NCBI GenBank assembly: GCA_964553225.1
Contig: CAZKJT010000002.1
Location: 389,908-453,907 of the forward strand
Source of the DNA: an uncultured Planctomycetales bacterium
GTDB taxonomy: Bacteria; Planctomycetota; Phycisphaerae; UBA1845; Fen-1342
Direction of reading: 5' to 3'
Length of the DNA stretch: 64,000 nt
A program made the position numbers and the translations under genes. Below, piece by piece: positions 1 to 64,000 of the stretch. The notes below the pieces were generated by a model that worked only from the letters and a program-made list of their open reading frames with translations, ran no database searches and had not been told where the DNA came from. How positions within the stretch are numbered: the first letter of the stretch is position 1; the number at the start of each line of letters is the position of its first letter.

Positions 1-870
1 GCTGTTGATCCCGAGCAGGGGCGCGCCGCCGTATTCGGCGAAGTCGTGCTTTCGCCAGATGGTCTCGACGACCGGCTCGAACTGGCGCATGAGCTCCGGC
101 GCGGCCTGCTGGATTTCACGGCGAATCGTGCGGAACAGCCCCTCGGCGAGACCCTCGGTCAGTTTCAGGATCACGTTTCCGACGAATCCATCGCAGATGA
201 AGATGTTTCCGGCGCCGGCGAAGATGTCGCGGCCCTCGACGTTGCCGACGAAGTTCAGCAGCGGATCGGACTTGATGAGGTTGCGGGCTTCCTTGACGAG
301 CGGATTGCCCTTGGAGTCCTCTTCGCCGATCGAGACGATGCCGATTCGCGGCTCCTGGATCTTGTGGATGAGGCGCGCGAAGACCTGGCACATGCAGGCG
401 TATTCGTGCAGGTGGTGCGGCTTCGGGGCGACGTTCGCGCCCACATCGCAGATGATGGCGGGTCCGTGAAAGGTCGGCACGACCACGGCGATGCCCGGGC
501 GCGAAACGCCGGCGATCGGCTTGATCCGCAACTGGCAGGCGGCGACGAATGCGCCGGTGTTGCCGGCGGAGACGATGGCCTCGACCTCGCCCTTACCGGC
601 CGCCTGGGCCATGCGGGCGATGGTCGAGTCGCGCTTCTGGCGAAGCGCCTCGACGGGGCTTTCGTCCATGCCGATGGTCTGGGAGCAATGGACGGGCTTG
701 ATGCGCGCGTCGATCAGATTGACGGCGGAGCATTCCGCCTCGAGCACGTCGGGCGGGCCGTAGAGGTGCAGTTCGTCGTCGGGGCCGAGGAAGTCGAGTC
801 CTTCCTTCACGCCGCGCACAATCTCGCGCGGCGCGTGATCCCCGCCCATGGCGTCGACGGCCAGTCGCAT
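1..870 (-). CDS. plsX: phosphate acyltransferase PlsX (3' part runs off the window edge)
   Basis: Reverse-strand translation from the ATG at 868-870 reads MRLAVDAMGGDHAP...GNTGAFVAA...GIVSIGEEDSKGNPLVKEARNLI, the PlsX signature. The ORF is missing from the track because it has no in-window stop. Lies directly downstream of rpmF, the canonical rpmF-plsX order. Confidence 0.85.
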   Translation of the reverse strand, partial: MRLAVDAMGGDHAPREIVRGVKEGLDFLGPDDELHLYGPPDVLEAECSAVNLIDARIKPVHCSQTIGMDESPVEALRQKRDSTIARMAQAAGKGEVEAIVSAGNTGAFVAACQLRIKPIAGVSRPGIAVVVPTFHGPAIICDVGANVAPKPHHLHEYACMCQVFARLIHKIQEPRIGIVSIGEEDSKGNPLVKEARNLIKSDPLLNFVGNVEGRDIFAGAGNIFICDGFVGNVILKLTEGLAEGLFRTIRREIQQAAPELMRQFEPVVETIWRKHDFAEYGGAPLLGINS

Positions 871-875
871 GACGA

Positions 876-1064
876 TCAGGACTCCGCCGGTTGACCGACC
901 GAGACGCGCGTGTGCGCGTTGACGAAGCCGCAATTGCCGCAGGCGCGATGCGAGAGGCGGGCGTTTCCGCACCGCGGACAGGAAGAAAGCTCGACGGGAC
1001 TCAATGCGTGATGCGAGCGACGCGTGCGCTTGCGCATTTTTGTTTTCTTATGAACGGGAAGCAC
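876..1064 (-). CDS. rpmF: 50S ribosomal protein L32
   Basis: The ORF contains KRTRRSHHALS...CPRCGNARLSHRACGNCGF, an L32 zinc-ribbon signature. The true start is probably an internal GTG or ATG (about 57-62 aa), not the track start at 1106. The stop lies 6 nt before the plsX start. Confidence 0.8.
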   Translation of the reverse strand: MLPVHKKTKMRKRTRRSHHALSPVELSSCPRCGNARLSHRACGNCGFVNAHTRVSVGQPAES

Positions 1065-1237
1065 GTTCGGCTCCTGCAAGGTCACTTCGGGATTGGGGCC
1101 GCGCACCGCTCCCGCAGATCGCGCTGGGCGCTCAGAGAAGCAACCGCGCCGTGTACGAACGAGTGAGCCTAGAGGGATGGGACAGGGCTGTCAAGTCTCG
1201 CGCTACGGAGAGATGGAGACAGAGGGTGACGCAGCGT

Positions 1238-1444
1238 CTAGGCGGGGTCCCGCGGTGACGCCGCCTCGCGGCGGAGCGGCGCGAGCGAGGTTTTCGTCAG
1301 CCGGAACTCGCCGATCGGTGCGACCTTCCGGTAACCCAGGTAGAGAACCAGGTCGAGAACCTCGGTCCAGGTGGGGAACGGGCGGCTGTTGACCCGCTTG
1401 TATTCGTCGATGGCCTTGAGGAACTCGAGCTGTTCCTCGTTCAT
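1238..1444 (-). CDS. small hypothetical protein (68 aa from MNEEQLEFLKAIDEYKR...). An Arg/Asp-rich DRR-repeat N-terminal extension to 1669 is possible.
   Basis: Minus-strand ORF with coding-like composition and an internal ATG at 1444. The upstream in-frame segment is low-complexity (PDRRVQPDRRASVTDRRSG...). No family recognised. Confidence 0.4.
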   Translation of the reverse strand: MNEEQLEFLKAIDEYKRVNSRPFPTWTEVLDLVLYLGYRKVAPIGEFRLTKTSLAPLRREAASPRDPA

Positions 1445-1825
1445 GTGGCCTTCTTCAGCGTCGCGTCGATAATCCGTGCGACGCCGGCCCGGACCGCGGC
1501 GGCGATCATATTGCGACACATCGCCGTCGGCGGGGCGATCCGTCCCGCTTCGGCGATCCGTGACGCTGGCGCGGCGGTCCGGCTGTACGCGCCGATCCGG
1601 CACGAGCTCGGTACCTGCGTTCGAGGTGTCCGGAGCGGATTCCGCGGAGCTGCGGTCGGTGCCCATCATGCCAGTTCATCGACCGGGCGCGCCGATCGCA
1701 TGAACTCGCCCGGGCCGACGATAACCGGTTGCGACGGACCGCGCCGGGAGCGGTTCGGATATCAGACGAGCGGATCGGGCTCCGTCGCGCCGCGGGAGTG
1801 CCGCGGTTTCGTCAAGGACTGCACA

Positions 1826-2215
1826 CTACTCCTCGTCGTCGTCGTCGAACTCCTCGTCGTCGTCGAAGTCGTCGTCATCCGCGTCGTCGTCGTCCTCGTA
1901 TTCTTCGCCGAGATCCTCTTCCTCTTCGACGAGCGATTCGTCGCCATCGTCAGCGTCCGGATCGAACTCCTCTTCTTCTTCGTCCTCGTCGAACGAGCGC
2001 TTCGCCGTGTCCGCCGCCGGACCCCAGCGATCGTGGTCCTCGGCCGCATCATCCGCTTCGTCGGCGTCGAGCGCCGGAGCGGCTGTCAGGCCGACCCACG
2101 CGCCGGGCTCATCCGGGAGCTCCGCGGATTCCTGGAACCCGTCGAGTCGCCCGTCTTTGCCGCGTCGAACGTCAAACACGCGGTTTCGATCGAACATGAC
2201 TGCTGCCTCCTGCAC
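1826..2215 (-). CDS. hypothetical hyper-acidic protein (GTG start). The C-terminal ~60 residues are almost entirely Asp/Glu.
   Basis: Minus ORF of 129 aa. The N-terminal half has ordinary composition, then a poly-D/E tail (EEEEEFDPDADDGDESLVEEEEDLGEEYEDDDDADDDDFDDDEEFDDDDEE). It is antisense to the junk N-terminal half of the long + ORF 1445..3601. Confidence 0.45.
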   Translation of the reverse strand: MQEAAVMFDRNRVFDVRRGKDGRLDGFQESAELPDEPGAWVGLTAAPALDADEADDAAEDHDRWGPAADTAKRSFDEDEEEEEFDPDADDGDESLVEEEEDLGEEYEDDDDADDDDFDDDEEFDDDDEE

Positions 2216-2527
2216 GCCGGTGCGTGCGTGACTGCCTGGAGATCGACTTCTGAAATCGCCTCGAAGCGTGTGCGTGATGGCCGTGCGCCCCGCCCGCGCG
2301 CGGGCAGATTAGCTCCGGTTTTCGAGTCGTCAAGTCCGGCGATCCGCATTTTGTGGAACTTGCGCGCGCACAGCGCGCTTCCGGTGCAGCGCGGGCTCGC
2401 GACCGGCCGGCGCTGCGCGTATGAACCGGGCGCAACGGCGGACCAATCGCGAGTCTGGAAATGCGAACAAAACCCGAATATCATGATCGCCGGCGGCGAC
2501 AGTGTCGCGGCGTTGCCGAACGCGAGG

Positions 2528-3601
2528 ATGCGCATGATCCGCCCGATCAGCAATCCGCCGAATCCGTACTGCGGCGAGCACGTCGCCTATCTGGATGATC
2601 CGCCGCCGGACGTTCGCATTGAGGTGTTCGAGGAGCGCGTCCGCACAATCCTGGCCGAGAACGAAAGCCCGGACATCCCATTCCGATTCAGCGTCAATCC
2701 GTATCGCGGGTGCCAGCACGCCTGCGCCTATTGTTATGCGCGTCTGACGCACGAATACCTCGGATTTGGCGCCGGCACCGATTTCGACTCGCGGATCGTG
2801 GTGAAGATCAACGCCGCCGAAGCGCTCGACGCGGAGCTGCGGTCGCGCCGGCTGGCCGGCGAGCGGATCGCGTTCTCGGGCGTGACCGATTGCTACCAGC
2901 CGCTCGAGACGGTCTTTCGTCTGACGCGGGCCTGCCTGGAGACGTGCCTGCGGCGCGGATTCGGCGTGTCGATCGTGACGAAGTCGTACCTCATCGTCCG
3001 CGATCGCGAGTTGCTCGCTGCATTCCAGCACCGCGGCGGAATGCACGTCTACTTCAGCATTCCCTTCTCCGACGACGCGATGGCACGCAAAGTGGAGCCC
3101 GGAGCGCCGCCGCCGTCGCGACGCTTTGCGGCGATGAAGCTGCTTTCGGACGCCCGCATTCCGGTGAGCGTGCTGGTCGCGCCGGTCGTGCCGGGCCTGA
3201 ATGACCGGCAGATCCCGGCCGTTCTGGAGCGAGCTGCGGAGTGCGGCGCGTCGTCGGCCGGAATGCTCCCGTTGCGTTTGCCGGGCAGCGTCGCGCCGGT
3301 ATTTCTGGAACGCGTTCGCGGATCGCTGCCGCATCACGCGGAGCGTATCGAGGCGCTGCACCGCGGCGGGCGGCGCGGACGGTTGAACGATCCTCGATTC
3401 GGCTCGCGCATGCGGGCTGTCGGTGCGTATTGGGAGACGATCTACAGTCTCTTCGAGAAATCCGCGGCGCGATTCGGGCTGAACCGGTCCGGCGACGGCT
3501 CGACGCTGGAGGAATGCCGCGGCTCAACGCACGCGGCGGCGCGCGCGCCGGCCGGCGGCCGAGGCGGATCGGTGCAATTGCCGCTGTTCGGAGGCGACTG
3601 A
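2528..3601 (+). CDS. radical SAM protein, SplB/PA0069-like (DNA-repair photolyase-like family)
   Basis: NPYRGCQHACAYCYAR carries the CxxxCxxC radical-SAM cluster in the context typical of the spore-photoproduct-lyase-like family. Only the C-terminal roughly 360 aa of the 718-aa track ORF look coding. Alternative start at 2483. Confidence 0.75.
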   Translation: MRMIRPISNPPNPYCGEHVAYLDDPPPDVRIEVFEERVRTILAENESPDIPFRFSVNPYRGCQHACAYCYARLTHEYLGFGAGTDFDSRIVVKINAAEALDAELRSRRLAGERIAFSGVTDCYQPLETVFRLTRACLETCLRRGFGVSIVTKSYLIVRDRELLAAFQHRGGMHVYFSIPFSDDAMARKVEPGAPPPSRRFAAMKLLSDARIPVSVLVAPVVPGLNDRQIPAVLERAAECGASSAGMLPLRLPGSVAPVFLERVRGSLPHHAERIEALHRGGRRGRLNDPRFGSRMRAVGAYWETIYSLFEKSAARFGLNRSGDGSTLEECRGSTHAAARAPAGGRGGSVQLPLFGGD

Positions 3602-3854
3602 CGCGGCGCGTCGTATCGGCTGCGGCATTCGTGCGATCGGGAATGCACGCCGGACTTCGCCGGCGCCCCCGAAGAACCGCGCGCTGTTGGCCACGCGCGC
3701 CGGCCGCGCGGATTTCGGGCGCCGCGCGGGCCAAGACGATCATCGTCTGCATTTGCTCCGACCAGCGAACGCTGCTACAAACCGATCGTACCGAGTCAGG
3801 GGAAAAGCCGACGCCAGCGCGGCGTTCTGCGGCGAGCCGAGGGTCGAGACGAGC

Positions 3855-5159
3855 ATGCGGCAGGCGAATCTGGGCAACACGTGCGTGGTCGGGCTCCAGT
3901 GGGGCGACGAGGGCAAGGGCAAGGTCGTGGACGCCCTGGTGGAGCGATTCGACGTCGTAGTTCGCTACAGCGGCGGACCCAACGCCGGCCACACCGTGGT
4001 GGTCGCCGGCGACCGATTCGCGCTGCACCAGCTTCCGAGCGGAGTGCTGCGTCCGCGTGCCTGCAACATGATCACCGGCGGCGCGGTGATCGACCCGGCG
4101 GTGCTTCTGGGCGAGCTGGAATCGCTGAGGCAGCGCGGCGTGTCGCTGGGCGCATCGCATCTCCGGATCAGCGACCGCGCGCATCTGCTGTTTCCGTATC
4201 ACCGCCAGCAGGATCTTCTGGCGGAGCGCGCGGCGCTTCCGGGCGCCAAGATCGGCACGACGGCGCGGGGCGTCGGGCCGTGTTATGCGGACAAGGTGTC
4301 GCGGCGCTGGGGCGTGCGCGTCTGCGAGCTGTATGACGTGGATCGATTCCGCGCCCGGCTGTCCGAGATCATCGCGCACAAGAACGCGTACCTGGCCGCG
4401 CTATATGACGTTCGCGAGCCGCTCGACGCGCGGTCGATCACCGACGAGTACCTCGCCTTTGCGGAGCAGCTTCGCCCGCACGTATGCGACACGACGATCG
4501 AGCTGGGAGACGCGATCTCGCGCGGCGCAAGCGTATTGTTCGAGGGCGCGCAAGGCGCGCTGCTGGACATCGACCACGGCACATATCCGTACGTGACCAG
4601 CGCCAGTTCGGGCGTGGGCGGCGTGGCGAGCGGCGCCGGCGTGTCGCCGCGGGTGCTCCGAAGCGTCGTCGGCGTGATGAAGGCGTACACGACGCGCGTG
4701 GGTGAAGGGCCGCTTCCGACGGAGCTGACCGACGCCACGGGCGACCGGATTCGCGAGACGGGCCGCGAGTTCGGCACCACCACCGGACGGCCGCGGCGGT
4801 GCGGCTGGTTCGACGCGGTCGCGGCCGGCTACTCCGCGCGGCTGACCGGTCCGACGCACCTGGCGCTGATGCATCTCGATACGCTGAGCGGTTTTGACGA
4901 GATTCGGGTGTGTACGGGGTATCGCCTCTCCGGCGGCCTTGTGAGCACGTTTCCGGCCAACACGAACCTTCTGGAGCAGGCTGAGCCTGTGTATGAGTCG
5001 CTTCCCGGCTGGAGCCAACCGATCGACGGATGCCGGGAGTATGACGAGCTTCCCGACGCGGCCCGGCGATACGTGGAGCGCCTCGGTGCGCTGCTGGGGG
5101 CGCCGGTTTGCATGATCAGCGTCGGTCCGGACCGCGAGCAGACAATCTATCGGGACTAA
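3855..5159 (+). CDS. purA: adenylosuccinate synthetase
   Basis: GLQWGDEGKGKVVD (P-loop), GTTARGVGPCYADK, TTTGRPRRCGWFD are textbook PurA motifs. The start is set at MRQANLGN (ATG 3855) inside the longer track ORF. Confidence 0.95.
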   Translation: MRQANLGNTCVVGLQWGDEGKGKVVDALVERFDVVVRYSGGPNAGHTVVVAGDRFALHQLPSGVLRPRACNMITGGAVIDPAVLLGELESLRQRGVSLGASHLRISDRAHLLFPYHRQQDLLAERAALPGAKIGTTARGVGPCYADKVSRRWGVRVCELYDVDRFRARLSEIIAHKNAYLAALYDVREPLDARSITDEYLAFAEQLRPHVCDTTIELGDAISRGASVLFEGAQGALLDIDHGTYPYVTSASSGVGGVASGAGVSPRVLRSVVGVMKAYTTRVGEGPLPTELTDATGDRIRETGREFGTTTGRPRRCGWFDAVAAGYSARLTGPTHLALMHLDTLSGFDEIRVCTGYRLSGGLVSTFPANTNLLEQAEPVYESLPGWSQPIDGCREYDELPDAARRYVERLGALLGAPVCMISVGPDREQTIYRD

Positions 5160-5170
5160 AGGGGGATCGC

Positions 5171-5980
5171 GTGAACGCCTCGGTGGGCGCAGCGAATCTT
5201 CGGGAGCGGCTCGGGTTGCCGCCGGAGGCGGTCCCGCGGCACATCGCCATCATCATGGACGGCAACGGGCGCTGGGCGCAGCAGCGCGGCCTTCCGCGCA
5301 TCGACGGTCATCGCAGCGCGACGCGCGCGGTCCGCGCAGCCATCTCAGGCTGTTCGCAGCTCGGCGTGCAGTGCCTGACGCTCTACAGCTTCAGCATCGA
5401 GAACTGGAAGCGCCCAGCCGGCGAGGTTTCCGGCCTGATGGAGCTGTACGCGCGCAGCCTTTTCGAGAACCGCGACGAGCTGCTCGCCAACAACGTGCGG
5501 ATCGTTCAGATCGGACGCCGCGCGGGGCTGCCGCCGGACGTGGTGCGCGAGCTGGACGCGGCCGAGTCTCTCAGTCGCGGCAATCGCGGGTTGACGCTGT
5601 GCCTGGCGCTGAACTACGGCTCGCGCGCCGAATTGTGCGACGCGGTGCAGCGGCTGGCGCGGCGCGTGCAGACCGGCGCGCTGTCGCCGGAGGCGATTGA
5701 CGAGGACGCCATCGCGGCCGAGCTGGACACGGCCGGCCTGCCCGACCCGGACCTGGTGATCCGCACAGCCGGCGAGATGCGACTCAGCAACTTTCTGCTG
5801 TGGCAGGTGAGCTACGCGGAGTTCTACGCGACGCCAGTGTTGTGGCCGGACTTCTCGGAAGATCACCTGGTTGAGGCCATTCGGGCGTATGCCGGGCGGC
5901 AGCGGCGTTTCGGCGATGTCCCGACGGTGTCGCCGGACGGCCGCGCTGCGGGCGGCGAATCCGGCGGTTCCACAGGCTGA
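5171..5980 (+). CDS. uppS: undecaprenyl-diphosphate synthase (cis-prenyltransferase)
   Basis: HIAIIMDGNGRWA, ...LTLYSFSIENWKRP..., ...RLSNFLLWQVSYAEF are UppS motifs. GTG start at 5171 shortly after the purA stop. Confidence 0.9.
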   Translation: MNASVGAANLRERLGLPPEAVPRHIAIIMDGNGRWAQQRGLPRIDGHRSATRAVRAAISGCSQLGVQCLTLYSFSIENWKRPAGEVSGLMELYARSLFENRDELLANNVRIVQIGRRAGLPPDVVRELDAAESLSRGNRGLTLCLALNYGSRAELCDAVQRLARRVQTGALSPEAIDEDAIAAELDTAGLPDPDLVIRTAGEMRLSNFLLWQVSYAEFYATPVLWPDFSEDHLVEAIRAYAGRQRRFGDVPTVSPDGRAAGGESGGSTG

Positions 5981-5987
5981 GTGGGCG

Positions 5988-6905
5988 ATGCGACTTCGTC
6001 TCATCTTCGGTAGCGCGCTAGCTGTCGGCGTCATCCTGCTGATGGCGCTGGACGCATGGCTTTCGGCCGGGCATCAGGGCGAATGGCTTCGCACCGGGCT
6101 GGTCTGCACGGGGCTGGTGTTGGCGCTCACCGGGCTGGCGGTGCGCGAACTGCTGCGATTCGCCGTTCAGACCGGGCACCGCCCGCTGCGGTTCGAGTCC
6201 TATTTTTTTGCGTACGGCCTGGTTCTGGGTCCGTACGTCTCGTTCAACGTGAGCGAGGCCGCGGCGCTTCACGACGAGTCGTGGGGCATGGCGTGGATGG
6301 CGATCGCGCTGGGCGCGGCGTTCCTGGCGCAGGCGATGCGGCGGGGAGTGGACCGCGTACTGGTAAACCTCGCCACAACGCTGTTCATCGTGTTCTACGC
6401 GGGCGGCCTGTTCGGATTCATGACCAAGCTGCGCATGGAGATCGGCGGTCCGCTGGGCGCCGTGCTGCTGGTGTTCAGCATGTTCGTCGTGAAGATGACC
6501 GATGTCGGCGCGTATTTTGTCGGCACGTGGATCGGCCGGCACAAGGCTGTGCCCTGGCTCAGTCCGAGCAAGAGCTGGGAAGGGTTCGCGGGCGGCGTCC
6601 TGGTCGCGATGGGGTCGGCGGTGGGAATTGGCGCGGCGCTGAAAGCGGCCGGCTGGCTCGAGGGCGCTCCGGACGCGCTGATCGGTCCGGTCGGACTGCT
6701 CGCGTTCGGTTTCACGATGTCTCTGTTCTCGATCGCCGGAGATCTGGCCGAGTCGTTGCTGAAGCGCGACGTGGCGCGAAAAGACAGCGGCAACGCCATT
6801 CCGGGAATGGGCGGTTTCCTCGACGTCGTGGACTCGGCGATGCTGTCTGCGCCGGCGGCGTGGTTCTTCTGGACACGCGTGCCGGCTCTGGTGGGCGCGA
6901 CCTGA
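5988..6905 (+). CDS. cdsA: phosphatidate cytidylyltransferase
   Basis: Polytopic membrane protein ending in the CTP_transf_1 signature (SLFSIAGDLAESLLKRDVARKDSGNAIPGMGGFLD). The uppS-cdsA order is conserved in many bacteria. Confidence 0.85.
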   Translation: MRLRLIFGSALAVGVILLMALDAWLSAGHQGEWLRTGLVCTGLVLALTGLAVRELLRFAVQTGHRPLRFESYFFAYGLVLGPYVSFNVSEAAALHDESWGMAWMAIALGAAFLAQAMRRGVDRVLVNLATTLFIVFYAGGLFGFMTKLRMEIGGPLGAVLLVFSMFVVKMTDVGAYFVGTWIGRHKAVPWLSPSKSWEGFAGGVLVAMGSAVGIGAALKAAGWLEGAPDALIGPVGLLAFGFTMSLFSIAGDLAESLLKRDVARKDSGNAIPGMGGFLDVVDSAMLSAPAAWFFWTRVPALVGAT

Positions 6906-6918
6906 GCGAGACGGGCCC

Positions 6919-7026
6919 GGTCGCGACTCGGTTTCGGGAACGCCGCGACCGTCAGGGAACGTGGTCTGCCCAGGACGCTACCAACTCCGATTCCCCGCTC
7001 CCTGACGGTCGCGGCTCGGTTCCGGA
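6919..7026. repeat. GC-rich intergenic inverted/direct repeat element (copy A of a dispersed family)
   Basis: gccgcgaccgtcagggaacg (6942-6961) is the reverse complement of tccctgacggtcgcggc within the core ccccgctccctgacggtcgcggctcgg (6993-7019). There is also a direct repeat ggtcgcgactcggtttcgg / ggtcgcggctcggttccgg. Lies between the convergent cdsA and LysR genes. Confidence 0.7.
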
Positions 7027-7055
7027 TGCGCAGCGTCTTCAATAGAGGCACAACA

Positions 7056-7970
7056 CTAGGCTTTGCCGCGCGCCCGAAACAGGCTCTGCCGAGCGGCATT
7101 CGTGATCGCCACGACCGCGGGGTGACGGAGCTTTCGCTCGATGGAGATGGCGTAGAACTGCTCGCGCACCGCGTCGGTCCGCCCAAGCACGCGGCAACCG
7201 TGGGCACGCCGCACGTCGCCTTCTATCACCCGCGGCGCGGCGAACACGCCCAAGCCGGTCTGCCCGAACACCTTCAGCAGGGCGCTGTCCTGGAATTCGC
7301 CGCAGATTCGCGGCCGCACGCCGACGGATTCGAACCAGCGCTCGACGTCGCGACGCAGCACGGCGTCGCGAGTCGGCAGCAGCAGCGGAGCGCCGTCGAG
7401 GCATGCCGGAAACCGGCGAGGCAGGCGTCGCGCCAGCTCCGGCGGCGCGAAGAACGACACGCCGCACTCGCCCAGAAGATGATTAAAGGCCCGCACCCGG
7501 ATGTGCGGATCGATCGGGGCATCGGACAGCACCACGTCCAGCTCGTTCAGCGACAGCCGCGCGAGCAGATCGTTCGGCGACGCCTCGACGCAGACGAGCT
7601 GGATCGCCTCAGGGAGTTCGAGCGCGGGCGCGATCAGGCGGTGTGCGATCAGCTTCGGCAACGCGTCGGCGACGCCCACCACGAGCCGGACCGCGCCGCG
7701 AGCGGGCCGCCCGCTCAGCGAATCGAGCAGTTCGCGGCCGAGGGTGAAGATCTCGTCGGCATAGCGCAGGGTCTGGCGCCCGGCTTCGGTAAGCGCCAGC
7801 CGCCGCCCGGCCTTCTCGAACAGGCGTATACCGAGGCGGCGCTCGAGCTGGCGGACCTGGGCGGAGACGGTCGGCTGCGCCAGGCGCAGCCGCTGCGCCG
7901 CCGGCGCGACGCCGCCCGACCGGGCGACCATCCAGAAGTACAGCAGATGGTGGTAATTCAGCCATTCCAT
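7056..7970 (-). CDS. LysR-family transcriptional regulator
   Basis: N-terminal HTH YHHLLYFWMVARSGGVAPAAQRLRLAQPTVSAQVRQLERRLGIRLF plus a roughly 200-aa LysR substrate-binding region. Divergent from the hpf-like gene across an AT-rich spacer. Confidence 0.85.
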   Translation of the reverse strand: MEWLNYHHLLYFWMVARSGGVAPAAQRLRLAQPTVSAQVRQLERRLGIRLFEKAGRRLALTEAGRQTLRYADEIFTLGRELLDSLSGRPARGAVRLVVGVADALPKLIAHRLIAPALELPEAIQLVCVEASPNDLLARLSLNELDVVLSDAPIDPHIRVRAFNHLLGECGVSFFAPPELARRLPRRFPACLDGAPLLLPTRDAVLRRDVERWFESVGVRPRICGEFQDSALLKVFGQTGLGVFAAPRVIEGDVRRAHGCRVLGRTDAVREQFYAISIERKLRHPAVVAITNAARQSLFRARGKA

Positions 7971-8137
7971 GGCGGGCGAGTATACATCGTAAATATCTAT
8001 GTTTCATCTCATTCTTATCTATTTGTCTGTGCGGTCGAATCGCGCAATACTCTGGAGAGTCCACGAAGCGCGGTGCGCAGTCCGGGACTCTCGAGACGGG
8101 ACTCAAACGGCGCGCCCGACAAGCAAGGAGACGGACC

Positions 8138-8491
8138 ATGACGATTCTCATTCAGGACCGCAATGCGGATCTGCCCCCCGCCGAGCTCGAGCTGGCCCGG
8201 CGGCGCATTCAGTTCGCTCTGACCCGCTTCGCGGATCGCCTGCGGCGCGTCCGCGTCCGGATCGTGGACATCAACGCCGACCGCGGCGGTCTCGACAAGC
8301 GCTGTCACATCGAGCTCGATCTGTCGCCGCGGGGAAAACTGCGGGTCGAGGCGACGGACCTCTCGGCTGAGGCCGCGGTGAGCCTCGCGGCCGACCGCGC
8401 AGCGCGCCGCCTGAAGGAGGAGATCGAGCGCCGTCGCGATCTGCGGCGGCGAAGTCCGGGCGACGATGGACCGCGTCGCGCGGCGTCTTAG
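8138..8491 (+). CDS. hpf: ribosome hibernation promoting factor / RaiA (S30AE) family protein
   Basis: The layout matches HPF: MTILIQDRNADLPPAELELARRRIQFALTRFADRLRRVRVRI...CHIELDL...EATDLSAEAAVSLAADRAARRL. AAGGAGA lies 7 nt upstream of the ATG. Confidence 0.6.
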   Translation: MTILIQDRNADLPPAELELARRRIQFALTRFADRLRRVRVRIVDINADRGGLDKRCHIELDLSPRGKLRVEATDLSAEAAVSLAADRAARRLKEEIERRRDLRRRSPGDDGPRRAAS

Positions 8492-8546
8492 GGTGTCGAT
8501 GGGAACGCGCTCGCGAATCTGCCGAATGCGGCAGGGGGAGTGTTGA

Positions 8547-8930
8547 ATGACGATGCGTGTCGAATGCAGTCGGTGCGGCGCTGAATGCGCGGCAACTTCA
8601 CGGTTCTGCAGCCGGTGCGGCGCAGAGCGGGGCGCTGCGGCCGCAGTTCCTGGGGCAGCGAGAGTCCTGCGGTGTCCGCGGTGCGACGCCGCGCTGACGG
8701 TCTCGACCCGCAGCGGCGTCGAGATCGACCATTGCTCGAGTTGCCGCGGGGTCTGGCTGGACCGGGGCGAGCTCGACAAGCTTGTGGCGCGCGAGTTCAA
8801 CCGCGACGACGACGATCGGCGCGAACGGGACTGGGACGACGAGCGCTACGACGGGCGATCCGGCGATTCGCAAACCGCGCACAAGCGGAGGCGCAAGTCA
8901 TTCTGGACCGAGCTGTTCGACTTCGACTGA
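8547..8930 (+). CDS. zinc-ribbon protein (double CxxC N-terminal ribbon plus TFIIB-type zinc ribbon, PF13453-like)
   Basis: CSRCGAEC...CSRCGAE, then CPRCDAAL...IDHCSSCRGVWLDRGELDKL and an acidic/basic tail ...KRRRKSFWTELFDFD, typical of zf-TFIIB-domain bacterial proteins. Confidence 0.6.
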   Translation: MTMRVECSRCGAECAATSRFCSRCGAERGAAAAVPGAARVLRCPRCDAALTVSTRSGVEIDHCSSCRGVWLDRGELDKLVAREFNRDDDDRRERDWDDERYDGRSGDSQTAHKRRRKSFWTELFDFD

Positions 8931-8999
8931 TGCCGCCGGCGCGCGATTGTGCGTTCGAGATCAGGCCAAGACCGGCATTCCTGAGGAAGATCTAACTGC

Positions 9000-10016
9000 A
9001 TGGACCCGTTACTCGGCAAGCCACTGGCGTGGTGGATCGCGTTCAACGTATTCGTTCTGGCGATGCTGGCGCTCGACCTGGGCGTCTTCCATCGCAAGGC
9101 GCACGAAGTTCGGTTCCGGGAGGCGCTGACGTGGAGCGTCGTCTGGATCGCGCTGGCGTTGCTGTTCAACCTGGGCATTCTGCTCGGCTGGTTCGGTCCG
9201 TACGACGCCGGCGAACGGGGAGAACGCGCGAAGGAATTCCTGGTCGGCTACCTGGTCGAGAAGTCTCTCAGCGTGGACAACGTCTTCGTCTTCGCGATGG
9301 TCTTCGCGTATTTCGCGGTCCCGTCGCATCTCCAGCACAAGGTGCTGTTCTACGGCATTCTCGGCGCGCTCGCGTTCCGGGCCGTCTTCATCTTCAGCGG
9401 TGTCTGGCTGATCGAGCGGTTCGAGTGGGTGCTGTACCTGTTCGCCGCGTTCCTGATTTTCACCGGCGTGAAGATGATCCTGGCGAAAGGAAAGTCGATC
9501 GACCCCGACCGCAATCCGGTCGTTCGCCTGGCCAGGCGCCTTGTGCCGATGACGAACGAGTATCACGGCGACAGGTTCTTCACGCGGGTCGACGGGCGAT
9601 TGTTGGCGACGCCCATGTTTCTCGTGCTGGTGTTCGTCGAGACGACCGACGTGATCTTCGCCATCGACTCGATTCCGGCCATCCTCATCATCACGCAGGA
9701 CACATTCATCGTCTACACGTCGAACGTTTTTGCGATCCTCGGACTGCGGGCCCTTTACTTCGCGCTGGCCGGATTCATGAAGATGTTCCACTACCTCACG
9801 TACGGGTTAGCGGGCGTGCTGATCTTCATCGGCGGGAAGATGTTCTACCAGGCGGCGGTGAAGGCGATCTACGACCTGCCCGAGGATTACAAGGCGCCGA
9901 TCGGACTGTCGCTGGGCGTGATCGGCGTCCTGCTGGCCGTCTCGGTGATTGCGTCGCTGCTCTGGCCGCCGCGCGACGCCGCCGGTCAGAGTCCGCCGGC
10001 GCAGTCGGCTGCCTGA
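9000..10016 (+). CDS. TerC-family integral membrane protein (Alx/YkoY-like)
   Basis: Multi-TM protein with TerC hallmarks (EKSLSVDNVFVFAMVF..., ...DSIPAILIIT...). Confidence 0.85.
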   Translation: MDPLLGKPLAWWIAFNVFVLAMLALDLGVFHRKAHEVRFREALTWSVVWIALALLFNLGILLGWFGPYDAGERGERAKEFLVGYLVEKSLSVDNVFVFAMVFAYFAVPSHLQHKVLFYGILGALAFRAVFIFSGVWLIERFEWVLYLFAAFLIFTGVKMILAKGKSIDPDRNPVVRLARRLVPMTNEYHGDRFFTRVDGRLLATPMFLVLVFVETTDVIFAIDSIPAILIITQDTFIVYTSNVFAILGLRALYFALAGFMKMFHYLTYGLAGVLIFIGGKMFYQAAVKAIYDLPEDYKAPIGLSLGVIGVLLAVSVIASLLWPPRDAAGQSPPAQSAA

Positions 10017-10022
10017 GGCCGA

Positions 10023-10538
10023 TCAGCGCGAGAGCCGGTGGAACGCCTCCAGCAGGAGCTGGTGCCGCCGGTGTCCGCTGTCGAATCCGTACTGGTCCAT
10101 CTCCGCGAGCGCGTCGGAGGGCGACATGCCCTGCACGTGCACGCGGAAGAGCGCGCAGAACAAGCCGGTGCGCTGCCGGCCGATGCGGCAGTGCACGAGC
10201 GCCGGGCATCGCGTCGGCTCGCGCGTCAGGTTGAGGAACCGATCGACCTGGTCGCGCGTGGGCGGGTTCTTGTGATTGAAGGGGATGGTGACGAACTCGA
10301 CGCCGCGGCGCTCGCAAACGGCGCGTTCGTCCGCTTCCCACGAGTCTGAATCGTCCTCGTCGCGCTGTCCGCGCAGCGCGACGACGGTCTTCAGTCCCAG
10401 ACGCGTGATCAGCTCGTCGAGCTGCTCCGGACGGGGCTGCCCGCAACGATAGAGCACGCCTTCCTGGACGGCGTGGAGACTCCGCAACCCGTCATACGGG
10501 GCGCGAAACCAGCGGCGCACGAAGCGGGGAATGATCAC
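10023..10538 (-). CDS. dual-specificity / tyrosine protein phosphatase family protein
   Basis: Catalytic CX5R P-loop VHCRIGRQRTG with an upstream acidic region. Length about 170 aa. Confidence 0.75.
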   Translation of the reverse strand: MIIPRFVRRWFRAPYDGLRSLHAVQEGVLYRCGQPRPEQLDELITRLGLKTVVALRGQRDEDDSDSWEADERAVCERRGVEFVTIPFNHKNPPTRDQVDRFLNLTREPTRCPALVHCRIGRQRTGLFCALFRVHVQGMSPSDALAEMDQYGFDSGHRRHQLLLEAFHRLSR

Positions 10539-10577
10539 GTTCGAGCTCGCAGGGCCGGCCGCGCGACCGCCGCGGTG

Positions 10578-11849
10578 CTACGGCCGAGTCGCGATCTGAA
10601 ACGTCGTGCGGGCTTCCGCAACCTTTCCCCCGATTTTATCCATCAGCGTAATCTTGACTACATACGATCCGGCCGAGAGGTCGCTCGGCAGACGCACCAG
10701 CCGCGGCACGAAGCAGTCCCGCCGACGCGAGCGGCAGCGGTCCACAATGTCGGCGTCCTGGATTTCCAGCACGATGTCGCCGTCGCTGGTCAGCACGGTG
10801 GTCTTCATGCCGAACTGAGAAATGTGCTCGCCGTTGTCGTTCAGCCGGGTCGCGAAGTCGCGCACTTCGGCATAGGTCACGAACTCGATGCCCGCGCCGG
10901 TGGTGAAGACCGGATTGTCGAGCGACTCGTAGACGCCGAAGCCGCGCACGGAGCGGCAGAGGACCAGCGTCGGCAGGCTCAGTTCCGCCGCCGGCGCGAG
11001 CTGTTCGTAGAGGCCGTCCAGCTCGCGCAGCACGTCGCGGATTTCGGACGCGGGGTCGGCGCCGCCGCCCGATCGGATCGCGATAATCGACTCGACCAGG
11101 TGCGTCGCCATCGCCTGCTGCTCGGCGGTCGCCAGCGGCAGGGGGCGTCGCGCCGCTTCCAGATCGCCCGCCAGCGCGCTCAGCACGCGGTGATCGAGCT
11201 GGTCGGCGAACGCGTCGGTCTCGCCCGGGCTGGGGCGGTGACGCAGCAGCTCCCGCACGCTGGTGAGCGGGGCGGCCGAATCCTGCGGAGCGTTCATTCT
11301 TGGGACCGAATCCGCGACGATTGTTCGGGGCGGAGACTCCGGCTCGGCGCGGATCGTAAGCCGCGCCGGCGACGCGGCCGGCCGGTCCGGCGCGTTTGGC
11401 GAAGGGCCACTCGGCGGCGAAGGCGGAGACGCTGGCGCCTCCGCCGGCGGGCGGGAAGCGCCAGATTCCTCGGCAGCGAGATGGACGCCGCCGGCCGCGA
11501 ACGACGCGTCGTCGTCGGCGTACTCGTCGGCGGCAGAGTGCGGGATCGATTCTTCGCCCGAACCGCTCTGCTCGTGCGCGGTGCGCCGACGAATCTCGTC
11601 GCGGCGCGGCACCTGCATCGCCCACCGCTCGACGTCCGGTAATGCGGCGCCCGCGACGGGGATATCGCCGGATGGCAGGGTCGATTCGGAAGTAACCGGC
11701 GTCGGCTGCACGATCAACGGCTCGGCAGGCGGCACGTGCGGCGATTCGGCTCGCATCGACGGCTTGTCGATCGGCGCGAGCCACTGACAGCCCGCGGCCA
11801 GAGTCAGCGCGGGCAACAGACCCGTGGCGATGATGCGGCGCGCCTCCAT
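10578..11849 (-). CDS. hypothetical lipoprotein (Pro/Ala/Ser-rich linker plus C-terminal globular domain)
   Basis: N-terminal signal with lipobox LTLAAGC. The low-complexity middle could create antisense ORFs, but the C-terminal 170 aa have normal composition. Confidence 0.5.
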   Translation of the reverse strand: MEARRIIATGLLPALTLAAGCQWLAPIDKPSMRAESPHVPPAEPLIVQPTPVTSESTLPSGDIPVAGAALPDVERWAMQVPRRDEIRRRTAHEQSGSGEESIPHSAADEYADDDASFAAGGVHLAAEESGASRPPAEAPASPPSPPSGPSPNAPDRPAASPARLTIRAEPESPPRTIVADSVPRMNAPQDSAAPLTSVRELLRHRPSPGETDAFADQLDHRVLSALAGDLEAARRPLPLATAEQQAMATHLVESIIAIRSGGGADPASEIRDVLRELDGLYEQLAPAAELSLPTLVLCRSVRGFGVYESLDNPVFTTGAGIEFVTYAEVRDFATRLNDNGEHISQFGMKTTVLTSDGDIVLEIQDADIVDRCRSRRRDCFVPRLVRLPSDLSAGSYVVKITLMDKIGGKVAEARTTFQIATRP

Positions 11850-11895
11850 GCGCTCTCTCCGGAATTTGCGAGGACGTTGCGCTCGCGCCGCGGCA

Positions 11896-12903
11896 TCAGG
11901 CGGCCGACGCCGCGAGCCGCGCCAGCACGAGCGCCACGCCGGTATCTATCGACCGCAGGCCCAGCTTGGCTTGTGCGTCGAGGTCGGCTACTTGCGCGAG
12001 CAGTCGCCGGCATGCGTCGCGCGGAATTCGCCGCAGAATGGCTTCCAGATCGCGTTCGCGGCCCCACATCATGACCTTCGGAGCGATGGCGCGGATCGAC
12101 TCGCCGGAATCCAGCAATTCATGGGCCGTCAGCCAGCGCCGCACGACGAACAGAACGCCGCCCAGCGCCTTGAAGACCGCTTCCGGATCGGTGGCCAGCA
12201 CCTCTTCCCACAGCGTCAGCGCGTCGCGCAGCCGACCCGCGCCGGCCGCGTCTACGGCCGCGAAGACGCGTTCCTCGCGGGTCAGCCCGACCAGGTCGGC
12301 CACGTCCTGCTCGGTGATTTCGGCGCGATCGCCGACATAAAGTGCGAGCTTCTCGACCTCGCCGGCCAGCAGGCCCTGGTCCGCGCCGATCAGGTCGGCC
12401 AACCGCTCGGCCGCTCCCAGGGAGAGGCGTTTTCCGCGCTGCCGGGCGTTGTCGATGACGAATGGCGCGAGTTCGCGGACGGACAGCTTGCGGCACTCAA
12501 TGATCTCTCCGCCGGCTGCGCTGGCGGACTTATACAGGCGGGTGGTCTTTGGAAACGACCGGCAGGTGAGAATGAGCACGCCGGTCGGGCTTGGCGACGA
12601 CAGATAGCCTTCGAGCTTCTCGCGCCAGGCCGAGACGAATTTGTCGGCCTGCCGGACGATGACCGCGCGGCGTTCGGCCAGGAACGGCAAGGTTCGAAGG
12701 TCGTCCATCACGGCCGCCAACGACGGGCCGCCTTGTTCTTCCGATTTCTCGCCGTCGTATTCGCACAGGGCCATGCCGCGGTCGATCGGCGGCGGCAGCA
12801 CGCGATCGAGCGTTTCGCGCAGGCGCTCGCCTTTCGCGAACTCCTCGTCGCCGTAGAGAACGACGATGGGCGGAGGGGGGGTCGATTGGACGCTTCTAGC
12901 CAC
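11896..12903 (-). CDS. holA: DNA polymerase III delta subunit
   Basis: IVVLYGDEEFAKGE...LPFLAERRAVIVRQADKF...GVLILTC... fits the HolA N-terminal and AAA-lid layout. The start is set at an internal GTG (VARSVQ). The track ORF extends to 13005. Confidence 0.65.
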   Translation of the reverse strand: MARSVQSTPPPPIVVLYGDEEFAKGERLRETLDRVLPPPIDRGMALCEYDGEKSEEQGGPSLAAVMDDLRTLPFLAERRAVIVRQADKFVSAWREKLEGYLSSPSPTGVLILTCRSFPKTTRLYKSASAAGGEIIECRKLSVRELAPFVIDNARQRGKRLSLGAAERLADLIGADQGLLAGEVEKLALYVGDRAEITEQDVADLVGLTREERVFAAVDAAGAGRLRDALTLWEEVLATDPEAVFKALGGVLFVVRRWLTAHELLDSGESIRAIAPKVMMWGRERDLEAILRRIPRDACRRLLAQVADLDAQAKLGLRSIDTGVALVLARLAASAA

Positions 12904-13039
12904 GCCGGAAGTGTACAAGGCCGGCGTGGGCGCGTCAGGCGGACGGAGATGAACGACCCGCGGGCGCGCTCGCCTCGTGGACGATCGCGCCCGCAGTACG
13001 CTCACAGGCCGACCGGGATTCGGCCGGTCGTGGTTCGGC

Positions 13040-13330
13040 TTAGAAGTTCACCGACAGGTCGAAGTTGCAGGCGACCAGCTTGGCCTTGGTGACCGTGATG
13101 AACGGGTTGTCGCTGATCTTGGTGACGGTGAGCGGCTGCGGGCCGACGAGGTTGATGGCCGGCGAGCGACCCGGGATCACGCCATCTTCGGGAACGCGCA
13201 GCAGGTGACCGCTCCAATTGCAGATGTACGCGCCGCAGTCGTTGATCGACTCGAACGGGATGGTCGTGCCGACCGGCGTGCCGTACTGGTTCTGCGTCAT
13301 GTTCGTTGTGTTCAGGGTCTGCGTCGTCAT
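13040..13330 (-). CDS. orphan small protein (96 aa), unknown function
   Basis: Clean ORF MTTQTLNTTNMTQNQYGTPVGTTIPFESINDCGAYICNWSGHLL...VACNFDLSVNF with a strong Shine-Dalgarno GGAGGAG 6 nt upstream of the ATG. No signal peptide and no recognisable family. Confidence 0.45.
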   Translation of the reverse strand: MTTQTLNTTNMTQNQYGTPVGTTIPFESINDCGAYICNWSGHLLRVPEDGVIPGRSPAINLVGPQPLTVTKISDNPFITVTKAKLVACNFDLSVNF

Positions 13331-13676
13331 GTACGACTCCTCCAGAGTGTGGGAGCGTCGAAGCGGCCTCCATCAGCCGCTTCACCTGGAACGAATGCAA
13401 TTCGGGTTCGTCTTGCGAACGACCCGGTCAGACATGGGCGCCAAGGCCGATCCGGGCCAGGGACCGATTTGGGGCCGCGGCGCACTCGCATTGCCGGCGC
13501 GTTGCGCGTGCGAACGGGATATCGGCATGCTCGGCGGGGTGGATTGAGCGAATTCCGACGCGCGATTACTGCCGCACGCGGATTCCGCGCGTCGGTCGCT
13601 GCGGCGCGCTCGAAGCCGCGCCGGCGGATGCCGCGCCCGAATCGACATTCATCCGCCGCGGCAGCAGAATATCGCC

Positions 13677-15146
13677 ATGATTTGCCGGAAGAACCCTGAT
13701 CCGAAAGTGCCGCGCGCAGCCAGACGTACGCGCCGGTCGAGTCGGCGACGCCGCGCGGCGCTGGCCGCGTGCCTGCTCGCGGGAACGCTCGCGGGATGCT
13801 CCCCCGAGGCGGCGGACCGTTCGCGCGACCCCCGCCCGAACGTTATCGTGATCGTTCTCGACACGGTTCGGGCCGACCACCTCGGTGCGTACGGCTACGC
13901 GCGTCAAACCACTCCGCGCATCGACGCGTTCGCGGCGGAGGCGGTGCGCTATGCTCGGGCCATGTCCACAGCGCCGTGGACCGTCCCGTCCCATGCTTCG
14001 CTGTTCACCGGGCTGTATCCCTTCGAGCACGGCGCGCATAGCTACGAAGTCGCGGACCCCGCCCAGAACAACGTCGGCCCGCTCGCACTCGAGCACCTGA
14101 CGCTGGCGGAGGCGCTGCTCGCCGAGGGATACGCGACCGGGGCGTTCGTCGCGAACGTGGCCTATCTGAGCCCGTGGACGCAACTGAACCAGGGGTTTCA
14201 GACCTATCACGCCGCGCTGGCGGACTCGACGACGCTGAACCGGGCCGTCCGCCCGTGGTTGGAACGCAATCGCAATCAGGCGTTTTTTCTGTTCATGAAT
14301 TACCTCGACGCGCACCGGCCGTACAACGCGCGGCCGCGCGAAGGACTGCTGGATCGGCCGGTCGCGCCGGACGGCGGCGCGCTGCTCGACCGGCTGATCG
14401 AGGCGACCCTGGCGGGCGTCGATCCGCCGCCGCCGGAGCTGGTGTCTGGGGTGATCGACCAGTACGACACGGCGCTGGCGAACCTGGACGAGCAGGTCGG
14501 CGTGCTGCTCGACTGGCTGCGCGAGCTGAATCTCTATCGCAACAGCGTCATCGTCATCACGTCCGACCACGGCGAGTATTTCGGCGAGCACGGTCTGGTC
14601 GAGCATTCCAAGGACGTGTATCAGCCGGCGCTGGCGATTCCGCTCATCGTCCGAGCGCCGGGAGACGCCGCGCCGCGCGTGGACGACACGCTCGTGTCGC
14701 TGGCGATGACGCCGTGGATCATCTGGCAGCACATGGCGGCGGACGTTCGTGCGCGGCGCGCGTCGAGCTTTCTGAATGCGCCGGGCGGCCCGGTGCTCGC
14801 CGAGAACTACTTCAGCCGCACCAAGGACGTGTTTGATCCGCGTTGGGGATCGCGTTTTCGGCGCGTCCGCACGGCGTGGTTCGAGTGGCCGTACAAGTTC
14901 ATCCGGTCGTCGGACGGCGCGCACGAGCTCTATGATCTTTCGCGCGATGCGGGGGAGACGAACAACCTGGTGGGTTCGGACGCGGGGCGGGCCGCCGCAA
15001 TGCAGGCCGCGCTCGACGCGTTCGAGCGCTCACGTCCCCGACGGGCGCCGCAGCGCATGGAGTCGGGCGCGCTGAGCGCCGAACAGCTTCGCGTGCTGGA
15101 GCAGCTCGGCTATGCCGGTTCGGCGCAGGATGGTGAACAGCCGTGA
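13677..15146 (+). CDS. sulfatase-like hydrolase/transferase (alkaline-phosphatase superfamily) lipoprotein. Thr sits where the formylglycine Cys/Ser nucleophile would be.
   Basis: Signal plus lipobox (LLAGTLAGCS). NVIVIVLDTVRADHLG metal-binding start. TVPSHASLFTGLYP aligns with the sulfatase CTPSRAALLTGRYP block but reads T-x-P-S-H. C-terminal ...ITSDHGE... Confidence 0.85.
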   Translation: MICRKNPDPKVPRAARRTRRSSRRRRAALAACLLAGTLAGCSPEAADRSRDPRPNVIVIVLDTVRADHLGAYGYARQTTPRIDAFAAEAVRYARAMSTAPWTVPSHASLFTGLYPFEHGAHSYEVADPAQNNVGPLALEHLTLAEALLAEGYATGAFVANVAYLSPWTQLNQGFQTYHAALADSTTLNRAVRPWLERNRNQAFFLFMNYLDAHRPYNARPREGLLDRPVAPDGGALLDRLIEATLAGVDPPPPELVSGVIDQYDTALANLDEQVGVLLDWLRELNLYRNSVIVITSDHGEYFGEHGLVEHSKDVYQPALAIPLIVRAPGDAAPRVDDTLVSLAMTPWIIWQHMAADVRARRASSFLNAPGGPVLAENYFSRTKDVFDPRWGSRFRRVRTAWFEWPYKFIRSSDGAHELYDLSRDAGETNNLVGSDAGRAAAMQAALDAFERSRPRRAPQRMESGALSAEQLRVLEQLGYAGSAQDGEQP

Positions 15147-15916
15147 CCGGGTCGAACGGCGACGGGCGAAATGCGACGTTTCGCGTGCTGACTTACAACA
15201 TTCACCGCGCGATCGGTTTGGATCGACGGTTCCTGCCGGACCGAGTGGCGGAGGTGCTGCGGCACCACGACGCCGACGTCGTGCTTCTTCAGGAAGTGGA
15301 TCGCGGCGCGCCGCGTTCGCAGCAGCTCGATCTGGCGTCGCACCTGGCGCGTCAGCTTGAGTATCGCTATCGCGCCGTCGGCATGAACGTCTATCTGCGC
15401 AAGGGCCGCTACGGCAACGCCACCCTGACGCGCTTCCCCATCGGGCGACAGCGGAACATCGACCTCTCAGTCCGGTGGATGATCCGTCGCGGCGCGCAGC
15501 ACACACGCATCCATGTCCCGTTCGACGGCCGATCCGTGGACGTGGACGTGTTCAACATGCACCTGGGCTTGTCGGCTCGCGAGCGAGAAAAGCAGGCTTG
15601 CCGGCTGCTGCAAAGTCCGGACGTGGCGCACTTGTCGGACCATTGCCGCAGCGTCATCGCCGGCGACACCAACGACTGGCGCGGGCTACTGACGCGGCGC
15701 TGGTTCGAGCCGGCCGGTTGGAGCTGCGCGACGGTGGACGCCGCGCGACGCCGCGCAATCCGCACGTTTCCGAGCTTCGCCCCGGCCGGCGCGCTGGATC
15801 GCATTTACTTCCGCGGCCGGCTCCGCCTCCTCTCGGTCCACCGCAGCCGATTGAGCGTCGCGCGCGTCGCCAGCGACCACCTTCCGGTCGTCGCGGAATT
15901 TGAGATTCTGCCTTGA
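15143..15916 (+). CDS. endonuclease/exonuclease/phosphatase (EEP) family protein
   Basis: FRVLTYNIHRAIG...DADVVLLQEVD...VIAGDTNDW...SDHLPVVAEF is an EEP-fold signature. The GTG start overlaps the upstream stop (GTGA), indicating translational coupling. Confidence 0.8.
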   Translation: MTGSNGDGRNATFRVLTYNIHRAIGLDRRFLPDRVAEVLRHHDADVVLLQEVDRGAPRSQQLDLASHLARQLEYRYRAVGMNVYLRKGRYGNATLTRFPIGRQRNIDLSVRWMIRRGAQHTRIHVPFDGRSVDVDVFNMHLGLSAREREKQACRLLQSPDVAHLSDHCRSVIAGDTNDWRGLLTRRWFEPAGWSCATVDAARRRAIRTFPSFAPAGALDRIYFRGRLRLLSVHRSRLSVARVASDHLPVVAEFEILP

Positions 15917-16001
15917 GGCGCCGCGAGAGCGGCTCGGAGGCGCTGGTGACGATCGGCCGGCGGCTTCGGGGACGCGCGCGATCGCGAGCGGGTTTACGCA
16001 G

Positions 16002-16071
16002 TCCCCGCTCCCTCACGGTCGCGGCTCGGAAAGGCGCGGCTCGGAAAGGCGCGGCTCGGACGGGCGCGGCA
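16002..16071. repeat. intergenic repeat element copy B plus 3 tandem 17-mers (gcggctcggaaaggcgc)
   Basis: tccccgctccctcacggtcgcggctcgg is 27/28 identical to copy A. It is followed by 3 tandem 17-nt units, with a degenerate unit upstream near 15930. Confidence 0.7.
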
Positions 16072-16200
16072 TGCGCTCCTGCGCTACCACGGCCGGCTTG
16101 GCGTCGATTCTCGCCAGCGCAGCGGGCCCGGCATATCATCGCTCGATCGTCGCGCGGTCGATTGCCGCAGCGACGCCGGCAGACCGGGCAGGAGCATCCG

Positions 16201-17526
16201 ATGCATTACCGGTTCGCACTGGCCGCGCTCGTCGCGGCCGCAGTGGATTGTCTGTCGCCGCGCCTCGTGAGCGCGCAGGATCGTCCGATCGCGTTCACGG
16301 GCGCGCGTGTGTTGCCGATCGACGCGGCGCCGATCGAGAGCGGCGTGCTGGTGATCCATCAGGGCAAGATCGTGGCGGTGGGACGCGCCGACGCGGTGCG
16401 GATCCCCGACGGCGCGGCGCACGTGGACGTCTCCGGGCGCTGGCTCATGCCGGGGCTGGTGGACACGCACAATCACATCGGCGGGATCGGCGGCGGCGAT
16501 TCGAGCGGGCCGATTCAGCCCGAGGCGCGCGTCATGGATTCGATCAATATCCATGATTCCGGATTCAAGCGTGCCCTCGCCGGCGGACTGACGACGCTGA
16601 ACCTCATGCCCGGATCGGGACATCTGCTCAGCGGACAGACCGTGTACGTGAAGCTGCGCGCCGGCGCCCGCACGATCGATGACCTGTTCATTCGCGACGC
16701 CGAGGGCCGGCCGACCGGCGGCATGAAGATGGCCAACGGGACGAACTCGATCGGCGCGCCGCCGTTTCCGGGGACGCGGGCGAAATCGGCCGCCCTCATG
16801 CGTCAGCAGCTTATCCGCGCGATGGAATACCGCGACAAGGTCCGCGCCGCCGGCGACGACGCATCCAAGCTGCCCGACCGCGACCTCGGCCTCGAAGCGC
16901 TGGTCGAAGTGCTCGACGGTCGCCGCGTCGTGCATCATCACACGCACCGGCACGACGACATCGTGACCGTGCTTCGCCTGGCGAAGGAGTTTGGCTTTCG
17001 AGTCGTGCTGCATCACGTGAGCGAGGGTTGGAAGGTGGCGGAGGAGATCGCCGAGGCGGGTGTGCCTTGCTCGATCATCCTGGTGGATTCGCCCGGCGGA
17101 AAGCTGGAGGCGGTAAACCTGCTGCTGAAGACCGGCGGGATTCTGGAGAGAGCCGGCGTGAAGGTGGCATATCACACCGACGACTGGATCACCGACTCTC
17201 GCCTGTTCTTTCGCATGGCGGCGCTCGGCGTGCGGGCGGGAATGTCGCGCGAGGCGGCGCTTCGTGCGCTGACGCTGGCGGGCGCGGAAATGCTCGATCT
17301 TGGAGAGCGGGTCGGCTCGCTGACGCCCGGCAAAGACGCGGATTTCCTGATTCTGGACGGCGACCCGTTCAGCGTCTACACGAAAGTCCAGGAAACATGG
17401 GTCGATGGGCGGCGCGTCTTCGATCGCTCGGATCCGAAAGACCGTCTCTACGCCGTCGGCGGCTTCGGGGCGTCGACCGACGTCGAGCCGTACTTCTGTT
17501 GCTTCGAACACGCGCAGGGAGACTAG
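16201..17526 (+). CDS. secreted amidohydrolase-family protein (metal-dependent hydrolase)
   Basis: Signal peptide MHYRFALAALVAAAVDC.... GLVDTHNHIGG (HxH metal site) and conserved ...HHTHRHDD... / ...HTDD... amidohydrolase residues. Confidence 0.85.
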   Translation: MHYRFALAALVAAAVDCLSPRLVSAQDRPIAFTGARVLPIDAAPIESGVLVIHQGKIVAVGRADAVRIPDGAAHVDVSGRWLMPGLVDTHNHIGGIGGGDSSGPIQPEARVMDSINIHDSGFKRALAGGLTTLNLMPGSGHLLSGQTVYVKLRAGARTIDDLFIRDAEGRPTGGMKMANGTNSIGAPPFPGTRAKSAALMRQQLIRAMEYRDKVRAAGDDASKLPDRDLGLEALVEVLDGRRVVHHHTHRHDDIVTVLRLAKEFGFRVVLHHVSEGWKVAEEIAEAGVPCSIILVDSPGGKLEAVNLLLKTGGILERAGVKVAYHTDDWITDSRLFFRMAALGVRAGMSREAALRALTLAGAEMLDLGERVGSLTPGKDADFLILDGDPFSVYTKVQETWVDGRRVFDRSDPKDRLYAVGGFGASTDVEPYFCCFEHAQGD

Positions 17527-17527
17527 C

Positions 17528-18736
17528 ATGCGCGCTTGCGGTGTGATTCTGGCGGTGATCGCGATCGCGCACGCGGCGCTCGCGCAGGTGGCGGTGCGCG
17601 CGGGCAAGGTGCACACGATGTCCGGTCCGCCGATCGACGACGGTGTGGTGGTGGTGACGGACGGAAAGATCGCCGCGGTGGGTCCGGCGGCGCAAGTGAT
17701 CGTCCCCGACGGCTATACCGTGCTCGAGGCGGCGGTCGTGACGCCCGGGCTGATCGACGCCCGCAGCACGGTCGGCCTGACGGGCATCTACAACCAGGCC
17801 CACGACCAGGATCAACTGGAGCGGTCGGCGCCGATCCAGCCGGAGCTGTCGGCGCTGGACGCCTACAACGCCGAGGAGCCGCTGATCGGGTGGGTGCGCG
17901 GCTTTGGCGTGACCACCCTGCACACTGGGCACGCGCCCGGCGAACTCATCAGCGGGCAGACGTTCATCGTCAAGACGCGGACCGGCGCCGTGCAGGACGC
18001 CGTGATTGTGCCGGCCGCGGCGGTCGCGGCGACTCTGGGGGAGAGCGCGCGCAAGGGCGACGGCAAGTCGCCCGGCACGCGCGCGAAGATGGTGTCGATG
18101 CTGCGGGCTGAGCTGATTCGCGCGCAGGAATACGCGTCGAAGCAGGCTCTGCCGGAAGAGGACAAGCGGCCGGCGCGCGACTTGCGGCTGGAGGCATTAG
18201 CGCGCGTACTTTCAGGCGAATTGCCGCTGATGGTTCACGCGCACCGTGCGCAAGACATCGCATCGGCGCTTCGCGTGGCGCGCGAGTTCAATCTGAAGCT
18301 CTGGCTGGACGGAGCGTCGGAAGCGTATCGCGTGCTGGAGGAGATCCAGGCGGCCGGCGTGCCCGTGATTGTGCACCCGATCATGCAGCGCCCGGTCGGC
18401 GAAGCCGAAAACATGAGCTGGGAGACGGCAGCGGCGCTTCGCGCGGTCGGGATTCCGATCGCGCTTCAGAGCGGCTTCGAGAGCTACGTGCCGAAGACCC
18501 GCGTGGTGCTGCTTGAAGCGGCGATCGCAGCCGCCAATGGTCTCACGTTCGACCAGGCGCTGGCGGCGATCACGATCGACGCGGCGCGGATTCTCGGCAT
18601 CGATCAGCGCGTCGGCAGCCTGGAAGTCGGCAAGGACGGCGACCTGGCTCTGTATGACGGAGATCCGTTTGAGTACACGACCCATTGCGTGGGCGTCGTC
18701 ATCGAGGGGCAAGTCGTCAGCGACGAAACACGCTAG
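17528..18736 (+). CDS. secreted amidohydrolase-family protein (paralogue of the upstream gene)
   Basis: Signal peptide. GLIDARSTVGL, ...MVHAHRAQD..., ...GDLALYDGDPF are similar to the preceding gene. The ATG is 2 nt after the upstream stop. Confidence 0.85.
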   Translation: MRACGVILAVIAIAHAALAQVAVRAGKVHTMSGPPIDDGVVVVTDGKIAAVGPAAQVIVPDGYTVLEAAVVTPGLIDARSTVGLTGIYNQAHDQDQLERSAPIQPELSALDAYNAEEPLIGWVRGFGVTTLHTGHAPGELISGQTFIVKTRTGAVQDAVIVPAAAVAATLGESARKGDGKSPGTRAKMVSMLRAELIRAQEYASKQALPEEDKRPARDLRLEALARVLSGELPLMVHAHRAQDIASALRVAREFNLKLWLDGASEAYRVLEEIQAAGVPVIVHPIMQRPVGEAENMSWETAAALRAVGIPIALQSGFESYVPKTRVVLLEAAIAAANGLTFDQALAAITIDAARILGIDQRVGSLEVGKDGDLALYDGDPFEYTTHCVGVVIEGQVVSDETR

Positions 18737-18760
18737 AACGCCTGGGCGGCGGATTTCGAC

Positions 18761-21058
18761 ATGACCACGCAGCGAGTTGCCGCGCTGTTCCGGGACGTCG
18801 CGGCCGGTCTGCACGCCGCACCCGATCAGCCCGCTTCCTGTTTTCGCTGGCTGGCGGAGCGGCTGCTCGATCCCCCGCGCGTCGCCGCCGCGCATCTGGT
18901 CGCCGCGCTGATCGAGCCGGCCGAGCGGCCCGGCGGGGCCGCGACGCGGGTCATCTCGGCCGCCGGAGGCGATGCGCCTGCGCCAGATTCGGCCGCGTTC
19001 CGCGCGTTCGGCCCGGCGTTCGCGATCGGCGATCTGCGCCCCGTCACGCTGAGCTGGTTCGCGGAAGGCGACGTCGTGGCGGGCGTGCCGATACCGGCCG
19101 GCGCTGCCGGGCTGCTCATCCGCGTCCGGCTCGAATACGCGATCGTGTGGACGCTGCTCATCGGCGAGCCGGCGCAGCTCGAGGACGAGCGGGCGCAAGA
19201 GCACGCGGCGATGCTCGAGTCGGTGCTGCCGGGCCTGACGGCGCATTTGAATCCGCGCGATCCAGAGGTCATTCGCCGCGCGTTTCTGTCCGCGCTGGTC
19301 AGCTACGCCCCGGTGCGTCCGGACGCCGATTTCGAGCACGTTTGCCGCGTGTGGCGGGCGGCGACGGGGGCCGATTTCTGCTGGCTGTGGCTGCACAACG
19401 AGCTGACCGGCAACTTCGAGCTGACGGCTTGCTCCACGTCGCGCAGCGGCAGTCGCCCGCTTCCGCCGCAGCGGCAGTCGCCGGGCGAAGGATCGGCCGG
19501 CCGCTACACCAGCCTGTCCGGGCGTCCGGTACGGATCGACGATGTGCGCGCCTGGTCGGCCGACTGGGAAGGGAAGCGATATCGCGTGTTGATGGCCGAC
19601 GCGCTGGTGCAGATGGGTTGTCCGGCGCTGCTGTGCGTGCCGATTCCGGCCCCCGGCGGGGGCGGCGGGCGGTCGAACCTGATCACGCTGCACGCGCGAA
19701 GTCCCGCCGCATTCATTCGGCACAGCGACCAGACGTTGATGACCAAGGGTCGCGCCACGGGCATGTCGATCGAGCTGATCAATCAGATCGAGCAGACGAG
19801 CATCCTGGTCGAGCTGAACCGGCTCGCACAGCGGTTTCTGTCGCAGCCGACCGGGCGTCCGGCGCATCTCCGCGCGCAGTATCTGAAAGCCCTGATCGAG
19901 CTGATTCGGAATCGGCTTCGCGTGTCGTGCGTGTCGGTGTTTCAGCGCGTGGGACCGGAGCCGGAAGTGCGGTGCATCGGCACCAGCGGGTTGACGGACG
20001 TAAAAACCGGGCGGGCGATCGCGGAGGATCGCCTGGCGACCGCGCGGTACCAGAGCGGCGAACGGAACACCGGCACTTGCTTTCAGATGGCGAGGCCGAT
20101 CATCAAAACGCACGACGTCGACGTGAAGTATCGCGAGACGCGCAAGCGAGACGGCAGCGCCGGCGAGAACCCGGCGCTGTACGTCCCCATCCCCGACCCG
20201 CTGAACGAGTATGACGACGGGCGCGCCGCCGGCGTGATCCGCTGTTTCGACCATGTTTCGCCGATGTTCCCGGATACGCTGTCAAACTTCGACGGTACCG
20301 AGGTCGAGAACCTGATCTTCATCGCCGAGCAGGTCGGGCCGGTCCTGCGCACGTTCGAGAACCGATTGCAGCGCGAGCGGACCATCAGCGTGCTCAAGCA
20401 TGATCTGTATGCGCCGCTGTCGATGATGCGCGACACGATCGAATGCCTGCTTCAGGAGCAGGGCGAAAACAAGCCGCTGAACCCGTTCCACCTGCGCGAT
20501 CTTCAAGTTTCAAACCGCGTCACCAGCAGCCTGGTCGAGCAGCTCGATCCGGATCCCGGCGCGGTCCGGGAAGTGAACGCCGTGCCGACCTATCTCGAAG
20601 GCGAGATCGTCGCGCGGTTGTGCGACATGATGGGGCACCTGGCGTGGGGCCAGAAGCGCATCCGCATCCGCTATGACGGCTTCCGCGACATTCCGAGGCT
20701 GCGCATCGACCCGGTGCTGGTCGAGCGCGCCATCTACAACCTCATCACCAACGCGATCAAGTACGCTGCCCCGAGCACGCTCATCGAAGTGCTCGGGCAG
20801 GCCCTGCCGGACGGCACGGGCTACGTCGTTCATGTCACGAATGAGGGCATCGGGATCGACGCCGCCGACCGGCCGCATCTCTTCCGGGCCGGGTTCCGAT
20901 CGCGCCGCGCAGCGCAGGTGGCGATGGGCGCGGGGCTCGGTCTGTCGATCGCCCAGGCCGCGATGCAGGCTGTCGGCGGAGAGATTCGCGTCACGCGGCT
21001 CAATAACCCGACCACCTTCACGTTATACTTCCCCGCGCACCTGAGCGCGACGGGATAG
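18761..21058 (+). CDS. cytoplasmic GAF-domain sensor histidine kinase
   Basis: No TM segments. A long N-terminal sensory region, then HisKA (VLKHDLYAPLSMM) and HATPase_c (IYNLITNAIKYA...NEGIGI...GAGLGLSIA). Confidence 0.85.
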   Translation: MTTQRVAALFRDVAAGLHAAPDQPASCFRWLAERLLDPPRVAAAHLVAALIEPAERPGGAATRVISAAGGDAPAPDSAAFRAFGPAFAIGDLRPVTLSWFAEGDVVAGVPIPAGAAGLLIRVRLEYAIVWTLLIGEPAQLEDERAQEHAAMLESVLPGLTAHLNPRDPEVIRRAFLSALVSYAPVRPDADFEHVCRVWRAATGADFCWLWLHNELTGNFELTACSTSRSGSRPLPPQRQSPGEGSAGRYTSLSGRPVRIDDVRAWSADWEGKRYRVLMADALVQMGCPALLCVPIPAPGGGGGRSNLITLHARSPAAFIRHSDQTLMTKGRATGMSIELINQIEQTSILVELNRLAQRFLSQPTGRPAHLRAQYLKALIELIRNRLRVSCVSVFQRVGPEPEVRCIGTSGLTDVKTGRAIAEDRLATARYQSGERNTGTCFQMARPIIKTHDVDVKYRETRKRDGSAGENPALYVPIPDPLNEYDDGRAAGVIRCFDHVSPMFPDTLSNFDGTEVENLIFIAEQVGPVLRTFENRLQRERTISVLKHDLYAPLSMMRDTIECLLQEQGENKPLNPFHLRDLQVSNRVTSSLVEQLDPDPGAVREVNAVPTYLEGEIVARLCDMMGHLAWGQKRIRIRYDGFRDIPRLRIDPVLVERAIYNLITNAIKYAAPSTLIEVLGQALPDGTGYVVHVTNEGIGIDAADRPHLFRAGFRSRRAAQVAMGAGLGLSIAQAAMQAVGGEIRVTRLNNPTTFTLYFPAHLSATG

Positions 21059-21080
21059 CGCGGCCGCGGCGTTCGGCCGG

Positions 21081-21548
21081 ATGCCCGGGAGGACAGTGCG
21101 CGTGAGCGACCAGAAGCCCGTGATTCTCTTCGTCGATGACGAGCCGGCGTTTGCACAGCGCTACCTGGAGGAGCTGCGCAAGCAGTTCGAGGTGATCTAC
21201 GTCGCCGATGCCAGCGAAGCGCTCGAAGTCATGCGCCAGCGCCTGGGCGAGATTCGCGCCCTGGTCATCGACGTCATGATGCCCACGCCCGAAGGCGTCA
21301 GCGACACCGACACGGACGACGGCTTCGAGACCGGCTTGTGGCTGCTTCAGCAGTTCCGCGGGTACCCGGCCGGCGATTGGCGCATGGGCGTGATCGTGCT
21401 GACCAACCGCCGCACCGACCTCATCCGCGACGGGCTTCGTCGCCGGGGCATTGACGAGCAGGGCGTGCAGATTTACCGCAAGATCGACATGCCGGCGTTC
21501 GCGCTGCCGCGCCGCGTCAAGGGGTTGATCGAGTCGGTGAAACGCTGA
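21081..21548 (+). CDS. single-domain response regulator (CheY-like receiver)
   Basis: ILFVDDEPAF...LVIDVMMP...VIVLTN... carries the receiver acidic pocket. Starts 23 nt after the kinase stop. An alternative GTG start at 21102 has a better-spaced GGGAGGA. Confidence 0.8.
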   Translation: MPGRTVRVSDQKPVILFVDDEPAFAQRYLEELRKQFEVIYVADASEALEVMRQRLGEIRALVIDVMMPTPEGVSDTDTDDGFETGLWLLQQFRGYPAGDWRMGVIVLTNRRTDLIRDGLRRRGIDEQGVQIYRKIDMPAFALPRRVKGLIESVKR

Positions 21549-24354
21549 TCGAGCGCGCGCCGTCCGTTCCCGGAGCGCCCGCAACCACGACCTTGCCGCG
21601 GGCAGACATCGTGCCGACCGAGACCGTCACCGTGTACTCGCCGGGCGAAACCTGCGGCGGCGTCCAGCCATCAGGCGTGGTGATCCGGTCATGCTCCTCG
21701 CACATCAGGTCCCATGCGACGCGATTGATCCCCGTTTGCCCGCCGCCGCTGAGCGAGCGAATCGTGCGGCCGCCCGCATCCGCGATCGAGATCGACACCG
21801 ACTCGTCGGATCGCTCGCGCAGCCAGTAGGTCAGCACGGCGCCGCTTGGCGGGTTCTTCGCGCGAAACAGCCGGTCCGTCCAGAGACCGGCGTATTCCAG
21901 AAAGAACTTCGGGCGGGCGGGCGGCGTCTCGAACAGATGAAGCTCGGACGACATCACCGCGTCGGTCAGCTCACCGAGAGGCCCGGCATCGTCCAGGATG
22001 TAGATCGAACGGCCGTGCGTTCCGACGATGAGATCGAGCTCACGCGGATGCTGGCGGATGTCGTCGATCGGGACGGTCGGCAGCGAATCGCCGTTCATCC
22101 GGACCCAGCGCCGCCCGCGATCGACGGAAACGTACAGCCCGCGCTCCATGCCGACGTACAGCACCGACGGATTGCGAACGTCTTCGCGCACCACCTTTAC
22201 GATGTCATCCGCCGGCAGGGGCGCGTCCGACCCGACGCCGACCAGCGAGACCCAGGATATGCCGCCGTCGGTCGTCATCCACAAGTGCGGCGCGAACTCG
22301 TTGGTTCGATGTCCGTCGAGCGCGACATATGCCGTGTTCAGATCGTGGTGCGACGCCTCGATGCGCGAGACGTATCGTCCGCCCGCTTCCGGAGGCGTCA
22401 CGTTGGTCCAGCTTGCGCCGTCGTCCCGTGTCACGTGAACGAGGCCGTCGTCCGAGCCCGTCCACAGCAAGCCGCGCTCCCGCGACGACTCGGCCAGCGA
22501 GACGATCGTGCAGTGCGTTTCGGCTTCGGAGCCGACCGTTTGCACGCGATCCACGTTGTTCGTCGTCAGGTCCGGGCTGATCCGTTGCCACTGATCGCCG
22601 CGCTCCGTCAGACGGAACAGCGCGTTGCCGCCGAGATAGAGCACGCCCTCGGCGTGCGCGGACACGAGAAACGGGCTGTTCCAGTTGAACCGGTGCCGCG
22701 GCTGTCCTTCCTTCGGCCCCGGCTGAATGTGGCGCACGCGTCCGGTGTCGAGGTGCACGCGATTCAGCTCGCCGCCTTGCCATTCGGCATAGACGATATT
22801 CGAGTCGTGCGGGTCGAATGCCATGTGGAAGCCGTCGCCCCAGCCGACCAGCCGCCAGTCCGCGTTGGTGATGCCTGTTTCGCCGGCCGGATCGTGCCCG
22901 CCGCTGCTCAGCAGAGTCTCGCTCGGGCCGATCCATGTCCCGTTGTCCTGCAAGCCGCCGCCGATTCGATACGGCTCGCTCAGGTCGCAGGCCACGTTGT
23001 AGAACTGCCCGACGGCGATATGGTTCAGGAAATCCCACGTCGCGCCGCGGTCGAACGATTGATAAATCCCGCCGTCGGTCCCCAGCAGCAGGTGGTCGCT
23101 GTCGGCCAGGTCGATGTCGAGCGCGTGCAGGTCTACGTGCGGGGTTCGCGCGCCGCCGGCTCGGAGCGTCCGCCCGCCGTCGTCGGACACATACAGCACC
23201 CAGCCCAGCAGGTAGACGCGCTGGTCGTCGTGCGGATCGACGCGCACTTTCGAGAAGTAGAACGGGCGCGGGTTGTAGTCGTTCACGCGCGTCCACGAAT
23301 CGCCGCCGTCCTCGCTGCGAAACAGCCCGCCGCTGCGCTGTCGATCGTCGAATGGCTCGACACCCGCTCCGCCGAAGTCCGACTCGACGATGGCGTACAG
23401 CACGCGCGGGTTCGCGCGAAAGACATCCAGTCCGATGCGTCCGGTCTGCGGCGGAAGCCCACGGGTCAATTTCGTCCAGTGCTCGCCTGCGTCCGTGCTG
23501 CGATAAATGCCGCCCTGGGGACCGCCGCTGCGAAAACTCCACGGCGTTCGCAGCCGGCTGTACATCGCGGCATAGACGACGTCCGGATTCAGGGGATCGA
23601 CGATCACGTCGCACGCGCCGGTCTCGGCGTCCACGTGCAGCGCCGCCCGCCACGTCTTCCCGCCGTCGATCGTCTTGTAAACGCCGCGCTCCGGGTTCGG
23701 CCCCCACAGCCGCCCCAGCGCCGCGACGTAGCAGACGTCCGGGTCGCGCGGATCCACCGCGATCGCCGGGATTTCGTGCGTAGCCTCCAGCCCGAGATGG
23801 GTGAACGATCCGCCGCCATCGGTCGAGCGATAGACGCCGTGCCCCCACGAGGAGCTGTTTCGGCCGTTCCCTTCGCCGGTGCCCACCCACACGATTTTCC
23901 CGCGACCACGGTCCTCGGCCAGAGGCTGCGAACCCGCCGGACCGGAAGCGGGAGAAGACTGCGGCGCACCCGCATTCTCCACGCTCCATCCGGCCCAACT
24001 GGGCGGCGCGTCGACCACCGCGACCGCGCCGATCGACGACGTGACTTCGTTGTCGAACACCGGCGCAAGCGTCGTGCCGCGGTTGGTCGTCTTCCACAGC
24101 CCGCCCGTGGCGAAACCGACGAAAAAGCACTTCGAATCGCCGGGCGCGAAGCAGACATCTGCGACGCGCCCGCCCATGTTCGCCGGACCCACGCTGCGCC
24201 ACGCCAGCTCTTTCAAATCCGCCGACGCGAGCGTGCGCGGTGGCGAGGACGCCTGAGTCGCGACAGCCGGCACGCGCTCTTCTCCGGCCGCGAGTCCAGA
24301 CAGCGCGACCGCGCTCAGTGTCATCGCCGCAACGCCGTGTCCTCGATGCATCAT
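21517..24354 (-). CDS. secreted BNR/Asp-box repeat glycoside-hydrolase-like protein (sortilin/VPS10-like, GH74-like)
   Basis: Signal peptide, then at least 9 Asp-box motifs (STDGGGSF, TIDGGKTW, STDAGEHW, SEDGGDSW, SDDGGRT, SFDRGATW, TRDDGASW, TTDGGISW, SVDRGRRW). Its 3' end overlaps the response-regulator 3' end by 32 nt (convergent). Confidence 0.8.
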   Translation of the reverse strand: MMHRGHGVAAMTLSAVALSGLAAGEERVPAVATQASSPPRTLASADLKELAWRSVGPANMGGRVADVCFAPGDSKCFFVGFATGGLWKTTNRGTTLAPVFDNEVTSSIGAVAVVDAPPSWAGWSVENAGAPQSSPASGPAGSQPLAEDRGRGKIVWVGTGEGNGRNSSSWGHGVYRSTDGGGSFTHLGLEATHEIPAIAVDPRDPDVCYVAALGRLWGPNPERGVYKTIDGGKTWRAALHVDAETGACDVIVDPLNPDVVYAAMYSRLRTPWSFRSGGPQGGIYRSTDAGEHWTKLTRGLPPQTGRIGLDVFRANPRVLYAIVESDFGGAGVEPFDDRQRSGGLFRSEDGGDSWTRVNDYNPRPFYFSKVRVDPHDDQRVYLLGWVLYVSDDGGRTLRAGGARTPHVDLHALDIDLADSDHLLLGTDGGIYQSFDRGATWDFLNHIAVGQFYNVACDLSEPYRIGGGLQDNGTWIGPSETLLSSGGHDPAGETGITNADWRLVGWGDGFHMAFDPHDSNIVYAEWQGGELNRVHLDTGRVRHIQPGPKEGQPRHRFNWNSPFLVSAHAEGVLYLGGNALFRLTERGDQWQRISPDLTTNNVDRVQTVGSEAETHCTIVSLAESSRERGLLWTGSDDGLVHVTRDDGASWTNVTPPEAGGRYVSRIEASHHDLNTAYVALDGHRTNEFAPHLWMTTDGGISWVSLVGVGSDAPLPADDIVKVVREDVRNPSVLYVGMERGLYVSVDRGRRWVRMNGDSLPTVPIDDIRQHPRELDLIVGTHGRSIYILDDAGPLGELTDAVMSSELHLFETPPARPKFFLEYAGLWTDRLFRAKNPPSGAVLTYWLRERSDESVSISIADAGGRTIRSLSGGGQTGINRVAWDLMCEEHDRITTPDGWTPPQVSPGEYTVTVSVGTMSARGKVVVAGAPGTDGARSISVSPTRSTP

Positions 24355-24470
24355 TGAGTCCTCGCGGAATGGACCGGGAATCCGTGCGAGCTGCTCAGTG
24401 TAGCGGCGTGCGCGGACTCGGCCCACGCGAGCGTGTGCAGAGCGTTCGACGCGCAACGCCGCCGACGCGC

Positions 24471-25343
24471 TCAGCGGTGAGCGACGCCGCTCAACACGCC
24501 CCGCGCGATCCCGGCCAGCTCGGTCATGGAAGAGCCGGATTTCACCGCAGGACTCGCTGGGATCGCCAGGGTCGGGAGTCGTCGGCCTCCCAGCACCAGC
24601 ACCGCATCCTGAAGATGCGGCAGCAGCGCGCGCACCTCAGCGGCGACGTCGATGGCGTTTTCGGTGGCCGAGACCGAGAGCCAAACCAGCCGCGGGCGGT
24701 TCTCCTCGATCGCGGCGATCAGCGCGGCCGACGGCGAGTTCGCCCCCAGATTCAAAGCGTGAAAGCCGATCGACGCCAGCACGGTCGATGCGCAGCTCGA
24801 GGCGATGGCGTATGGATCACCGGCGGGCGATCCCCCGAGCGCAACGGGCGCGTCCGCAGGCGTCGTGAACATCTGCCGGAGCTGATGAATCGCCTGCGCG
24901 CAGAGATCCGTGGCGCGGTGCTCGTAGAAGATGCCGCTGGCGCTGTGCTTCCACAACTCGCCGATGCGCGACATCGCCTCCTGGATCGGACCGTCAACGA
25001 TCGCCTCGACTGACTCGCCCGAAAGGTACATCGCCAGGAGCAGCCCGCGCGCCTCAGCCGCCTGCCCGGTGCGCAGGTACTGAAAGAACCGCTCCGTCTC
25101 GCTGCGCCCGGTCGGGATTTCGCGCCGCACGGCCTCGATGTCGGCCAATCCCAGGATGTCCGGCCGGATGATCGGCGCTTTGGACTCGCGTATGAAGCGG
25201 ATGGCGTCCCAGATCGCGATGCGTCGGTGCCCGCCGGCGGTTTTGGCGGCCGTCACCGTTCCGTCGTCGACCCAGCGCTTGACAGTCGATTCACTCACGC
25301 CGATGACCGCGCCGAGCTCCTTCGGCGAGAGAATGGGTTTCAA
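24471..25343 (-). CDS. MerR/excisionase-type HTH regulator fused to a cobalamin-binding-like domain (CarH/LitR-like architecture)
   Basis: N-terminus LSPKELGAVIGVSESTVKRWVDDG (HTH_17/MerR type). The C-terminal Rossmann-like domain reads ...GDPYAIASS...VWLSVS..., where B12-binding domains have DxHxxG. His is replaced by Tyr. Confidence 0.65.
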   Translation of the reverse strand: MKPILSPKELGAVIGVSESTVKRWVDDGTVTAAKTAGGHRRIAIWDAIRFIRESKAPIIRPDILGLADIEAVRREIPTGRSETERFFQYLRTGQAAEARGLLLAMYLSGESVEAIVDGPIQEAMSRIGELWKHSASGIFYEHRATDLCAQAIHQLRQMFTTPADAPVALGGSPAGDPYAIASSCASTVLASIGFHALNLGANSPSAALIAAIEENRPRLVWLSVSATENAIDVAAEVRALLPHLQDAVLVLGGRRLPTLAIPASPAVKSGSSMTELAGIARGVLSGVAHR

Positions 25344-25678
25344 ACGGCACCTCTTTTGCGTACCGCGGTTTGACGGCGCAGACGGACGCTGCGGCGCTGC
25401 GATGGAGATTGCGCGACAAATGATCTTAACATCATGTAAATAAGCACTTTACAGCCTGTATCTCCGTCGCCGGCACGCCGGCAATCCGACGGCCTGGCGT
25501 CGCTCGCACGATCGTATCGGAAAAATCGGTAGATGTGAACGAAAAAACATTCGCGGCCCGTGCGAGCGGTCGACGCGGTCGAGGCCGTCCGTCGCGCCGC
25601 TTCGCACAATGGACCGGTGGTTGTACGCTGTCCGGTCGCCGAGGAGCCGACGTCAGCGAATCGTTAGAGGCGCATGGA

Positions 25679-26254
25679 ATGACAACGCTCGCTCGTGTCG
25701 CGATTCGATTGGCCACGCCGGTCGATGCCCGAACGCTCGCCCCATTCGCCGAGAGAGTCTTCCGGGCGACATTCGAACGCGATCCGCATCACCGGCCGGA
25801 CGACATGGCGATCTACACGGCCGAGCATTTCTCCGTCGCGCGGATGGAGCGTGAGCTGTCCGACGAAGCGGCGCCGTATCTGCTGGCGGAGTTGGACGGC
25901 GCGCTATTGGGCTACGTGAAGCTCGGCGAAGATCCACCGCCGGCGTGCGTCCGCGCGCGGCGCGCGATGGAGCTGATCCGTCTCTACGTGGACCCGAGCG
26001 TGCACGGTCAGGGCGTAGCGCAGGCGCTGATGTCCGCGAGCATGCGCTACGCCGTCGAGCGCGGCTGCGACGTGATGTGGCTGGGTGTGTGGCGGAACAA
26101 CCACCGCGCACGGCGGTTCTACGAGAAATGCGGATTCCGCCACGTGGGCGAGCACCCGTTTCAATTCGGCAGCGCGCTTCAGGCGGATGAGGTGTACTTC
26201 CGCTCGGTCGATGAATTGTCCACCGGTGCTGTCGCGGGCGCGTCGGCGTCCTGA
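25679..26254 (+). CDS. GNAT-family N-acetyltransferase
   Basis: LIRLYVDPSVHGQGVAQALM...RFYEKCGFRHVG is the acetyl-CoA binding motif A/B. Start set at MTTLARV inside the track ORF. Confidence 0.8.
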   Translation: MTTLARVAIRLATPVDARTLAPFAERVFRATFERDPHHRPDDMAIYTAEHFSVARMERELSDEAAPYLLAELDGALLGYVKLGEDPPPACVRARRAMELIRLYVDPSVHGQGVAQALMSASMRYAVERGCDVMWLGVWRNNHRARRFYEKCGFRHVGEHPFQFGSALQADEVYFRSVDELSTGAVAGASAS

Positions 26255-28860
26255 TTGTCTGAATCGCGGCGCGGTTCGGGCGATTCGCTCAGCACGTTTC
26301 CGAGCGACACTTGTTGCGCGATCCGGTTCAATTGAGCGTCGGGGATGGACGGCGGCTGAGAAAGATCGGCTGCGGCCAGCGCCTCGGCCAGCTCTTCAAC
26401 GCTCGTCTCGCGTTCGGTGCGGGCGAGCAACAGCCGCGCAAGCTGATAGCGAAACAGGAACGAGCGAACGGTCCGCGGGCCGACGCGGCGGGCCGCGCCG
26501 TCGGGACCGGCGCCGTTCGGTCGTGGGGCATAGCCGGTCGCGTGGATCAACTGCTCGGTGACATTGCGCTCCTCGTCCGGTGAGAAGTGGATCGCGCGGT
26601 CGAACCGGACTCTGCGAGCGCGCCTCTTCCGCGCGGCTTCATCGGGACTGCCTGCTTCGACGGCGGAAGGTCGCGGTGTCGAGCCTGCAACCCGTTCCGC
26701 CGGCTCATCGCGCGGACGCGCGGCGGAGGCGCGAACCGGCGGTGGCGGCGTGGCTGCGCCGCCGGGCGACTGAGGCGCGTTTGATGCGGAGTTCGCGGGC
26801 TTCGATTCGTCGTCCGCGGTGGATTCGCGCAGGCGTTCAAAGAACCGCTTGGCGACGTCGCGCACGTCGCGCTCGCGGAGGCGAGGCAGCCGCAGGTACG
26901 CCACGAAAAGCTTTTCAACGTTTTCGATGAACAGTTGCCGCGAAGTTCGGTGGTCGCGGAGCGCGGCGTCTCCCCGGTCGCAATACTTCTGCAGGATGGC
27001 CGCGGCCAGCGAAGACTCATCGACCAGCATCGCGACTTGCAGGCGATCGCGAACGGCGGCGCTCTCCAGGAACTGCTTCAGGCCCTCCATGACTTCGAGC
27101 ATCGCCTCTGGCCGGCAGCGATCCAGATCGTCGACCACGAGAAGCACCCGTCGCGGCGGCGCCGGGAATAAGCGCGCCCGCCAGCCGGCCGCGCCCGGCA
27201 GCGCGGCGTACTTCGCGAGAAGCCAGAAGCCGGCGGTGAACGCGAGCCAGGTGATCGCGAGCAACACGCTGATGCCGAGAAACGCAGCGTCGGCGGACAG
27301 CGCGTTCTCCGGATTGGATGCCGGCACAGCAGGGAGTTCGACGCCAAGGGACGCAGCGTCGCCGGATAGCGCCCCGCTGAGCAGCGGCGATAGCGCAGCC
27401 GCTCCGAGCATGCTTGCGCCGAAGTAGCACACGGTGGCCAAGGGGCCAAAGGCGTGGCGGAGCGCACGTTCGGCCGCGGTTGCCGGAGTCCGTGTGGGTG
27501 GAGCCTTCGGCGGCGGTGGTCGCCAGCCGACAAGCAGCGCTTCGAGGTCACGGCCGATGACCGCTTGCAGTCCCAGCGGCTGATCGTGCCGGGCCATCGA
27601 CCAGAGGTACGAAAGCGGTGATTGCGCCAACGTGCGCCCGGCGCGGGCCACGCGCGATAGGTAGGTCAACCCCCCGATCCCGAGCACCGCTGCAAACGGT
27701 TTGGCCCACTGGGACCACAGCGAGACGGACGCCACACCTACCGCAAAGACGAGCAGAGCGCCGATTAGCGTCAGAATCCCGTGGCGCGCGATGCCGGCCC
27801 GAATAACGATCGGCAGAGAGGCCCGCGCGCCGCTGCGTGTGGCGCGTTCGGCGATCGTCTCGTAGAGGTGCGCCCAGAGCGTAGGCGTCTGCGGATAGGC
27901 CCAGGCGCTGAAGTTGACCACCGCGTATTCGCCTTCGGCCTCCAGTTCGCGGCGAACCTTGTTCATGAGGAACGTCTTGCCGCGTCCCCAATGACCCAGC
28001 AGTCCGAAGCAGAAGTCATCGCCGCCCCGGCGGAACAGGTGGGCGATCGCCTGCGCATACCGGTCGGCGTTGAGCGTGGACTCGTCCTCGCTTGCATCGC
28101 GTTCCCAGGTCTCGCGTCCGCCGACGACGCGCCCTGTCGGGGGCGTTGAGGATTCGCGCGGCTCGGTGGCGTTCGGCTTGACCGTGACGGGCGCCTCTGA
28201 GGAAGTCTGCGCTTTCATGCCGTCGGGCGCGTTCGCGCTCCCTCGCTTGGATTGCCGCAATCGCTCGGGCGTATCGGAAGTCGCGTCGCCAGGCGGCGCG
28301 CTGACATGGGCGGATCCGGTATCGAAAAATGCGTCGCGAATTCGGTACGCACTACGAGATTCGAGGACGTCGGCCGGGACGATTGTGATGTTGTTGTCGG
28401 TCAGATCGAGCATCGACAAGCGAGGAAGGCGCTCGATGACGGCGCGAGCGCCCGCGTCGCCAATTTGGTTGTTGCTCAGCGACAGAATCCGCAGCGCGGA
28501 CAGGCGCTGAGCGATCGCGATTGCGCCGTCGTCGTCGACTTCATCGCTGAGCAGTTTCAGCTCCGTCAACTTCGGCAAACGCTCCGCGATCTCACGCGCG
28601 CCCCGGCTGCCGATGTGATGTCCCGCGAGGGACAGCGATTCGAGCCTATCCAGCTCGAACAATTCGCCGGGCAGGCCTTCAAGGGAACCGTTAACGCGGA
28701 ACACGTGCGCCCGTTCGTTCTGTGAGATGTCGCGAGTCGAGCCGGCGTAGCGATCACTGACCAGCGCCAGCGCGGTCCACTTCTCCTCCCGTGCGCGGCG
28801 CACGACGTCAGGAATCGCGTCGCGGTGAACCACCTCAAATTGTTGTGCCATGTCTGACAT
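26179..28860 (-). CDS. KAP-family P-loop NTPase with N-terminal leucine-rich-repeat (RI-type) domain, TM helices inserted in the NTPase core, and a long disordered Ala/Pro/Arg-rich C-terminal tail
   Basis: LRR units (LESLSLAGHHIGSRGAREIAERLPKLTELKLL..LRILSLSNNQIGDAGARAVIERLPRLSMLDLTDNNIT). Walker A GLLGHWGRGKTFLMNKV (the GxWGxGKT form typical of KAP). At least two hydrophobic helices between Walker A and Walker B (GILTLIGALLVFAVGVASVSLW; FLGISVLLAITWLAFTAGFWLLA). Walker B VLLVVDDLDRC. Start at MSDMAQQ, 27 nt after the xylB stop. Confidence 0.8.
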   Translation of the reverse strand: MSDMAQQFEVVHRDAIPDVVRRAREEKWTALALVSDRYAGSTRDISQNERAHVFRVNGSLEGLPGELFELDRLESLSLAGHHIGSRGAREIAERLPKLTELKLLSDEVDDDGAIAIAQRLSALRILSLSNNQIGDAGARAVIERLPRLSMLDLTDNNITIVPADVLESRSAYRIRDAFFDTGSAHVSAPPGDATSDTPERLRQSKRGSANAPDGMKAQTSSEAPVTVKPNATEPRESSTPPTGRVVGGRETWERDASEDESTLNADRYAQAIAHLFRRGGDDFCFGLLGHWGRGKTFLMNKVRRELEAEGEYAVVNFSAWAYPQTPTLWAHLYETIAERATRSGARASLPIVIRAGIARHGILTLIGALLVFAVGVASVSLWSQWAKPFAAVLGIGGLTYLSRVARAGRTLAQSPLSYLWSMARHDQPLGLQAVIGRDLEALLVGWRPPPPKAPPTRTPATAAERALRHAFGPLATVCYFGASMLGAAALSPLLSGALSGDAASLGVELPAVPASNPENALSADAAFLGISVLLAITWLAFTAGFWLLAKYAALPGAAGWRARLFPAPPRRVLLVVDDLDRCRPEAMLEVMEGLKQFLESAAVRDRLQVAMLVDESSLAAAILQKYCDRGDAALRDHRTSRQLFIENVEKLFVAYLRLPRLRERDVRDVAKRFFERLRESTADDESKPANSASNAPQSPGGAATPPPPVRASAARPRDEPAERVAGSTPRPSAVEAGSPDEAARKRRARRVRFDRAIHFSPDEERNVTEQLIHATGYAPRPNGAGPDGAARRVGPRTVRSFLFRYQLARLLLARTERETSVEELAEALAAADLSQPPSIPDAQLNRIAQQVSLGNVLSESPEPRRDSDNQDADAPATAPVDNSSTERKYTSSA

Positions 28861-28886
28861 CGTACTCTGTCGCGACTTGTCGCGCG

Positions 28887-30410
28887 TCAACCCATACCCG
28901 CCAGCGCGTGCATTTCCTGACGAAGCGCTGGATAGAGCGCGCGATAGCGCGCGTAGAGTTCGGCGTATCGCTTCGCCGCGACGCCGGGTTCGGCGCCGGG
29001 GCGGACCTGATTCGCGGCGCGCTGCGCCGCGTCGGCCGGGCGAATCACGCCGACGCCGATGCCCGCCAGCAGCGCCGCGCCATAGGCCGCGCCGCCGGAT
29101 GCGACGACCGGCACGGCCGAGACGCCGAGAACGTCGGCCAGAATCTGAAGCCAAGCGCGGCTTTGCGCGCCTCCGCCGGAGACTCGCACGAGCGACGGCG
29201 CGTCGCCCGATGCGCGGATCAACTCCATGCAATCGCGCAGGCCGAACGCCACGCCTTCCATCACTGCGCGGGCCAGCTCGGCACGGCCGTGTCGCGTGTT
29301 CAACCCCACGAACGCCCCGCGCGCGAGCGGGTCAGCGTGCGGAGTGCGCTCGCCGGAAAGATAGGGCAGGAAGAGCAGCCCGCCCGCGCCGGGCGGCACG
29401 TGTGCGGCCTCCTCCGCGAGCGCGCCGGGTTCGACGCCGAGCGTCGAGCAAATCCAGTGGAAGCTGCCGCCGGCGGCCAGCATTACGCCCATGACGTGCC
29501 AACGGTCCGGCGCGGCGTGACAGAAGGCGTGCAGGCGGCCCAGCGGATCGGGCTTGAACGACGCAGTCGGCGCGAACACCACGCCCGACGTGCCCAGCGT
29601 GATCGACATCGAGCCGGGTTCGACGATCCCCATGCCGATCGCCTGTGCGGCCTGATCGCCCGCGCCGGCGACGACCGGCGTACCGACGGCGAGGCCGGTC
29701 TGGGCGGCGGCGTCCGCGCCGACGCGCGCGACGACCTGCGGCGACTCGGCCACGGCCGGCAGCCACGCGGGCGGCACGTCGAGCGCGGCCCGCATCTCAT
29801 CGCTCCAGGCGCGGCGGCCGACGTCGAACAGCGACGTGCCGGAGGCGTCGGACACGTCGATGGAGAACGCTCCGCTGAGCCGGTGGACGACATAATCCTT
29901 CGGCAAGAGGAAGTGGCGTACGCGGGCGAATATGCCCGGTTCATGCTCACGAACCCACTCGATCTTCGGCGCGGTGAAGCCGGTCAGCAGACGATTGCCG
30001 GTGAGCTGAATGACGCGTTCGAATCCGACGCGCTGCGTGATGCGCTCGCATTGCTCAGCGGTGCGCTGATCGTTCCAGAGGATCGCGGGTCGTAGCACGT
30101 CGCCGCGCTCATCCAGCAGCACCAGGCCGTGCATCTGCCCGGCTAGGCCGATCGCGCCGATTCGTGTGGCCGGTGCGGCGCCGGACGCGTGCGCGCCGGT
30201 GCTGTCATGGACGCTGCTGAGCGTCTTGCGGATGCACATGCGCGCCGCCGCCCACCAGTCGTGCGGGTCTTGCTCAGACCAGGTGGGGCGCGGCGCGCTG
30301 ACGGGATAGTGTTCGTCGGTTTCGGCGGCGATCGAGCCGGCGGCGTCGATGAGAACGCATTTGCAGGACGTGGTGCCGATATCGAGGCCGAGCAGCAGGG
30401 GCGCGGACAT
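28887..30410 (-). CDS. xylB: xylulokinase (FGGY carbohydrate kinase)
   Basis: LGLDIGTTSCKCVLID..., ...GAGDQAAQAIGMG..., ...VSGGGAQSRAWLQILADVLG... are FGGY N- and C-domain signatures closest to XylB. Confidence 0.85.
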   Translation of the reverse strand: MSAPLLLGLDIGTTSCKCVLIDAAGSIAAETDEHYPVSAPRPTWSEQDPHDWWAAARMCIRKTLSSVHDSTGAHASGAAPATRIGAIGLAGQMHGLVLLDERGDVLRPAILWNDQRTAEQCERITQRVGFERVIQLTGNRLLTGFTAPKIEWVREHEPGIFARVRHFLLPKDYVVHRLSGAFSIDVSDASGTSLFDVGRRAWSDEMRAALDVPPAWLPAVAESPQVVARVGADAAAQTGLAVGTPVVAGAGDQAAQAIGMGIVEPGSMSITLGTSGVVFAPTASFKPDPLGRLHAFCHAAPDRWHVMGVMLAAGGSFHWICSTLGVEPGALAEEAAHVPPGAGGLLFLPYLSGERTPHADPLARGAFVGLNTRHGRAELARAVMEGVAFGLRDCMELIRASGDAPSLVRVSGGGAQSRAWLQILADVLGVSAVPVVASGGAAYGAALLAGIGVGVIRPADAAQRAANQVRPGAEPGVAAKRYAELYARYRALYPALRQEMHALAGMG

Positions 30411-30798
30411 TCAATCCCCTCCGATTCACCGGTCCGGGCGACGACCCGGGCGGCGAAGCGACATGATAGCCGCGCCGTCGATCGCAGGGGGCGGGAACGG
30501 TGCGTGGCGACGCCTGGCGACTGGGGCAGCCTGCTGCGAATGTGCGCGCAGCGCGGAGAAAAGAAGGCATTAACTTGACTTCTTGCGATTCTGTTGTAGG
30601 CTTCATGGACTAATGTTTGACTTCAACGGAGTGCATCGAGCGATGTTGTATTGGTCTTCCATACCAGCCACGAGCGAACGGCTCGGTCGTGCCAGTGCTG
30701 CGGGCTTCGCGGACTATTTCCGACTGCCCGGTCGCGCTGGCGACTCGCGCGGATGTGATCCTCCGATGTAGCAAGCCAGATGTTTCGGCTTTGCCACA

Positions 30799-30829
30799 GC
30801 CTCGGGGGCGTCGCCTCCGGGGCTTTTTT
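30799..30829 (+). terminator. intrinsic (rho-independent) terminator: GC-rich hairpin plus T6
   Basis: gcctcgggggcgtcgcctccggggc forms a roughly 9-bp GC stem (two G-U pairs) with a 7-nt loop, immediately followed by tttttt. No + strand CDS precedes it, so it would end a non-coding transcript. Confidence 0.5.
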
Positions 30830-31427
30830 GTTGCATCGTGTCGGGTCGAGTTCACTCAACGAAGCGGATCAGATGATTCTTGCGGCTCGGACAAAGCGTC
30901 CGGCCGCGACCGGGCGCTCCGCGCGCCCGCATAGGGACACTGCGTTCGATTCCGGCGTCGCCTGGCGGCGCACGCGGCGCCGCATCGCGGCTCGCCTGCG
31001 TGCGTTCCGACACAGGATTCAAACAGGGCGCTGGCACGGCCGCGGTTGGGAAGGGGTCGAGCGACCCTGGGTTCGAGTCCCCCCTGGAGGCTCCGGGATA
31101 GCGGGCCTCGCGAGGTGTTTCGTGCAGAACGGGCGGCTGGACGGCGGTCGGGCCGATCCGCCGGTCGCGGCGACGCGGCACGGTGGCGAAGACGCCATCG
31201 ACGCGCAGGCCGTGGCGCTTTCGAGCGGCTTTGCGAGCGTGCAGGTTCGGCTCGGCTCGAGCGATCCGGCAAAGTCCACGACCGACGGAGCGAACGCGCC
31301 GGAAATCGTGGAGGTCTGGAACGCGACAGCACGGCTGAAGCACTCTCCCGCTGCTTTCGATGGTCAGGCGATCGGCTTGGGCGACGAGCCAGCCGCCCGG
31401 CGCGGACTGTGAAAGGAGAAGTCAGGC

Positions 31428-32573
31428 ATGTTCGGTTTCATTCGGATTCGAACGCATGAGCGCGGCGTCTGGCTGCGCGACGGCGAGTTCTATCGGCTGG
31501 TGGGTCCGGGCCGGCACTGGCTGTGGCGGCGGCTGTACGGCAGCCGGCGCGACCGGATCGAACGCTTCAACGCGCTCGATACGCGCTTCTCGCACGCGCT
31601 GCTCGATGTGATCGCCGCCAGCGAGGACGCCGCGCGGCATCTGCTCGTGGTTGAACTTGCCGACGAGCAGCGCGCGGTGGTGTCGAAGGATGGGCGCGCG
31701 GCGTTTGTGCTCGGCCCCGGGCGGCATGCGTTCTGGCGGACGCCCGCGCGGCTGAGCGTGCAGACGTACGCGGTCGCGCCGGCACGGCTGGACGTTGAAT
31801 CGCTGGACGCGATCCTCGCTCTGTCCGAGGCGTCGAAGTGGCTGGAGTCCGTCGTCGTCGAAGGGCACGAGGAAGCGCTGCTCTTTCGCGACGGCGTGCT
31901 GATCGAGCGGCTCGGCCCCGGCCGGCATGTCTACTGGAAGCGCGGCGCCGCGCTGCGATTGCGCGCCGTCGATCTGCGCGAGCAGATCGCAGACGTGTCC
32001 GGGCAGGAGATCATGACGGCCGACAAGGTGGCGCTGCGCGTCAACCTGGTGGTGAGCTACCGGGTTGTCGATGCGGCGAAGTTCGCGGGCGTATCGGCCG
32101 ACGCGGCCCAGGCGCTCTACCGCGAAGCGCAGCTTGCGCTGCGGGAGGCGATTGGCGCGCGGACGCTGGACGGACTGCTGGCGGACAAGCAGGCGGTGGG
32201 CGCGGAGGTGGCGGGCGCGATCGCCGCTCGCGCGGCGCAGTTCGGCGCGGAAGTTCGCGGCGCGGGTCTGCGCGACGTCATCCTGCCGGGAGACGTGCGC
32301 GAGATCGTGAACCAGGTGGTCGCGGCTGAGAAGCAGGCGCAGGCCAACCTGATTCGCCGACGCGAGGAGACCGCGGCGGCGCGCAGCCAGGCGAACACGG
32401 CGAAGCTGCTGGCTGAGAATCCGGTGCTGGCGCGGATCAAGGAGCTCGAGCTGCTCCAGGAGATCCTCGCCGGCGCGAAGGCGACGTTTGTGCTGGGCAG
32501 CGGCGATCTGAGCCGACAGTTCGCCGCGCTCATTGGAAAGGAGGTGACGGCGCAGGATCGAGAGCTGAAGTGA
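31428..32573 (+). CDS. SPFH/band-7 (stomatin/flotillin-like) domain protein
   Basis: N-terminal repeated RxxGxWLRDG/GPGRHxxW modules, then a band-7 core and a long coiled-coil Ala/Glu-rich C-terminus (…VVAAEKQAQANLIRRREETAAARSQ…). Confidence 0.75.
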   Translation: MFGFIRIRTHERGVWLRDGEFYRLVGPGRHWLWRRLYGSRRDRIERFNALDTRFSHALLDVIAASEDAARHLLVVELADEQRAVVSKDGRAAFVLGPGRHAFWRTPARLSVQTYAVAPARLDVESLDAILALSEASKWLESVVVEGHEEALLFRDGVLIERLGPGRHVYWKRGAALRLRAVDLREQIADVSGQEIMTADKVALRVNLVVSYRVVDAAKFAGVSADAAQALYREAQLALREAIGARTLDGLLADKQAVGAEVAGAIAARAAQFGAEVRGAGLRDVILPGDVREIVNQVVAAEKQAQANLIRRREETAAARSQANTAKLLAENPVLARIKELELLQEILAGAKATFVLGSGDLSRQFAALIGKEVTAQDRELK

Positions 32574-32655
32574 TCACGGGGTTTTCGCGGCCGCGGCCGG
32601 AGAGCGCCTCCGACGCCGCGGCCGCGGCGCATCTGGAGCGGGCCGTGTCGGGCGG

Positions 32656-34113
32656 TCAGTCCTGAAACTCGTTCAGGATGGCCTTGGCCAGGTCGGACAG
32701 TTCGACTGTGCTTACGTCGGCATTCGCGAGCACGCAGACGGCGGTGTCGTCTTCGGGGCGCAGGACGAACGCGCTGGCGTAGCCGGGGCGCGCGCCGCCG
32801 TGGCCGACCTGATGGACGGCGTTTCCGGGGAGGGTGTCGGTAAAGAAGCCGATGCCGTAGTAGCGCTCATAGGGGCAGTTCGGATGGCAGCCGAGGTCGC
32901 TCGTGGACGACCAGAGGTCGCGAATCGCCGCGGGCGAGAGGGGGCCGCCGCGCCCGTGATAGCTATCGAGCAAGGCCTCGGCGAAGTGCGCCAGGTCGAT
33001 GACGGATGCGATGACTCCGCCGGCGGGATCGCGAGCCTCGGCATCGGCCTCGTCGAGGTGGTATATCTGCCAGGAGTAGGGATCGCCGGGCAGGGCATCG
33101 CTGCTGTAGAAGTTGTCTTCGCAGCGCGGATCGGTCTGGCTGAACAGGTTGATGTACGGGCCGACGTGCATCGTGGCGGTCTCGGAAACGCCCCAGACGT
33201 TGCCGATCACGGTCGATTGGGCACGGGCGCCGTCCAGCGTGGCGGTGCACATCCCGGTCGCGTCGAACACGCGCTGCTGCAATACGTCGGCGAACGGCTG
33301 TCCGGTGCGGTGGGCGACGTACGCGCCGGCCAGCGAGTAGTTGAACGCGGAGTAGTTGAAGCCGCCGCCGAGATTTCCGTACGGCGCGCTGTCGTAGTGC
33401 GGGCTGACGAGATCGTCCGGCTCGGACCAGAACGCGGCCAGATCGCCGGGGTAGCAGAACAGGTGCACCGCGCCATTGTCCACGCGGAACGCGCCGCGAT
33501 GCGTCAACAGGTCGCGGAGCGTCCGTTGCGGGTCGGCGAACTCCTGCGTGCCGTCGTCGTCGCGGACATAGTCAGCCAGCGCGAGCTCGCCGCTCTCCTC
33601 CAGCGCCTTGGCGGCGACGGCGAGCACCGACTTGCTGGTCGAGCCGACGCGGTACAGGCGGTGAATGCCGTCCGCGTTGCGGATGAACTGACCCTGTCCG
33701 ATGTATTCAAACGCGTCGGCGAAGTGCAGCACGCCATCTGTAACGACGGCGAACGCCATGTGCGTGACGAACGTCTCGTCGTTCATGAGTAAGTACGCGA
33801 CGCGCTCGCGGGCCCGACATTCCGGCTGGGCGTCGTTGGCCGGGTTCAGGTCCATCGGGCCGCACGCGCTCCACACGAATCCCGGATCGTAGGTCGTCTG
33901 CGGGCAGGCGTCGCGCGCGTCCAGCAGCCCGTCGCGGTCCGAGTCGACGTCGTACATCGCCGCGGGTCCGGCCGGCGACATGGGCCGCTGAGCCATGGCG
34001 CCCTGAACGCACGCCAGGATGAGCAACGATTGAAGTCGCCGGGCGCTTCGCCGCGCGGGCTGCCGCGCAGCCTCTTTGCCTTCCGGGCACGCGTTCGGAA
34101 TGTCGCGATGCAT
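32656..34113 (-). CDS. secreted beta-lactamase-family serine hydrolase with N-terminal thrombospondin-type-3-like Ca-binding motif
   Basis: Signal peptide. DSDRDGLLDARDACP (TSP3 DxDxDGxxDxxD) motif. Active-site S-x-x-K in GSTSKSVLAVAA. About 480 aa. Confidence 0.75.
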   Translation of the reverse strand: MHRDIPNACPEGKEAARQPARRSARRLQSLLILACVQGAMAQRPMSPAGPAAMYDVDSDRDGLLDARDACPQTTYDPGFVWSACGPMDLNPANDAQPECRARERVAYLLMNDETFVTHMAFAVVTDGVLHFADAFEYIGQGQFIRNADGIHRLYRVGSTSKSVLAVAAKALEESGELALADYVRDDDGTQEFADPQRTLRDLLTHRGAFRVDNGAVHLFCYPGDLAAFWSEPDDLVSPHYDSAPYGNLGGGFNYSAFNYSLAGAYVAHRTGQPFADVLQQRVFDATGMCTATLDGARAQSTVIGNVWGVSETATMHVGPYINLFSQTDPRCEDNFYSSDALPGDPYSWQIYHLDEADAEARDPAGGVIASVIDLAHFAEALLDSYHGRGGPLSPAAIRDLWSSTSDLGCHPNCPYERYYGIGFFTDTLPGNAVHQVGHGGARPGYASAFVLRPEDDTAVCVLANADVSTVELSDLAKAILNEFQD

Positions 34114-34432
34114 GGATCGTCTCCCAACCGGCTTCGCGGATGCGATCGGGCGTGCCGGCGACGGAACGAGGTCATTATACGTCGATCGCGCCCGCGGGAA
34201 CGACAAACCAGCCGGTGGGCATTGCGTTTCGCGCGGGCTGAGCGGCGATGCGGCCTGGTCGACGAATACCGGACCGGCAAGCACGGGTTCGGGCGGCCAC
34301 TTGGATTCGGGGCGTTCGGGGCGCTCGCCACACAGGGCGTGCATCGTTAGCCTGCCGGGAACAGCCTGCGCGCCGCGGCGTTTTCAGCCAACGTCTTCAC
34401 GCGGTGCGTGCGGCGTCTGGAGGACCGTCGTG

Positions 34433-36715
34433 ATGAGGAACGAACATCGAACCGCGGTTCTGATGGCGTGTGCGCTGCTGGGCGGGAGCGCCCCCGCGCG
34501 TGCGCAGTTTCCGGAGCCGCCTTCCCGATCGGGCGACGCGCCCAAGCCGGGCCGGGCGTTTGAAGGCTACCGGCTTGAACGATTCGCGCTTGCCGCTGGA
34601 GCGGCGCACCTGTCGCGCCGCTGCCGCCCGGCGACGTACTTCGACGCGGTCGGCGATCGGTCCTACGTCTGCGGCGTCGAGGATGGCGCGATCGAAGCGT
34701 GGATCTGGCCGCTGCAGATGTTCGTCGAGGGGCGGCTGTCGTTTCGGCCGGCGGAATCGCTGGATTTCTTCGATCTGCATCGCTATGCCCACACGATCGA
34801 ATCTGCGCCGGATCGCACGGTGCTGCGATATCTGAGCGCTGAGATCGGCGTGGACGCGACGTTCGTCGCTCCGGACGGGCAGCCGGCGATCCTGATTCTG
34901 CTGGCGATCGACGTGGACAAGCCCGGCACGCTGGCGTTCTCGTTTGTGCCGAAACTTGCCCCGCAATGGCCGGCGTCGGTCGGCGGCGTCGCGGCGCAAT
35001 GGGATGAGAGCGCGGGGGCGTTCCGCATGTCCGAGCCGTCCGCGCGCCTGGCGGGCGTGGTCGGCTCGCCGCACGCCGTTCGCGGGACGCGCGGAATCCA
35101 GTATCTGCTGCCTGGCGCGCCGCTGCGAATGGAGATCGACGTTGAGCCGGAGCCGGGACGCGAGACATTTATCCCGCTCCTGTTCACCGCGGCGGAAGGC
35201 GCGCAGGCCCCCGCACAGGCGGACGCGCACTACCGACGAGTGGCGCGTGAGGCGCGCGCGATCGTCGAAACTCATCACGGCGCGTGGCAACGCGCGACGG
35301 AACAGATGACGCGCATCGCGACGCCGGATGCAGAGCTGGACCGCGCGTTTCTGCGCAACGCGATCTCGCTGCGGCAGTCGGTGGTACGGTCTGAAGCGCT
35401 CGGCGACGGACTGATCGCCGGCTATGGTCCGGCCGGACACACTTCGCAACGACCGGGGTTCGCGTGGTACTTCACCGGCGACGTGTCGATCAGCGCGGCG
35501 GCGTACCTCGCGGCCGGGCTGTTCGACGAGCTGGCGATCGGGCTTCGATTTGCCGCGCGGCATCAGCGCGCCGACGGGAAGATTCCGCACGAGGTGGTTC
35601 TTTCTGCACACTTATGCGACTGGTTCGACGCCTATCCGTTCGCATACATCCACGGCGACACGACCGGCCTGTGGATTCACGCATGCCGATCGCACTTCGA
35701 CGCCACCGGAGACCGGGCGCTGTTCGACGAGCTTTGGCCGGCGATCGTGCGCGGGTTCCGCTGGATCCTCGAGCAGGATGAGGACGGCGACGGTCTGCCG
35801 GACAACCCGCGGGCCGGGATGGGAGCGGCCGAGATCGGCGTGCTGTTGAATGACCTTCGGACGGACATACACCTCGCGGCGGTTTCTGCGGCTGCGCTTG
35901 CGGACGTGAGCGCGTTGGCCGCGCGTCGCGGCGAAAGCGCGTTGGCGGCGGAGGCCGGTCAGGCCGCGGAGCGCGCCGTGCGGCGCTTGAACGAGGCGTT
36001 CTGGGATGCGGAGGCGCGTTCGCTGGCGCACAGTCTTCGCACCGACGGCGATCTGTCGCGGGAACGTACGGCGTGGACGGTCATGCCGATCGTGCTGGGG
36101 CTGGTAAGTGGCGAGCGCGCGGACGCGACGCTGGACGTGATCGACGGTGACGCGATCACAACACCCTGGGGATGTCGCCTGCTGTCGCGAGAATCGGAGT
36201 CGTACAACCCGATGGGATACAACCAGGGCGCAGTCTGGCCTTTCATCACCGGGCTGGCGGCGTATGCCGACTTCGAGCGAGGGCGCGGCGACGCGGGATA
36301 TGCGAAAGTGCGTGCGGTCGCCGAGCTGACGTTCGCGGAAGCGCTGGGGCGAACTCCGGAGCTTCTGTCCGGGGCGCGCCCGCGGACGCTGGATGCGTCG
36401 GTGCCGAACCAGATGTTCTCGGCGATGGCGACCGTCGGTCCGGCAGTACGGGGGCTGCTCGGAGTGCGGCCGAGCGCGATGGACAATGTGCTCGAGCTGT
36501 CGCCGTGCTTCCCGGCGGGCTGGGAGGAGGCGCGGCTGGACAATCTGCGGTTCGGCCAGCGCCGGCTGGACGTGAGGATTCGGCGCGAAGGCGAAACGTA
36601 TCACGTGGATTACGCGTTGCGATCACACGACGGCGCGCCGCTGCCGCGAATCGAGCTTCGGCCGCGCAACGGCGTCGTGGGGCGTGTAGAAGCGCGCGTC
36701 GAGGCGGGCGAGTGA
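34433..36715 (+). CDS. secreted six-hairpin (alpha/alpha)6 glycoside-hydrolase-like protein (amylo-alpha-1,6-glucosidase / GDE_C-like)
   Basis: Signal peptide MRNEHRTAVLMACALLGGSAPARAQ. The C-terminal region has ...AGYGPAGHTSQRPGFAWYFTGDVSISAAAYL... and ...NPMGYNQGAVWPFITG..., characteristic of GDE_C/GH-like six-hairpin domains. Confidence 0.6.
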   Translation: MRNEHRTAVLMACALLGGSAPARAQFPEPPSRSGDAPKPGRAFEGYRLERFALAAGAAHLSRRCRPATYFDAVGDRSYVCGVEDGAIEAWIWPLQMFVEGRLSFRPAESLDFFDLHRYAHTIESAPDRTVLRYLSAEIGVDATFVAPDGQPAILILLAIDVDKPGTLAFSFVPKLAPQWPASVGGVAAQWDESAGAFRMSEPSARLAGVVGSPHAVRGTRGIQYLLPGAPLRMEIDVEPEPGRETFIPLLFTAAEGAQAPAQADAHYRRVAREARAIVETHHGAWQRATEQMTRIATPDAELDRAFLRNAISLRQSVVRSEALGDGLIAGYGPAGHTSQRPGFAWYFTGDVSISAAAYLAAGLFDELAIGLRFAARHQRADGKIPHEVVLSAHLCDWFDAYPFAYIHGDTTGLWIHACRSHFDATGDRALFDELWPAIVRGFRWILEQDEDGDGLPDNPRAGMGAAEIGVLLNDLRTDIHLAAVSAAALADVSALAARRGESALAAEAGQAAERAVRRLNEAFWDAEARSLAHSLRTDGDLSRERTAWTVMPIVLGLVSGERADATLDVIDGDAITTPWGCRLLSRESESYNPMGYNQGAVWPFITGLAAYADFERGRGDAGYAKVRAVAELTFAEALGRTPELLSGARPRTLDASVPNQMFSAMATVGPAVRGLLGVRPSAMDNVLELSPCFPAGWEEARLDNLRFGQRRLDVRIRREGETYHVDYALRSHDGAPLPRIELRPRNGVVGRVEARVEAGE

Positions 36716-36761
36716 GTCGCGCCGGGCGACCAAACGGACCGCGCGCGGACTGAGAGAGCGA

Positions 36762-37454
36762 TCACCTGGCGGGCGCGGCGTAGACCTCGACTTCGGTGTA
36801 GTGGTTCTGCTCGTCCTCGGTGTTGCCCTTGCTGTAGAGCCGCACGTAGCGCGCGGTTTCGCCCTTGGCGTCGAACAGACGGCCTTCGTACGTCTCCCAA
36901 TACTCCTTGTCGGACCCGATGCCCATCGCTGACGAGTTGTCGTGGTCGGAGTTGTAGAGCGTGCGGACGTTCTGAATGAAATCGGCGTCGTCGGCTACCT
37001 GCACGACCACGTCCTTGTACACGCGCGCATTGTGGTGATAGTGCCAGGCGACGATGGCGAAGATCGCGTGCGGCTTGCCGAGGTCGATCTGCACCCACTG
37101 CGTTCCGGGGCCCAGCTCGACGTAGCGGCCTTCCTTGGCCTCTTTGTCGCCGTCGGTCACCAACTTCAGCTCGCCGATGATCGGCTCCATGTCGCTGCTG
37201 GTCACCGGCGCCTTCAGCGCCACATTCGTCGTCCCCTTCGGCGCCAGGAACGGCGGGCGCGGGCCTTTGCGCGGCTCCTCCAGGTTCAGGCCCGGCGGGG
37301 CGTTCTTGGGAGTGCCCTTGAACGCCGGCTTCGGCAGCTTCAGCGGAATCTCCTCGAGATCGCCGTCGCCCGCCAGCGCCGCAGGCGCGAACAGGCCCAA
37401 ACCGAACACGAGCGCCGCGCTGCCCGCAAAAATCATCGTGAAGCTACGCCGCAT
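36762..37454 (-). CDS. secreted discoidin (F5/8 type C, galactose-binding-like) domain protein
   Basis: Signal peptide MRRSFTMIFAGSAALVFGLGLFAPAALA. The core ...GTQWVQIDLGKPHAIFAIVAWHYHH... is typical of an F5/8-C beta-sandwich. Last gene of the cytochrome operon. Confidence 0.65.
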   Translation of the reverse strand: MRRSFTMIFAGSAALVFGLGLFAPAALAGDGDLEEIPLKLPKPAFKGTPKNAPPGLNLEEPRKGPRPPFLAPKGTTNVALKAPVTSSDMEPIIGELKLVTDGDKEAKEGRYVELGPGTQWVQIDLGKPHAIFAIVAWHYHHNARVYKDVVVQVADDADFIQNVRTLYNSDHDNSSAMGIGSDKEYWETYEGRLFDAKGETARYVRLYSKGNTEDEQNHYTEVEVYAAPAR

Positions 37455-37887
37455 GTTTCCCGACTCCTCCGCGCGGCCGCCGGGCCGCGAACCATACGTA
37501 CGCCGCGCCGCTGGCAAGCAGTCCCACGCCGCTGCGTTCGTGCCATTCCATCAACTGATGCTGACCACTATACGCGAATAGCGGCGCGGCTGCCGCGACG
37601 AATGTGGCGGAAACGCCACCCGCGCACGCGACGGCGAGCCAGAAGCACGTCTTCCGCGCCACGCCGAGCGCGCCGCAGCCGCCGCAACGCTCGGAATCGA
37701 ATCGATGCGCTCGCCCCCACATCAGAGCGGCCGCAGCAAATCCGGCCAGCACAAGCGGCGCGAACAGCAGGTGAATCACGAGCGCCCAGCCTGTGACGGC
37801 GCCGCGGAGCCAGTTCGATCCCAGCCCGGTCGTCGCCGATCCGACCACGCCAGCCACGCACGTCAACAGGATGACCGCGCGCATCAT
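37444..37887 (-). CDS. small 4-TM membrane protein (possible cytochrome b-like / membrane anchor subunit)
   Basis: 147 aa with four hydrophobic helices and conserved-looking His (H in VIHLLFAPL, HRF, HQLMEWH). The start overlaps the cytochrome stop by 4 nt and the end overlaps the discoidin start by 11 nt. Confidence 0.5.
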   Translation of the reverse strand: MMRAVILLTCVAGVVGSATTGLGSNWLRGAVTGWALVIHLLFAPLVLAGFAAAALMWGRAHRFDSERCGGCGALGVARKTCFWLAVACAGGVSATFVAAAAPLFAYSGQHQLMEWHERSGVGLLASGAAYVWFAARRPRGGVGKHAA

Positions 37888-39755
37888 GCGTCTCCCCCGC
37901 GACGACGCGCGCCATAGCCGGCCAGGCCGTGACGCAGCAGCGCGAGAAGCATGAGACCCGCGCAAAGCAGCGCGGCGAGCTTAAACGCCTCGCGCAGCGG
38001 GAAGCCCGCGTTGAGCGCCTTCACGCGCGCCCGATCGTCGCCGCGGAGCGCCGCCATGTCCCACGTGATGGGGCTGGGCGATTCGCCGATCGGTCCGGGC
38101 GAGAGCTTTCCGAAGTAGATCGACGCGTCATCGGCATGGCAATCTGTGCAGCCGCGAATACCGAGCGATTGGCCGGCCGGGCGAACGTCGTGAGCGATCG
38201 GCCACAGGTAGGGCGGCAGCGCGTCCTGACCCGGCTGCATCTTGCCCGCGGCGTCGAAGCTGTGGACCAGCCCGTCGCGCAGGTAGACGAGCTGGCCGCC
38301 GTCGGGCACGTCGGTCGCGAGCTTGACTGCGATCTGTTCGAGCTGCGCGGCGTCCGGCAGGGCGCCCGCGGGCCCGTCGCCTGTCGGCGCGGCGCGACGC
38401 ACGCGGTCGAGCGGAACGGGGCGCATCTCGCCGCCGCCATGCCTGATCGCCCAGTAGGCCGGAAAGACGGCACGATGCGGCGCGATCTCGCCGCGTTCGT
38501 TTCTGGCGAAGACTGGCGCGAGAATCTGCGGCGGGTCGTCCTGGCTTCTCTCACGAGTGGGAAGGCCCAGGCCGTGATTCATCGCGGTCTGAATCTCGCG
38601 CGTGTGCGGCTGCGGCCAGGGGCCGCTGTGACAGGCCGTGCAGGTGAGCTTCTCGAAATGCACAAGCGGAATGCCGCGGTGTTCGGGGTAAGGCGCGCCG
38701 AGGCGACCCGCGGCATGGTCGCGTCCGGCGATCAGATCGGCTTCGCCCAGGTGGCAGCCGCGACAACTGAGCGTGGCGGCGTCCGGCGATTTCTCAAGCG
38801 CCGGGTCGCCGGGATAGCCGCGCGTGATGCCGTGGTCGATCCCGTTGCGATGGCAATCCGTGCAGAGCAGGCCGGCCGAGAGGTGCACATCCTGGTCGGT
38901 GGTCCAGCGCGGCGCGGCCGACTCGCCGACGATCCGCTCCGCGTGGCAGAACGTGCAGCGTTCGAGTGGAGCGCGGAGCGTGAGGTCGAAGAGCACGCGA
39001 TCGTCGGCGTCGAAACGTCGCAGGTCATACTGGACGCGCGGCGCCGTGCGGTCGGGATAGTCCGGGTTGGGCGGGGCGAGCGGATCGAAGTCATCCGGCA
39101 GGCGCTTGGCGTCGCCCCGAATGGTGGCCAGACCGGCGGTCACAGTCGCCGACCAGCGGAAATTCTCACGCTCGATCTGGCGGCTCAGCTCGGCCGGATC
39201 GTGCTGGAGCGAGGCCGCGTGGCAAAACAGGCAATCGACTTCGACCGTTCCGGAAATGCCCCAGCGAAGCGATTCGTCGGACGCGTCGATGTCGGCCGGG
39301 TCGGGGGCGCCGAAGCCGCCGCCGGGCGAGTGCGCGCCGAAGCGCGTGAGCAGTTCCCAATCGGACACGCCGACGTCGGCCGGGGCGAACGCGCCAGGCC
39401 ATTGCCGCTTGGACAAGGGCAATTGCGTGCCGCTGCGCTCATCCGTGTAGATCCACGGTTCGCCCGCGCGCCCGTCGGCGACGCCTTCGCGTCCGGCGTT
39501 GAAGTGCCAGCCGCTGTGCACCTGGCCGTAGGCGTGGCATTTTCCGCAGGTGCGCGCGGTCGAGAAAGGCGGCGCGTCGGGATCGCGCGGGTCGATGGCG
39601 ACGCCGTCGGCGTCGTAGAGCGTGATGCGATGGACATAGGGCGCGGGCGAGTCGGTGCGCAGGGTCTCGGCGGCGGGTTCCTCGGCGAGGGCGGGGAGCG
39701 TGAGCGCCGGCAAAACCGCAAAAATTGGCATCCGCCACGAGCGCGGGACATTCAT
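37884..39755 (-). CDS. heptaheme c-type cytochrome with C-terminal membrane anchor
   Basis: Signal peptide. Seven CxxCH sites (CGKCH, CLFCH, CTFCH, CTDCH, CRGCH, CTACH, CTDCH) and a C-terminal hydrophobic helix LAALLCAGLMLLALL. Starts 17 nt after the Gfo/Idh/MocA stop. Confidence 0.85.
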   Translation of the reverse strand: MNVPRSWRMPIFAVLPALTLPALAEEPAAETLRTDSPAPYVHRITLYDADGVAIDPRDPDAPPFSTARTCGKCHAYGQVHSGWHFNAGREGVADGRAGEPWIYTDERSGTQLPLSKRQWPGAFAPADVGVSDWELLTRFGAHSPGGGFGAPDPADIDASDESLRWGISGTVEVDCLFCHAASLQHDPAELSRQIERENFRWSATVTAGLATIRGDAKRLPDDFDPLAPPNPDYPDRTAPRVQYDLRRFDADDRVLFDLTLRAPLERCTFCHAERIVGESAAPRWTTDQDVHLSAGLLCTDCHRNGIDHGITRGYPGDPALEKSPDAATLSCRGCHLGEADLIAGRDHAAGRLGAPYPEHRGIPLVHFEKLTCTACHSGPWPQPHTREIQTAMNHGLGLPTRERSQDDPPQILAPVFARNERGEIAPHRAVFPAYWAIRHGGGEMRPVPLDRVRRAAPTGDGPAGALPDAAQLEQIAVKLATDVPDGGQLVYLRDGLVHSFDAAGKMQPGQDALPPYLWPIAHDVRPAGQSLGIRGCTDCHADDASIYFGKLSPGPIGESPSPITWDMAALRGDDRARVKALNAGFPLREAFKLAALLCAGLMLLALLRHGLAGYGARRRGGDA

Positions 39756-39771
39756 CGGCTGAGTCTCGCGC

Positions 39772-41145
39772 TCAAACCTCGAACTCGCCCGGTTCAAAAT
39801 TCACGCGGCAGCCCTTCTCCACCGCGTCGTTCGCCTTCAGCACGGATGCGGCCGTCTCGTAGCCGACGTCCGGCGGGCAGCTCAGCGGCGTTCCGGCGCG
39901 GATGGCGTTGAAGAAGTTCTCGAGGTGGAGCTGATGCACGTCCTTCTTGCTCTCCTCCAGAAGGCGCTGGCCTTCCGGGGCCTTCGAGCCGTCCGGCGCG
40001 AGCGTTTCGCCGAGCTTGAGCGTGATGGCCTCGCGGTCGAGCTTTTCGATCTTCTCCGACTCGTCCTCCCATTCGCGGCGCTTGGCTTCCTGCTCGCGGA
40101 AGAACTCGCCGCGGCGGCTGTCCTCGGAGATGACCATCGAGCCTTCGTCGCCCATGAAGCACTCGTAGAACCCACCGTGGCTGGTGGTGTTCAGCACCTG
40201 GTAGAACGCCCGCACCGGCCCGCTGTCCGTCGCATATTCGAAGATCGAGAGCACGTTGTCGTACCAGTCGCGGCTCTTCTGCTCGGTGTAGTAGTCCAGC
40301 CCGCCGCTGGCGATCACCGATTTCGGACGCGCCTTCAGAACCCAGTTGAACACGTCCACCTGGTGGCTGCCGAGATCGGCCATCGGCCCGCCGGAATACT
40401 TCCGGTACCAGCGCCAGTTGCGGAACTGCTCCATGGATTCGTAGCCGTAGCGCTTCAGCGTGTCGGCATCGAGCACCTGGTTCTCCGGCCAGCCGATCTC
40501 GTACAGCCGTGGACGGTTCCACTGCCCCTGGCAATGCGTGATGCGCCCGAGCACCTTGTCGTTCTCGATCAGCTTCTTGGCGTGCCAGTAGCGCGGATTG
40601 CTGCGCCGCTGATGCCCGATCTGGAGCAGCTTTCCGGTCTCGCGGGCTGCCAGCACCATCTGCTTCGCGCCGTCGAGCGTGTTCGACATCTCCTTCTCGC
40701 AATACACGTGCTTGCCGGCCTTCAGGCACGCGACGGTGTGCTCGGCGTGCACCCAGTCCGGCGTCGCGACGATCACCGCGTCGAGGTTCCGCTCCTTCTC
40801 GAGCATCTCGCGGTAATCTTCGTAGACGTTCACGATCTGGTCGTATTTCTTCAGAATGTTCGCGGCGTATTTCTGGTGATAGGCCCAGACGTCGCAGACG
40901 GCGACGAAGCGAATTCCCGCGATCTTCAGGCAGTTGTTCAGCAGGTTCCGGCCCTGGCTGCCCGGTCCGATGATCGCGATCGCCAGCTCGGGCGGATTGT
41001 CGCCCGTCTTCTCGGCCGCTTCCTGTGCCCAGGCCTGCGGCCCGGCGAGCCACATGCCGGCCGAAGTGACGGCCGCGGTCTGCACAAAATGGCGACGGGT
41101 TACGTCGCTTCCGGGTTTCGTTGGTGCGCCAGGGTTCATGAGCAT
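39772..41145 (-). CDS. TAT-secreted Gfo/Idh/MocA-family NAD(P)-dependent oxidoreductase
   Basis: Twin-arginine signal TRRHFVQTAAVTSAGMWLA. Rossmann motif IAIIGPGSQGRN, ...EKEM..., and a GFO_IDH_MocA C-terminal domain. Confidence 0.9.
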   Translation of the reverse strand: MLMNPGAPTKPGSDVTRRHFVQTAAVTSAGMWLAGPQAWAQEAAEKTGDNPPELAIAIIGPGSQGRNLLNNCLKIAGIRFVAVCDVWAYHQKYAANILKKYDQIVNVYEDYREMLEKERNLDAVIVATPDWVHAEHTVACLKAGKHVYCEKEMSNTLDGAKQMVLAARETGKLLQIGHQRRSNPRYWHAKKLIENDKVLGRITHCQGQWNRPRLYEIGWPENQVLDADTLKRYGYESMEQFRNWRWYRKYSGGPMADLGSHQVDVFNWVLKARPKSVIASGGLDYYTEQKSRDWYDNVLSIFEYATDSGPVRAFYQVLNTTSHGGFYECFMGDEGSMVISEDSRRGEFFREQEAKRREWEDESEKIEKLDREAITLKLGETLAPDGSKAPEGQRLLEESKKDVHQLHLENFFNAIRAGTPLSCPPDVGYETAASVLKANDAVEKGCRVNFEPGEFEV

Positions 41146-41535
41146 CCTCGGGCGAAGTTCGGGGCCGAACCGGTCCGCAAGTCGTTCTGGGTCCGCGGCA
41201 CACGGCCGTCGCGGGCGGCGAATTCGCCACGCGGGCGGTGGCTCGTCAACGAACCACGAATCGACGATCCTCTGTCGAACTGCTACAGGGGCGATCGGCT
41301 CCCACGTGTGTACGTTACAGATTGCGCGGCGCGATCGTCAATCGACGGGCGGCAGGCGGGACGCGAACCAGCCGGCGGATTGTCGCCGTGGCGGCGGCGT
41401 GCGCCGGTTCGGCTCGGTGCGAGGGGAAGTCGCGCTTCGGAAAGGGGTCGCACAAGCAGCCGGCGCGAGGGCCTTGATTCCGTCGCGCTTGCGTTTTACG
41501 CTTGTCCTTTCGGTCCGCGAGGCGATCTTCGCGCC

Positions 41536-41607
41536 GCCGATGTAGCTCAACGGTAGAGCACCGCTTTCGTAAAGCGGGGGTTGAGGGTTCAAATCCCTCC
41601 ATCGGCT
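41536..41607 (+). tRNA. tRNA-Thr (anticodon CGT)
   Basis: Manual cloverleaf: acceptor GCCGATG/CATCGGC, D-arm GCTC-AACGGTA-GAGC, anticodon stem CCGCT/AGCGG with loop TTCGTAA (CGT), variable GGGTT, T-arm GAGGG-TTCAAAT-CCCTC, discriminator T. 72 nt, no encoded CCA. Confidence 0.85.
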
Positions 41608-41608
41608 T

Positions 41609-42121
41609 TCATGTTTCCGCTTTCTGCCCGCCGGTCCGCACCCAGCCGATGTCCGTGCCGTCATGCAGCCGCAAGCGCCCCGAAAGAAGGGCCGCGTGGT
41701 GCTGGATGTGCCGGATGGAGTGGAGCTGGTGCTCCAGCTTCGGCATCGTGGCGTGCCACGGAAAGCCTGCGCCGGCCGCGTCGAGGTCCAGGCGATCAAC
41801 GCAGGCATCGACCATGCGGTCGCAGAGCGTCCAGTAGCTCAGCAGGTCGTCGCGCGTGTACGGATCGGCGATCGGCTGGGCGCTCTCGGGCGGGTAGGGC
41901 AGGTCGTGATGCTCGCCGCGGTGGCGCTCCCACGGCGTGAAGTCCTCGAGCCGCCGCTGAAGATAGAGGTGCGTGAAGTAGAGTGTGTGGTACGCGACGC
42001 GCCAATACGGCGTCGCGTGCGGGCCGTCGTTCCAGAGCAAGTCCGGGCATTGCTCGATCGTCCGCCGCAGCGTCTCCAGTGCCGCGTGATACTGACCTTT
42101 CAGCGCCGTTCGAATGTCCAT
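41609..42121 (-). CDS. DinB/YfiT-like (DinB_2 superfamily) four-helix-bundle metalloenzyme family protein
   Basis: About 170 aa with conserved His pattern (…HTLYFTHLYL…, …HQLHSIRHIQHH…) typical of DinB_2/DUF664. The stop is 1 nt from the tRNA 3' end. Confidence 0.65.
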   Translation of the reverse strand: MDIRTALKGQYHAALETLRRTIEQCPDLLWNDGPHATPYWRVAYHTLYFTHLYLQRRLEDFTPWERHRGEHHDLPYPPESAQPIADPYTRDDLLSYWTLCDRMVDACVDRLDLDAAGAGFPWHATMPKLEHQLHSIRHIQHHAALLSGRLRLHDGTDIGWVRTGGQKAET

Positions 42122-42327
42122 CGTCAGGCTCCGATCGACGGGGATGGGTTGGCGACGGCTCGCGGACCGGGCGGGACGCCCGTACCACCCGCATTGGTGC
42201 GGAACCGACGCGAATCCAGTCTATGGCCTGCGTCTGACCGTTCCTGCGCGGGATTCTGCACGGAGCCCTGCACGGAGTCCCGCGCGGAGTCCTGCGCGGA
42301 GTCGTGCACGGAATCCCGCACGGGGCC

Positions 42328-45012
42328 CTACGCCACCGCCGGATCGGCCGCGTCGGGGTTGATGCCGAGCTGCTTCATCGCGGCCGGCAGCTTGGCGCGC
42401 TCGAACTGGTTCTTCTTGGACAACTCCCACAGCGCCGAGTACGCCACGTTCTCCGCATCGATCTCGAAGTGCCGGCGGAGCGCCTCGCGCGTGTCGCTGC
42501 GGCCGAAGCCGTCGGTGCCGAGCGCGTAGAGGCCGGCCGGAGTCCACGGGGCGACGCGGCTGGGCAGCGTCTTCACGTAGTCCGAGACGGCGACGATCGG
42601 CCAGGGCTCGTCCTTGAGCGCCTGGGCGACGTGCGGCAGGCGCGGCTTCTGGTCGGGGTGCAGCTTGTTCCAGCGGCTGCACGAGAGCGCGTCGCGATAG
42701 AGCTCGGTGTAGCTGGTGACGCTCCAGACGTCGGCCGCGACGGCGAACTGCTCGCGCAGGAGGTCCTGCGCGCGGAGGGCTTCGTTCAGCAGCGGACCGC
42801 TGCCGAACAGGTGCACGCGCGGCAGCTTGCCGGGGTTTTCCGCCGCGCGGAACTTGTAGAGTCCGCGGAGGATGCCCTCCTCGGCGCCGTCGATGAGCGC
42901 GGGCTGTGAATATTGTTCGTTGTAGGCCGTGATGTAGTACAGCACGTCTTCCTGGTTCTCGTACATGCGGCGGATGCCGTCGCGGATGATGACCGCGAGC
43001 TCGCAGGCGAACGCCGGGTCGTACGAGATGCAGTTCGGAACGGTGCTCGACAGGATGTGGCTGTGCCCGTCCTGGTGCTGGAGACCCTCGCCGTTCAGCG
43101 TCGTGCGCCCGGCCGTCGCGCCGACCAGGAAGCCCTTGCAGCGCATGTCGCCGGCCAGCCAGATCAGGTCGCCGATGCGCTGGAATCCGAACATCGAATA
43201 GAACGTGAAGAAGGGGATCGTGTTCAGCCCGTGCGATGCGTAGGCCGTGCCGGCGGCGATGAACGAAGACATCGAGCCGGCCTCGGTGATGCCTTCTTCG
43301 AGAAGCTGCCCATTCTGGCGCTCCTCATACTTCATGAGCAGGTGCGCGTCGACCGGCTCGTACTTCTGGCCGGCGTGGGCGTAAATGCCGTAGGTGCTGA
43401 ACAGCGCCTCCATGCCGAACGTGCGGGCCTCGTCGGGAACGATCGGAACGATCAGCTTGCCGAGGTCTTTCTCTTTCATCAGCCGGCCGAGCATGCGCAT
43501 GTAGGCCATCGTGGTCGAAGCCTTGCGATCGCCGCTGCCGGAGAGGAACTCCTTGAACACCTCGCGGTCGGGAGCGCGCAGCGGCTGGGCTCGTACGATG
43601 CGGCGCGGGACCGGTCCGCCGAGGGCGGCCCGCCGCGCGAGAAGGTAGTCGTGCTCCTCGCTGCCGGCTTCGAACCGGCAGAAGGGCGCGTTCTTGATGT
43701 CCTTGTCGCTCACCGGAATGTCGAAGCGGTCGCGGAAGCTCTTCAGCTCCTCCTCGTTGAGCTTCTTCTGCTGGTGCGTGATGTTGCGGCCTTCGCCGGC
43801 CTCGCCCAGGCCGTAGCCCTTGATGGTGCGGGCCAGAATGACCGTCGGTCGGCCCTTCGTGTCCAGCGCGGCCCGATAGGCGGCATGCACCTTGACCGGA
43901 TCGTGACCGCCCAGGCGCAACGACTGAATCTGTTCGTCGGAATATCCGCGCACCAGCTCTGCGACGACGGGATCCTGACCGAAGAAGTGCTCGCGCGCGT
44001 AAGCGCCCGGCTCGACGGAGTAGCGCTGCCACATGCCGTCCACGGTGTTGTTCATGATTGCCATCAGGCGGCCGTCTTCGTCGGCGTCGAACAGCGGGTC
44101 CCAGTCGGAACCGAAGATGACCTTCAGCACGTTCCAGCCGGCCCCGCGGAACGCCGCTTCGAGCTCCTGGATCACGCTGCCGTTGCCCCGGACGGGGCCG
44201 TCGAGGCGCTGCAGGTTGCAGTTGACCACCCAGGTCAGGTTGTCGAGCCGCTCGCGCGCCGCCAGCGTGATGGCGCCGAGGCTCTCTGGCTCGTCCATCT
44301 CGCCGTCGCCCAGGAAGGCCCAAACGCGCGAGCCGGTCGTGTCGGACAGGCCGCGGTCGAGAAGATATTCGTTGAAGCGGGCCTGGTAGATCGACGTGAT
44401 CGGGCCGAGACCCATCGAGACGGTGGGGAACTGCCAGAACTTCGGCATGAGCCAGGGGTGCGGATAGCTCGACAGACCGCCGCCGTTGGCGAGTTCGCGG
44501 CGGAAGTTCATCAGGTGCGATTCGTCGATTCGGCCTTCGAGATAGGCACGGGCGTAGATGCCGGGCGAAGCGTGTCCCTGGAAGTAGATGTGATCGCCGG
44601 CGCGCTGCTCGTCGCCGCCGCGGAAGAAGTGGTTGAACGCCACCTCGTACAGCGTTGCGGCCGAGGCATAGGTCGAGATGTGCCCCCCGATGCCGTCGCT
44701 GGCCTTGTTGGCGCGAACGACCATCGCCATGGCGTTCCAGCGGGCGAAGCTCTTGATGCGCCGCTCGATCCGTCGGTCGCCCGGATAGGCCGGCTGCTCG
44801 CTGTGATGAATCGTGTTGCGATAGGGCGTGTTGGCGCTGACCGGAACGTCGACGTAGTGCCGCTGGGCCCAGTCGCGCAGCCGGTCCAGGAGGAATTCCG
44901 CCCGCGGGCGGCCCGATGTTCGTACCACCGAATCGATGGATTCAATCCACTCGTAAGTTTCGAGAACATCGAGGTCGTTGAGATCCAGGTTGTCGTCGTT
45001 GTGTCGAAGCAT
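42328..45012 (-). CDS. aceE: pyruvate dehydrogenase E1 component (homodimeric type)
   Basis: About 890 aa with the N-terminal ...ETYEWIESIDSV..., ThDP-binding GDGEMDEPESLGA, and ...YITAYNE... conserved blocks of AceE. Start set at MLRHNDDNLD (ATG 45012). Confidence 0.95.
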   Translation of the reverse strand: MLRHNDDNLDLNDLDVLETYEWIESIDSVVRTSGRPRAEFLLDRLRDWAQRHYVDVPVSANTPYRNTIHHSEQPAYPGDRRIERRIKSFARWNAMAMVVRANKASDGIGGHISTYASAATLYEVAFNHFFRGGDEQRAGDHIYFQGHASPGIYARAYLEGRIDESHLMNFRRELANGGGLSSYPHPWLMPKFWQFPTVSMGLGPITSIYQARFNEYLLDRGLSDTTGSRVWAFLGDGEMDEPESLGAITLAARERLDNLTWVVNCNLQRLDGPVRGNGSVIQELEAAFRGAGWNVLKVIFGSDWDPLFDADEDGRLMAIMNNTVDGMWQRYSVEPGAYAREHFFGQDPVVAELVRGYSDEQIQSLRLGGHDPVKVHAAYRAALDTKGRPTVILARTIKGYGLGEAGEGRNITHQQKKLNEEELKSFRDRFDIPVSDKDIKNAPFCRFEAGSEEHDYLLARRAALGGPVPRRIVRAQPLRAPDREVFKEFLSGSGDRKASTTMAYMRMLGRLMKEKDLGKLIVPIVPDEARTFGMEALFSTYGIYAHAGQKYEPVDAHLLMKYEERQNGQLLEEGITEAGSMSSFIAAGTAYASHGLNTIPFFTFYSMFGFQRIGDLIWLAGDMRCKGFLVGATAGRTTLNGEGLQHQDGHSHILSSTVPNCISYDPAFACELAVIIRDGIRRMYENQEDVLYYITAYNEQYSQPALIDGAEEGILRGLYKFRAAENPGKLPRVHLFGSGPLLNEALRAQDLLREQFAVAADVWSVTSYTELYRDALSCSRWNKLHPDQKPRLPHVAQALKDEPWPIVAVSDYVKTLPSRVAPWTPAGLYALGTDGFGRSDTREALRRHFEIDAENVAYSALWELSKKNQFERAKLPAAMKQLGINPDAADPAVA

Positions 45013-45181
45013 TCCGTTCAGTGCGCTCCTGCGCCGGGAGAGAGCGATCCGGGTCGGGGGCGATCCGCTGTGACCGCACTGGGATCGCTGGATCGAGGCG
45101 GGTTGCGTTTCCGCGACCCCGGCAGTAATATACCGGACTTTGCAGATTTGCCAAACGGGACCGGCAGCGCGAGGAGCACGC

Positions 45182-45496
45182 GTGTACGCGATCATCGAAG
45201 ACGGCGGAAGGCAGTACAAGGTCAGCGAAGGCGACGCACTGCTCGTCGATGTCCGGGAGATGCCCGAAGGCGCGACTGAAGTCGTCTTCGATCAGGTCCT
45301 GATGCTTGGCGAAGGGGAATCGGCCCGGATCGGCGCCCCGACCGTCGCCGGCGCGCGCGTCATCGCTCGCCTCGAAGAGTCCCTCAAGATGCCCAAGGTC
45401 GTTGGAATCCTGTTTCGCCGGCGCAAGGGCTTAAAGAAGAAGTTCGGCCACCGTCAGCCGATGATGAAGGTCCGCATCGAGAAGATCGTGGCCTGA
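45182..45496 (+). CDS. rplU: 50S ribosomal protein L21
   Basis: VYAIIEDGGRQYKVSEGD...GHRQPMMKVRIEKI matches L21 throughout. GTG start. No rpmA (L27) follows. Confidence 0.9.
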   Translation: MYAIIEDGGRQYKVSEGDALLVDVREMPEGATEVVFDQVLMLGEGESARIGAPTVAGARVIARLEESLKMPKVVGILFRRRKGLKKKFGHRQPMMKVRIEKIVA

Positions 45497-45536
45497 CCCG
45501 TCGCGTAATGCCTCCCGAATCGACCGGGAGACCGCC

Positions 45537-46115
45537 TTGGCACGCCTGGCCGTGTTTTTGTGCCTGGTCGCCTGCATGAGCGAAGCCGCGCCGCAGGCCT
45601 CTCAGCCGGCTGCCTCCGCGCCTGCCGAATCCGCCCAGCAACGCCTCAACCGGATTCAGTCCGCACGCCCGGAATCGCTCACGCAGCCCGACCGGGCTCT
45701 CGCTGCCGCGCTCGACTTCTATCTCGGACTCGCCGAGGCGGACGCGCCGCGCGCCACGCGCCGCGTCGACGCCATCGGCTATCAGCCGCTGCCGCTCACC
45801 GGTGAGCTTCCCGCAGACGCCGTGAAGCCCATTCGCGCCGCTGACCTGGCGCGACGCATTCAGGAACAGGACCGCTCCCGGCTTGCAGATGTGTCTGCCG
45901 AGCGGTTCGTGCTGCTCCAAAAGGACGCGCTGGCAGCGCACTTCCCGGCCGCGGCCGCGTGGATGGCGTCCGGCGACTTCGCCGTGCTGCTCGATCCTCC
46001 GGTCGGGCTCGCGGGCTGGTCCGACCGGGCGAGTTGCGTCATCGTGCGGGTCCGCGCCACGCGCGCGACGGTCATCGGCGGGAACGTGTTCGCGTCGTTG
46101 GAAGCAAGCCCGTAG
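45537..46115 (+). CDS. hypothetical lipoprotein
   Basis: Signal peptide with lipobox LVAC. Ala-rich with moderate coding signal. No family recognised. Confidence 0.4.
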   Translation: MARLAVFLCLVACMSEAAPQASQPAASAPAESAQQRLNRIQSARPESLTQPDRALAAALDFYLGLAEADAPRATRRVDAIGYQPLPLTGELPADAVKPIRAADLARRIQEQDRSRLADVSAERFVLLQKDALAAHFPAAAAWMASGDFAVLLDPPVGLAGWSDRASCVIVRVRATRATVIGGNVFASLEASP

Positions 46116-46124
46116 CGGTTCTGC

Positions 46125-47816
46125 TCACGGCGCGCGAGTGATTCGAAAGACCCGGACCTCGCGCGTATTCGGTGATGTCGGCGGCGGCGGGCCGCCCAGC
46201 CATTGCGCCCACTCGTCCGCGCGCGTCCTGGGACAGGCGTGGCGCTCGACCCGCGCGATCTGCACCGGTTCCCCCAGCAAGTCCACGCGAATAGACGCAG
46301 CGGCGTCGTCGGACGGCGACGTCGCGAGCCAATCCCGGAGCGGGCCGTGCAGCGCGCGGTCCATCGCGGACGGTTTCTGGATGGACTCAAGCCGATCCCA
46401 TGGCGCGATTTCGGCATAATCGAGTCCGCCCTTGTTCAGCAATTCCCGCAGACGCTGCGGACTCACGCGCGACGAGGCCATCACGCGATCCGGAAGGCCG
46501 TCGACGTAGATTGCGGTCAGGTGCCGCGCGATCGTGCTGGAAAGAGCGAGCGGCACGTCCCGAGCGGCGTGAATAGCGCTCTGCGCCGTGCGGACAATGT
46601 CCGCTCGATAGAGCTTGCCGGCGCCGCGGTTCGTCTGGCGCTGTTCGAGCACCCAGTACACCGCCACGCCCGCAATCGCCGCGACCGCGATGGGCCTCCC
46701 CACGCGCGACCGCGCCGCGGCGCCGCGCAGCGCGGTCACCAGCGCGGCGCTGCCCATCAACAGGATCAGCGGCACGACCGGCGTGAAGTAGCGCGCTTGC
46801 AGGCTGGGCGGCACGTAGGCCGACAGGCTCATCGATCCGAACGTGTGGTACGCGAAGTACCAGCCGACCAGCAGCAGCGGGAGCGGGCGGCCGCGAACCA
46901 GCGCCGCATAGGCCGCGGCCGATGCCAGCCCCAGCACGCGATCGCGCGGCGACCAGTAGGGCGGACCCAGGTTGTACCACAAGTGCCACAGGCGCTCGTG
47001 CGGCCAGAAACCGTACGGCCACGTTCGCGTCGGGCTGACGATCGACTCATCCACGACCCAGGCTGCGCGCGTATAGGCCCGGCCGGTCAGCGCGCTGAGC
47101 GCGATCCACTCGCCCGCGAACACGATGACAAACCCGAGCAGCAGCGCCATCCACCCGGCGGCGACGCCCGCGATGCCGCGTCGCCGCGCGATGCACAGCC
47201 AGGCGGCCGCGAAGAACGGCCCCAGGATGAGCGAAGTCTCCTTCGCCAGGTAACCGAGCCCGACCAGCGCCCCGCACGCCACCAGCAGCGCCAGCGCGGT
47301 GCGGCTTGCGTCCTTTGCGTGCCGCCGGCTTGCCTCGTCGATCGCGAGCACAGCGCCCAGCAGGCAGCATGCCAGTGGGGTGTCCGGCAGAATGGCCGTT
47401 CCGGCGAGCACGAGGGCCGGGAAGAGCGCGACGGCCCACGCGGTCAACACCGCCGTCGCGCGATCGAACCAGCGCCGCGCGAGCAGGGCGACGAGCGCGA
47501 TGGTCAACAGGTGGAAGCAGACGTGCGTGGCGGCGATGCGGTCCGCGTCATAGCCGGCGGCCCACGCCACGGCGGCATTCCAGCCGACCATGAGCAGGCG
47601 GTTCTGGCCGAGGGTGGGCTCTTCGGGCAGCGAACCCTGCGTCACGATCTGCCGCGCGGCGGACAGGTACTCCATGTCGTCGCTGGCGTAATGTCCGGTG
47701 AAGAAAAAGAGATCGTTCAGCAGCGCGAGAAGCAGGATCGCAGCCAATGCGGCGCGGGCGGCGGCGGGCGGTATGTCCCAGGGCGGCGCGGACGCGGTCG
47801 GCTGCGGCGCGGCCAT
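46125..47816 (-). CDS. membrane glycosyltransferase, GT39/GT83-like (PMT/ArnT-type dolichyl- or undecaprenyl-phosphate-sugar transferase)
   Basis: Polytopic membrane N-terminal half with an early acidic DDxxY-type motif (ASDDMEYLSAARQI) and a soluble C-terminal domain, the architecture of PMT_2/ArnT-like transferases. Start at MAAPQP (47816). Confidence 0.6.
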   Translation of the reverse strand: MAAPQPTASAPPWDIPPAAARAALAAILLLALLNDLFFFTGHYASDDMEYLSAARQIVTQGSLPEEPTLGQNRLLMVGWNAAVAWAAGYDADRIAATHVCFHLLTIALVALLARRWFDRATAVLTAWAVALFPALVLAGTAILPDTPLACCLLGAVLAIDEASRRHAKDASRTALALLVACGALVGLGYLAKETSLILGPFFAAAWLCIARRRGIAGVAAGWMALLLGFVIVFAGEWIALSALTGRAYTRAAWVVDESIVSPTRTWPYGFWPHERLWHLWYNLGPPYWSPRDRVLGLASAAAYAALVRGRPLPLLLVGWYFAYHTFGSMSLSAYVPPSLQARYFTPVVPLILLMGSAALVTALRGAAARSRVGRPIAVAAIAGVAVYWVLEQRQTNRGAGKLYRADIVRTAQSAIHAARDVPLALSSTIARHLTAIYVDGLPDRVMASSRVSPQRLRELLNKGGLDYAEIAPWDRLESIQKPSAMDRALHGPLRDWLATSPSDDAAASIRVDLLGEPVQIARVERHACPRTRADEWAQWLGGPPPPTSPNTREVRVFRITRAP

Positions 47817-48078
47817 GGCGCTCCCGTGAGGCTCGGGACATCCCCCGTGGGCCGCGCGCAGGCCGATCAGTCGCGCGCGGTTCGAGGTCGAAGGGATACG
47901 GTAGCGTCGCGTTGCGGCGGCCGCTATCGCGCGGAGCGAGGAAGGGCATCGGGCGGTTCGGGGGACGCTTCCGCCCGGCCCGAGCGCCGGTGCGCCTGGT
48001 TCGGCGCACCGGCGAGGCGCCATGGCTCCCCCGGGCGTCGTGAGCGGTGTGCAGCTGGCTCGGCAGGGTTGCGCGTCG

Positions 48079-48756
48079 CTAGCGGCGGCGCGTCAGCATG
48101 CCGATCACGAGCAGGGCGATGGACGCGGGTTCCGGAATCTGGGTGGCGGTGAACAGCCAGTCATCCGCGCCGTTCGGAGCGGTCCGGTCGCCCATCATGA
48201 GCCAGCCCCAGCCGGAGATGCCGGCGAAGCCGCGATGCCCGAGATCGTTGCTCTCGTCGCCGAATCGAAAGGTATAGCTTCCGTTCGACTTGTCCGACAG
48301 GTTGATGTTGTCCCCGAGCGGCGTCGAGATCGTGCCCGTGTTTGTTCCGCTGGGCGCGGTGACCCACAGATCATCGTCGCCGGTCACCAGACCGAGCGCG
48401 GTGTCGTATTTGAACGTCAGCGTATAGATGCCGCGATAGGCGTCGTTGAAGTATGAGCCGCCCGCGTCGCGGCCGCCGTACACCTGTCCGAAGATCTCGA
48501 TCTCCTGCGACGCGAAGTCGTAATCGAGCCGCACGTTGGAGTCCGGGTGGTCGAAGTCGAATGTGAAGATGTCATTTCCGCCGGTGACGTTGTACAGCTC
48601 GTCCAGGCGCAGTCCGTATCCCGGCGGCGCGACGCCGCCGTCGGGGTGGTTGTGTAACTGGTACAGGCCGCCGCTGATTGCGGCGCCTTGGGCCGTTGCG
48701 CACAGCCCGGCGACGGCGGCGAGACTTCCGATGGTTGTGAACGCGAAGCGGCGCAT
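48079..48756 (-). CDS. PEP-CTERM sorting-domain protein (exosortase substrate)
   Basis: Signal peptide. The C-terminus IPEPASIALLVIGMLTRRR* has the PEP motif, a TM helix and an Arg cluster. Confidence 0.8.
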   Translation of the reverse strand: MRRFAFTTIGSLAAVAGLCATAQGAAISGGLYQLHNHPDGGVAPPGYGLRLDELYNVTGGNDIFTFDFDHPDSNVRLDYDFASQEIEIFGQVYGGRDAGGSYFNDAYRGIYTLTFKYDTALGLVTGDDDLWVTAPSGTNTGTISTPLGDNINLSDKSNGSYTFRFGDESNDLGHRGFAGISGWGWLMMGDRTAPNGADDWLFTATQIPEPASIALLVIGMLTRRR

Positions 48757-49115
48757 GCGATTCCTCCTCCTGTGCGTCCGCGCGATAGCTCCGGCTCCCG
48801 GGGACGCGGGTTTCACAAACTATAGGAGAAGGGAGGCATGTAAGTCACAACAATTGTCTAAACGACTTCAAAGCAGTCACTATAGGACGTGTTGTGCGTC
48901 TCGTAATCGTTGCGGACGGGAGCCCTGGTTCGGAATTCGGCGCCGTGGCTTGCTTTCTCGGACGATCGGCGCGCGGGGCCGGGACGTCGGCGCGCTGCGA
49001 GCGGCGATGCGCAGCGGGCGCCGCCGGCGCAGGATTGCGGAGATTGCGGGGAACGTGCGAACGGATCCGGCCGCCCGCGCCGACCGCGGACGCGCGGGCC
49101 CGCCGTCGCGGCGCG

Positions 49116-50507
49116 CTATTCGCCGCGGTCCTGCCAGGGCTTTCCGCCGCGCGTGAATCGGAGGCCGGCCGCTTCGAGCTGTTTCGCCAGCGTCGCGGCG
49201 CTCTCGTCGTCGTATCCGAACAGGAAGACCGCGACACGCGGCGACAGCTTCACGATTCGTCGCTGCGCCAGCTCGCGCTCGATCTCGTAATCCTGGAGAA
49301 ACTCGTCGCGGTCCTGCGCCGAGTCCCACGCCGTGATCCACACGCCGCGCGGCTCGGCCAGCGCCTCGGCGTGCGCCGCGTCGGGCTTTCGCGACAGCAG
49401 AAAGAAGCGATCGCCGCCCCAGCCGGTCGCGGCCTCGTTCGTCCAGTAGGCCGGCGACCCCGCGGCGATCAGGTCCAGGGGGCGCTGGGCATCGACCGCC
49501 AGCAGTGCGCAGAGCAGCTCGCCGATCGTGTTGCGATAGAGCACCTTCCAGCCGTCGCGTTCGAGCAGCCCGGCGAGCTGCGCATCGTCCACCACGATCG
49601 GCTCGTCGCGATGCGCGCGCTGCCAGTACTTTTCCGGGTGCAGGATCTGCTCGGTGGATCGCGGAGGGTCTTTCAGCGCCGCCAGCACGTTCTCGGATTC
49701 GTTCCCCTCGCCGACCAGCCCGGCGATGTCGCCGCGGAGCACGAAGAACATTCCGCAGAGGTATTGAGCGATGAGCGCGGAGAAGTAGGGCGGGGCTTTC
49801 AGCAGCGGTTCCGACCGCTCCATCTCGCGCGCCTGCACTTCGGCCAGTTCGCCCGCGTCGAAATCCCCGGACTGCATCGCTTTCGTCATGTAGCGCGTCA
49901 TCAGCGCCGTGGCGGAGCCTTCGATGACGGCGCCGGCCGCCAGGGCCGCGTCTTCGCTCAGGTCCGGATCAAACGCGAGCTTTTCGAGATCGACGTATTG
50001 ATCGTCCAGCGCGTGGGTCAGCTCGTGGGCGACGAGCGTGCGATTCAGCAGCGGACCATAGTCGGTGCCGTCGCGCTGGAGCATGAAGAACGTCTTGGAC
50101 TGCGGATCATAGAAGCCGCCGATCTGGTTCAGCAGCACATCCAGGAACGTCTGCCGCAGGTCGCACTTCGGCGGGATCAGCCCGACCATCCGCAGCATCG
50201 CCTCGAGCCGCTCCAGCCGCCCGTCCCCGAGCATCTCGTCAAACAGCTTCTTATGCAGGTAGCCGCGGAGCTGCTCCTCATTGTGCACGTCGGTCTTCAC
50301 CGGCGTCTTGAACTTCCAGCCGCGCAGCTCTTCCACTTCGGTCTGGACGGCCTTCGCCATCTCGCGCCATTCGGCCGCGGTGGGGCCGGTGCGCTTGCGT
50401 TCCGGCGCGTCGGGCGGCTTGGGGGATTCGGCGCGGGTCGGGATCGCCAGCAGGAGCACGCCGGTCAGAATCGATGCGAAGAGCGGGCGAAGAGCGTCAA
50501 GCCGCAT
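49116..50507 (-). CDS. secreted putative zinc metalloprotease (HExxH)
   Basis: Signal peptide MRLDALRPLFASILTGVLLLAIP. HExxH in TLVAHELTHALDD with a downstream Glu-rich region. Family not assigned. Confidence 0.55.
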   Translation of the reverse strand: MRLDALRPLFASILTGVLLLAIPTRAESPKPPDAPERKRTGPTAAEWREMAKAVQTEVEELRGWKFKTPVKTDVHNEEQLRGYLHKKLFDEMLGDGRLERLEAMLRMVGLIPPKCDLRQTFLDVLLNQIGGFYDPQSKTFFMLQRDGTDYGPLLNRTLVAHELTHALDDQYVDLEKLAFDPDLSEDAALAAGAVIEGSATALMTRYMTKAMQSGDFDAGELAEVQAREMERSEPLLKAPPYFSALIAQYLCGMFFVLRGDIAGLVGEGNESENVLAALKDPPRSTEQILHPEKYWQRAHRDEPIVVDDAQLAGLLERDGWKVLYRNTIGELLCALLAVDAQRPLDLIAAGSPAYWTNEAATGWGGDRFFLLSRKPDAAHAEALAEPRGVWITAWDSAQDRDEFLQDYEIERELAQRRIVKLSPRVAVFLFGYDDESAATLAKQLEAAGLRFTRGGKPWQDRGE

Positions 50508-50601
50508 GGCAGCCTCCGGAATTCCGCGGGACCACGACGCCGCATTGACGCCGCCCGACCCTGGACTGATCTTATCGGCAACGACCAGAGAAGACGAAGC
50601 G

Positions 50602-52023
50602 ATGCGGGTCCGGCTTTCACAAAACGCGATCCTGGTGCTGATGGCGGCGGCGCTCGCGCCGATGGCGACCGCACAGCCGGTAGCCCAGTCGGCGCCCGCG
50701 CTGTCGCCGGTGGTGGACAAGCTGATCGGATTCGAGATCGGCGCGCCGACCGGCTGGAGCGTGGATCGAACGGCGTTCTTCGGGCCGGCCGGGTCGCGCG
50801 GCCTGCTGCGGGGGGCCTCGCCGGACGGCCTGAACACGTTTCAGGTTCTGGTCTTCTCGCCGTCGGCCGACGTGCCGTTCGCGGCGTGGGCGGAGTATTT
50901 CGCGCGCCAGCTCGCGACGATCAGCGGCATTCGCGACGTGCGGGTCGAGCCGCTTACGCATGCGGGGCGGGAAGCCGCGTTCGTCGAAGCGCCCGCGGTT
51001 CTCGGCGCCGACCACACGCGGACGCTGTTCTTCTGCCTGCGACTGGACGCGGAGCTGATCTGGGTGCTTTCCTACGCCGAGGTGCTCGGGCGATCGTCGG
51101 AGGACGCGACCGCCCGCGCGGCGACTGCGCTGGAAGTGCCACCGCTTGTTCGGCGGATGATCGACTCGCTTCGCGTGTTCTATGACGCCGGCGTCGCGCG
51201 AGAATTCGAGGAAGGACTCGAGCGAGGCCGGGAATACCTGCGGCGGTTTCAGCTCGCCGACGACATCCGCGAGCTGCGGATCGACGAATCCCCGCGCAGC
51301 TACGTCATCCGCGTCGGCGGCAAAGCGGTCGGCTACCTGACGCGGCGCTTCGCCCGCGCCACCGAGCCGCTCGACCGCGCCCGCGCCGGCGCGCAGCCAC
51401 GCGAAGGGCTGCGCGTCTACGAGCGGACGTGGCAGTTCGCCGCCGACGGGGCGGCCGTCTACAGCCGCGTCGAGCTGTTCTCCCGCCTGGACGGCAACAC
51501 GGACCTCTACGAATTCAACACGACGCACGTGCCGGCCGCCTCGATGCCGGATGGCAAGCCGTTCTCGCTTCGCGACCAGTGCGTACGCGAGGGCGACGCG
51601 CTGTTCTCAAGCGTCACCAGCACGGTTGTGAACGAACTGCCGACGCCGCGCGAGCCGGTTCGGGTGGACGACGCCTATCTCGGACTGTCCTGGGTGCGCG
51701 TTCTGCCGGCGCTGCTCGGCGTCGAGCCGCGCGCGCTGATCGCGTTTCACATCTACGATCCGAGCACGCGTACGCTCGTGCCGCATTCGGTGAAAGTCGT
51801 CGGAGAACGGACTTTGCCCGGATCGACCGAGCCGGCGGTCGTCTACGAAACGCGCGAGGGGGCCGTGCCGAGCGTCACGGTCGTCTACACCGATCGCGCG
51901 GGCCACATGCTGCGCCTGGAATGCGGCGAACTGCTGGTCGAGCGCGCCGCCGAAGAGGAAATCGAACGGCTCTTCCGCGCGCAGCGCGACGCGGCGTTGA
52001 AGGCGGCCGGAATCGGAGGGTAA
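50602..52023 (+). CDS. hypothetical secreted protein
   Basis: Signal peptide MRVRLSQNAILVLMAAALAPMATAQP. 470 aa with normal composition. Divergent from the metalloprotease gene. Confidence 0.5.
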   Translation: MRVRLSQNAILVLMAAALAPMATAQPVAQSAPALSPVVDKLIGFEIGAPTGWSVDRTAFFGPAGSRGLLRGASPDGLNTFQVLVFSPSADVPFAAWAEYFARQLATISGIRDVRVEPLTHAGREAAFVEAPAVLGADHTRTLFFCLRLDAELIWVLSYAEVLGRSSEDATARAATALEVPPLVRRMIDSLRVFYDAGVAREFEEGLERGREYLRRFQLADDIRELRIDESPRSYVIRVGGKAVGYLTRRFARATEPLDRARAGAQPREGLRVYERTWQFAADGAAVYSRVELFSRLDGNTDLYEFNTTHVPAASMPDGKPFSLRDQCVREGDALFSSVTSTVVNELPTPREPVRVDDAYLGLSWVRVLPALLGVEPRALIAFHIYDPSTRTLVPHSVKVVGERTLPGSTEPAVVYETREGAVPSVTVVYTDRAGHMLRLECGELLVERAAEEEIERLFRAQRDAALKAAGIGG

Positions 52024-52045
52024 CAGCGCGTCGGCGCCGGCCGCA

Positions 52046-53395
52046 TCATCGCCCGGCGCGGACCGCGACATTCCACAAGAACGCCGGGTCGGAACGGATT
52101 CGCAGACCCTCGAGCATCAATGCATCGCCGGCGCGCACGTTCTCCAGAACCAGTCCCAGGTCCGCCAGCGTGGGCACGTTGAAGCCGTCGATACGGAGCA
52201 CGACGTCGCCCGGGATGACGCCGGCGCGGTCGGCCGGACCGCCCGGAATCACCTGGTCCACCAAAAACCCGATCTCCTCCGACAGGCCGTAGCGACGCCG
52301 CGTCTCGGCGCTGAATTCGGCCGGCGCGACGCCGAGGATGCGCCGGGACAAGGCATCGGCGTCCGGCAGGGGGATCGGCGCGAGCTCGATCGTGGCCTGG
52401 CGTTCGCTGACGCCGCGCCGATAGCTCAGGTTCACCGTTTGCGACGGGCGCGCGCCGAGCAAGTGCACGTAGTAGTCGATCGTATCGCGCAGCGGCGCGC
52501 CGTCGAACTTCGTCAGCCGATCACCCGGCGCGAGGCCGGAGAGCGCCGCCGGGCTCTGCGGCTCGACCGAGATCACGGACGCGTCCGGTCCGCCGACCCG
52601 CAGGCCGAATCGGACGCGTTCGCGCCGCTCAATGTCGAGCATCGCCGGCAGCAGCTCCCAGACGCGGTTCACGGGAATGGCAAAGCCAACGTTCTGTGCG
52701 TCGCCGCGGATCGCGGTCGTGATGCCGATCAGCTCGGCGTTGATGTTCAGCAGCGGACCGCCTGAATTGCCGGGGTTGATGGCCGCATCCGTCTGGATCA
52801 GCCCGCGGTACGCGACGTCCGGCGAGAATTCCAGTTCGCGGTCCAGCGCGCTGACGATTCCCGAAGTGACGGTGTGCTGGTATCCGAGCGGGTTGCCGAT
52901 GGCGACGACCGTTTCGCCCACCAGGACGTCATCGCTGCGGCCGATACGGATCGAGGCCAGGGGCGTCGGAGCGTCCACCTTGAGAAACGCCAGGTCGAAC
53001 TCCGGCTTCACGGCCACCACCTGCCCCGGCAGCTCGCGCTGGTCGGCGAAGATCACGGAGATGTCCGAAGTCTGCGCGACGACGTGCGCGTTCGTGAGGA
53101 TGTAACCGGACTCGTGGACGATCACGCCCGATCCGACGCTCTGCACGCGGCGCTCGACCGTTCGCGGGCGACCGCCGCCGAATATTTCGTCGAACAGGGA
53201 CGTGGATTGCAGAAACCGGGCGCGCTGCACGCGCGTCGTGGCGATGTTGACGACCGAGTCCCGGCATTTCTCGAACACTTCGACGACCGGCGAACGCCGC
53301 AGCAGTCGCCGCTCTTGCCCGTCCTGTCCCAGGGCGACGTCGGCGCTGACGCCCCAGGTCAGCAGGAGGAGAATTCCGTTCCGCGCGCTACGCAT
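52046..53395 (-). CDS. htrA: HtrA/DegP-family periplasmic serine protease with two PDZ domains
   Basis: Catalytic triad context: TNAHVV (His), DLAFLKV (Asp), GNSGGPL (Ser). Two PDZ-like C-terminal repeats. Confidence 0.9.
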   Translation of the reverse strand: MRSARNGILLLLTWGVSADVALGQDGQERRLLRRSPVVEVFEKCRDSVVNIATTRVQRARFLQSTSLFDEIFGGGRPRTVERRVQSVGSGVIVHESGYILTNAHVVAQTSDISVIFADQRELPGQVVAVKPEFDLAFLKVDAPTPLASIRIGRSDDVLVGETVVAIGNPLGYQHTVTSGIVSALDRELEFSPDVAYRGLIQTDAAINPGNSGGPLLNINAELIGITTAIRGDAQNVGFAIPVNRVWELLPAMLDIERRERVRFGLRVGGPDASVISVEPQSPAALSGLAPGDRLTKFDGAPLRDTIDYYVHLLGARPSQTVNLSYRRGVSERQATIELAPIPLPDADALSRRILGVAPAEFSAETRRRYGLSEEIGFLVDQVIPGGPADRAGVIPGDVVLRIDGFNVPTLADLGLVLENVRAGDALMLEGLRIRSDPAFLWNVAVRAGR

Positions 53396-53589
53396 TCATC
53401 CGGCTCCTTCATCGGTTCTCCGAGCACTCCAGACGGCGCGAAACGACGGCCGCTGTCACGTTTTGCCCGCTCCGGACGCCGGGCGAGCCCGGGGCCGGTT
53501 CGCCCGCTTGTCCGATCGCCTCGTTGGGATGATACTATCGGGTTCGGCCGGTGACGCATGACGCCGGCGGCGCATTCGGAGACGCGTGG

Positions 53590-54321
53590 ATGGGAGCAAC
53601 GCTCCAAGCCCTGTTGAGATTGCAGGAAATCGAGCTTCAGCTCGTGGACATTCGACGGGAGATCGACCGCAAGAATCGGCAGGTCGGCACACAGTCCGGA
53701 CGGCTTCAGAGCGCCGAGAAAGACGTGGCGGCCCGCAAAGAGCAGCTTCGGCGTCAGCAGTTGCAGTTCAACGAGCTCGACGCCGAGATCAAGGCCCGCA
53801 GCGCGCACATCGACAAGCTTCGCCAGCAGCTCAACACCGTCCGCACGAACAAGGAATACGCGGCGCTGCTGTCGCAGATGAATAACGAGAAGGCCGATCT
53901 CAGCAAGCTCGAAACCCGCACGCTCGAAATCATGGAAGAGCTCGAAGCGCGCAAGCGGGACGTCTCGGCGATGGAGGACGTGCAGAACAGCGAATCGGCC
54001 CGCCTCCAGGAGCTGCGCGCCCAGAGCGGGCAGACGAGCGACACGCTCTCGGTCCGCCTGGAACGCCTCGAACGGCAGCGCGGCGAGGCGGCCGCGGCGA
54101 TCGATCCGCGCGTCATGGACCAGTTCAACCGGCTGAGCCAGCGCTACGACGGGCAGGCCCTGGCCGAGCTGACGCCGACCGATCCGCGCGAGACCGAGTA
54201 CATCTGCGGCGGCTGCTTCATGGCCAAGCGAGCCGATATCCTCAATGCTCTCCGGCTTCGCGACGAGATCGTCCCCTGCAAGTCGTGCGGACGCATCCTC
54301 TACCTGCGGCCGCGAGCCTGA
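53590..54321 (+). CDS. coiled-coil protein with C-terminal C4 zinc ribbon (DUF164/zf-RING_7-like)
   Basis: Long heptad coiled coil, then CGGCFM...(24 aa)...CKSCGRIL. Homologues commonly sit next to RNase HI-like genes (e.g. the Rv2229c/Rv2228c pair in mycobacteria). Confidence 0.7.
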   Translation: MGATLQALLRLQEIELQLVDIRREIDRKNRQVGTQSGRLQSAEKDVAARKEQLRRQQLQFNELDAEIKARSAHIDKLRQQLNTVRTNKEYAALLSQMNNEKADLSKLETRTLEIMEELEARKRDVSAMEDVQNSESARLQELRAQSGQTSDTLSVRLERLERQRGEAAAAIDPRVMDQFNRLSQRYDGQALAELTPTDPRETEYICGGCFMAKRADILNALRLRDEIVPCKSCGRILYLRPRA

Positions 54322-54333
54322 CCGAAGGCGCCG

Positions 54334-55125
54334 GTGGGACTCATCATCCATGTCGATGGCGGTTCGCGCGGCAACCCGGGTCCGGCCGGCGCGGGCGTGG
54401 TCATTGCCGACGAGCATGGACGGCGCGTGCACGAAGGCGCGTACTTCTATGCGCGCCTGACCAACAACGAGGCCGAATACCACGCGCTGGTCCGTGCGCT
54501 GGAGCGCGTCGAGCGACTGGCGGACGAGCCGGTCCTGATCCGCTCGGACAGCGAGCTTCTCGTGCGGCAGCTCACCGGCGAGTACCAGGTGAAGAGCCCG
54601 CGGCTGTTGCCCCTCGTGCACCGCGTGCAGTCGCTGCTCATCCGCCGCCCGCGCTGGTCCATCGAACACGTTCCGCGCGAACGAAACCGCCGCGCGGACG
54701 AGCTGGCGAATCTCGCCATGGATCGCGCGGAGGACGTGATCGTCTTCGACGACGACGGCGCATCGCCGCCGCCTCCCTCACCCGATCCGGCCGGACCCGC
54801 TTCGCCGGACGCCGGTGCTTCCCCGGCCGCACGATCCGATTCCGGCAAGCGCGTGCACGTCTCGGTTCACAACGCGCCCGCCAGGAAGCGCTGCGCCGCC
54901 GGCGGATGCGGTTTCGAGGCCATGAGCGTCGGCCATACGCTTCCCGCTGGCGTGTGCATCTACGCCGCGCACGCGTTGCTGCCGACGCTCATTGCGTTTC
55001 AGGGCATGGAGAGCGGCGAATTGCACGTCGCGCCGACGCTCACGGTCCGATGCGCGCGGACGGGCTGTGACGCTGTGTTTCACGTGGATGGCGCGCCCTC
55101 GCACAACGGGCGACCGCAGAAGTAG
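54334..55125 (+). CDS. rnhA: RNase H (type 1, RNase_H-like) with about 110-aa Cys-rich C-terminal extension
   Basis: IHVDGGSRGNPGPAGAGVV...TNNEAEYHALVRAL...SDSELLVRQLTG carries the DEDD catalytic residues. The C-terminal tail has CAAGGCGF...C...RCARTGC. Confidence 0.8.
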   Translation: MGLIIHVDGGSRGNPGPAGAGVVIADEHGRRVHEGAYFYARLTNNEAEYHALVRALERVERLADEPVLIRSDSELLVRQLTGEYQVKSPRLLPLVHRVQSLLIRRPRWSIEHVPRERNRRADELANLAMDRAEDVIVFDDDGASPPPPSPDPAGPASPDAGASPAARSDSGKRVHVSVHNAPARKRCAAGGCGFEAMSVGHTLPAGVCIYAAHALLPTLIAFQGMESGELHVAPTLTVRCARTGCDAVFHVDGAPSHNGRPQK

Positions 55126-55273
55126 ATCGCATCCAGCGTCGCTTGCGGAGCGGGCGCCGTGCCGGCGCTGCGCATTCGGCGGTATCGGCAGACTCGCCTA
55201 GCTCGGGCAGCGGTGCGGTCTGCGCAGTAGCGGGGAGCGAGGGCGTGTGGCTCGCGCGTTCGAACGGCGCCCG

Positions 55274-55936
55274 CTACGCGCTCCACCCCTGCGATCCCAA
55301 GAGCTTTACGAACCGGCAGGGCAGCACGGTCTCTCGCGTCAGGCCGCTGACACCCCGTTCGACCACCAGCAGCGACTGATCGCCGACCGGACCGATGGGA
55401 ACGACGAGCTTCGCCCCGACCGCAAGTTGCCGCGTGAGCGCGTCAGGCACATCCGGCGCGCCGGCCGTCACGAGAATGCCGTCGAACGGCGCCTGCTCGG
55501 CCCACCCGAGCGATCCGTCCCCGCAGCGGAACCGCACGTTTGCGGCGCCCAGCGCGCGGAGCCGTTCGCAGGCCGCAACCATGAGCGGCAGGTGCCACTC
55601 GATCGTGTAGACCTCGCCGGCAAGGCGCGACAGGACGGCGGTCTGGTATCCGGTGCCCGTGCCGATCTCGAGCGCTCGCCCGCCCGGCGGCAGCGCCAGC
55701 AGCTCGGTCATCCGCGCCACGATGTACGGCTGCGAGATCGTCTGTCCGCAGTCGATCGGCAGGGCGCTGTCGGAATAGGCTTCGTCGGCGCGCTCGTCCG
55801 GAACGAAGCGCTCGCGCGGGACGGCCCGCATCGCCGCCAGCACGTCGATCGCTCGGACGCCGCGGACGGCGATCTGGCGCTCGACCATCTCCAGGCGCTC
55901 GGCCGATCGGTCGGGTTGGTAGGCATGCGCCTTCAT
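55274..55936 (-). CDS. pcm: protein-L-isoaspartate O-methyltransferase
   Basis: SQPYIVARMTELL, LEIGTGTGYQTAVLS (SAM motif I), ...ILVTAGAP... are PCMT motifs. Confidence 0.9.
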   Translation of the reverse strand: MKAHAYQPDRSAERLEMVERQIAVRGVRAIDVLAAMRAVPRERFVPDERADEAYSDSALPIDCGQTISQPYIVARMTELLALPPGGRALEIGTGTGYQTAVLSRLAGEVYTIEWHLPLMVAACERLRALGAANVRFRCGDGSLGWAEQAPFDGILVTAGAPDVPDALTRQLAVGAKLVVPIGPVGDQSLLVVERGVSGLTRETVLPCRFVKLLGSQGWSA

Positions 55937-55952
55937 GCGGTACTATTCTATC

Positions 55953-56765
55953 ATGCCAGAATCTATTCACATTGGCACGTCGGGTTGGAGCTATGACGAC
56001 TGGGTCGGACCGTTCTATCCGGCCGGCGTGAGGAAGTCCGACTATCTCGAACACTACAGCCGCGCGTTCCAGGTCGTCGAAGTCGACAGCACCTACTACC
56101 GGCCGCCGTCCGTCGGCCAGGTGCGCGCGTGGGCGGACCGCACTCCGGCGGGCTTCAAGTTCGCGCTCAAGGCGCCCGGCCTGATCACGCGCGAAAAAGC
56201 GCTGCTGGACTGCGAGGCGGAGATGCAGGGTCTGGTGGACGCGCTCGCGCCGCTGGGATCCAAGCTCATCTGCGTTCTGTTGCAGTTCAGCTACTTCAAT
56301 CGCAGCGCGTTTGCGTCGGTGCGTCCGTTCCTCGAGCGCCTGTCCGCGTTTCTGGCGCGCTTCGCCGGCGCCGTGCCGCTCGCCGTGGAGATCCGCAACA
56401 AGAACTGGCTGACGCGCGACTACTTCGAGCTCCTCCGTTCGCACGCCGCCGCGGCCGCCCTGGTCGAGCATGCCTGGCTGCCGCCGCTGAACCAGGTCGC
56501 GGCCAATCTGGACGTCGTCACCGCGCCGTTCTCCTACGTCCGGCTCATCGGCGATCGCGAGGAGATCGAGCGCGTCACAACGACCTGGGAGAAGCCCGTG
56601 ATCGATCGCGAGGCCGACCTGGCGCGCGTGGCGAGCGCGATCCGGACGATCGCCGCCCGCGTCCCCGTCTACACGTTCGTCAACAACCACTACGCCGGCC
56701 ATGGTCCGGACACGTGTCGTCGGCTGCGCGAAAGGCTGGACGCGGCCTCCGACGCGTCGGCGTAA
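55953..56765 (+). CDS. DUF72-family protein (YecE-like)
   Basis: IHIGTSGWSYDDWVGPFYP...YSRAFQVVEVDSTYYR is the DUF72 N-terminal signature. An alternative ATG at 55935 would overlap the pcm start codon. Confidence 0.8.
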   Translation: MPESIHIGTSGWSYDDWVGPFYPAGVRKSDYLEHYSRAFQVVEVDSTYYRPPSVGQVRAWADRTPAGFKFALKAPGLITREKALLDCEAEMQGLVDALAPLGSKLICVLLQFSYFNRSAFASVRPFLERLSAFLARFAGAVPLAVEIRNKNWLTRDYFELLRSHAAAAALVEHAWLPPLNQVAANLDVVTAPFSYVRLIGDREEIERVTTTWEKPVIDREADLARVASAIRTIAARVPVYTFVNNHYAGHGPDTCRRLRERLDAASDASA

Positions 56766-56983
56766 GCGCGGCCACGCGGTCGGCGCGCATCAATCGGCTT
56801 GCGCGTCCGCGGCCTCGCATGAAGCTCCGCGAAGCGTCTCGCCGGTGTATACTCCCGGTCATCCAGCCCCGCCGTCGTAGCCGGCGCCGCGCTACCGGGG
56901 CGCCAGGCGAGCAAACGACCGATCGCGCTCCCGCGGCGCCTCGGGCGGACGGAGGCGGTCGCGACAGGATTCGCGCGCAACGC

Positions 56984-58780
<1,797 letters not shown>

Positions 58781-58996
58781 GGCGGCTGGCGCCGACGGAC
58801 CCCCGCGCGGGCCGTGCAAATTCTAGCGCGTGCTGGATCCCATCCAAAATGGGGGCGACCAAGATCGCGTGCTTCGCGCGAGCCTCCTCAGCGGACGCCG
58901 CCCCGTTTTTCGTTGCAACCCCGGGTCGCACAGCTACGATGCCCGTCGGTGACCGAAACCCCAGCGCACTTTCAGCACAAGAACCGGGAGACTCCC

Positions 58997-59797
58997 ATGC
59001 GCAACCGTACTGCCCCTGCCGCCGCACTGCTGTGCCTTCTTCTCGCGGCCGCTCCGGCGCTGGCCGCCACCGTCACGCTGGTCGAGCTGACCGACTTCCG
59101 CCGCGTCCGTCCGCAGCCCACCGAAGCGGAAAAAATGGGGTTCATGATCGGCGATCGCCCCGGACTCAAGCTGGTGCTGGAAATCAAGGGCGAAGACGTC
59201 GAGAAGGCCGGCGCCTACGGCATGCTGAAGATCGAATCCGCCAGCGACGATGCCGGCGGCGAGCTGAAGTTCGACGAGCATGGCATCGGCATGAACGAGT
59301 TCCACGAGGAATTCGTCAAGATCGACCGCGGAATGATGTACATGGGCGAGGAGAATCCGCCGAAAGACGCGATTCGCATCGAACTGCCCTTCGAATCGCC
59401 ACCCCGTGCCGCAAAGGCCATCTCCATCCGCGCCACGCTCCAGCTGAAGAAAATCGAAACGATGGAAGTCGTCGTGCCGGCCGCGCTCGGCGAGGTCAAG
59501 CACGAAGAACTCGAGAAGCGCGGCCTGACGTTCGCCGTGACGAAGCCGGACATGGAAGGCTTCGCCTACCAGGCGGGCGGCAAGCTCGCAGCGCTGCACG
59601 ATGTCCGCATGGTCGACGCCGACGGCAAGGAGATCGAGTCCCAGGGCTCGTCCAGCTATGGCGATGGAGAGACCGTGAGCCGCGAGGTGTGGCTGGCCTC
59701 CGCGCCGCCCGCCGACGCGAAGCTCAAGCTGTTGCTGGTGATCAAGGAGGAAGACGCCCCGGTCGCAATCGAGCTGAAAGACCTGGCTCTGCCGTAG
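58997..59797 (+). CDS. hypothetical secreted protein
   Basis: Signal peptide MRNRTAPAAALLCLLLAAAPALA. 266 aa, mixed-charge, with normal composition. Confidence 0.5.
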   Translation: MRNRTAPAAALLCLLLAAAPALAATVTLVELTDFRRVRPQPTEAEKMGFMIGDRPGLKLVLEIKGEDVEKAGAYGMLKIESASDDAGGELKFDEHGIGMNEFHEEFVKIDRGMMYMGEENPPKDAIRIELPFESPPRAAKAISIRATLQLKKIETMEVVVPAALGEVKHEELEKRGLTFAVTKPDMEGFAYQAGGKLAALHDVRMVDADGKEIESQGSSSYGDGETVSREVWLASAPPADAKLKLLLVIKEEDAPVAIELKDLALP

Positions 59798-59831
59798 TCG
59801 CGAGGCCGTCCAGCGGCGGCTACGAGCGAAC

Positions 59832-59912
59832 GGACCGCTCACCCCGTCGCACCGGCGGCCCTTTGGTGTCGCGCCGGCGCTCTCGGCCGAGCCGCGACCG
59901 TCAGGAGCGGTC
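59832..59912. repeat. intergenic inverted-repeat element copy C (reverse orientation)
   Basis: The reverse complement of 59886-59912 is ggaccgctcctgacggtcgcggctcgg, matching the core of copies A and B. The partner arm ggaccgctcaccccgtcgc at 59832-59850 gives an imperfect hairpin. Lies between convergent genes. Confidence 0.65.
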
Positions 59913-60083
59913 CTCATCGATCATCCAGTAGCGGCGGCCGTCCGTCGCCGACGATGCGTGAAATCCCCGCGAAAGTGCCGTCAGCTACGGAGGGCCGGCG
60001 CTACAGATTCGCCTCTTCAGCGGGCTGACGGGCTGTGCTTACGCCTGCGAAGCCCAACATCCCCCACTACGGACACCCCAGCA

Positions 60084-61652
60084 CTACGGACACGCCAAGC
60101 CGAACTGGCTCAGAAGCCCCGAGAGGTCGGCCAGGTCCACGTCGCCGTCGCCGTCCAGGTCGCCGTCGGGCAGCGCCATGCCCGACGGCGGCCCGAAATT
60201 CGTCAACAGCGCGCTCAGGTCGGCCAGGTCGATCATCCCGCTGTCGTCGAGATCGGGCGCGCAGTCGCTCGCCTCGCACTCGTCCGGCCAGCCGTTGCCG
60301 TTCGCGTCGGCCGAGCTGCCCTCGGCGATGTCCACGCTGTCGCAGCGGTCGTTGGCGTTGCAGTCGCGGCCGGCGAGGTCGAAGAGGTACGCCGCTCCGG
60401 ATTCGTTACCGAAGTCATCGTCGCCGTAGGCCCCGATAACCGCGGTGGCCCCGTCCAACGCGAGGGCCGAGCCGAATCGGTCGCCCTCGGCGTAATCCGA
60501 CGCGTAGAGCTTGGTGTGTTGCGTCCAGGCGCCGTCGTCGCCGCGCTTGAAGACGTAGACGGAGCCGATGTCGTCTTCCTGGAACTGCGTGTCGAGCGCG
60601 GCGCCGATCAGCGCGGTCGTCCCATCCACGGCGACGCTCCAACCGAAGGCGTCGCCCACTCGTCCATCGCTGGCCGTAATCTTCTGTGTCTCCGCCCAGC
60701 GATCGTCCGTTCCCCGTTCAAACACGTAGACTGCGCCGGCGTGGTGCTCCTTGCCGTGTGCTTGAGTTGCGGAGATCAGCGCCGTGGTGCCGTTCGTTGC
60801 CACCCAGCCTCCAAAGCCTTGCAGTCCGCCGCCATCGGACGCGAGCAGCTTGGCGACTTCCACCCAACCGCCCGAATTGTTCCTTTCGAAGATGTACGCC
60901 GAACCGCTGGCCGTGCCCAGGTCGTCGTCGACCGGCGCGCCGACTACGAGCACGCCGCCGCGCAGAGCGACGTCCCGCCCAAACTCATTGCCGGCTTCGC
61001 CGTCGCTGGGAGTCAACTTTGCCGTCTGAACCCATATCCCGTCCGCGTCACGCTCGAACACGTACACCGATCCCGAGTACGGACCATCCTCGTCGTCGTG
61101 CGACGCCGAAATGATGGCCGTGCCGTCGTCGAGCGATACGGCGTAGCCGAAGAGGTCATACTCGTCGGCGTCGCTCGCATGGAGCAGCTGCGTCTGACGC
61201 CAGATTCCTCCTATCTTCTGGAAGACGTAAGCTGAACCAGAGTAGACTTCAATGAGATTGGTGTATGGCGTCCCAACGATGACGACGTTTGCATCGACAG
61301 CCACGGAATAACCAAACAGATCGAACGCCGCTGCTCCAGCCGGGACAAGCGTCGCCTCCAGCGCCCATACGTTGTCGCGCCTTGTGAAGACGTACGTGGC
61401 GCCAGAATTGGTTCCCTGGAAATCCGATCCCTTGGCGCCGATCGCGAGGGTGCTGTCCACGACATCAAGCGACTTACCGAAATTGACTCCCGGTCCCGGC
61501 GTTCCGGCCGACAGCCGCTGCGCTTCGCACTGCGCGCGGCTCGCTTGCGCCGTCACAAACACTGCCGCGAGCACACCCCATAGATAGGTGTGCGGCACAG
61601 AGCGCGCCGTGCGATCGAACGCGCATGCAGATCCACGTGAGTGCGCGTGCAT
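60084..61652 (-). CDS. secreted FG-GAP/integrin-alpha-like beta-propeller repeat protein with C-terminal dockerin-like double Ca-binding repeat
   Basis: At least 6 repeats of ...FGxSVAxDG...GxPxxD...SGSAYVFxR. The C-terminus is DLDDSGMIDLADLSALLTNFG...DGDLDGDGDVDLADLSGLLSQFG (dockerin type-I-like). The exact start is uncertain, since the hydrophobic segment begins around residue 38 of the track ORF. Confidence 0.7.
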   Translation of the reverse strand: MHAHSRGSACAFDRTARSVPHTYLWGVLAAVFVTAQASRAQCEAQRLSAGTPGPGVNFGKSLDVVDSTLAIGAKGSDFQGTNSGATYVFTRRDNVWALEATLVPAGAAAFDLFGYSVAVDANVVIVGTPYTNLIEVYSGSAYVFQKIGGIWRQTQLLHASDADEYDLFGYAVSLDDGTAIISASHDDEDGPYSGSVYVFERDADGIWVQTAKLTPSDGEAGNEFGRDVALRGGVLVVGAPVDDDLGTASGSAYIFERNNSGGWVEVAKLLASDGGGLQGFGGWVATNGTTALISATQAHGKEHHAGAVYVFERGTDDRWAETQKITASDGRVGDAFGWSVAVDGTTALIGAALDTQFQEDDIGSVYVFKRGDDGAWTQHTKLYASDYAEGDRFGSALALDGATAVIGAYGDDDFGNESGAAYLFDLAGRDCNANDRCDSVDIAEGSSADANGNGWPDECEASDCAPDLDDSGMIDLADLSALLTNFGPPSGMALPDGDLDGDGDVDLADLSGLLSQFGLACP

Positions 61653-61782
61653 AGTGAGGATACTCCTGAAGAGCCTATGGGCTCTCCGTCCAAACCACAC
61701 GAGTGGCAGCAATCACCGAGTCAGTCGCGTGTGGATCGTTCGGGTCCGTTCCGGTATACGTGCAGAGCATGTTGTCTCCGTA

Positions 61783-63162
61783 TCAGCAGATGCCGTTGTA
61801 CTCATGCGGGTCTACGTTGTAGACGGTCTGATCCAGCGCCGTGAAGTCGGGATCGGCTTCCATGCGCAGGTTTCGGCCTGCGTCCTGAAAGTCAACATCA
61901 TCCGGCGGACACCAGGCCAAGTACATATTGTACTTTCCGAGCGACGCCGAGTCATCCTGTTCAAAATCCCGGTCATCATAAAAGACAATGTTCACATAAC
62001 CTGCGGAATCGCCCGTCACTGTGGGAATGAACTGGTCATGCTCCGCGTCGTTAGGATCGTCGTTGTTCACCCGAATTCGTGCGCTGCTGTACCAGTTGCC
62101 ACCCAGGCGGTCCAGGGTGCGCAGGTAGACATCGACGTCGCTGCTCCCCGATCCGCCGGCGGACACCGTGTCGTAATAGACGAGGTACATGCGCGCAGAA
62201 TCGGTCGGATCGATTGCGAGCTGCGGCACCATCTTTCCGACGACGCTGCCCGGCAAGACGTCGTCCGAACCCGAGAAGACGGTGCGATGCACGGGAATGC
62301 GCAACGGCATGGGAACGACGGGCCCGTCCGGTTGGTCCGCTTCGATGGCGCCGGTTGCCTGCATCCAGCGCACGCCGACATCCGAGGGGTCGCACGGATC
62401 GTAGTTGTTGGGGTCGAGCGGGTCGATATCAGCCCCCTCGTACAATAAGACGTTCTCGCCATTCGCGTCGAAGCACGTCAGATAGACCTTGCCAGTGTCA
62501 TGCACCGTGATCTGCGCGCCGAATGGTCCGCCCACCTGCGCCTTCGGATCGTCGCCAACGTACACGTTGTCGAATGCCCAGTGGGCGCCGCCATCAATGC
62601 TGCGCAAATACACGTACGATCCGCCCAGCATCGCCTGGGCAACGACATAGAACTCCTGTCGCTGCCCGGACATTTCGCCCGACACAATCCATGGCTTGTC
62701 CATTGCAGGAATGATCGGGTTGCCCGCCGCAATCGTGCTCCACGCGCTGAATGCACCATAGCCGTTTGGAGCGTTCGGATCCGGCGTAAAGCGGCTTGCG
62801 AGCAGTTCATGCCCGGTACGTGCAACAACAACGAATTCTCCGGTCACGGCGTTGAACGCGATGCACGGATCGTGCGCACTGCTCTCGCTCGCGTCCACTT
62901 CGCCTGTCGCGGTCCACTCCTGCAGGGCGAAATCGTACATCGTGAACTGCACGCCGACGCCTGAGGCATAGTAGGCACAAATCGCGTAATCACTGCCGGC
63001 GGCGATGGCCGGCTCCCAGATCTGCCCGTTCGCCGTCGGCCCGTAGGCTGCGACCGCGCGGGCATCGAGTTGCGGCGTCCGTGCGTTCGCCGTCCCCGCC
63101 ATCAGAATTCCCACGAAGAGCAGCGCATTCGCAGCAGTCCTGCTCCGACGCAGGATCGTCAT
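61783..63162 (-). CDS. secreted BNR/sialidase-like (six-bladed propeller) protein
   Basis: Signal peptide MTILRRSRTAANALLFVGILMAGTANA. Asp-box SIDGGAHW and a sialidase-like propeller composition. The upstream 760 nt of the track ORF is non-coding repeat sequence. Confidence 0.65.
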   Translation of the reverse strand: MTILRRSRTAANALLFVGILMAGTANARTPQLDARAVAAYGPTANGQIWEPAIAAGSDYAICAYYASGVGVQFTMYDFALQEWTATGEVDASESSAHDPCIAFNAVTGEFVVVARTGHELLASRFTPDPNAPNGYGAFSAWSTIAAGNPIIPAMDKPWIVSGEMSGQRQEFYVVAQAMLGGSYVYLRSIDGGAHWAFDNVYVGDDPKAQVGGPFGAQITVHDTGKVYLTCFDANGENVLLYEGADIDPLDPNNYDPCDPSDVGVRWMQATGAIEADQPDGPVVPMPLRIPVHRTVFSGSDDVLPGSVVGKMVPQLAIDPTDSARMYLVYYDTVSAGGSGSSDVDVYLRTLDRLGGNWYSSARIRVNNDDPNDAEHDQFIPTVTGDSAGYVNIVFYDDRDFEQDDSASLGKYNMYLAWCPPDDVDFQDAGRNLRMEADPDFTALDQTVYNVDPHEYNGIC

Positions 63163-63410
63163 CACGATGGCGGGACGCGTGCCGGCGAGAGCTCCGTCGG
63201 TCTGCATGCCCAGCGCGAGCCGCAGTCGGATGCCGCGCCATCGCGCTCCTGCGAACCAGCTCGGCCAGCGTGTGCCAACCGCTTCGCCCGACAGGCCGCA
63301 GACGCCGCCACTCCGCAGTCTACCCCGCGCGAAAGGGTTGGCCGCAAGCAAATTCGCTTTCGGCGAGCGAACGTCCGCCGCCGGAGGTTTCCAACTGGCA
63401 AACGGTTCGG

Positions 63411-63480
63411 CCGGAAATCTCACGCCCGACGCGCGGGCGCTGGTGCGCGAAATCGCTCTCGCCTCGCGGGCGCTGGTGCG
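63411..63480. repeat. 2 x 33-nt tandem direct repeat
   Basis: cgcgggcgctggtgcgcgaaatcgc.. repeated with a 33-nt period (cgcgggcgctggtgcgcgaattcgc second copy). Confidence 0.7.
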
Positions 63481-63631
63481 CGAATTCGCCCGCGCCTGCG
63501 CACTTTCGTGCAGCGACCCGCGCCGATCGGGGAATTTCACGAACGCTGAGACGAGCGCCGCGGGAGAGTGTGCGCGTGCAGACTTGCCGAGTGAGCGTGT
63601 GAGAGCGGGTGTGCGCGCAGTTCTGTCGCGC

Positions 63632-63694
63632 GAGAGAGAGAGAGAGAGAGAGAGTGAGTGAGTGAGAGAGAGAGAGAGAGTGAGTGTGTGTGTG
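63632..63694. repeat. compound microsatellite (GA)12-(GAGT)3-(GA)9-(GAGT)1-(GT)5
   Basis: Direct reading of gagagagagagagagagagagagagtgagtgagtgagagagagagagagagtgagtgtgtgtgtg. A homopurine/homopyrimidine mirror repeat that could form H-DNA. Confidence 0.9.
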
Positions 63695-64000
63695 GCGAAA
63701 GCGACCCGTGCGAACGCATGCCGAGTCCTCCAGAACCGCCCGGGAAACGCTGCGGCAGGCATATCTGGACCGCTGGGGCCACGGGGCACCCCGCCAGCTC
63801 TCCACAAGGCCAACCGGACGGCCGCCCGCTGCTCCGGTGCGGCCGGCGCTCGCTCCCCGCCGTCAATCTGAAGTGGATTCGCAGCAATCCGCGTGCCGAG
63901 CGCAGCCGACCGATGGAGTGGCATGCGCTGGCTGTAGCCGGCGTGAGCATGCTTCCGCCTGGGGGCAAGGAAGGCACGCCACCCGCCGCGGACAAGTGCC

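What the first reader, a model, noticed from the sequence alone, without database searches (positions are those of the whole stretch)
6919..7026. Dispersed family of GC-rich intergenic repeat elements with shared core CCGCTCC(C)TSACGGTCGCGGCTCGG, three copies in the window.
Copies at 6993-7019 (+), 16002-16029 (+) and 59886-59912 (-) share 24 to 27 of 28 nt. Copies A and C each carry an inverted partner arm about 35 to 50 nt away that forms an imperfect hairpin, and both sit between convergent genes. Copy B is followed by 3 tandem 17-mers built on the same gcggctcgg submotif. This resembles REP/BIME-type elements (terminator or mRNA-stability hairpins) but with a lineage-specific sequence. It could also be a transcription-factor or RNA-binding site.
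Basis: seen in the sequence. Interest (0 to 1): 0.55.

Follow-up and report, generated by a model that had tools for sequence, protein, structure and literature searches.

The report
REP-like hairpin repeats, class 3 type
The three GC-rich repeats are real copies of a published 25-base hairpin repeat that sits next to "class 3" HuH-Y1 transposase genes in Legionella, Solibacter and planctomycetes, so this is an ordinary new occurrence of a known but little-studied kind of small mobile DNA.

Summary
There are two exact copies and one copy with a 1-nt deletion of CCGCTCCCTSACGGTCGCGGCTCGG (0 expected by chance). Copy A also has a decayed inverted partner. All copies are intergenic.

The repeat is not lineage-specific. 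The flanks of those copies are unrelated.

Read on the other strand, the unit is CCGAG + CCGC-GA-CC-GTNA-GG-GA-GCGG: a 5' foot followed by a small mismatched hairpin. Supplementary Table S1 of Quentin et al. 2018 (PMC6006769) lists this sequence and fold as the "atypical" REP-like structure with foot CnGA. It flanks class 3 TnpA_Y1 genes and has about 600 copies in Solibacter usitatus.

- compensatory changes keep the stem;
- 88% of copies are intergenic, close to stop codons;
- there is no strand bias;
- 67% of copies lie in mostly inverted clusters;
- there is no target-site duplication.

No class 3 gene lies in the window or in any fetched locus, so mobilisation by that enzyme is inferred from the literature. 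Copy C's claimed partner arm is not above background. Copy B's tandem units are 15-mers, not 17-mers.

The parts
6995..7019 (-). Copy A. An intact type-1 unit; read foot-first on the - strand it is CCGAGCCGCGACCGTCAGGGAGCGG.
   Evidence: Exact pattern match. Covariance model 44.4 bits, E = 3e-7.
6938..6962 (+). Copy A'. A decayed inverted partner of A. Its foot (GAACG instead of CCGAG) and the base of its stem are degenerate.
   Evidence: Sequence. Covariance model 19.1 bits, E = 0.06 over 6942-6962. 17-bp perfect inverted repeat with A.
6934..7026 (.). The A'/A doublet. The feet face outward, the spacer is 32 nt, and the two units form a long imperfect hairpin between convergent genes (a CTP_transf_1 family gene and a LysR regulator).
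   Evidence: ssDNA fold -31.1 and -32.1 kcal/mol, z = -4.7 and -4.5. RNA fold z = -2.2. Flanking genes. The 32-nt spacer is typical for feet-out pairs, whose median is 30 nt.
16005..16029 (-). Copy B. An intact type-1 unit with loop GTGA, lying between co-directional genes (Exo_endo_phos, then an amidohydrolase).
   Evidence: Exact match. Covariance model 44.0 bits. Genes.
16030..16070 (-). Tandem partial units: the foot plus 5' stem arm (CCGAGCCGCGCC) and a 3-nt spacer, repeated directly upstream of B's foot.
   Evidence: Tandem Repeats Finder: period 15, 3.4 copies, 94% matches, 16020-16070. The same kind of partial array occurs at 18 other copies in other taxa.
15973..15992 (+). Possible very decayed type-2 partner of B (CGCGCGCGATCGCGAGCGG). 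Weak evidence.
   Evidence: Local alignment score 21 to the type-2 consensus, reached by 3% of background windows. Not reported by the covariance model at E <= 10.
59887..59910 (+). Copy C. A type-1 unit with a 1-nt deletion in the 3' arm (GG-AGCGG). It is a singleton between convergent genes (an unknown protein and an FG-GAP repeat protein).
   Evidence: Covariance model 31.1 bits, E = 2e-4. Genes. No credible partner.

Best explanation
The copies belong to the REP-like hairpin family described next to class 3 HuH-Y1 (TnpA_Y1) transposase genes by Quentin et al. 2018.

Shown here:
- The functional unit is a sharply bounded 25-mer, 5'-CCGAG-CCGC-GA-CC-GTNA-GG-GA-GCGG-3'. It consists of a single-stranded foot (CnGA), a 4-bp stem, a 2x2 G.A/A.G internal loop, a 2-bp stem and a 4-nt loop.
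- It is flanked by 2-3 A/T-rich bases upstream of the foot.
- It is scattered in intergenic DNA, singly or as inverted doublets.

Inferred by analogy with TnpA_REP/REP and IS200/IS605:
- On transiently single-stranded DNA, the hairpin plus foot is bound by a class 3 Y1 enzyme encoded elsewhere in the genome.
- The enzyme cleaves near the foot and rejoins the strand, which copies or moves units or doublets without producing target-site duplications.
- Copies survive only where they do no harm, mainly just after stop codons.
- Any effect on transcript 3' ends would be secondary.

Copy A/A' is an ageing doublet, B is an intact unit with slipped partial repeats, and C is a damaged singleton.
For: 1. 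Identity with the published family. Table S1 of PMC6006769 lists CCGAGCCGCGACCGTAAGGGAGCGGA with fold .....((((..((....))..)))). beside class 3 genes of L. pneumophila, and CAGAGCCGCGACCGTYAGGGAGCG beside those of S. usitatus. The text gives the foot as CnGA, about 600 copies in S. usitatus, and a distribution in Planctomycetes, Acidobacteria and Proteobacteria.
2. The same taxa dominate the genome scan.
3. The unit is sharply bounded and its flanks are unrelated.
4. The hairpin is kept by compensatory change. 92% of cells pair; 31 cells have changes on both sides, against 6.8 in shuffles; pair 12-19 is C-G in 97 sequences and G-C in 23.
5. 105 of 120 classifiable copies are intergenic, against 12.7% intergenic DNA in the same loci. 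The median distance to a stop codon is 33-42 nt. Convergent spacers are enriched and divergent ones depleted.
6. Annotated Legionella adelaidensis and Thiodictyon records show copies in the same kind of place, after gene ends.
7. No strand bias relative to transcription.
8. 240 of 360 copies have a neighbour within 200 nt: 117 inverted pairs against 28 direct. Type-2 units pair only with type-1, like the Y/Z heterodimers of E. coli BIMEs.
9. No target-site duplication of 3 nt or more in 115 doublets.
Against: - No class 3 (or any HuH-Y1) ORF was found in the window or in the 166 fetched loci (Pfam of 10 window proteins). The link to the enzyme rests on the paper alone.
- No biochemical data exist for class 3 enzymes.
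- The single hairpin is thermodynamically weak (-5.1 kcal/mol as DNA, z = -0.8).
- Near-identity across phyla is unlike classical, vertically inherited REPIN/RAYT pairs.
- Some phylum labels come from MAG binning and may be wrong.
Confidence: 0.8

Rival explanations
1. The units are host-selected RNA hairpins at transcript 3' ends, acting as terminators or mRNA-stabilising structures like some E. coli REPs, and that function is why they are kept.
For: Copies sit a median of 33-42 nt after stop codons, and convergent spacers are enriched. The A'/A doublet forms a strong hairpin on either strand.
Against: There is no significant orientation bias relative to transcription (24 vs 36). No T tract or terminator-like call coincides with any copy. 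The single unit folds weakly. A structural role would not hold the same 25-nt sequence, including the unpaired foot, constant across phyla. This may be a secondary effect rather than the origin.
Confidence: 0.1
2. The units are double-stranded binding sites for a conserved DNA-binding protein, such as a nucleoid-associated protein or a regulator.
For: The core is palindromic and the location is intergenic.
Against: The conserved asymmetric foot CCGAG and the conserved mismatches are not expected of a dimer site. Substitutions are compensatory for pairing rather than conserving half-site sequence. Only 14 of 105 intergenic copies are in divergent (promoter-rich) spacers, against 28 expected by length. 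Neighbouring genes are unrelated.
Confidence: 0.05
3. The units are solo ends or miniature derivatives (MITEs) of a DDE-type insertion sequence.
For: Inverted doublets superficially resemble terminal inverted repeats.
Against: There is no target-site duplication of 3 nt or more in any of 115 doublets. Both feet-out and feet-in arrangements occur, and so do singletons. The internal hairpin is kept by covariation. No transposase gene recurs nearby.
Confidence: 0.03

Closest known systems
REP-like hairpins flanking class 3 TnpA_Y1 (HuH-Y1) genes (Quentin et al. 2018, BMC Genomics 19:475, Additional file 2 Table S1)
   Same: Same sequence (CCGAGCCGCGACCGTNAGGGAGCGG), same fold (.....((((..((....))..))))), same foot (CnGA), high copy number, and same host phyla (searches compared).
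   Different: No class 3 gene is visible in this 64-kb window.
E. coli REP/BIME with TnpA_REP (RAYT), and Pseudomonas REPINs
   Same: A short extragenic hairpin with an unpaired 5' foot and a stem mismatch. Inverted doublets made of two unit variants. Location after genes. A single-copy Y1 enzyme in trans (PMC3333891, PMC8266576, PMC3337134).
   Different: The foot is CCGAG, not GT[AG]G. The hairpin is much shorter and weaker. The enzyme class differs (class 3, Y-motif Y----Q). The sequence is nearly identical across phyla, whereas classical REPs differ even between related species.
Subterminal hairpins of IS200/IS605 insertion sequences
   Same: Imperfect ssDNA hairpins with a 5' guide tetranucleotide, recognised by HuH-Y1 transposases, with no target-site duplication (PMC8266576).
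   Different: Here the hairpins are dispersed on their own and do not border a transposase gene at each copy.
CGTC-tagged REPs (Di Nocera et al. 2013, BMC Genomics 14:522)
   Same: Small tagged hairpins, mostly in inverted dimers, found in several phyla.
   Different: Different tag and stem. CGTC repeats have no known dedicated transposase.

Membership tests
Class 3 TnpA_Y1-associated REP-like hairpins | 5' foot CnGA followed by a weak hairpin: 4 bp, 2x2 internal loop, 2 bp, 4-nt loop | tested here: met
   Window units read CCGAG-CCGC-GA-CC-GT(C/G)A-GG-GA-GCGG, the same as the Table S1 entries apart from the loop base.
Class 3 TnpA_Y1-associated REP-like hairpins | The hairpin is under selection, shown by pairing kept through substitutions | tested here: met
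   129 distinct variants: 92% of cells paired, 4 of 6 pairs with changes on both sides, and 0 of 500 shuffles reach the observed covariation score. Caveat: variants were collected by similarity to two consensus sequences.
Class 3 TnpA_Y1-associated REP-like hairpins | Many dispersed copies with unrelated flanks | tested here: met
   139 exact cores in 120 loci with random flanks. Three intact or near-intact copies (one with a 1-nt deletion) plus one decayed in this 64 kb.
Class 3 TnpA_Y1-associated REP-like hairpins | Hosts are mainly Planctomycetes, Acidobacteria and Proteobacteria | tested here: met
   The hit list is dominated by Bryobacterales/Solibacter, Planctomycetota, and Legionella and other Gammaproteobacteria. 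The window itself is probably planctomycete: one protein is 63% identical to a Phycisphaerae MAG locus, which is an inference.
Class 3 TnpA_Y1-associated REP-like hairpins | A class 3 HuH-Y1 gene (NHVH ... YV[VI]xEQ, about 178 aa) in the same genome, itself flanked by units | not testable with these tools
   None in the window or in 166 loci by motif scan and Pfam.
Class 3 TnpA_Y1-associated REP-like hairpins | The enzyme binds and cleaves the ssDNA hairpin | not testable with these tools
   Needs biochemistry. The 2018 paper itself says experiments are still required.
Canonical REP/RAYT (class 2 TnpA_REP) | 5' GT[AG]G tetranucleotide at the foot of the hairpin | tested here: not met
   The foot is CCGAG in more than 90% of copies.
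Canonical REP/RAYT (class 2 TnpA_REP) | Extragenic location and BIME/REPIN-like inverted doublets | tested here: met
   88% intergenic. 117 inverted pairs against 28 direct.
Intrinsic (Rho-independent) terminator | GC-rich hairpin immediately followed by a T/U tract, oriented with the gene | tested here: not met
   No terminator-like call overlaps A, B or C. No significant orientation bias.
MITE of a DDE transposon | Terminal inverted repeats flanked by a target-site duplication | tested here: not met
   0 of 72 feet-out and 0 of 43 feet-in doublets have identical 3-nt direct flanks.
Any Rfam RNA family | Match to a curated covariance model | tested here: not met
   At gathering thresholds the whole window gives only the tRNA. 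At E <= 10, a scan of the copy A region (6850-7100) gives only chance hits; the B and C regions were not scanned at that threshold.

The most novel reading that the evidence does not exclude
The class 3 system may be a horizontally travelling REP system whose 25-nt hairpin is effectively frozen: the same sequence occurs in Acidobacteriota, Planctomycetota, Legionellales and probably Chloroflexota, Binatota and Armatimonadota. That would contrast with the vertically inherited, fast-diverging REPIN/RAYT pairs. The type-1/type-2 hetero-doublets and the recurrent 'stutter' arrays of foot plus 5' stem arm might be footprints of how the enzyme cuts and rejoins DNA.
Probability: 0.35. Interest if true: 0.55.

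Novelty: new member of a known kind. Interest (0 to 1): 0.3.

Why it matters
For this window, little: the repeats are ordinary copies of a published REP-like family and the genes around them are unremarkable.

For the family, the session shows three things:
- Reach and conservation. A scarcely studied class of HuH-Y1-associated hairpins is far more widespread and more sequence-conserved than its one paragraph in the literature suggests.
- BIME-like organisation. The units form doublets like those of E. coli BIMEs.
- Gene-calling artefacts. The units generate spurious ORFs (TEPRPSGSG, AATVRER, PLPxGRGS) that can contaminate gene calls in soil MAGs.

The family would be a convenient substrate for testing how a third class of Y1 enzymes recognises ssDNA.

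Tried and rejected
- Rfam at gathering thresholds (whole window) and at E <= 10 (copy A region, 6850-7100): nothing relevant.
- Literature search for the DNA string and for the peptide TEPRPSGSG: nothing. The family was found instead through REP/RAYT papers.
- Guilt by association. All-vs-all clustering of 5,857 ORFs from 120 loci found no family recurring next to the units; the largest cluster covers 10 loci.
- Motif scans for HuH...Y ORFs in the window and all loci: none. ORFs lying between unit pairs 350-1500 nt apart are ordinary genes or a nucleotidyltransferase/HEPN pair.
- A metagenome scan with the L. pneumophila gene-flanking variant CCGAGCCGCGACTGTGAGGGAGCGGA, meant to capture a REPtron, returned 15 loci and no class 3 gene.
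- PLSDB BLAST with a synthetic doublet found only decayed doublets in Legionella adelaidensis and a unit in Thiodictyon, with no transposase nearby.
- The look-up of encoding contigs for a window protein: not on record, so the source organism was not identified directly.
- Rejected after testing: CRISPR-like array (no regular spacing), integron attC (no RYYYAAC/GTTRRRY cores), intrinsic terminator, and MITE.
- The partner arm of copy C was rejected as indistinguishable from background.

Full report

Yes, with corrections.
- The pattern CCGCTCCCTSACGGTCGCGGCTCGG matches exactly at 6995-7019 and 16005-16029. No match occurred in 100 dinucleotide-preserving shuffles, even with three mismatches allowed.
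- The third copy (59887-59910/11, opposite strand) is the same unit with one C missing.
- A covariance model built later from 129 family variants scores the three copies at 44.4, 44.0 and 31.1 bits. It also finds one weaker copy, A' (6942-6962, 19.1 bits, E = 0.06). Everything else in the window is noise.
- A' and A form a 17-bp perfect inverted repeat with a 32-nt spacer. The doublet folds far better than shuffles as ssDNA (-31 kcal/mol, z = -4.7) and moderately better as RNA (z = -2.2).
- The partner arm claimed for copy C is not supported. It is a 9-bp inverted repeat whose similarity to the unit is matched by 44% of random windows, and the region folds no better than shuffles.
- The tandem repeats after copy B have a 15-nt period, CGCGGCTCGGAAAGG x 3.4, not 17.

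Gene calls by codon position GC and a codon-usage caller place the copies as follows:
- A'/A between convergent genes: a CTP_transf_1 family gene (+) and a LysR regulator (-).
- B between co-directional genes: Exo_endo_phos, then an amidohydrolase.
- C between convergent genes: an unknown protein (+) and an FG-GAP repeat protein (-).

**2. What is it?**

The decisive result was a scan of one genome per species for the 19-nt core CCTSACGGTCGCGGCTCGG.
- The hits are dominated by Bryobacterales/Solibacter (Acidobacteriota), Phycisphaerae, Planctomycetia and Gemmataceae (Planctomycetota), and Legionella and other Gammaproteobacteria. Some loci have only 40-45% G+C.
- Further hits come from MAGs labelled Anaerolineae/Chloroflexi, Binataceae, Chthonomonadaceae and Chitinophaga. 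These MAG labels may include binning errors.
- Twenty-seven viral-catalogue contigs also carry the core.

So the repeat is not lineage-specific.

Aligning 135 copies in register shows a sharply bounded unit: (A)CCGCTC + core, then two or three A/T-biased bases. Beyond that the flanks carry no information. No protein family recurs next to the copies.

Read on the complementary strand, the unit is 5'-CCGAG-CCGC-GA-CC-GTNA-GG-GA-GCGG-3'. That is an unpaired foot followed by a small hairpin with a tandem G.A/A.G internal loop and a 4-nt loop in which the third base is free.
- As a single DNA hairpin it is weak (-5.1 kcal/mol, z = -0.8).
- It is nevertheless maintained by compensatory change. A second common variant, type 2 (CCGAGCCGCGCGCGTCAGCAAGCGG), swaps C12-G19 for G12-C19. 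Rarer variants swap G8-C23 for A-T, C13-G18 for T-A or A-T, and C6-G25 for G-C.
- Over 129 distinct variants, 92% of cells pair. 31 cells carry changes on both sides, against 6.8 in shuffles. Sliding the partner column destroys the signal.
- Caveat: the variants were collected by similarity to two consensus sequences.

**3. Match to the literature**

Rfam has nothing, and searching papers for the DNA string found nothing. The REP/RAYT literature did.
- Quentin et al. 2018 (PMC6006769) define a small 'class 3' of HuH-Y1 proteins. These are about 178 aa, carry motifs NHVH, W[TA] and YV[VI]xEQ, and have 60.7% mean pairwise identity. They are found mainly in Planctomycetes, Acidobacteria and Proteobacteria.
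- Additional file 2 (Table S1) lists the sequences:
  - CCGAGCCGCGACCGTAAGGGAGCGGA, folded .....((((..((....))..)))). for five L. pneumophila strains;
  - CAGAGCCGCGACCGT(T/C)AGGGAGCG for S. usitatus;
  - a divergent form for Planctomyces limnophilus.

This is the window's unit, with the same fold I had derived independently. The family is therefore already described. The window adds new copies, probably in a planctomycete: one window protein is 63% identical over 877 aa to a Phycisphaerae MAG locus, which is an inference.

**4. How it most likely works**

Shown here, family-wide:
- 105 of 120 classifiable copies are intergenic, against 12.7% intergenic DNA in the same loci.
- Copies lie a median of 33-42 nt from a stop codon.
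- Convergent spacers are enriched (31 observed, 19-25 expected). Divergent spacers are depleted for their length (14 observed, 28 expected).
- In co-directional spacers the unit shows no preference for the transcribed strand (24 vs 36, p = 0.16) (these rest on my own crude gene caller).
- Curated annotation of Legionella adelaidensis and Thiodictyon records shows the same placement after gene ends.
- 240 of 360 copies have a neighbour within 200 nt: 74 feet-out, 43 feet-in and only 28 direct pairs.
- Type-2 units occur in inverted pairs only with type-1 units (65 hetero-pairs, no 2-2 pairs). This recalls the Y/Z heterodimers of E. coli BIMEs.
- None of 115 doublets has a target-site duplication of 3 nt or more.
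- No copy in the window coincides with a terminator-like site.

Inferred, by analogy with TnpA_REP/REP and IS200/IS605 (PMC3333891, PMC8266576):
- A class 3 Y1 enzyme encoded elsewhere binds the foot plus hairpin on single-stranded DNA.
- It cuts near the foot, where the conserved A/T-rich flank is a candidate cleavage or target remnant, and rejoins the strand. This spreads units or doublets without duplications.
- Selection then leaves copies mainly downstream of genes.

The link to the enzyme could not be tested. No HuH-Y ORF exists in the window or in any of the 166 loci fetched, and the collection scans were exhausted.

**5. Rivals**

- *RNA terminator or stabiliser.* The position after genes fits. 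The lack of strand bias, the absence of a T tract, the weak single hairpin and the cross-phylum constancy of the unpaired foot do not. At most this is a secondary effect.
- *Duplex protein-binding site.* Contradicted by the asymmetric foot, the conserved mismatches, pairing-preserving substitutions and depletion from divergent spacers.
- *DDE-type MITE.* Contradicted by the absence of target-site duplications and by the mixed arrangements.

**6. Details that may be new**

- Phyletic spread. The family reaches beyond the three published phyla, with a nearly invariant 25-mer.
- Type 2. A type-2 variant pairs only with type 1.
- Partial arrays. Arrays made of [3-6 nt flank + CCGAGCCGCG(A/C)C(C)] recur immediately upstream of a complete unit. 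There are 19 cases in different taxa, including window copy B. They could come from slippage at the hairpin or from the enzyme's cut-and-rejoin reaction. I could not distinguish these.

**7. Verdict**

It is a new occurrence of a published, poorly characterised kind: class 3 HuH-Y1-associated hairpins. Interest is low to moderate. The window itself holds nothing unusual, but the family's cross-phylum conservation and untested enzymology are worth a specialist's attention.

Noticed in passing
L154:7655-8603 (also L161): A nucleotidyltransferase (MNT-like) and HEPN/DUF86-like gene pair, judged from sequence motifs only, sits inside a dense cluster of the hairpin units in a metagenome contig. The units generate overlapping spurious ORFs (…AATVRER…, …PLPHSRGSDPV…).
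   Followed up: partly
L008:441-1344: Two units lie inside a long ORF that has repeated acyl-carrier-like segments (…DLGIDSIKRVEIL…). The unit may be tolerated in-frame in linker regions of a multidomain synthase. 15 of 154 copies were classed as coding by my crude caller.
   Followed up: no
L083:5034-5170 and L137:4778-5029: The unit is embedded in a longer tandem repeat of 116-117 nt (two and three copies, identical flanks in L083), a different arrangement from the usual doublets.
   Followed up: no
L077, L057, L119, L015 (Gammaproteobacteria MAG contigs, 42-47% G+C): In these low-GC contigs the units carry extra conserved flanks (…catgtgACGCTCCC… and …CTCGGttacaccgag…) and occur as regular inverted doublets 55-105 nt apart, up to five per 8 kb. 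This looks like a locally expanded, longer REPIN-like derivative.
   Followed up: partly
window:42242-42324: A tandem repeat of period 12/36 (CTGCACGGAGTC x 5.7) lies in the spacer just downstream of the stop codon of the 955-aa gene at 42328-45195 (-).
   Followed up: no
window:63420-63697: A 33-nt tandem duplication (63432-63497) is followed by a (GA)n / (GAGT)n microsatellite of about 26 dinucleotide copies (63632-63684), inside or at the edge of the ORF 61783-63999 (-).
   Followed up: no
window:1812-1991: A long run of TCG/GTC triplets (period 3 and 18) on the + strand. It probably encodes an acidic Asp/Glu-rich stretch on the - strand.
   Followed up: no
window:60084-61700: The FG-GAP repeat protein ends with a dockerin-like tail (…DGDGDVDLADLSGLLSQFG…). 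Together with the 63% match of the 42328-45195 protein to a Phycisphaerae MAG, this hints that the window is from a planctomycete.
   Followed up: partly
window:15921-15937: A short remnant, GAGAGCGGCTCGG, containing the unit's GCGGCTCGG end lies 5 nt after the stop codon at 15916 (model score 15.3 bits, E = 0.4). It may be a further decayed fragment upstream of copy B.
   Followed up: partly

Follow-up and report, generated by a model that had tools for sequence, protein, structure and literature searches.

A gene for a leucine-rich repeat-KAP NTPase fusion with four predicted transmembrane helices: a candidate membrane switch with a plausible role in defense

The gene and its setting

The gene described here lies on the minus strand of a 64-kb window (the whole stretch of DNA analyzed), where it occupies positions 26179-28860. 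The open reading frame list and its translation give one intact reading frame of 893 amino acids, from an ATG at 28860 to the stop codon at 26179-26181; a second possible ATG at 28851 gives 890 amino acids, identical to the database protein P0001. The product joins an N-terminal leucine-rich repeat (LRR) domain to a KAP-family P-loop NTPase, and all 24 invariant columns of a 53-member family alignment are kept in it. Upstream, 26 nt away on the same strand, is the FGGY kinase gene xylB, and on the other side a GNAT gene (25535-26254, plus strand) is convergent with the LRR-KAP gene, their 3' ends overlapping by 76 nt. The GC3 of the LRR-KAP gene is slightly low, at 0.77 compared to 0.82-0.86 in its neighbors. 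The sole tRNA of the window is 12 kb from the gene, and no flanking repeats were found around it.

The 45 genes of the window are core housekeeping genes, including purA, PDH E1, uppS, cdsA, lepA, L21, PCMT, and TerC. A PADLOC scan of these 45 genes gave no strong match, and we saw neither another LRR protein nor an effector elsewhere in the window. A first-pass annotation had described a solitary gene in a housekeeping setting, consistent with a defense island; the gene content agrees with the first part, but not with the second, since no defense or mobile-element signal is present at this locus.

The N-terminal LRR domain

Residues 1-175 (28336-28860, minus strand, as for all features of the gene below) form a predicted cytoplasmic LRR solenoid, as judged by Pfam, repeat register, AF2, and Foldseek. 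Four canonical 25-residue repeats of the ribonuclease inhibitor (RI)-like class (28345-28644) start at residues 73, 98, 123, and 148 and follow the register LxxLxLxxNxIGxxGAxxIAxxL. Three Pfam LRR models match above their cut-offs: LRR_6 at 34.9 bits (cut-off, 23.4), LRR_8 at 33.5 bits (cut-off, 27), and LRR_4 at 33.0 bits (cut-off, 27). The AF2 model of residues 1-185 (pLDDT 87.1, pTM 0.85) has seven strand-helix units, and the alpha/beta solenoid fold, together with the profiles and the register, places the domain in the RI-like class. The top Foldseek matches of this model are the LRRs of NLRP1, NLRP3, and NOD2 (E values of 3e-6 to 4e-4); ribonuclease inhibitor also matches, with an E value of about 1e-3. 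The domain is followed by a flexible linker rich in Ala, Ser, Thr, and Pro (residues 176-255; 28096-28335), recognized by its composition and its low pLDDT of 23-40.

The KAP NTPase, its membrane insert, and the C-terminal module

The NTPase domain is split in two. Its N-terminal half (residues 256-356; 27793-28095; pLDDT 80-89), assigned from Pfam, translation, and conservation, carries the Walker A motif GHWGRGKT (27973-27996), around which W291, G292, R293, G294, and K295 are invariant in the family. The C-terminal half (residues 550-686; 26803-27213) carries the Walker B motif VLLVVDDLDRC (27115-27147). Both motifs were retranslated from the DNA; they are intact in the forms GxxxxGK[ST] and hhhhDD and are invariant across the family. 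Pfam assigns the protein to KAP_NTPase (PF07693; E value of 2.1e-20; 73.6 bits, cut-off 20), not to YobI, with a match in two stretches that flank the insert, the first covering residues 267-346, and the fold resembles solved structures annotated as KAP.

KAP NTPases are expected to have two or four transmembrane (TM) helices in the P-loop domain; here, four predicted ones lie in the 286-residue insert between Walker A and Walker B, at about residues 357-381, 387-409, 470-492, and 519-549 (362-381, 387-413, 473-490, and 517-551 in the AF2 model). TM1 and TM2 form a hairpin (residues 357-409; 27634-27792) with a 5-residue outer loop, recognized by hydropathy (peak of 2.45), AF2, and charge. TM3 and TM4 form a second hairpin by hydropathy and AF2 (residues 470-549; 27214-27453), whose acidic outer loop (residues 493-518; no Lys or Arg, three Asp or Glu) varies in both length and sequence across the family. 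Between the hairpins is a conserved cytoplasmic helical segment (residues 410-447; 27520-27633; RHxxxLGLQAxIGxDLxALLxGW; pLDDT 80-87), in which L429, G430, L431, D438, and W446 are invariant. The three predicted cytoplasmic loops carry 4, 7, and 4 Lys and Arg residues and the two outer loops carry none, a pattern that fits an N-in/C-in topology; in the predicted topology, both NTPase halves, the LRR solenoid, and the C-terminal module would all be cytoplasmic.

Beyond the NTPase, a low-complexity spacer rich in Ala, Pro, Arg, and Ser (residues 687-737; 26650-26802; pLDDT 28-42) was delimited by composition and by its varying length in the family. It leads to a helical module (residues 738-858; 26287-26649; pLDDT 73-88) with the successive motifs FSxDEE, GPRxVRSFxFRYQLARLLL, and QV, which is present in 151 of 151 aligned family members and has P795, R796, Y805, and L807 as invariant residues. 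The remaining acidic, unconserved tail (residues 859-893; 26182-26286; pLDDT below 40) overlaps the GNAT 3' end and is missing from most homologs.

These results bear out most of the domain calls made in the first-pass annotation: the gene itself at 26179-28860, an RI-type N-terminal LRR domain of at least four units, a Ser/Thr/Pro-rich linker, and a KAP-style NTPase with the Walker motifs given above. Its count of at least two hydrophobic helices before Walker B is corrected to four, the insert itself being present as described. The 250-residue disordered Ala/Pro/Arg tail that it reported is wrong because all family members conserve residues 738-858 as a helical module; low complexity or low confidence is limited to residues 687-737 and 859-893 (about 50 plus 35 residues).

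The nearest relative, P0002, has about three times as many LRR repeats, several of them near-identical to each other. Identity between the two proteins is 79% in the N-terminal half of the NTPase and 82% in the cytoplasmic segment between the hairpins, compared to 23% in the N-terminal cap, 49% in the LRRs, and 31% in the linker. The LRR domain diverges much faster than the core, which suggests sensor-like evolution. No conserved neighbor common to the two genes was found when their loci were compared.

The four-TM KAP clade

A profile of the four-TM KAP family has 839 representatives at E ≤ 1e-30, and the best 151 of these, all of which match KAP_NTPase, made up the census set. Clustering of the N-termini of 146 members gave 50 unrelated groups. 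Among the 151, Pfam recognizes SLFN_AlbA_2 in 19, HTH_3 in 4, TIR_2 and MIR in 3 each, and Peptidase_C14 and LRR in 2 each, with single cases of PIN_4, PNP_UDP_1, SIR2_2, CHAT, EAD1, and Mrr_N. The N-terminal slot on this core holds binder types (Schlafen/AlbA_2, HTH, Mrr_N, TPR, pentapeptide, and LRR) as well as immune effector types (TIR, SIR2, caspase/CHAT, PIN, PNP, and EAD1). LRRs are rare in it: besides the 2 of the 151 best representatives, a word-indexed search of 5.8 billion proteins gave two clusters with LRR and KAP domains of the four-TM clade. The scarcity of LRRs among the 151 also weighs against a simple defense reading. A motif scan of 2.9 million viral contigs found no member of the family, and 72,556 plasmids yielded only two distant family matches.

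Clade members without LRRs have quite different surroundings from those in our window. P0006 is flanked by Abi_2, an Eco57I-type restriction-modification enzyme, NERD, a toxin-antitoxin pair, and a Prok-E2/JAB/ThiF set; P0011 lies upstream of large helicases, of which one carries an MZB domain; and P0007 adjoins nucleases. The 132 nearest-neighbor open reading frames from 39 metagenome loci match 215 PADLOC families at E ≤ 1e-5, a census in which families and not reading frames are the unit of count, the reading frames were crudely called, and KAP clades are mixed. In the control, the 45 genes of our window, 7 PADLOC families were matched, with a best E value of 5e-22. The strongest neighbor matches are to type IIG and type I restriction-modification (E values of 0 to 1e-284) and PDC-S68 (E value of 0), followed by DpdE (1e-139), PDC-S19 (1e-116), and MkoA (1e-60); Mokosh, Dpd, PDC, and restriction-modification are frequent strong matches beside clade members. 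A location in defense islands is in part seen at the level of the clade.

We read the four-TM KAP core as a conflict-system NTPase because its N-termini are swapped and its neighbors have strong defense matches, and the closest relatives of the LRR-KAP protein look like anti-phage proteins. The earlier proposal of a single-gene defense module is accordingly supported by signals across the clade but not by the locus itself. The gene stands alone among housekeeping genes, and a defense role is therefore plausible but unproven.

Comparison with known defense systems

No full-length PADLOC or NCBIfam defense model matches the protein; the matches are confined to P-loop motifs. It is not PifA (E value of 3.9e-10; 36.9 bits; residues 265-343 against model positions 25-103 of 720), not QatA (NF041923; 38.9 bits against a cut-off of 600), and not PDC-S20 (best E value of 5.4e-11; about 40 bits; best stretch about 40 of 458 model positions). 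A Qat system at the locus is rejected as well, the neighbors being xylB and GNAT, without QueC or TatD. The PADLOC check proposed in the first-pass annotation therefore does not make the protein a member of any PADLOC system. By its NTPase type, it is not a STAND/NLR protein either: NACHT (E value of 0.11) and NPHP3_N (0.033) both fall below the cut-off, and a profile search of the PDB gave an NB-ARC protein only at 0.059, so that similarity to STAND is at the level of the fold only.

Experiments have shown that KAP NTPases with a fused variable region block phages and that this requires both Walker B and the fused region (PMC13552941). EF_KAP and three metagenomic KAPs from that study (PLoS Biol 2026), whose hosts are Firmicutes, are, like our protein, single-gene KAPs with TM helices and a variable, noncatalytic fusion; compared by description, however, their variable region lies at the C terminus without a recognizable fold, where ours is an N-terminal LRR domain, and of the two TM helices of EF_KAP, one is at the N terminus and the other in the domain, as opposed to four in the insert. 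Tmn, too, is encoded by one gene and sits in the membrane, its P-loop NTPase domain being interrupted by TM helices; it responds to a phage protein that it senses, works through the membrane by Mg2+ export and plasmolysis, and forms a decameric ring, and according to its authors it has no recognizable accessory sensor domain (PMC13001434). Its description sets it apart from our protein by a distinct P-loop family (YobI) and two TM helices. PifA is likewise a KAP-family NTPase, active at the membrane when phages infect and itself without TM helices (PMC13001434); it has no LRR domain and is plasmid borne (F plasmid, T7 exclusion), unlike the chromosomal gene in core DNA described here.

RdrA of RADAR is the closest solved relative of the NTPase and forms rings, but it is soluble, lacks a TM insert, works with a partner deaminase, RdrB, and is only 9-15% identical. 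The STAND/NLR proteins (NLRP, NOD2, plant resistosomes, and bacterial Avs/bNACHT) share with the LRR-KAP protein the logic of a repeat sensor and an oligomerizing NTPase; they differ from it in that its NTPase is KAP rather than NACHT or NB-ARC, its LRR domain is N-terminal (an inverted order), it is membrane embedded, and it has no separate effector domain. KAP can stand in for STAND in EAD/death-domain conflict systems (PMC8195603), and likewise in DGR-diversified antigen sensors (PMC10907252).

Proposed function

At about even confidence, we favor the reading that the LRR-KAP protein is a membrane NTPase switch that is gated by a ligand, forms rings, and probably serves immunity. Such a single-polypeptide, NTP-dependent switch would be anchored in the inner membrane and act without a partner gene. 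The NLR-type LRR domain would bind a protein in the cytoplasm, most plausibly one from a phage or another invader; once bound, this ligand would free the NTPase for NTP binding or hydrolysis and for ring assembly, as in RdrA. The resulting bundle of 4 × n TM helices might perturb membrane integrity or ion balance, an output that would resemble the membrane lesions that PifA causes when T7 infects and the export of Mg2+ by Tmn. Both the ring and its effector role at the membrane are inferred, and we assign the output to the membrane-embedded part itself because the protein carries no enzymatic effector. The E. faecalis KAP defense is reportedly not abortive infection (PMC13552941), so killing through the membrane should not be taken for granted.

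The first-pass annotation had likened the protein to an inverted NLR-like sensor-effector. The layout and an LRR fold nearest to NLRP1, NLRP3, and NOD2 agree with this, but its division into sensor and effector is tentative, and the same slot holds enzymatic effectors in the paralogs. More tentatively, the protein may be a membrane counterpart of NLRs, in which a cytoplasmic NLRP-type LRR domain senses a phage protein and triggers a KAP ring, whose 4 × n TM helices take the place of a separate effector domain as a built-in “resistosome” that causes death or dormancy. If so, the four-TM KAP clade, with its TIR, SIR2, caspase, PIN, Schlafen, and LRR heads, would be a second, non-STAND, membrane-anchored family of prokaryotic pattern-recognition receptors.

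Alternative readings

The main rival, possible though in our view rather unlikely, is a housekeeping membrane scaffold or signaling NTPase, a bacterial counterpart of Kidins220/ARMS, in which the repeats bring host partners to the membrane and the KAP domain regulates assembly or disassembly of a membrane-associated complex, with no role against invaders. Kidins220 has 11 N-terminal ankyrin repeats, four central TM segments, and two cytoplasmic tails (PMC5593494), and our protein matches its layout of N-terminal protein-binding repeats, a KAP domain split by four TM helices, and cytoplasmic termini. It differs from Kidins220, a eukaryotic signaling scaffold, in having LRRs rather than ankyrin repeats and a short GPRxVRSFxFRYQLAR helical module rather than a long C-terminal tail with SAM and PDZ-ligand elements. 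The absence of the family from the viral contigs also favors a scaffold, as do the settings of other LRR-KAP genes, all six of the examined loci lying in housekeeping DNA. The first-pass annotation had named such settings as evidence against defense, and this holds in part, for the LRR-KAP loci but not for the defense-linked wider clade.

Further LRR-KAP proteins form a separate, uncharacterized clade in Bacteroidota, with about 30 clusters in public databases (e.g., Niastella caeni FAM09_25140, “KAP NTPase domain-containing protein”). The literature searched held no published description of any LRR-KAP protein, in agreement with the earlier remark that the fusion is not a characterized system, although the deposited clusters show that it is not unique. 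In three Bacteroidota genomes, whose proteins are 58% and 36% identical to that of locus L069, the gene sits at one syntenic site, in the order NIF3, Zn_ribbon_9, recN-like, fabI-like, DUF2795, ABC_tran, LRR-KAP, Cob_adeno_trans, ABC_tran, gatC, trpS, and dNK. This fixed housekeeping site resembles that of a core gene passed on vertically and is atypical for defense genes, as a scaffold would predict. The Bacteroidota proteins resemble ours in having N-terminal LRRs, a KAP NTPase interrupted by TM helices, and a C-terminal motif akin to ours, but they are only about 28% identical to it, their LRRs are of 22-24 residues rather than the RI-like 25, and they have two TM helices rather than four. 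The core tree places them as a fusion independent of our lineage; in all, LRRs and KAP domains were joined on at least three occasions. The scaffold thus draws its synteny from a different lineage, whereas immune effector fusions and defense-island neighbors abound in the clade to which our protein belongs. Against it also stand the lack of common neighbors with P0002, the only close relative, the faster divergence of the LRRs, and the sparseness of LRRs on the four-TM core, which is unlike a conserved housekeeping gene.

It is improbable, although compatible with some of the family data, that the LRR domain is instead an adaptor that recruits, in trans, an effector or partner encoded by another gene, with sensing by the C-terminal module or the outer TM loops. 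The paralogs carry effectors (TIR, SIR2, caspase, PIN, and PNP) or the EAD1 adaptor in the same slot, EAD-fused KAP NTPases are known from multigene conflict systems (PMC8195603), and the outer loop at residues 493-518 is variable; but neither our gene nor that of P0002 has a conserved partner gene beside it, no second LRR protein or effector accompanies ours in the window, and its class of LRRs serves as the ligand sensor in animal NLRs.

Finally, a link to sugar metabolism, through cotranscription with xylB in a xylose/xylulose operon (e.g., as a membrane regulator of uptake), is suggested by the 26-nt spacing on one strand with no terminator-like site between, but is very improbable: the protein's domains have no known tie to sugar metabolism, an FGGY kinase lies beside no other family member examined, and the adjacency is not conserved, the gene for P0002 sitting after purL and PHA genes.

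Domain architecture and predicted topology

The LRR-KAP gene studied here is a single open reading frame by ORF listing and translation, lying on the minus strand of the window from an ATG at 28860 to a stop codon at 26179-26181 and encoding 893 residues; the database copy of the protein, P0001, starts three codons downstream and has 890 residues. The first-pass annotation had read from it a ribonuclease inhibitor (RI)-type LRR head and a KAP NTPase with an intramembrane insert, and both parts of that reading hold. KAP_NTPase is found by Pfam with an E value of 2.1e-20 (73.6 bits, compared to a cut-off of 20), and LRR_6, LRR_8, and LRR_4 all exceed their cut-offs. The Walker A motif (GHWGRGKT, KAP-style) and the Walker B motif (VLLVVDDLDRC), both noted before, are intact. 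Membership in NACHT/STAND was rejected on the Pfam result, and membership in QatA, PifA, or PDC-S20 was rejected after profile comparison with PADLOC and NCBIfam. A sequence profile search of the PDB with this protein gave no significant match.

The head has four canonical RI-like LRR units of 25 residues each, starting at residues 73, 98, 123, and 148. An AF2 model of residues 1-185, for which LRR segments recovered by the homologue search were aligned as input, reached a pLDDT of 87.1 and a pTM of 0.85 and has seven strand-helix units, indicating that the entire N-terminus is one solenoid. In fold comparison it is closest to the LRR domains of NLRP1, NLRP3, NOD2, and NLRC4, with ribonuclease inhibitor and CARMIL next. 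A DNA-level tandem repeat beneath the LRR coding part was looked for and is absent.

The insert between Walker A and Walker B is 286 residues long and contains four hydrophobic helices (approximately residues 357-381, 387-409, 470-492, and 519-549). Lys and Arg residues number 4, 7, and 4 on the three loops predicted to be cytoplasmic and zero on the two outer ones; since these residues sit on predicted inner loops only, the LRR, both halves of the NTPase, and the C-terminus should all be cytoplasmic. Residues 410-447, which separate the two transmembrane (TM) hairpins, rank with the best-conserved parts of the protein. The 250-residue disordered tail proposed earlier proved wrong: low-complexity sequence is confined to residues 687-737 and 859-893, and residues 738-858 form a helical module, present in every relative, with the invariant residues GPRxVRSFxFRYQLARLLL. 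The full-length AF2 model has a moderate overall pLDDT of 61.8, with values of 70-90 across most of residues 262-686 and the helices of 738-858.

The 4-TM KAP family and its N-terminal heads

A word-indexed protein search gave 26 matches, only one of which has the same architecture: P0002, a metagenomic protein of 1046 residues with 46% identity to the query. The KAP core itself is not rare. A family profile built from 11 members and run against 1.84 billion representatives gave 17,584 matches at E ≤ 1e-3 and 839 at E ≤ 1e-30, and the best 150 matches all cover the whole core with E values below 1e-117.

What varies in this clade, whose members have four TM helices between Walker A and Walker B, is the N-terminus, ranging in length from 0 to about 1000 residues. 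The N-termini of the 146 members in which this region is at least 40 residues long fall into 50 unrelated clusters. In a Pfam census of 151 members, the most frequent identified head was SLFN_AlbA_2 (19 members), followed by HTH_3 (4), TPR (2 to 4), TIR_2, MIR, and DUF2513 (3 each), Peptidase_C14 (2), and PIN_4, PNP_UDP_1, SIR2_2, CHAT, EAD1, Mrr_N, and pentapeptide heads (1 each); LRR heads were found in 2 members, the query and P0002. Judged by these domain assignments, the heads are drawn from the vocabulary of NTPase-centred conflict systems, in which KAP has been reported to substitute for STAND (PMC8195603; PMC10907252). KAP NTPases with fused variable modules in conflict systems are a known kind.

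Between the query and P0002, identity is 49% in the LRR, 79% in the N-terminal half of the NTPase, and 82% in the cytoplasmic loop, so that the LRR diverges faster than the core; the number of repeats differs about threefold.

The largest class of N-termini in the clade (60 of 146, including P0006, P0010, P0011, and P0028-P0030, and the gene at L028:8369-11917) has no Pfam match at 1e-5. These sequences bear repeated Clp_N-like motifs, e.g., GTRHLLLALLE, and may represent an undescribed Clp_N-like sensor head. Precomputed PF02861 (Clp_N) assignments exist for P0325, P0327, P0332, and P0347, which are relatives of the Bacteroidota clade.

Neighborhoods of family members without an LRR

The KAP protein P0006 is flanked by Abi_2, an Eco57I-type enzyme, NERD, a SecB/MqsA toxin-antitoxin set, and a Prok-E2/JAB/ThiF cluster. 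P0007 adjoins nucleases, P0011 is followed by three giant helicases, one with an MZB domain, and an AAA_16-TPR-SpoIIE protein lies near P0008. The loci of P0010 and P0029 are ordinary DNA. The surroundings of P0006 (L005:2574-18049) form a dense defence island, in which the Prok-E2/JAB/ThiF cluster is a ubiquitin-like conjugation set (Prok-E2_E, Prok-JAB/ThiF, and BubE) and HipA is present as well. Beside P0008, a TPR-KAP homologue, the intervals L003:3304-6645 and 13603-20775 hold the AAA_16-TPR-SpoIIE protein, which is STAND-like, and two ORFs of very great length (1054 and 1333 residues) that have no Pfam match and recur in contig L004.

A wider census covered 39 metagenome loci, with the two ORFs closest to the KAP gene on either flank. 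These 132 ORFs match 215 PADLOC families at E ≤ 1e-5, a figure that counts families rather than ORFs, comes from crude ORF calls, and mixes loci of several KAP clades. Many of these matches are unambiguous, among them RM of type IIG and type I (E = 0 to 1e-284), PDC-S68 (E = 0), DpdE (1e-139), PDC-S19 (1e-116), and MkoA (1e-60), and Pfam found Eco57I, Type_ISP, and helicases. The control, the 45 genes of the window, matched only 7 PADLOC families with a best E value of 5e-22, and Pfam identified core housekeeping genes (purA, PDH E1, uppS, cdsA, lepA, L21, PCMT, and TerC). The weak matches in the window (alignment A6), to mad2 (5e-22), RT-Protease_XI (1e-14), and SduA and LmuA (about 1e-7), and one to Pfam RVT_3 (RNase H-like), probably reflect cross-matching of generic domains (kinase/ATPase, trypsin protease).

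LRR-bearing loci

A defence or mobile-element neighbor of the query gene was looked for in the window and none was found, in keeping with the first-pass description of a solitary gene in a housekeeping setting. P0002 sits after purL and PHA genes. A metagenome scan added L069 and L074 to the LRR-KAP proteins, both with LRRs of the typical 22 to 24 residues, and a search with L069 gave about 30 clusters having both LRR and KAP, mostly unnamed; the Niastella caeni member is labeled "KAP NTPase domain-containing protein" in UniRef. L069 belongs with these clusters to a separate Bacteroidota clade that has one TM hairpin (two TM helices). Its gene (L069:9431-12160), that of N. caeni (L090:10001-12526; GCA_004834005.1, STFF01000009.1), and that at L092:10001-12796 lie in the same order of genes: NIF3, Zn_ribbon_9, recN-like, fabI-like, DUF2795, ABC_tran, LRR-KAP, Cob_adeno_trans, ABC_tran, gatC, trpS, and dNK. 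The L090 and L092 proteins are 58% and 36% identical to that of L069. Because this housekeeping site is fixed in three genomes, down to 36% protein identity, the Bacteroidota LRR-KAP has the appearance of a core gene passed on vertically and not of a defence gene. The gene of a fourth member, L091, lies among ABC transporters and cytochromes.

In a rough neighbor-joining tree of the cores, LRR forms occur in at least three separate places, with the query and P0002 nested among 4-TM members that have no LRR, indicating that the LRR-KAP fusion is recurrent. All LRR-KAP loci examined are in stable chromosomal DNA. The fusion is present in public databases, uncharacterized, as the first-pass annotation had supposed; no description of LRR combined with KAP was found in the literature searched (the founding 2004 KAP paper lay outside it), and a literature search for RdrA together with KAP found nothing. 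Nothing searched describes an NLR-class LRR joined to a 4-TM KAP core that lacks an enzymatic effector.

Possible functions

The antiphage role of KAP NTPases has only just been demonstrated experimentally. PifA causes membrane depolarization and nucleotide leakage on T7 infection, and Tmn, of another TM P-loop family, senses the T2 protein RIIB and responds with Mg2+ export and plasmolysis (PMC13001434). Single-gene KAP fusions protect Enterococcus, requiring Walker B and the fused region, reportedly with no abortive infection (PMC13552941). In the query, the LRR would bind a cytoplasmic ligand, and binding would license NTP-dependent oligomerization; as there is no enzymatic head, the output would be the membrane-embedded helices. 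The defence module proposed in the first-pass annotation is plausible for the query by association with its clade, which is linked to effector heads and defence neighbors, whereas its own locus argues neither way.

The strongest alternative is a membrane scaffold like Kidins220, which resembles the query in having an N-terminal repeat array (11 ankyrin repeats there, LRRs here), four TM segments in the middle, and tails on the cytoplasmic side (PMC5593494). The housekeeping context of every LRR-KAP locus fits such a scaffold. However, the syntenic Bacteroidota clade is an independent fusion, and it is in the 4-TM clade of the query itself that effector heads and defence neighbors abound; there the LRR-KAP form is extremely sparse, and P0002, the sole close relative, shares no neighbor with the query. 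If some bacterial KAP proteins are scaffolds of this sort, an option that the housekeeping contexts raise, this would bear on the origin of the animal protein. A minor alternative is that the LRR serves as an adaptor for an effector acting in trans.

As regards infection sensing by KAP NTPases and their action at the membrane, the query and the 4-TM clade offer a tractable case, a conserved engine whose head is exchanged in the manner of NLR/STAND effector and sensor modules. The query's head is an LRR of the structural class that serves animal NLRs as ligand sensor, and should the protein act in immunity, it would amount to an NLR-like receptor whose NTPase is of another kind and integrated in the membrane, with the membrane part as the likely effector.

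Gene setting and occurrence elsewhere

A functional tie of the query to xylB, also a minor alternative, would concern the same-strand gene for an FGGY/xylB kinase, whose stop lies 26 nt before the ATG at 28860; no terminator was found in the gap. At the other end, a convergent GNAT gene, 25535-26254 (+), shares 76 nt with the 3' end of the query. The query gene has a G+C content of 0.668 and a normal coding pattern. A spurious ORF was rejected, as its GC3 of 0.77 (slightly under the neighbors' 0.82-0.86) and codon-position-2 GC of 0.53 follow the genome's usual coding pattern and all family invariants are kept. The repeats found by a search of the flanks were all GC-rich chance matches, and a target-site duplication was not among them.

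The one match in a protein scan of genome contigs, one genome per GTDB species, was a 35-residue stretch at Walker B in Pseudomonas jinjuensis (L002), and the query locus was not recovered. No record matched P0001 exactly, and a look-up with xylB gave a single 4.8-kb Logan contig. In the plasmid collection, the protein matched two distant Rhizobium sequences, while at the DNA level the matches were trivial ones to xylB, and a scan of viral contigs found no family member. Among 5.8 billion proteins, the nearest homologue of xylB, found in MAGs of Phycisphaerae, Planctomycetota, and Armatimonadota, is just 62% identical, leaving no close relative for comparing synteny or insertion; together with the miss in the GTDB-species scan, this suggests sparse sampling of the source organism.

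The sole Rfam match in the window is a tRNA-Thr at 41536-41607. GNAT (0.76) and the query have the lowest GC3 of the neighborhood, which hints weakly that this pair is of a different age from the surrounding genes. Just downstream of GNAT, at 24471-25343 (-), fused MerR-type HTH and B12-binding domains make up a CarH-like light/B12 regulator, adjoined by the gene for a 979-residue Sortilin-Vps10/BNR-repeat protein at 21517-24456 (-).

Follow-up and report, generated by a model that had tools for sequence, protein, structure and literature searches.

The window, i.e. the whole 64-kb stretch of DNA analysed here, contains four adjacent open reading frames (Table 1), and a second, independent gene caller recovers the same four. 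They encode a Gfo/Idh/MocA oxidoreductase with a TAT signal (GFO), a heptaheme cytochrome c (CYT), a four-helix membrane protein (TM4) and a discoidin-domain protein (DISC). GFO and CYT are separated by 16 nt, the CYT and TM4 frames share a 4-nt ATGA overlap, and those of TM4 and DISC overlap by 11 nt. An earlier note, made without any database search, had described the same four-gene set, which holds, with spacings of 17, -4 and -11 nt, of which the last two are correct and the first is not.

Table 1. Positions in the window of the four genes and of two features within them
Feature	Coordinates	Strand	Remarks
GFO (TAT-signal Gfo/Idh/MocA oxidoreductase)	39772..41145	minus	457 aa; 455 aa from second ATG at 41139
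TAT signal peptide of GFO, residues 15-40 (VTRRHFVQTAAVTSAGMWLAGPQAWA)	41026..41103	minus	
CYT (heptaheme cytochrome c)	37884..39755	minus	623 aa
C-terminal transmembrane helix of CYT, residues 591-615	37911..37985	minus	read from sequence
TM4 (four-helix membrane protein)	37444..37887	minus	147 aa
DISC (CBM32/F5-8 type C discoidin-domain protein)	36762..37454	minus	230 aa

GFO, the proposed catalytic subunit, meets the criteria for the Gfo/Idh/MocA family: an N-terminal Rossmann fold with a GxGxxG motif, followed by a C-terminal alpha/beta domain for substrate binding and oligomerisation, with a catalytic His/Asp region (PF01408, 71.7 bits against a cutoff of 24; PF22725, 48.7 bits; PF02894, 40.8 bits). 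The dinucleotide-binding motif reads GPGSQG (residues 60-65), and G60, G62, Q64, G65 and D85 are invariant in 30 orthologues. Invariant among orthologues are GxGxQG, D85, E150, QxGxQRRS and H261, the last of which lies in a segment (ADLGSHQVD) that aligns with the active-site segment of DgpA. The TAT signal scores 16.7 bits on NCBIfam TIGR01409, exactly at the cutoff; it includes RRHFVQ (residues 17-22), in which R17, R18 and F20 are invariant in the 30 orthologues, and a motif of the RRxF type was found in 55 of 58 orthologous sequences. The nearest solved structures are those of DgpA, inositol dehydrogenases, the glucose-fructose oxidoreductase (GFOR) of Zymomonas mobilis (PDB 1h6a and others, E ~1e-20) and the AL3/BT2158-type glycoside 3-dehydrogenases (8tdf/8tdh).

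Assignment of GFO to the BT_2158 family of glycoside 3-dehydrogenases was considered and rejected, as the model NF058561 gives only 100.1 bits (cutoff 750), over residues 16-279. BT2158-type paralogues encoded in 10 related loci, one of which is ~30% identical to GFO, reach 458-534 bits on the same model over their full length; the CYT-linked GFO is therefore a member of a different subfamily, at 38-84% identity as against 23-32% for the co-resident paralogues. This separation from the characterised BT2158 enzymes is an observation beyond the view from a single window. It follows that the substrate is not known from that family, and in loci that also hold a true BT2158-type enzyme the role of GFO might be a different one. 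The sugar or inositol substrate proposed in the earlier note is supported by inference, from the nearest solved relatives and from genes for 3-keto-glycoside lyases in related loci. That the NAD(P) cannot dissociate is argued by analogy, solely from the TAT signal and from precedents.

CYT carries a Sec-type signal; its body is periplasmic, and its C-terminal membrane helix is followed by a basic tail (ARRRGGDA). All 24 aligned homologues likewise have a hydrophobic segment there. The protein contains exactly seven CXXCH motifs (at residues 70, 175, 267, 298, 331, 372 and 536), and all of them are invariant in these homologues. Seven further histidines (H84, H291, H308, H359, H366, H394 and H522) are equally invariant, and thus bis-His ligation of all seven c-hemes is possible. 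This suggests, from sequence alone, that CYT is an electron wire rather than a catalyst; its AF2 model is poor (pLDDT 53) and allowed no check of heme ligation geometry. No Pfam or NCBIfam family reaches its cutoff with CYT. Matches to the Pfam MtrC/MtrF domains and to cytochrome c7 are weak (below cutoff or marginal), the octaheme tetrathionate reductase and ExtN models give 18-21 bits (TIGR04315, 21 bits against a cutoff of 375), and NrfA is matched locally over ~57 residues (E=8.5e-5). Identification of CYT as NrfA, HAO or octaheme tetrathionate reductase was rejected: there is no family-level match and no CXXCK motif, and the similarities are confined to local heme segments. The CYT family (E<1e-30) forms 484 clusters at 50% identity, and in 83 of 260 family proteins the C-terminal helix leads directly, within one polypeptide, into a full-length TM4 domain (E down to 3e-43).

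The TM4 family profile matches FdnI (1kqf_C) over its full length (positions 8-143, E=2.1e-5). In the FdnGHI structure, H18, H57, H155 and H169 of FdnI are the four ligands for two b-hemes, H57 and H155 being those of heme bP, and H169 contacts the quinone. Two of the five TM4 histidines are conserved: H39 (37771-37773), which aligns with FdnI H57, and H116 (37540-37542), which aligns with H155, both of them invariant (29 and 54 aligned sequences). An equivalent of H18 is absent from the TM4 family alignment, and the position of H169 is occupied by Tyr in the window protein (Y130, 37498-37500) and by His in 65% of relatives. Since only the H57 and H155 equivalents are invariant, the TM4 family is predicted to bind one heme. 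We infer that TM4 is a cytochrome b of the FdnI/HyaC (Ni_hydr_CYTB) type that has kept only the periplasmic-side heme ligands. The relation is one of remote homology and not of formal membership in PF01292, to which TM4 of the window gives no match and whose threshold it does not meet; one homologue comes closer, with 27.3 bits on Ni_hydr_CYTB against a cutoff of 30.1, and it obtains 24.4 bits with the model for the gamma subunit of formate dehydrogenase. With ligands for a single heme and no H169-equivalent His in the window, a quinone site in TM4 is not demonstrated.

DISC meets the criteria for a discoidin domain, both by Pfam (PF22633, F5_F8_type_C_2, 33.6 bits against a cutoff of 27.8) and by its beta-sandwich fold of the galactose-binding-domain-like type. 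The top Foldseek matches of its AF2 model (pLDDT 82.5) are CBM32 and F-lectin modules (E ~1e-8, target TM-score 0.7-0.8). The domain is preceded by a conserved Pro-rich segment (LPKPAFKGTP...), and the loop residues WHxH, DxDNS and NHY are invariant. Identity to relatives amounts to 41-74% in one alignment (A3) and 63-80% in another (A4), which exceeds that of CYT (43-62%). DISC is an exported protein and possibly an accessory partner in the periplasm, serving as a glycan-binding or docking subunit; this role is inferred.

The protein assignments of the earlier note hold on this evidence: a TAT-exported Gfo/Idh/MocA enzyme (Pfam domains, with TIGR01409 at its cutoff), a membrane-anchored seven-heme cytochrome (CXXCH motifs and hydrophobic helix), a His-bearing 4-TM protein, with the qualification given above on how many histidines are conserved, and a discoidin domain (Pfam and fold). 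The anchoring of DISC required correction: it has no clear membrane anchor but a signal peptide that can be cleaved, in place of which some relatives have a lipobox.

Members of the CYT family were found in at least 569 species genomes, all of them metagenome-assembled genomes (MAGs), which span about eight phyla; named in the titles of the records are Planctomycetota/Phycisphaerae, Sumerlaeia, Omnitrophota, KSB1, Calditrichota, Kiritimatiellota, Bacteroidota and Acidobacteriota. Gene neighbourhoods were counted in 80 fetched loci, again from about eight phyla, each side being scored only where the flank was long enough. Of 69 loci, 60 have an orthologous GFO (38-84% identity) upstream of CYT on the same strand, and in 53 the distance is no more than 400 nt; DISC lies downstream in 46 of 64. 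The four-gene set is therefore not a chance neighbourhood. The linkage is not obligatory, as an upstream GFO is missing at nine CYT loci with enough flank. Viewed from the GFO side, two of four sampled orthologues adjoin a CYT-TM4 fusion, followed by DISC, a PMT-like gene and ApbE, and the other two stand alone. Some genomes encode the GFO orthologue or the CYT-TM4-DISC set separately. Three results named beforehand as able to refute the original reading were not obtained: gene order is kept across phyla, the 4-TM protein does have conserved histidines (H39 and H116), and CYT is no member of a nitrite or hydroxylamine reductase family, the similarity being limited to short local heme-motif matches.

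Related loci contain further genes that the window lacks. Of 79 such loci, 44 encode the flavin transferase ApbE (141.6 bits), among them the one closest to the window (L087). In 38 of 79, GFO adjoins a gene for a fused protein composed of a xylose-isomerase-like TIM barrel and a 3-keto-disaccharide hydrolase/DUF1080 domain (155 and 74 bits). Taken with an Agl23-like membrane protein, most relatives add two or three such genes to the set, which again could not be learned from one window. Within the 64-kb window we found neither a 3-keto-glycoside lyase gene (TIM barrel, DUF1080) nor a gene for ApbE or another flavoprotein, ApbE having been sought even at E values up to 10. The canonical flavinylation motif [S/T]GA[S/T] is not conserved in GFO, CYT, TM4, DISC or the recurrent neighbours. 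Direct transfer from NAD(P)H to heme is chemically awkward, and the passage from two-electron hydride to one-electron hemes probably needs a flavin. With no ApbE in the window, unlike in most relatives, this step remains unresolved here.

Our preferred reading, to which we give a modest edge over its alternatives combined, is that the products of the four genes form a single periplasmic complex, attached to the membrane, which oxidises a sugar-type alcohol and feeds the respiratory chain with the electrons; the function is inferred. In this reading, GFO would fold in the cytoplasm around tightly held NAD(P) and be exported in the folded state by the TAT route, an inference drawn from the conserved TAT signal, the Rossmann motif and the precedents of GFOR and BT2158. 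In the periplasm its target would be a secondary hydroxyl on a sugar, glycoside or cyclitol, and the product most likely a keto-sugar, as inferred from its nearest relatives and from the genes for 3-keto-glycoside lyases that neighbour the operon in other genomes. The reduced cofactor would be re-oxidised by CYT and not by a second sugar. CYT would act as a wire, with all seven hemes able to be bis-His ligated, held to the membrane by its C-terminal helix, which would pack against TM4 (to which it is fused in many species). TM4, with one heme on the periplasmic side, would reduce membrane quinone, and DISC would be an accessory periplasmic partner of the complex, binding glycans or docking. 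The predicted architecture mirrors that of formate dehydrogenase-N, with a multiheme cytochrome c in place of the iron-sulfur subunit. Against this reading, biochemical or genetic data exist for no member and the relatives are all MAGs; the transfer of electrons to quinone, the identity of the substrate and the "substrate capture" by DISC, all proposed in the earlier note, remain inference.

Four rival explanations were weighed. The first assumes a different electron sink: GFO reduces CYT, and electrons leave not through quinone but through soluble periplasmic cytochromes, a terminal oxidase or reductase, or an extracellular acceptor, with TM4 serving mainly as an anchor or supplying electrons from quinol. 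It is supported by the one-heme ligand set of TM4, with no H18 equivalent and a Tyr for H169, by the weak MtrC/MtrF and c7 matches of CYT, and by the cytochrome c-dependent glucoside 3-dehydrogenases (LacABC, ThuAB) cited in PMC8121099. However, related loci show no conserved gene for an outer-membrane porin or a second cytochrome in the operon, and the similarity to MtrC and c7 is at best marginal or falls short of the cutoff. Moreover, CYT is membrane-tethered and, in a third of its family, forms one protein with the cytochrome b, an arrangement found in quinone-coupled enzymes such as formate dehydrogenase-N. We regard this explanation as unlikely.

Similarly improbable is a redox-neutral scheme, in which a second sugar serves GFO to regenerate its bound NAD(P), following the example of GFOR and the BT2158 system, and the cytochrome pair is merely co-transcribed and has some other periplasmic function. 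In its favour, this is the sole mechanism experimentally shown in the literature for TAT-exported Gfo-type enzymes, and some genomes have the GFO orthologue or the CYT-TM4-DISC set on its own. Against it stand the GFO-CYT adjacency in 53 of 69 loci from about eight phyla, with overlapping or near-abutting frames, the distinctness of the CYT-linked GFO subfamily (38-84% identity against 23-32% for co-resident paralogues), and the lack, in related loci, of a conserved alternative electron donor beside CYT.

Electron flow in the opposite direction, from quinol through cytochromes b and c to GFO acting as a periplasmic keto-sugar reductase (e.g. in detoxification or recycling of 3-keto sugars), is considered very unlikely. 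Enzymes producing 3-keto sugars are encoded nearby in relatives, and Gfo-type enzymes that reduce 3-ketoglucose are known from the literature, but quinol (about -75 to +100 mV) would, judging from established potentials, be poorly suited to reduce a cofactor of the NAD(P) type (about -320 mV when free), and no energy-coupling module is present. A catalytic CYT (a nitrite, hydroxylamine, tetrathionate or metalloid reductase with GFO as electron donor) can be all but ruled out, as the short NrfA match and the 18-21 bits on the octaheme tetrathionate reductase/ExtN models that speak for it lie far below family cutoffs and cover heme-motif segments only, there is no CXXCK, and the seven extra invariant histidines suffice for every distal position, leaving no obvious heme with open coordination.

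A bolder version of the respiratory reading holds that the operon represents an unrecognised class of respiratory enzyme, in which a TAT-exported dehydrogenase with permanently bound NAD(P) is re-oxidised by a dedicated module of heptaheme cytochrome c and cytochrome b, through a non-canonical ApbE-attached flavin or by direct NAD(P)H-to-heme chemistry, with energy conserved from periplasmic glycoside oxidation. We consider it less likely than not, though far from excluded. One conceivable flavin site is the invariant Thr in the FxGTP segment of DISC. If this version were true, widespread uncultured Planctomycetota, Omnitrophota, Calditrichota and others would gain energy from the oxidation of glycosides in the periplasm.

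Several known systems share parts of this design. The BT2156-BT2159/AL1-AL4 pathway of Bacteroides and Alistipes (Liu et al. 2021, PMC8121099; Nasseri et al., bioRxiv 10.1101/2024.03.25.586180) also relies on a TAT-exported Gfo/Idh/MocA enzyme with tightly bound NAD that acts on periplasmic sugars, and its partner enzymes (a TIM-barrel lyase and a DUF1080 lyase/hydratase) recur, fused, in loci related to the window. That pathway is redox-neutral and without cytochromes, whereas the window operon has a heptaheme c and a cytochrome b, and no lyase genes. Formate dehydrogenase-N (FdnGHI), like related TAT-dependent periplasmic enzymes with a HyaC/FdnI-type cytochrome b, is likewise built of three parts: the catalytic subunit exported by TAT, an electron-transfer subunit anchored through a single C-terminal helix, and the 4-TM cytochrome b. 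Its catalytic subunit, however, is a molybdoenzyme rather than an NAD-type dehydrogenase, its wire consists of four [4Fe-4S] clusters instead of seven c-hemes, and its cytochrome b has two heme sites against one in TM4; with that single site, a transmembrane redox loop is doubtful. GFOR of Z. mobilis belongs to the family of GFO, has a TAT signal and is exported with its bound cofactor (PMC8121099); unlike the predicted complex, it is soluble, recycles NADP by reducing fructose and has no redox partner proteins. The LacABC (FAD/GMC type) and ThuAB systems convert periplasmic glycosides into 3-keto-glycosides and pass electrons to cytochrome c (PMC8121099). LacA, in contrast to GFO, is a GMC-family flavoprotein, and the cytochrome that serves it is a small subunit with one or two hemes, whereas CYT has seven, is tethered to the membrane and is coupled to a cytochrome b. 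Finally, ApbE together with a small membrane cytochrome b containing two central conserved histidines, as found in 44 of 79 related loci, is reminiscent of ApbE-dependent extracytosolic systems (Meheust et al. 2021, PMC8238504; Huang et al. 2024, PMC11334425), and the TM4-type cytochrome resembles the flavinylation-associated cytochromes described there (DUF4405, MsrQ-like, PepSY-like). The operon differs in that its subunits lack the [S/T]GA[S/T] motif and the window lacks ApbE; neither study mentions this gene cluster.

Planctomycetota, Bacteroidota and related phyla are rich in periplasmic Gfo/Idh/MocA enzymes with tightly bound NAD, which start the recently discovered 3-keto breakdown of glycans. 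The TAT-exported glycoside 3-dehydrogenases among Gfo-type enzymes are reported to bind NAD tightly and to stall once it is reduced, and for re-oxidation of the trapped NAD the literature searched does no more than suggest a keto-sugar co-substrate or unidentified "cytochromes". How this happens in a compartment that has no pool of NAD is an open question, for which the operon offers a concrete and widely conserved candidate cytochrome partner. In the same literature we found no description of cytochrome-coupled periplasmic sugar oxidation by a Gfo/Idh/MocA enzyme. If the preferred reading is true, an NAD-type enzyme would couple sugar oxidation at the cell surface to respiration, and a large family of "hypothetical" multiheme cytochromes, which MAG studies might otherwise interpret as genes for metal reduction, would gain a defined function. 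The four parts are available for cloning from hundreds of genomes, so the question is directly testable. Near some related loci, we also observed genes encoding ThuA-domain proteins.

The gene set studied here encodes an NAD-type dehydrogenase that is exported, a seven-heme cytochrome c tethered to the membrane, a cytochrome b like that of formate dehydrogenase-N (FdnI of FdnGHI), often fused to the cytochrome c, and a periplasmic CBM32-like protein. This much is established by the sequence, as is the conserved linkage of all four genes. The earlier note had described a tight four-gene periplasmic redox operon, and that observation was confirmed; its interpretation, a periplasmic substrate-oxidising electron-transfer chain, is supported to the limit of the sequence evidence. 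The four ORFs lie head to tail: GFO (a TAT-signal Gfo/Idh/MocA oxidoreductase), CYT (the heptaheme cytochrome c), TM4 (a 4-TM cytochrome b-like protein) and DISC (a CBM32/discoidin protein), with a 16-nt gap between GFO and CYT, a 4-nt ATGA overlap between CYT and TM4, and an 11-nt overlap between TM4 and DISC. The same genes have been called independently on identical DNA in public assemblies; public annotations read 'Gfo/Idh/MocA family oxidoreductase', 'hypothetical protein' and 'discoidin domain-containing protein'. Only 46 nt separate the DISC stop from that of the glycoside hydrolase gene bounding the set. The G+C content is 65-70% throughout the window, without a compositional break. 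Consensus scans for promoters and terminators across 36500-41700 yielded nothing above shuffled expectation, and an Rfam search returned the tRNA-Thr only.

Coordinates of the operon, its surroundings and features of related loci (L-numbers denote fetched genome loci)
Feature	Coordinates	Strand	Description
GFO	41145..39772	-	457-aa ORF
CYT	39755..37884	-	623-aa ORF
TM4	37887..37444	-	147-aa ORF
DISC	37454..36762	-	230-aa ORF
tRNA-Thr	41536-41607	opposite to operon	upstream boundary of the set
Glycoside hydrolase	34433-36715	+	760 aa; MGH1-like GH domain and GH65 C-terminal domain (GH65C); convergent, downstream boundary
PMT_2 protein	46125-48023	-	632 aa; ~5 kb upstream
FGGY sugar kinase gene	28887-30410
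Large ORF	26179-29232	-	1017 aa; leucine-rich repeats and KAP-family P-loop NTPase domain
CYT-TM4 fusions	L091:8801-11113; L092:8519-10579		examples
Gene pair downstream of DISC	L060:10327-12677; L087:11213-13939; L092:11443-14477		examples; Agl23-like/PMT-like gene and ApbE
c18-bearing loci	L032:3306-5374; L040:568-4711; L046:899-1867; L062:3262-5355; L070:3485-5500
ThuA-domain genes	L092:14587-15362; L087:3573-4493		adjoin the operon
Inserted cassette	L087:6170-8004		AAA_21 ATPase and DUF4276

GFO comprises three Gfo/Idh/MocA domains (Pfam) and carries a twin-arginine signal, RRHFVQ, scoring exactly at the TIGR01409 cutoff (NCBIfam), together with a GPGSQG dinucleotide motif and an acidic residue, D85. 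Across 30 orthologues R17, R18, F20, the glycine motif, E150, QxGxQRRS and H261 are invariant, and 55 of 58 orthologues have a TAT motif. The closest solved relatives are the C-glycoside 3-dehydrogenase DgpA, inositol dehydrogenases, GFOR, and the glycoside 3-dehydrogenases of the AL3/BT2158 type (8tdf, 8tdh) known from the 3-keto-glycoside pathway of Bacteroides and Alistipes. Membership of GFO in the BT2158 family itself was rejected, the protein reaching 100 bits against an equivalog cutoff of 750 (NCBIfam), while BT2158-type paralogues beside GFO in other genomes score 458-534 bits on the same model. Two findings, the failed equivalog test and the presence of true BT2158-type paralogues beside GFO, led to the label of glycoside 3-dehydrogenase being dropped.

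CYT combines a Sec signal with seven CXXCH motifs, and its C-terminal hydrophobic helix precedes a basic tail. All seven motifs are invariant among 24 homologues, as are seven further histidines (H84, H291, H308, H359, H366, H394 and H522), so bis-His ligation is possible for every heme. From this histidine conservation we infer that CYT would serve as an electron wire, not as a catalyst. Sequence and profile searches of Pfam, NCBIfam and PDB gave only sub-threshold or short local heme-motif matches, and CYT was on this basis excluded from the NrfA, octaheme, ExtN and MtrC families. CYT represents a discrete family, with 484 clusters at E<1e-30 when its profile was run against 1.84 billion representatives. 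Its AF2 model, built from the 24-sequence alignment (pLDDT 53, pTM 0.51), was too poor for a fold search or for heme-ligand geometry.

The overall conservation of TM4 is weak (31% mean column identity); H39 and H116 are invariant in alignments of 29 and of 54 sequences. Comparison of the family profile with FdnI gives a full-length match (E=2.1e-5), and one TM4 homologue falls just under the Pfam Ni_hydr_CYTB threshold. H39 aligns with FdnI H57 and H116 with H155, the position of FdnI H169 is occupied by His in 65% of TM4 relatives and by Tyr130 in the window, and the TM4 alignment holds no counterpart of FdnI H18. In the FdnGHI structure, the periplasmic heme is ligated by H57 and H155 and the cytoplasmic one by H18 and H169. 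Judging from the alignment and these ligand roles, proteins of the TM4 family probably bind only one heme, located towards the periplasm. In 53 of 79 loci the gene after CYT is a multi-span ORF, and a full-length TM4 domain is fused to the CYT C-terminus in 83 of 260 CYT-family proteins (E down to 3e-43). The fusions directly show cytochrome c and cytochrome b to be functional partners. Such natural fusions make up about one third of the CYT family (e.g. P0265, P0070, P0242 and 80 others); the window carries the split form, with its ATGA overlap.

DISC possesses a signal peptide, in place of which several relatives have a lipobox, and its domain scores above the Pfam F5_F8_type_C_2 threshold; the AF2 model (pLDDT 82.5) resembles CBM32 and F-lectin modules. 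It is the most conserved of the four proteins, with identities of 41-74% (alignment A3) and 63-80% (A4), against 43-62% for CYT, and includes a strongly conserved Pro-rich segment, LPKPxFxGTPxN...PRPPFLAP. Residues 38-75, ahead of the discoidin domain (LPKPAFKGTPKNAPPGLNLEEPRKGPRPPFLAP), are as conserved as the domain itself, and 31 sequences agree without exception on L40, P41, P43, F45, G47, T48 and P49. Such conservation is unusual for a linker and suggests that the segment contacts another protein or is a site of modification. A search for the FxGTP motif in other proteins revealed nothing recurrent. Substrate capture, the role put forward in the earlier note, is possible for DISC, as are docking or some other function, there being no functional data.

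Relatives of CYT occur in at least 569 genomes, all of them MAGs (a pattern scan with one genome per species), whose record titles name Planctomycetota/Phycisphaerae, Sumerlaeia, Omnitrophota, KSB1, Calditrichota, Kiritimatiellota, Bacteroidota and Acidobacteriota. Eighty loci were fetched; among the 69 with enough flank, 60 have an orthologous GFO upstream of CYT on the same strand, within 400 nt in 53 cases. The CYT-linked GFO orthologues are 38-84% identical, compared with 23-32% for co-resident paralogues, and DISC lies downstream in 46 of 64 loci. The linkage of GFO and CYT is frequent, not obligatory: one Phycisphaerae clade has the order TGT-YajC-CYT-TM4-DISC without GFO, and when four GFO orthologues were sampled, starting from GFO instead of CYT, two adjoined a CYT-TM4 fusion, after which came DISC, a PMT-like gene and ApbE, and the remaining two stood alone.

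All-ORF clustering of the 80 loci identified (TIM-barrel/DUF1080)-GFO-CYT-TM4-DISC-Agl23-like-ApbE as the commonest order, found in 36 loci, 25 of which include the first gene. The latter encodes a xylose-isomerase-like TIM barrel fused to a '3-keto-disaccharide hydrolase' (DUF1080) domain; in Bacteroides and Alistipes, proteins of these two types are 3-keto-glycoside 1,2-lyases and hydratase acting after a periplasmic glycoside 3-dehydrogenase (bioRxiv 10.1101/2024.03.25.586180; PMC8121099). The two downstream genes encode a TIGR03663 Agl23-like membrane protein of GT-C type (182 bits), which could conceivably glycosylate the Pro-rich DISC segment, and ApbE, an FAD:protein FMN transferase (141.6 bits). 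In most relatives (L007-L086) DISC is followed by an Agl23-like/PMT-like gene and ApbE, often with 4-nt overlaps; their place in the window is occupied by the glycoside hydrolase gene. The closest relative (63% CYT identity) also has both. Homologues of ApbE, Agl23/PMT-like, ThuA and TIM/DUF1080 proteins were sought elsewhere in the 64-kb window and none was found; lacking an Agl23/PMT-like gene or ApbE within 64 kb, the window thus carries a trimmed, four-gene version. The PMT_2 protein of the window was rejected as an orthologue of the Agl23-like protein of the cluster (BLASTP E=0.53).

Loci of the Omnitrophota type have the order c18-c18-GFO-CYT-TM4-ApbE, without DISC. The c18 protein (~320 aa, with a TAT signal) is encoded in 1-4 copies ahead of these operons; it has no match in Pfam or NCBIfam, its sole and very weak resemblance (E~0.2) being to the strand-loop at the C-terminus of TIM barrels of the IMPDH type. 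It stays unassigned and could be a cofactor-binding partner. Some loci also carry MFS or NCS1 transporters, a Gfo-type enzyme lacking a signal or ThuA domains, and BT2158-type paralogues are present in 10. In some relatives ThuA-domain genes adjoin the operon, and one such gene is fused to a 3-keto-disaccharide hydrolase domain; these neighbours link the operon to the ThuAB-type 3-keto-disaccharide route too.

The mechanism that we propose is wholly inferred, and on balance we lean towards it. In the periplasm GFO would oxidise a sugar-type hydroxyl, the heme chain would re-oxidise the cofactor trapped in GFO, and the cytochrome b would hand the electrons to quinone. A parallel is provided by formate dehydrogenase-N, with its TAT-exported catalytic subunit, electron-transfer subunit with one C-terminal helix, and 4-TM cytochrome b. 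Since an NAD(P)H-type donor has a much lower potential than quinone, electrons are expected to flow toward quinone; a transmembrane redox loop is doubtful, because the putative TM4 heme is on the periplasmic side only. The weak step, unresolved here, is the passage from hydride to heme, as transfer from a hydride to a one-electron carrier normally requires a flavin. ApbE is encoded in 44 of 79 loci, which points to covalent FMN. No recurrent site was detected with the regular expression [ST]G[AS][ST] in all conserved ORF clusters, nor a recurrent flavinylation site with [ST]GA[ST] in the three forward frames (operon strand) of the 80 loci. With [S/T]GA[S/T] missing from the conserved proteins and ApbE from the window, the flavin step is unresolved. 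The substrate is unidentified; the neighbouring 3-keto-pathway genes suggest glycosides or glucose/3-ketoglucose. In loci with a BT2158-type enzyme, the CYT-linked GFO might, speculatively, regenerate a keto-sugar hydride acceptor.

The TAT-exported Gfo-type enzyme of Bacteroides and Alistipes holds a non-exchanging NAD and stalls when reduced, and the authors of that work propose 3-ketoglucose as the recycling agent (PMC8121099; bioRxiv 10.1101/2024.03.25.586180). Periplasmic dehydrogenases feeding membrane cytochromes are already known as a kind of system; this catalytic family, this cytochrome family and these accessory genes were not previously known in one. The literature searched contained no description of an operon combining a Gfo/Idh/MocA protein and a multiheme cytochrome (some queries drew only off-topic papers), and surveys of ApbE-associated clusters (PMC8238504; PMC11334425) do not mention this one. 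The operon is a concrete, clonable candidate answer to the open question on periplasmic NAD-bound sugar oxidoreductases, and it points to a likely role for unannotated multiheme cytochromes, which form a large family.

Further on in the window lie an FGGY sugar kinase gene and a large ORF with leucine-rich repeats. In the closest relative of the operon, L087, the otherwise conserved junction of GFO and CYT is split by a cassette whose AAA_21/DUF4276 pair resembles defence pairs of the OLD/abortive-infection type.
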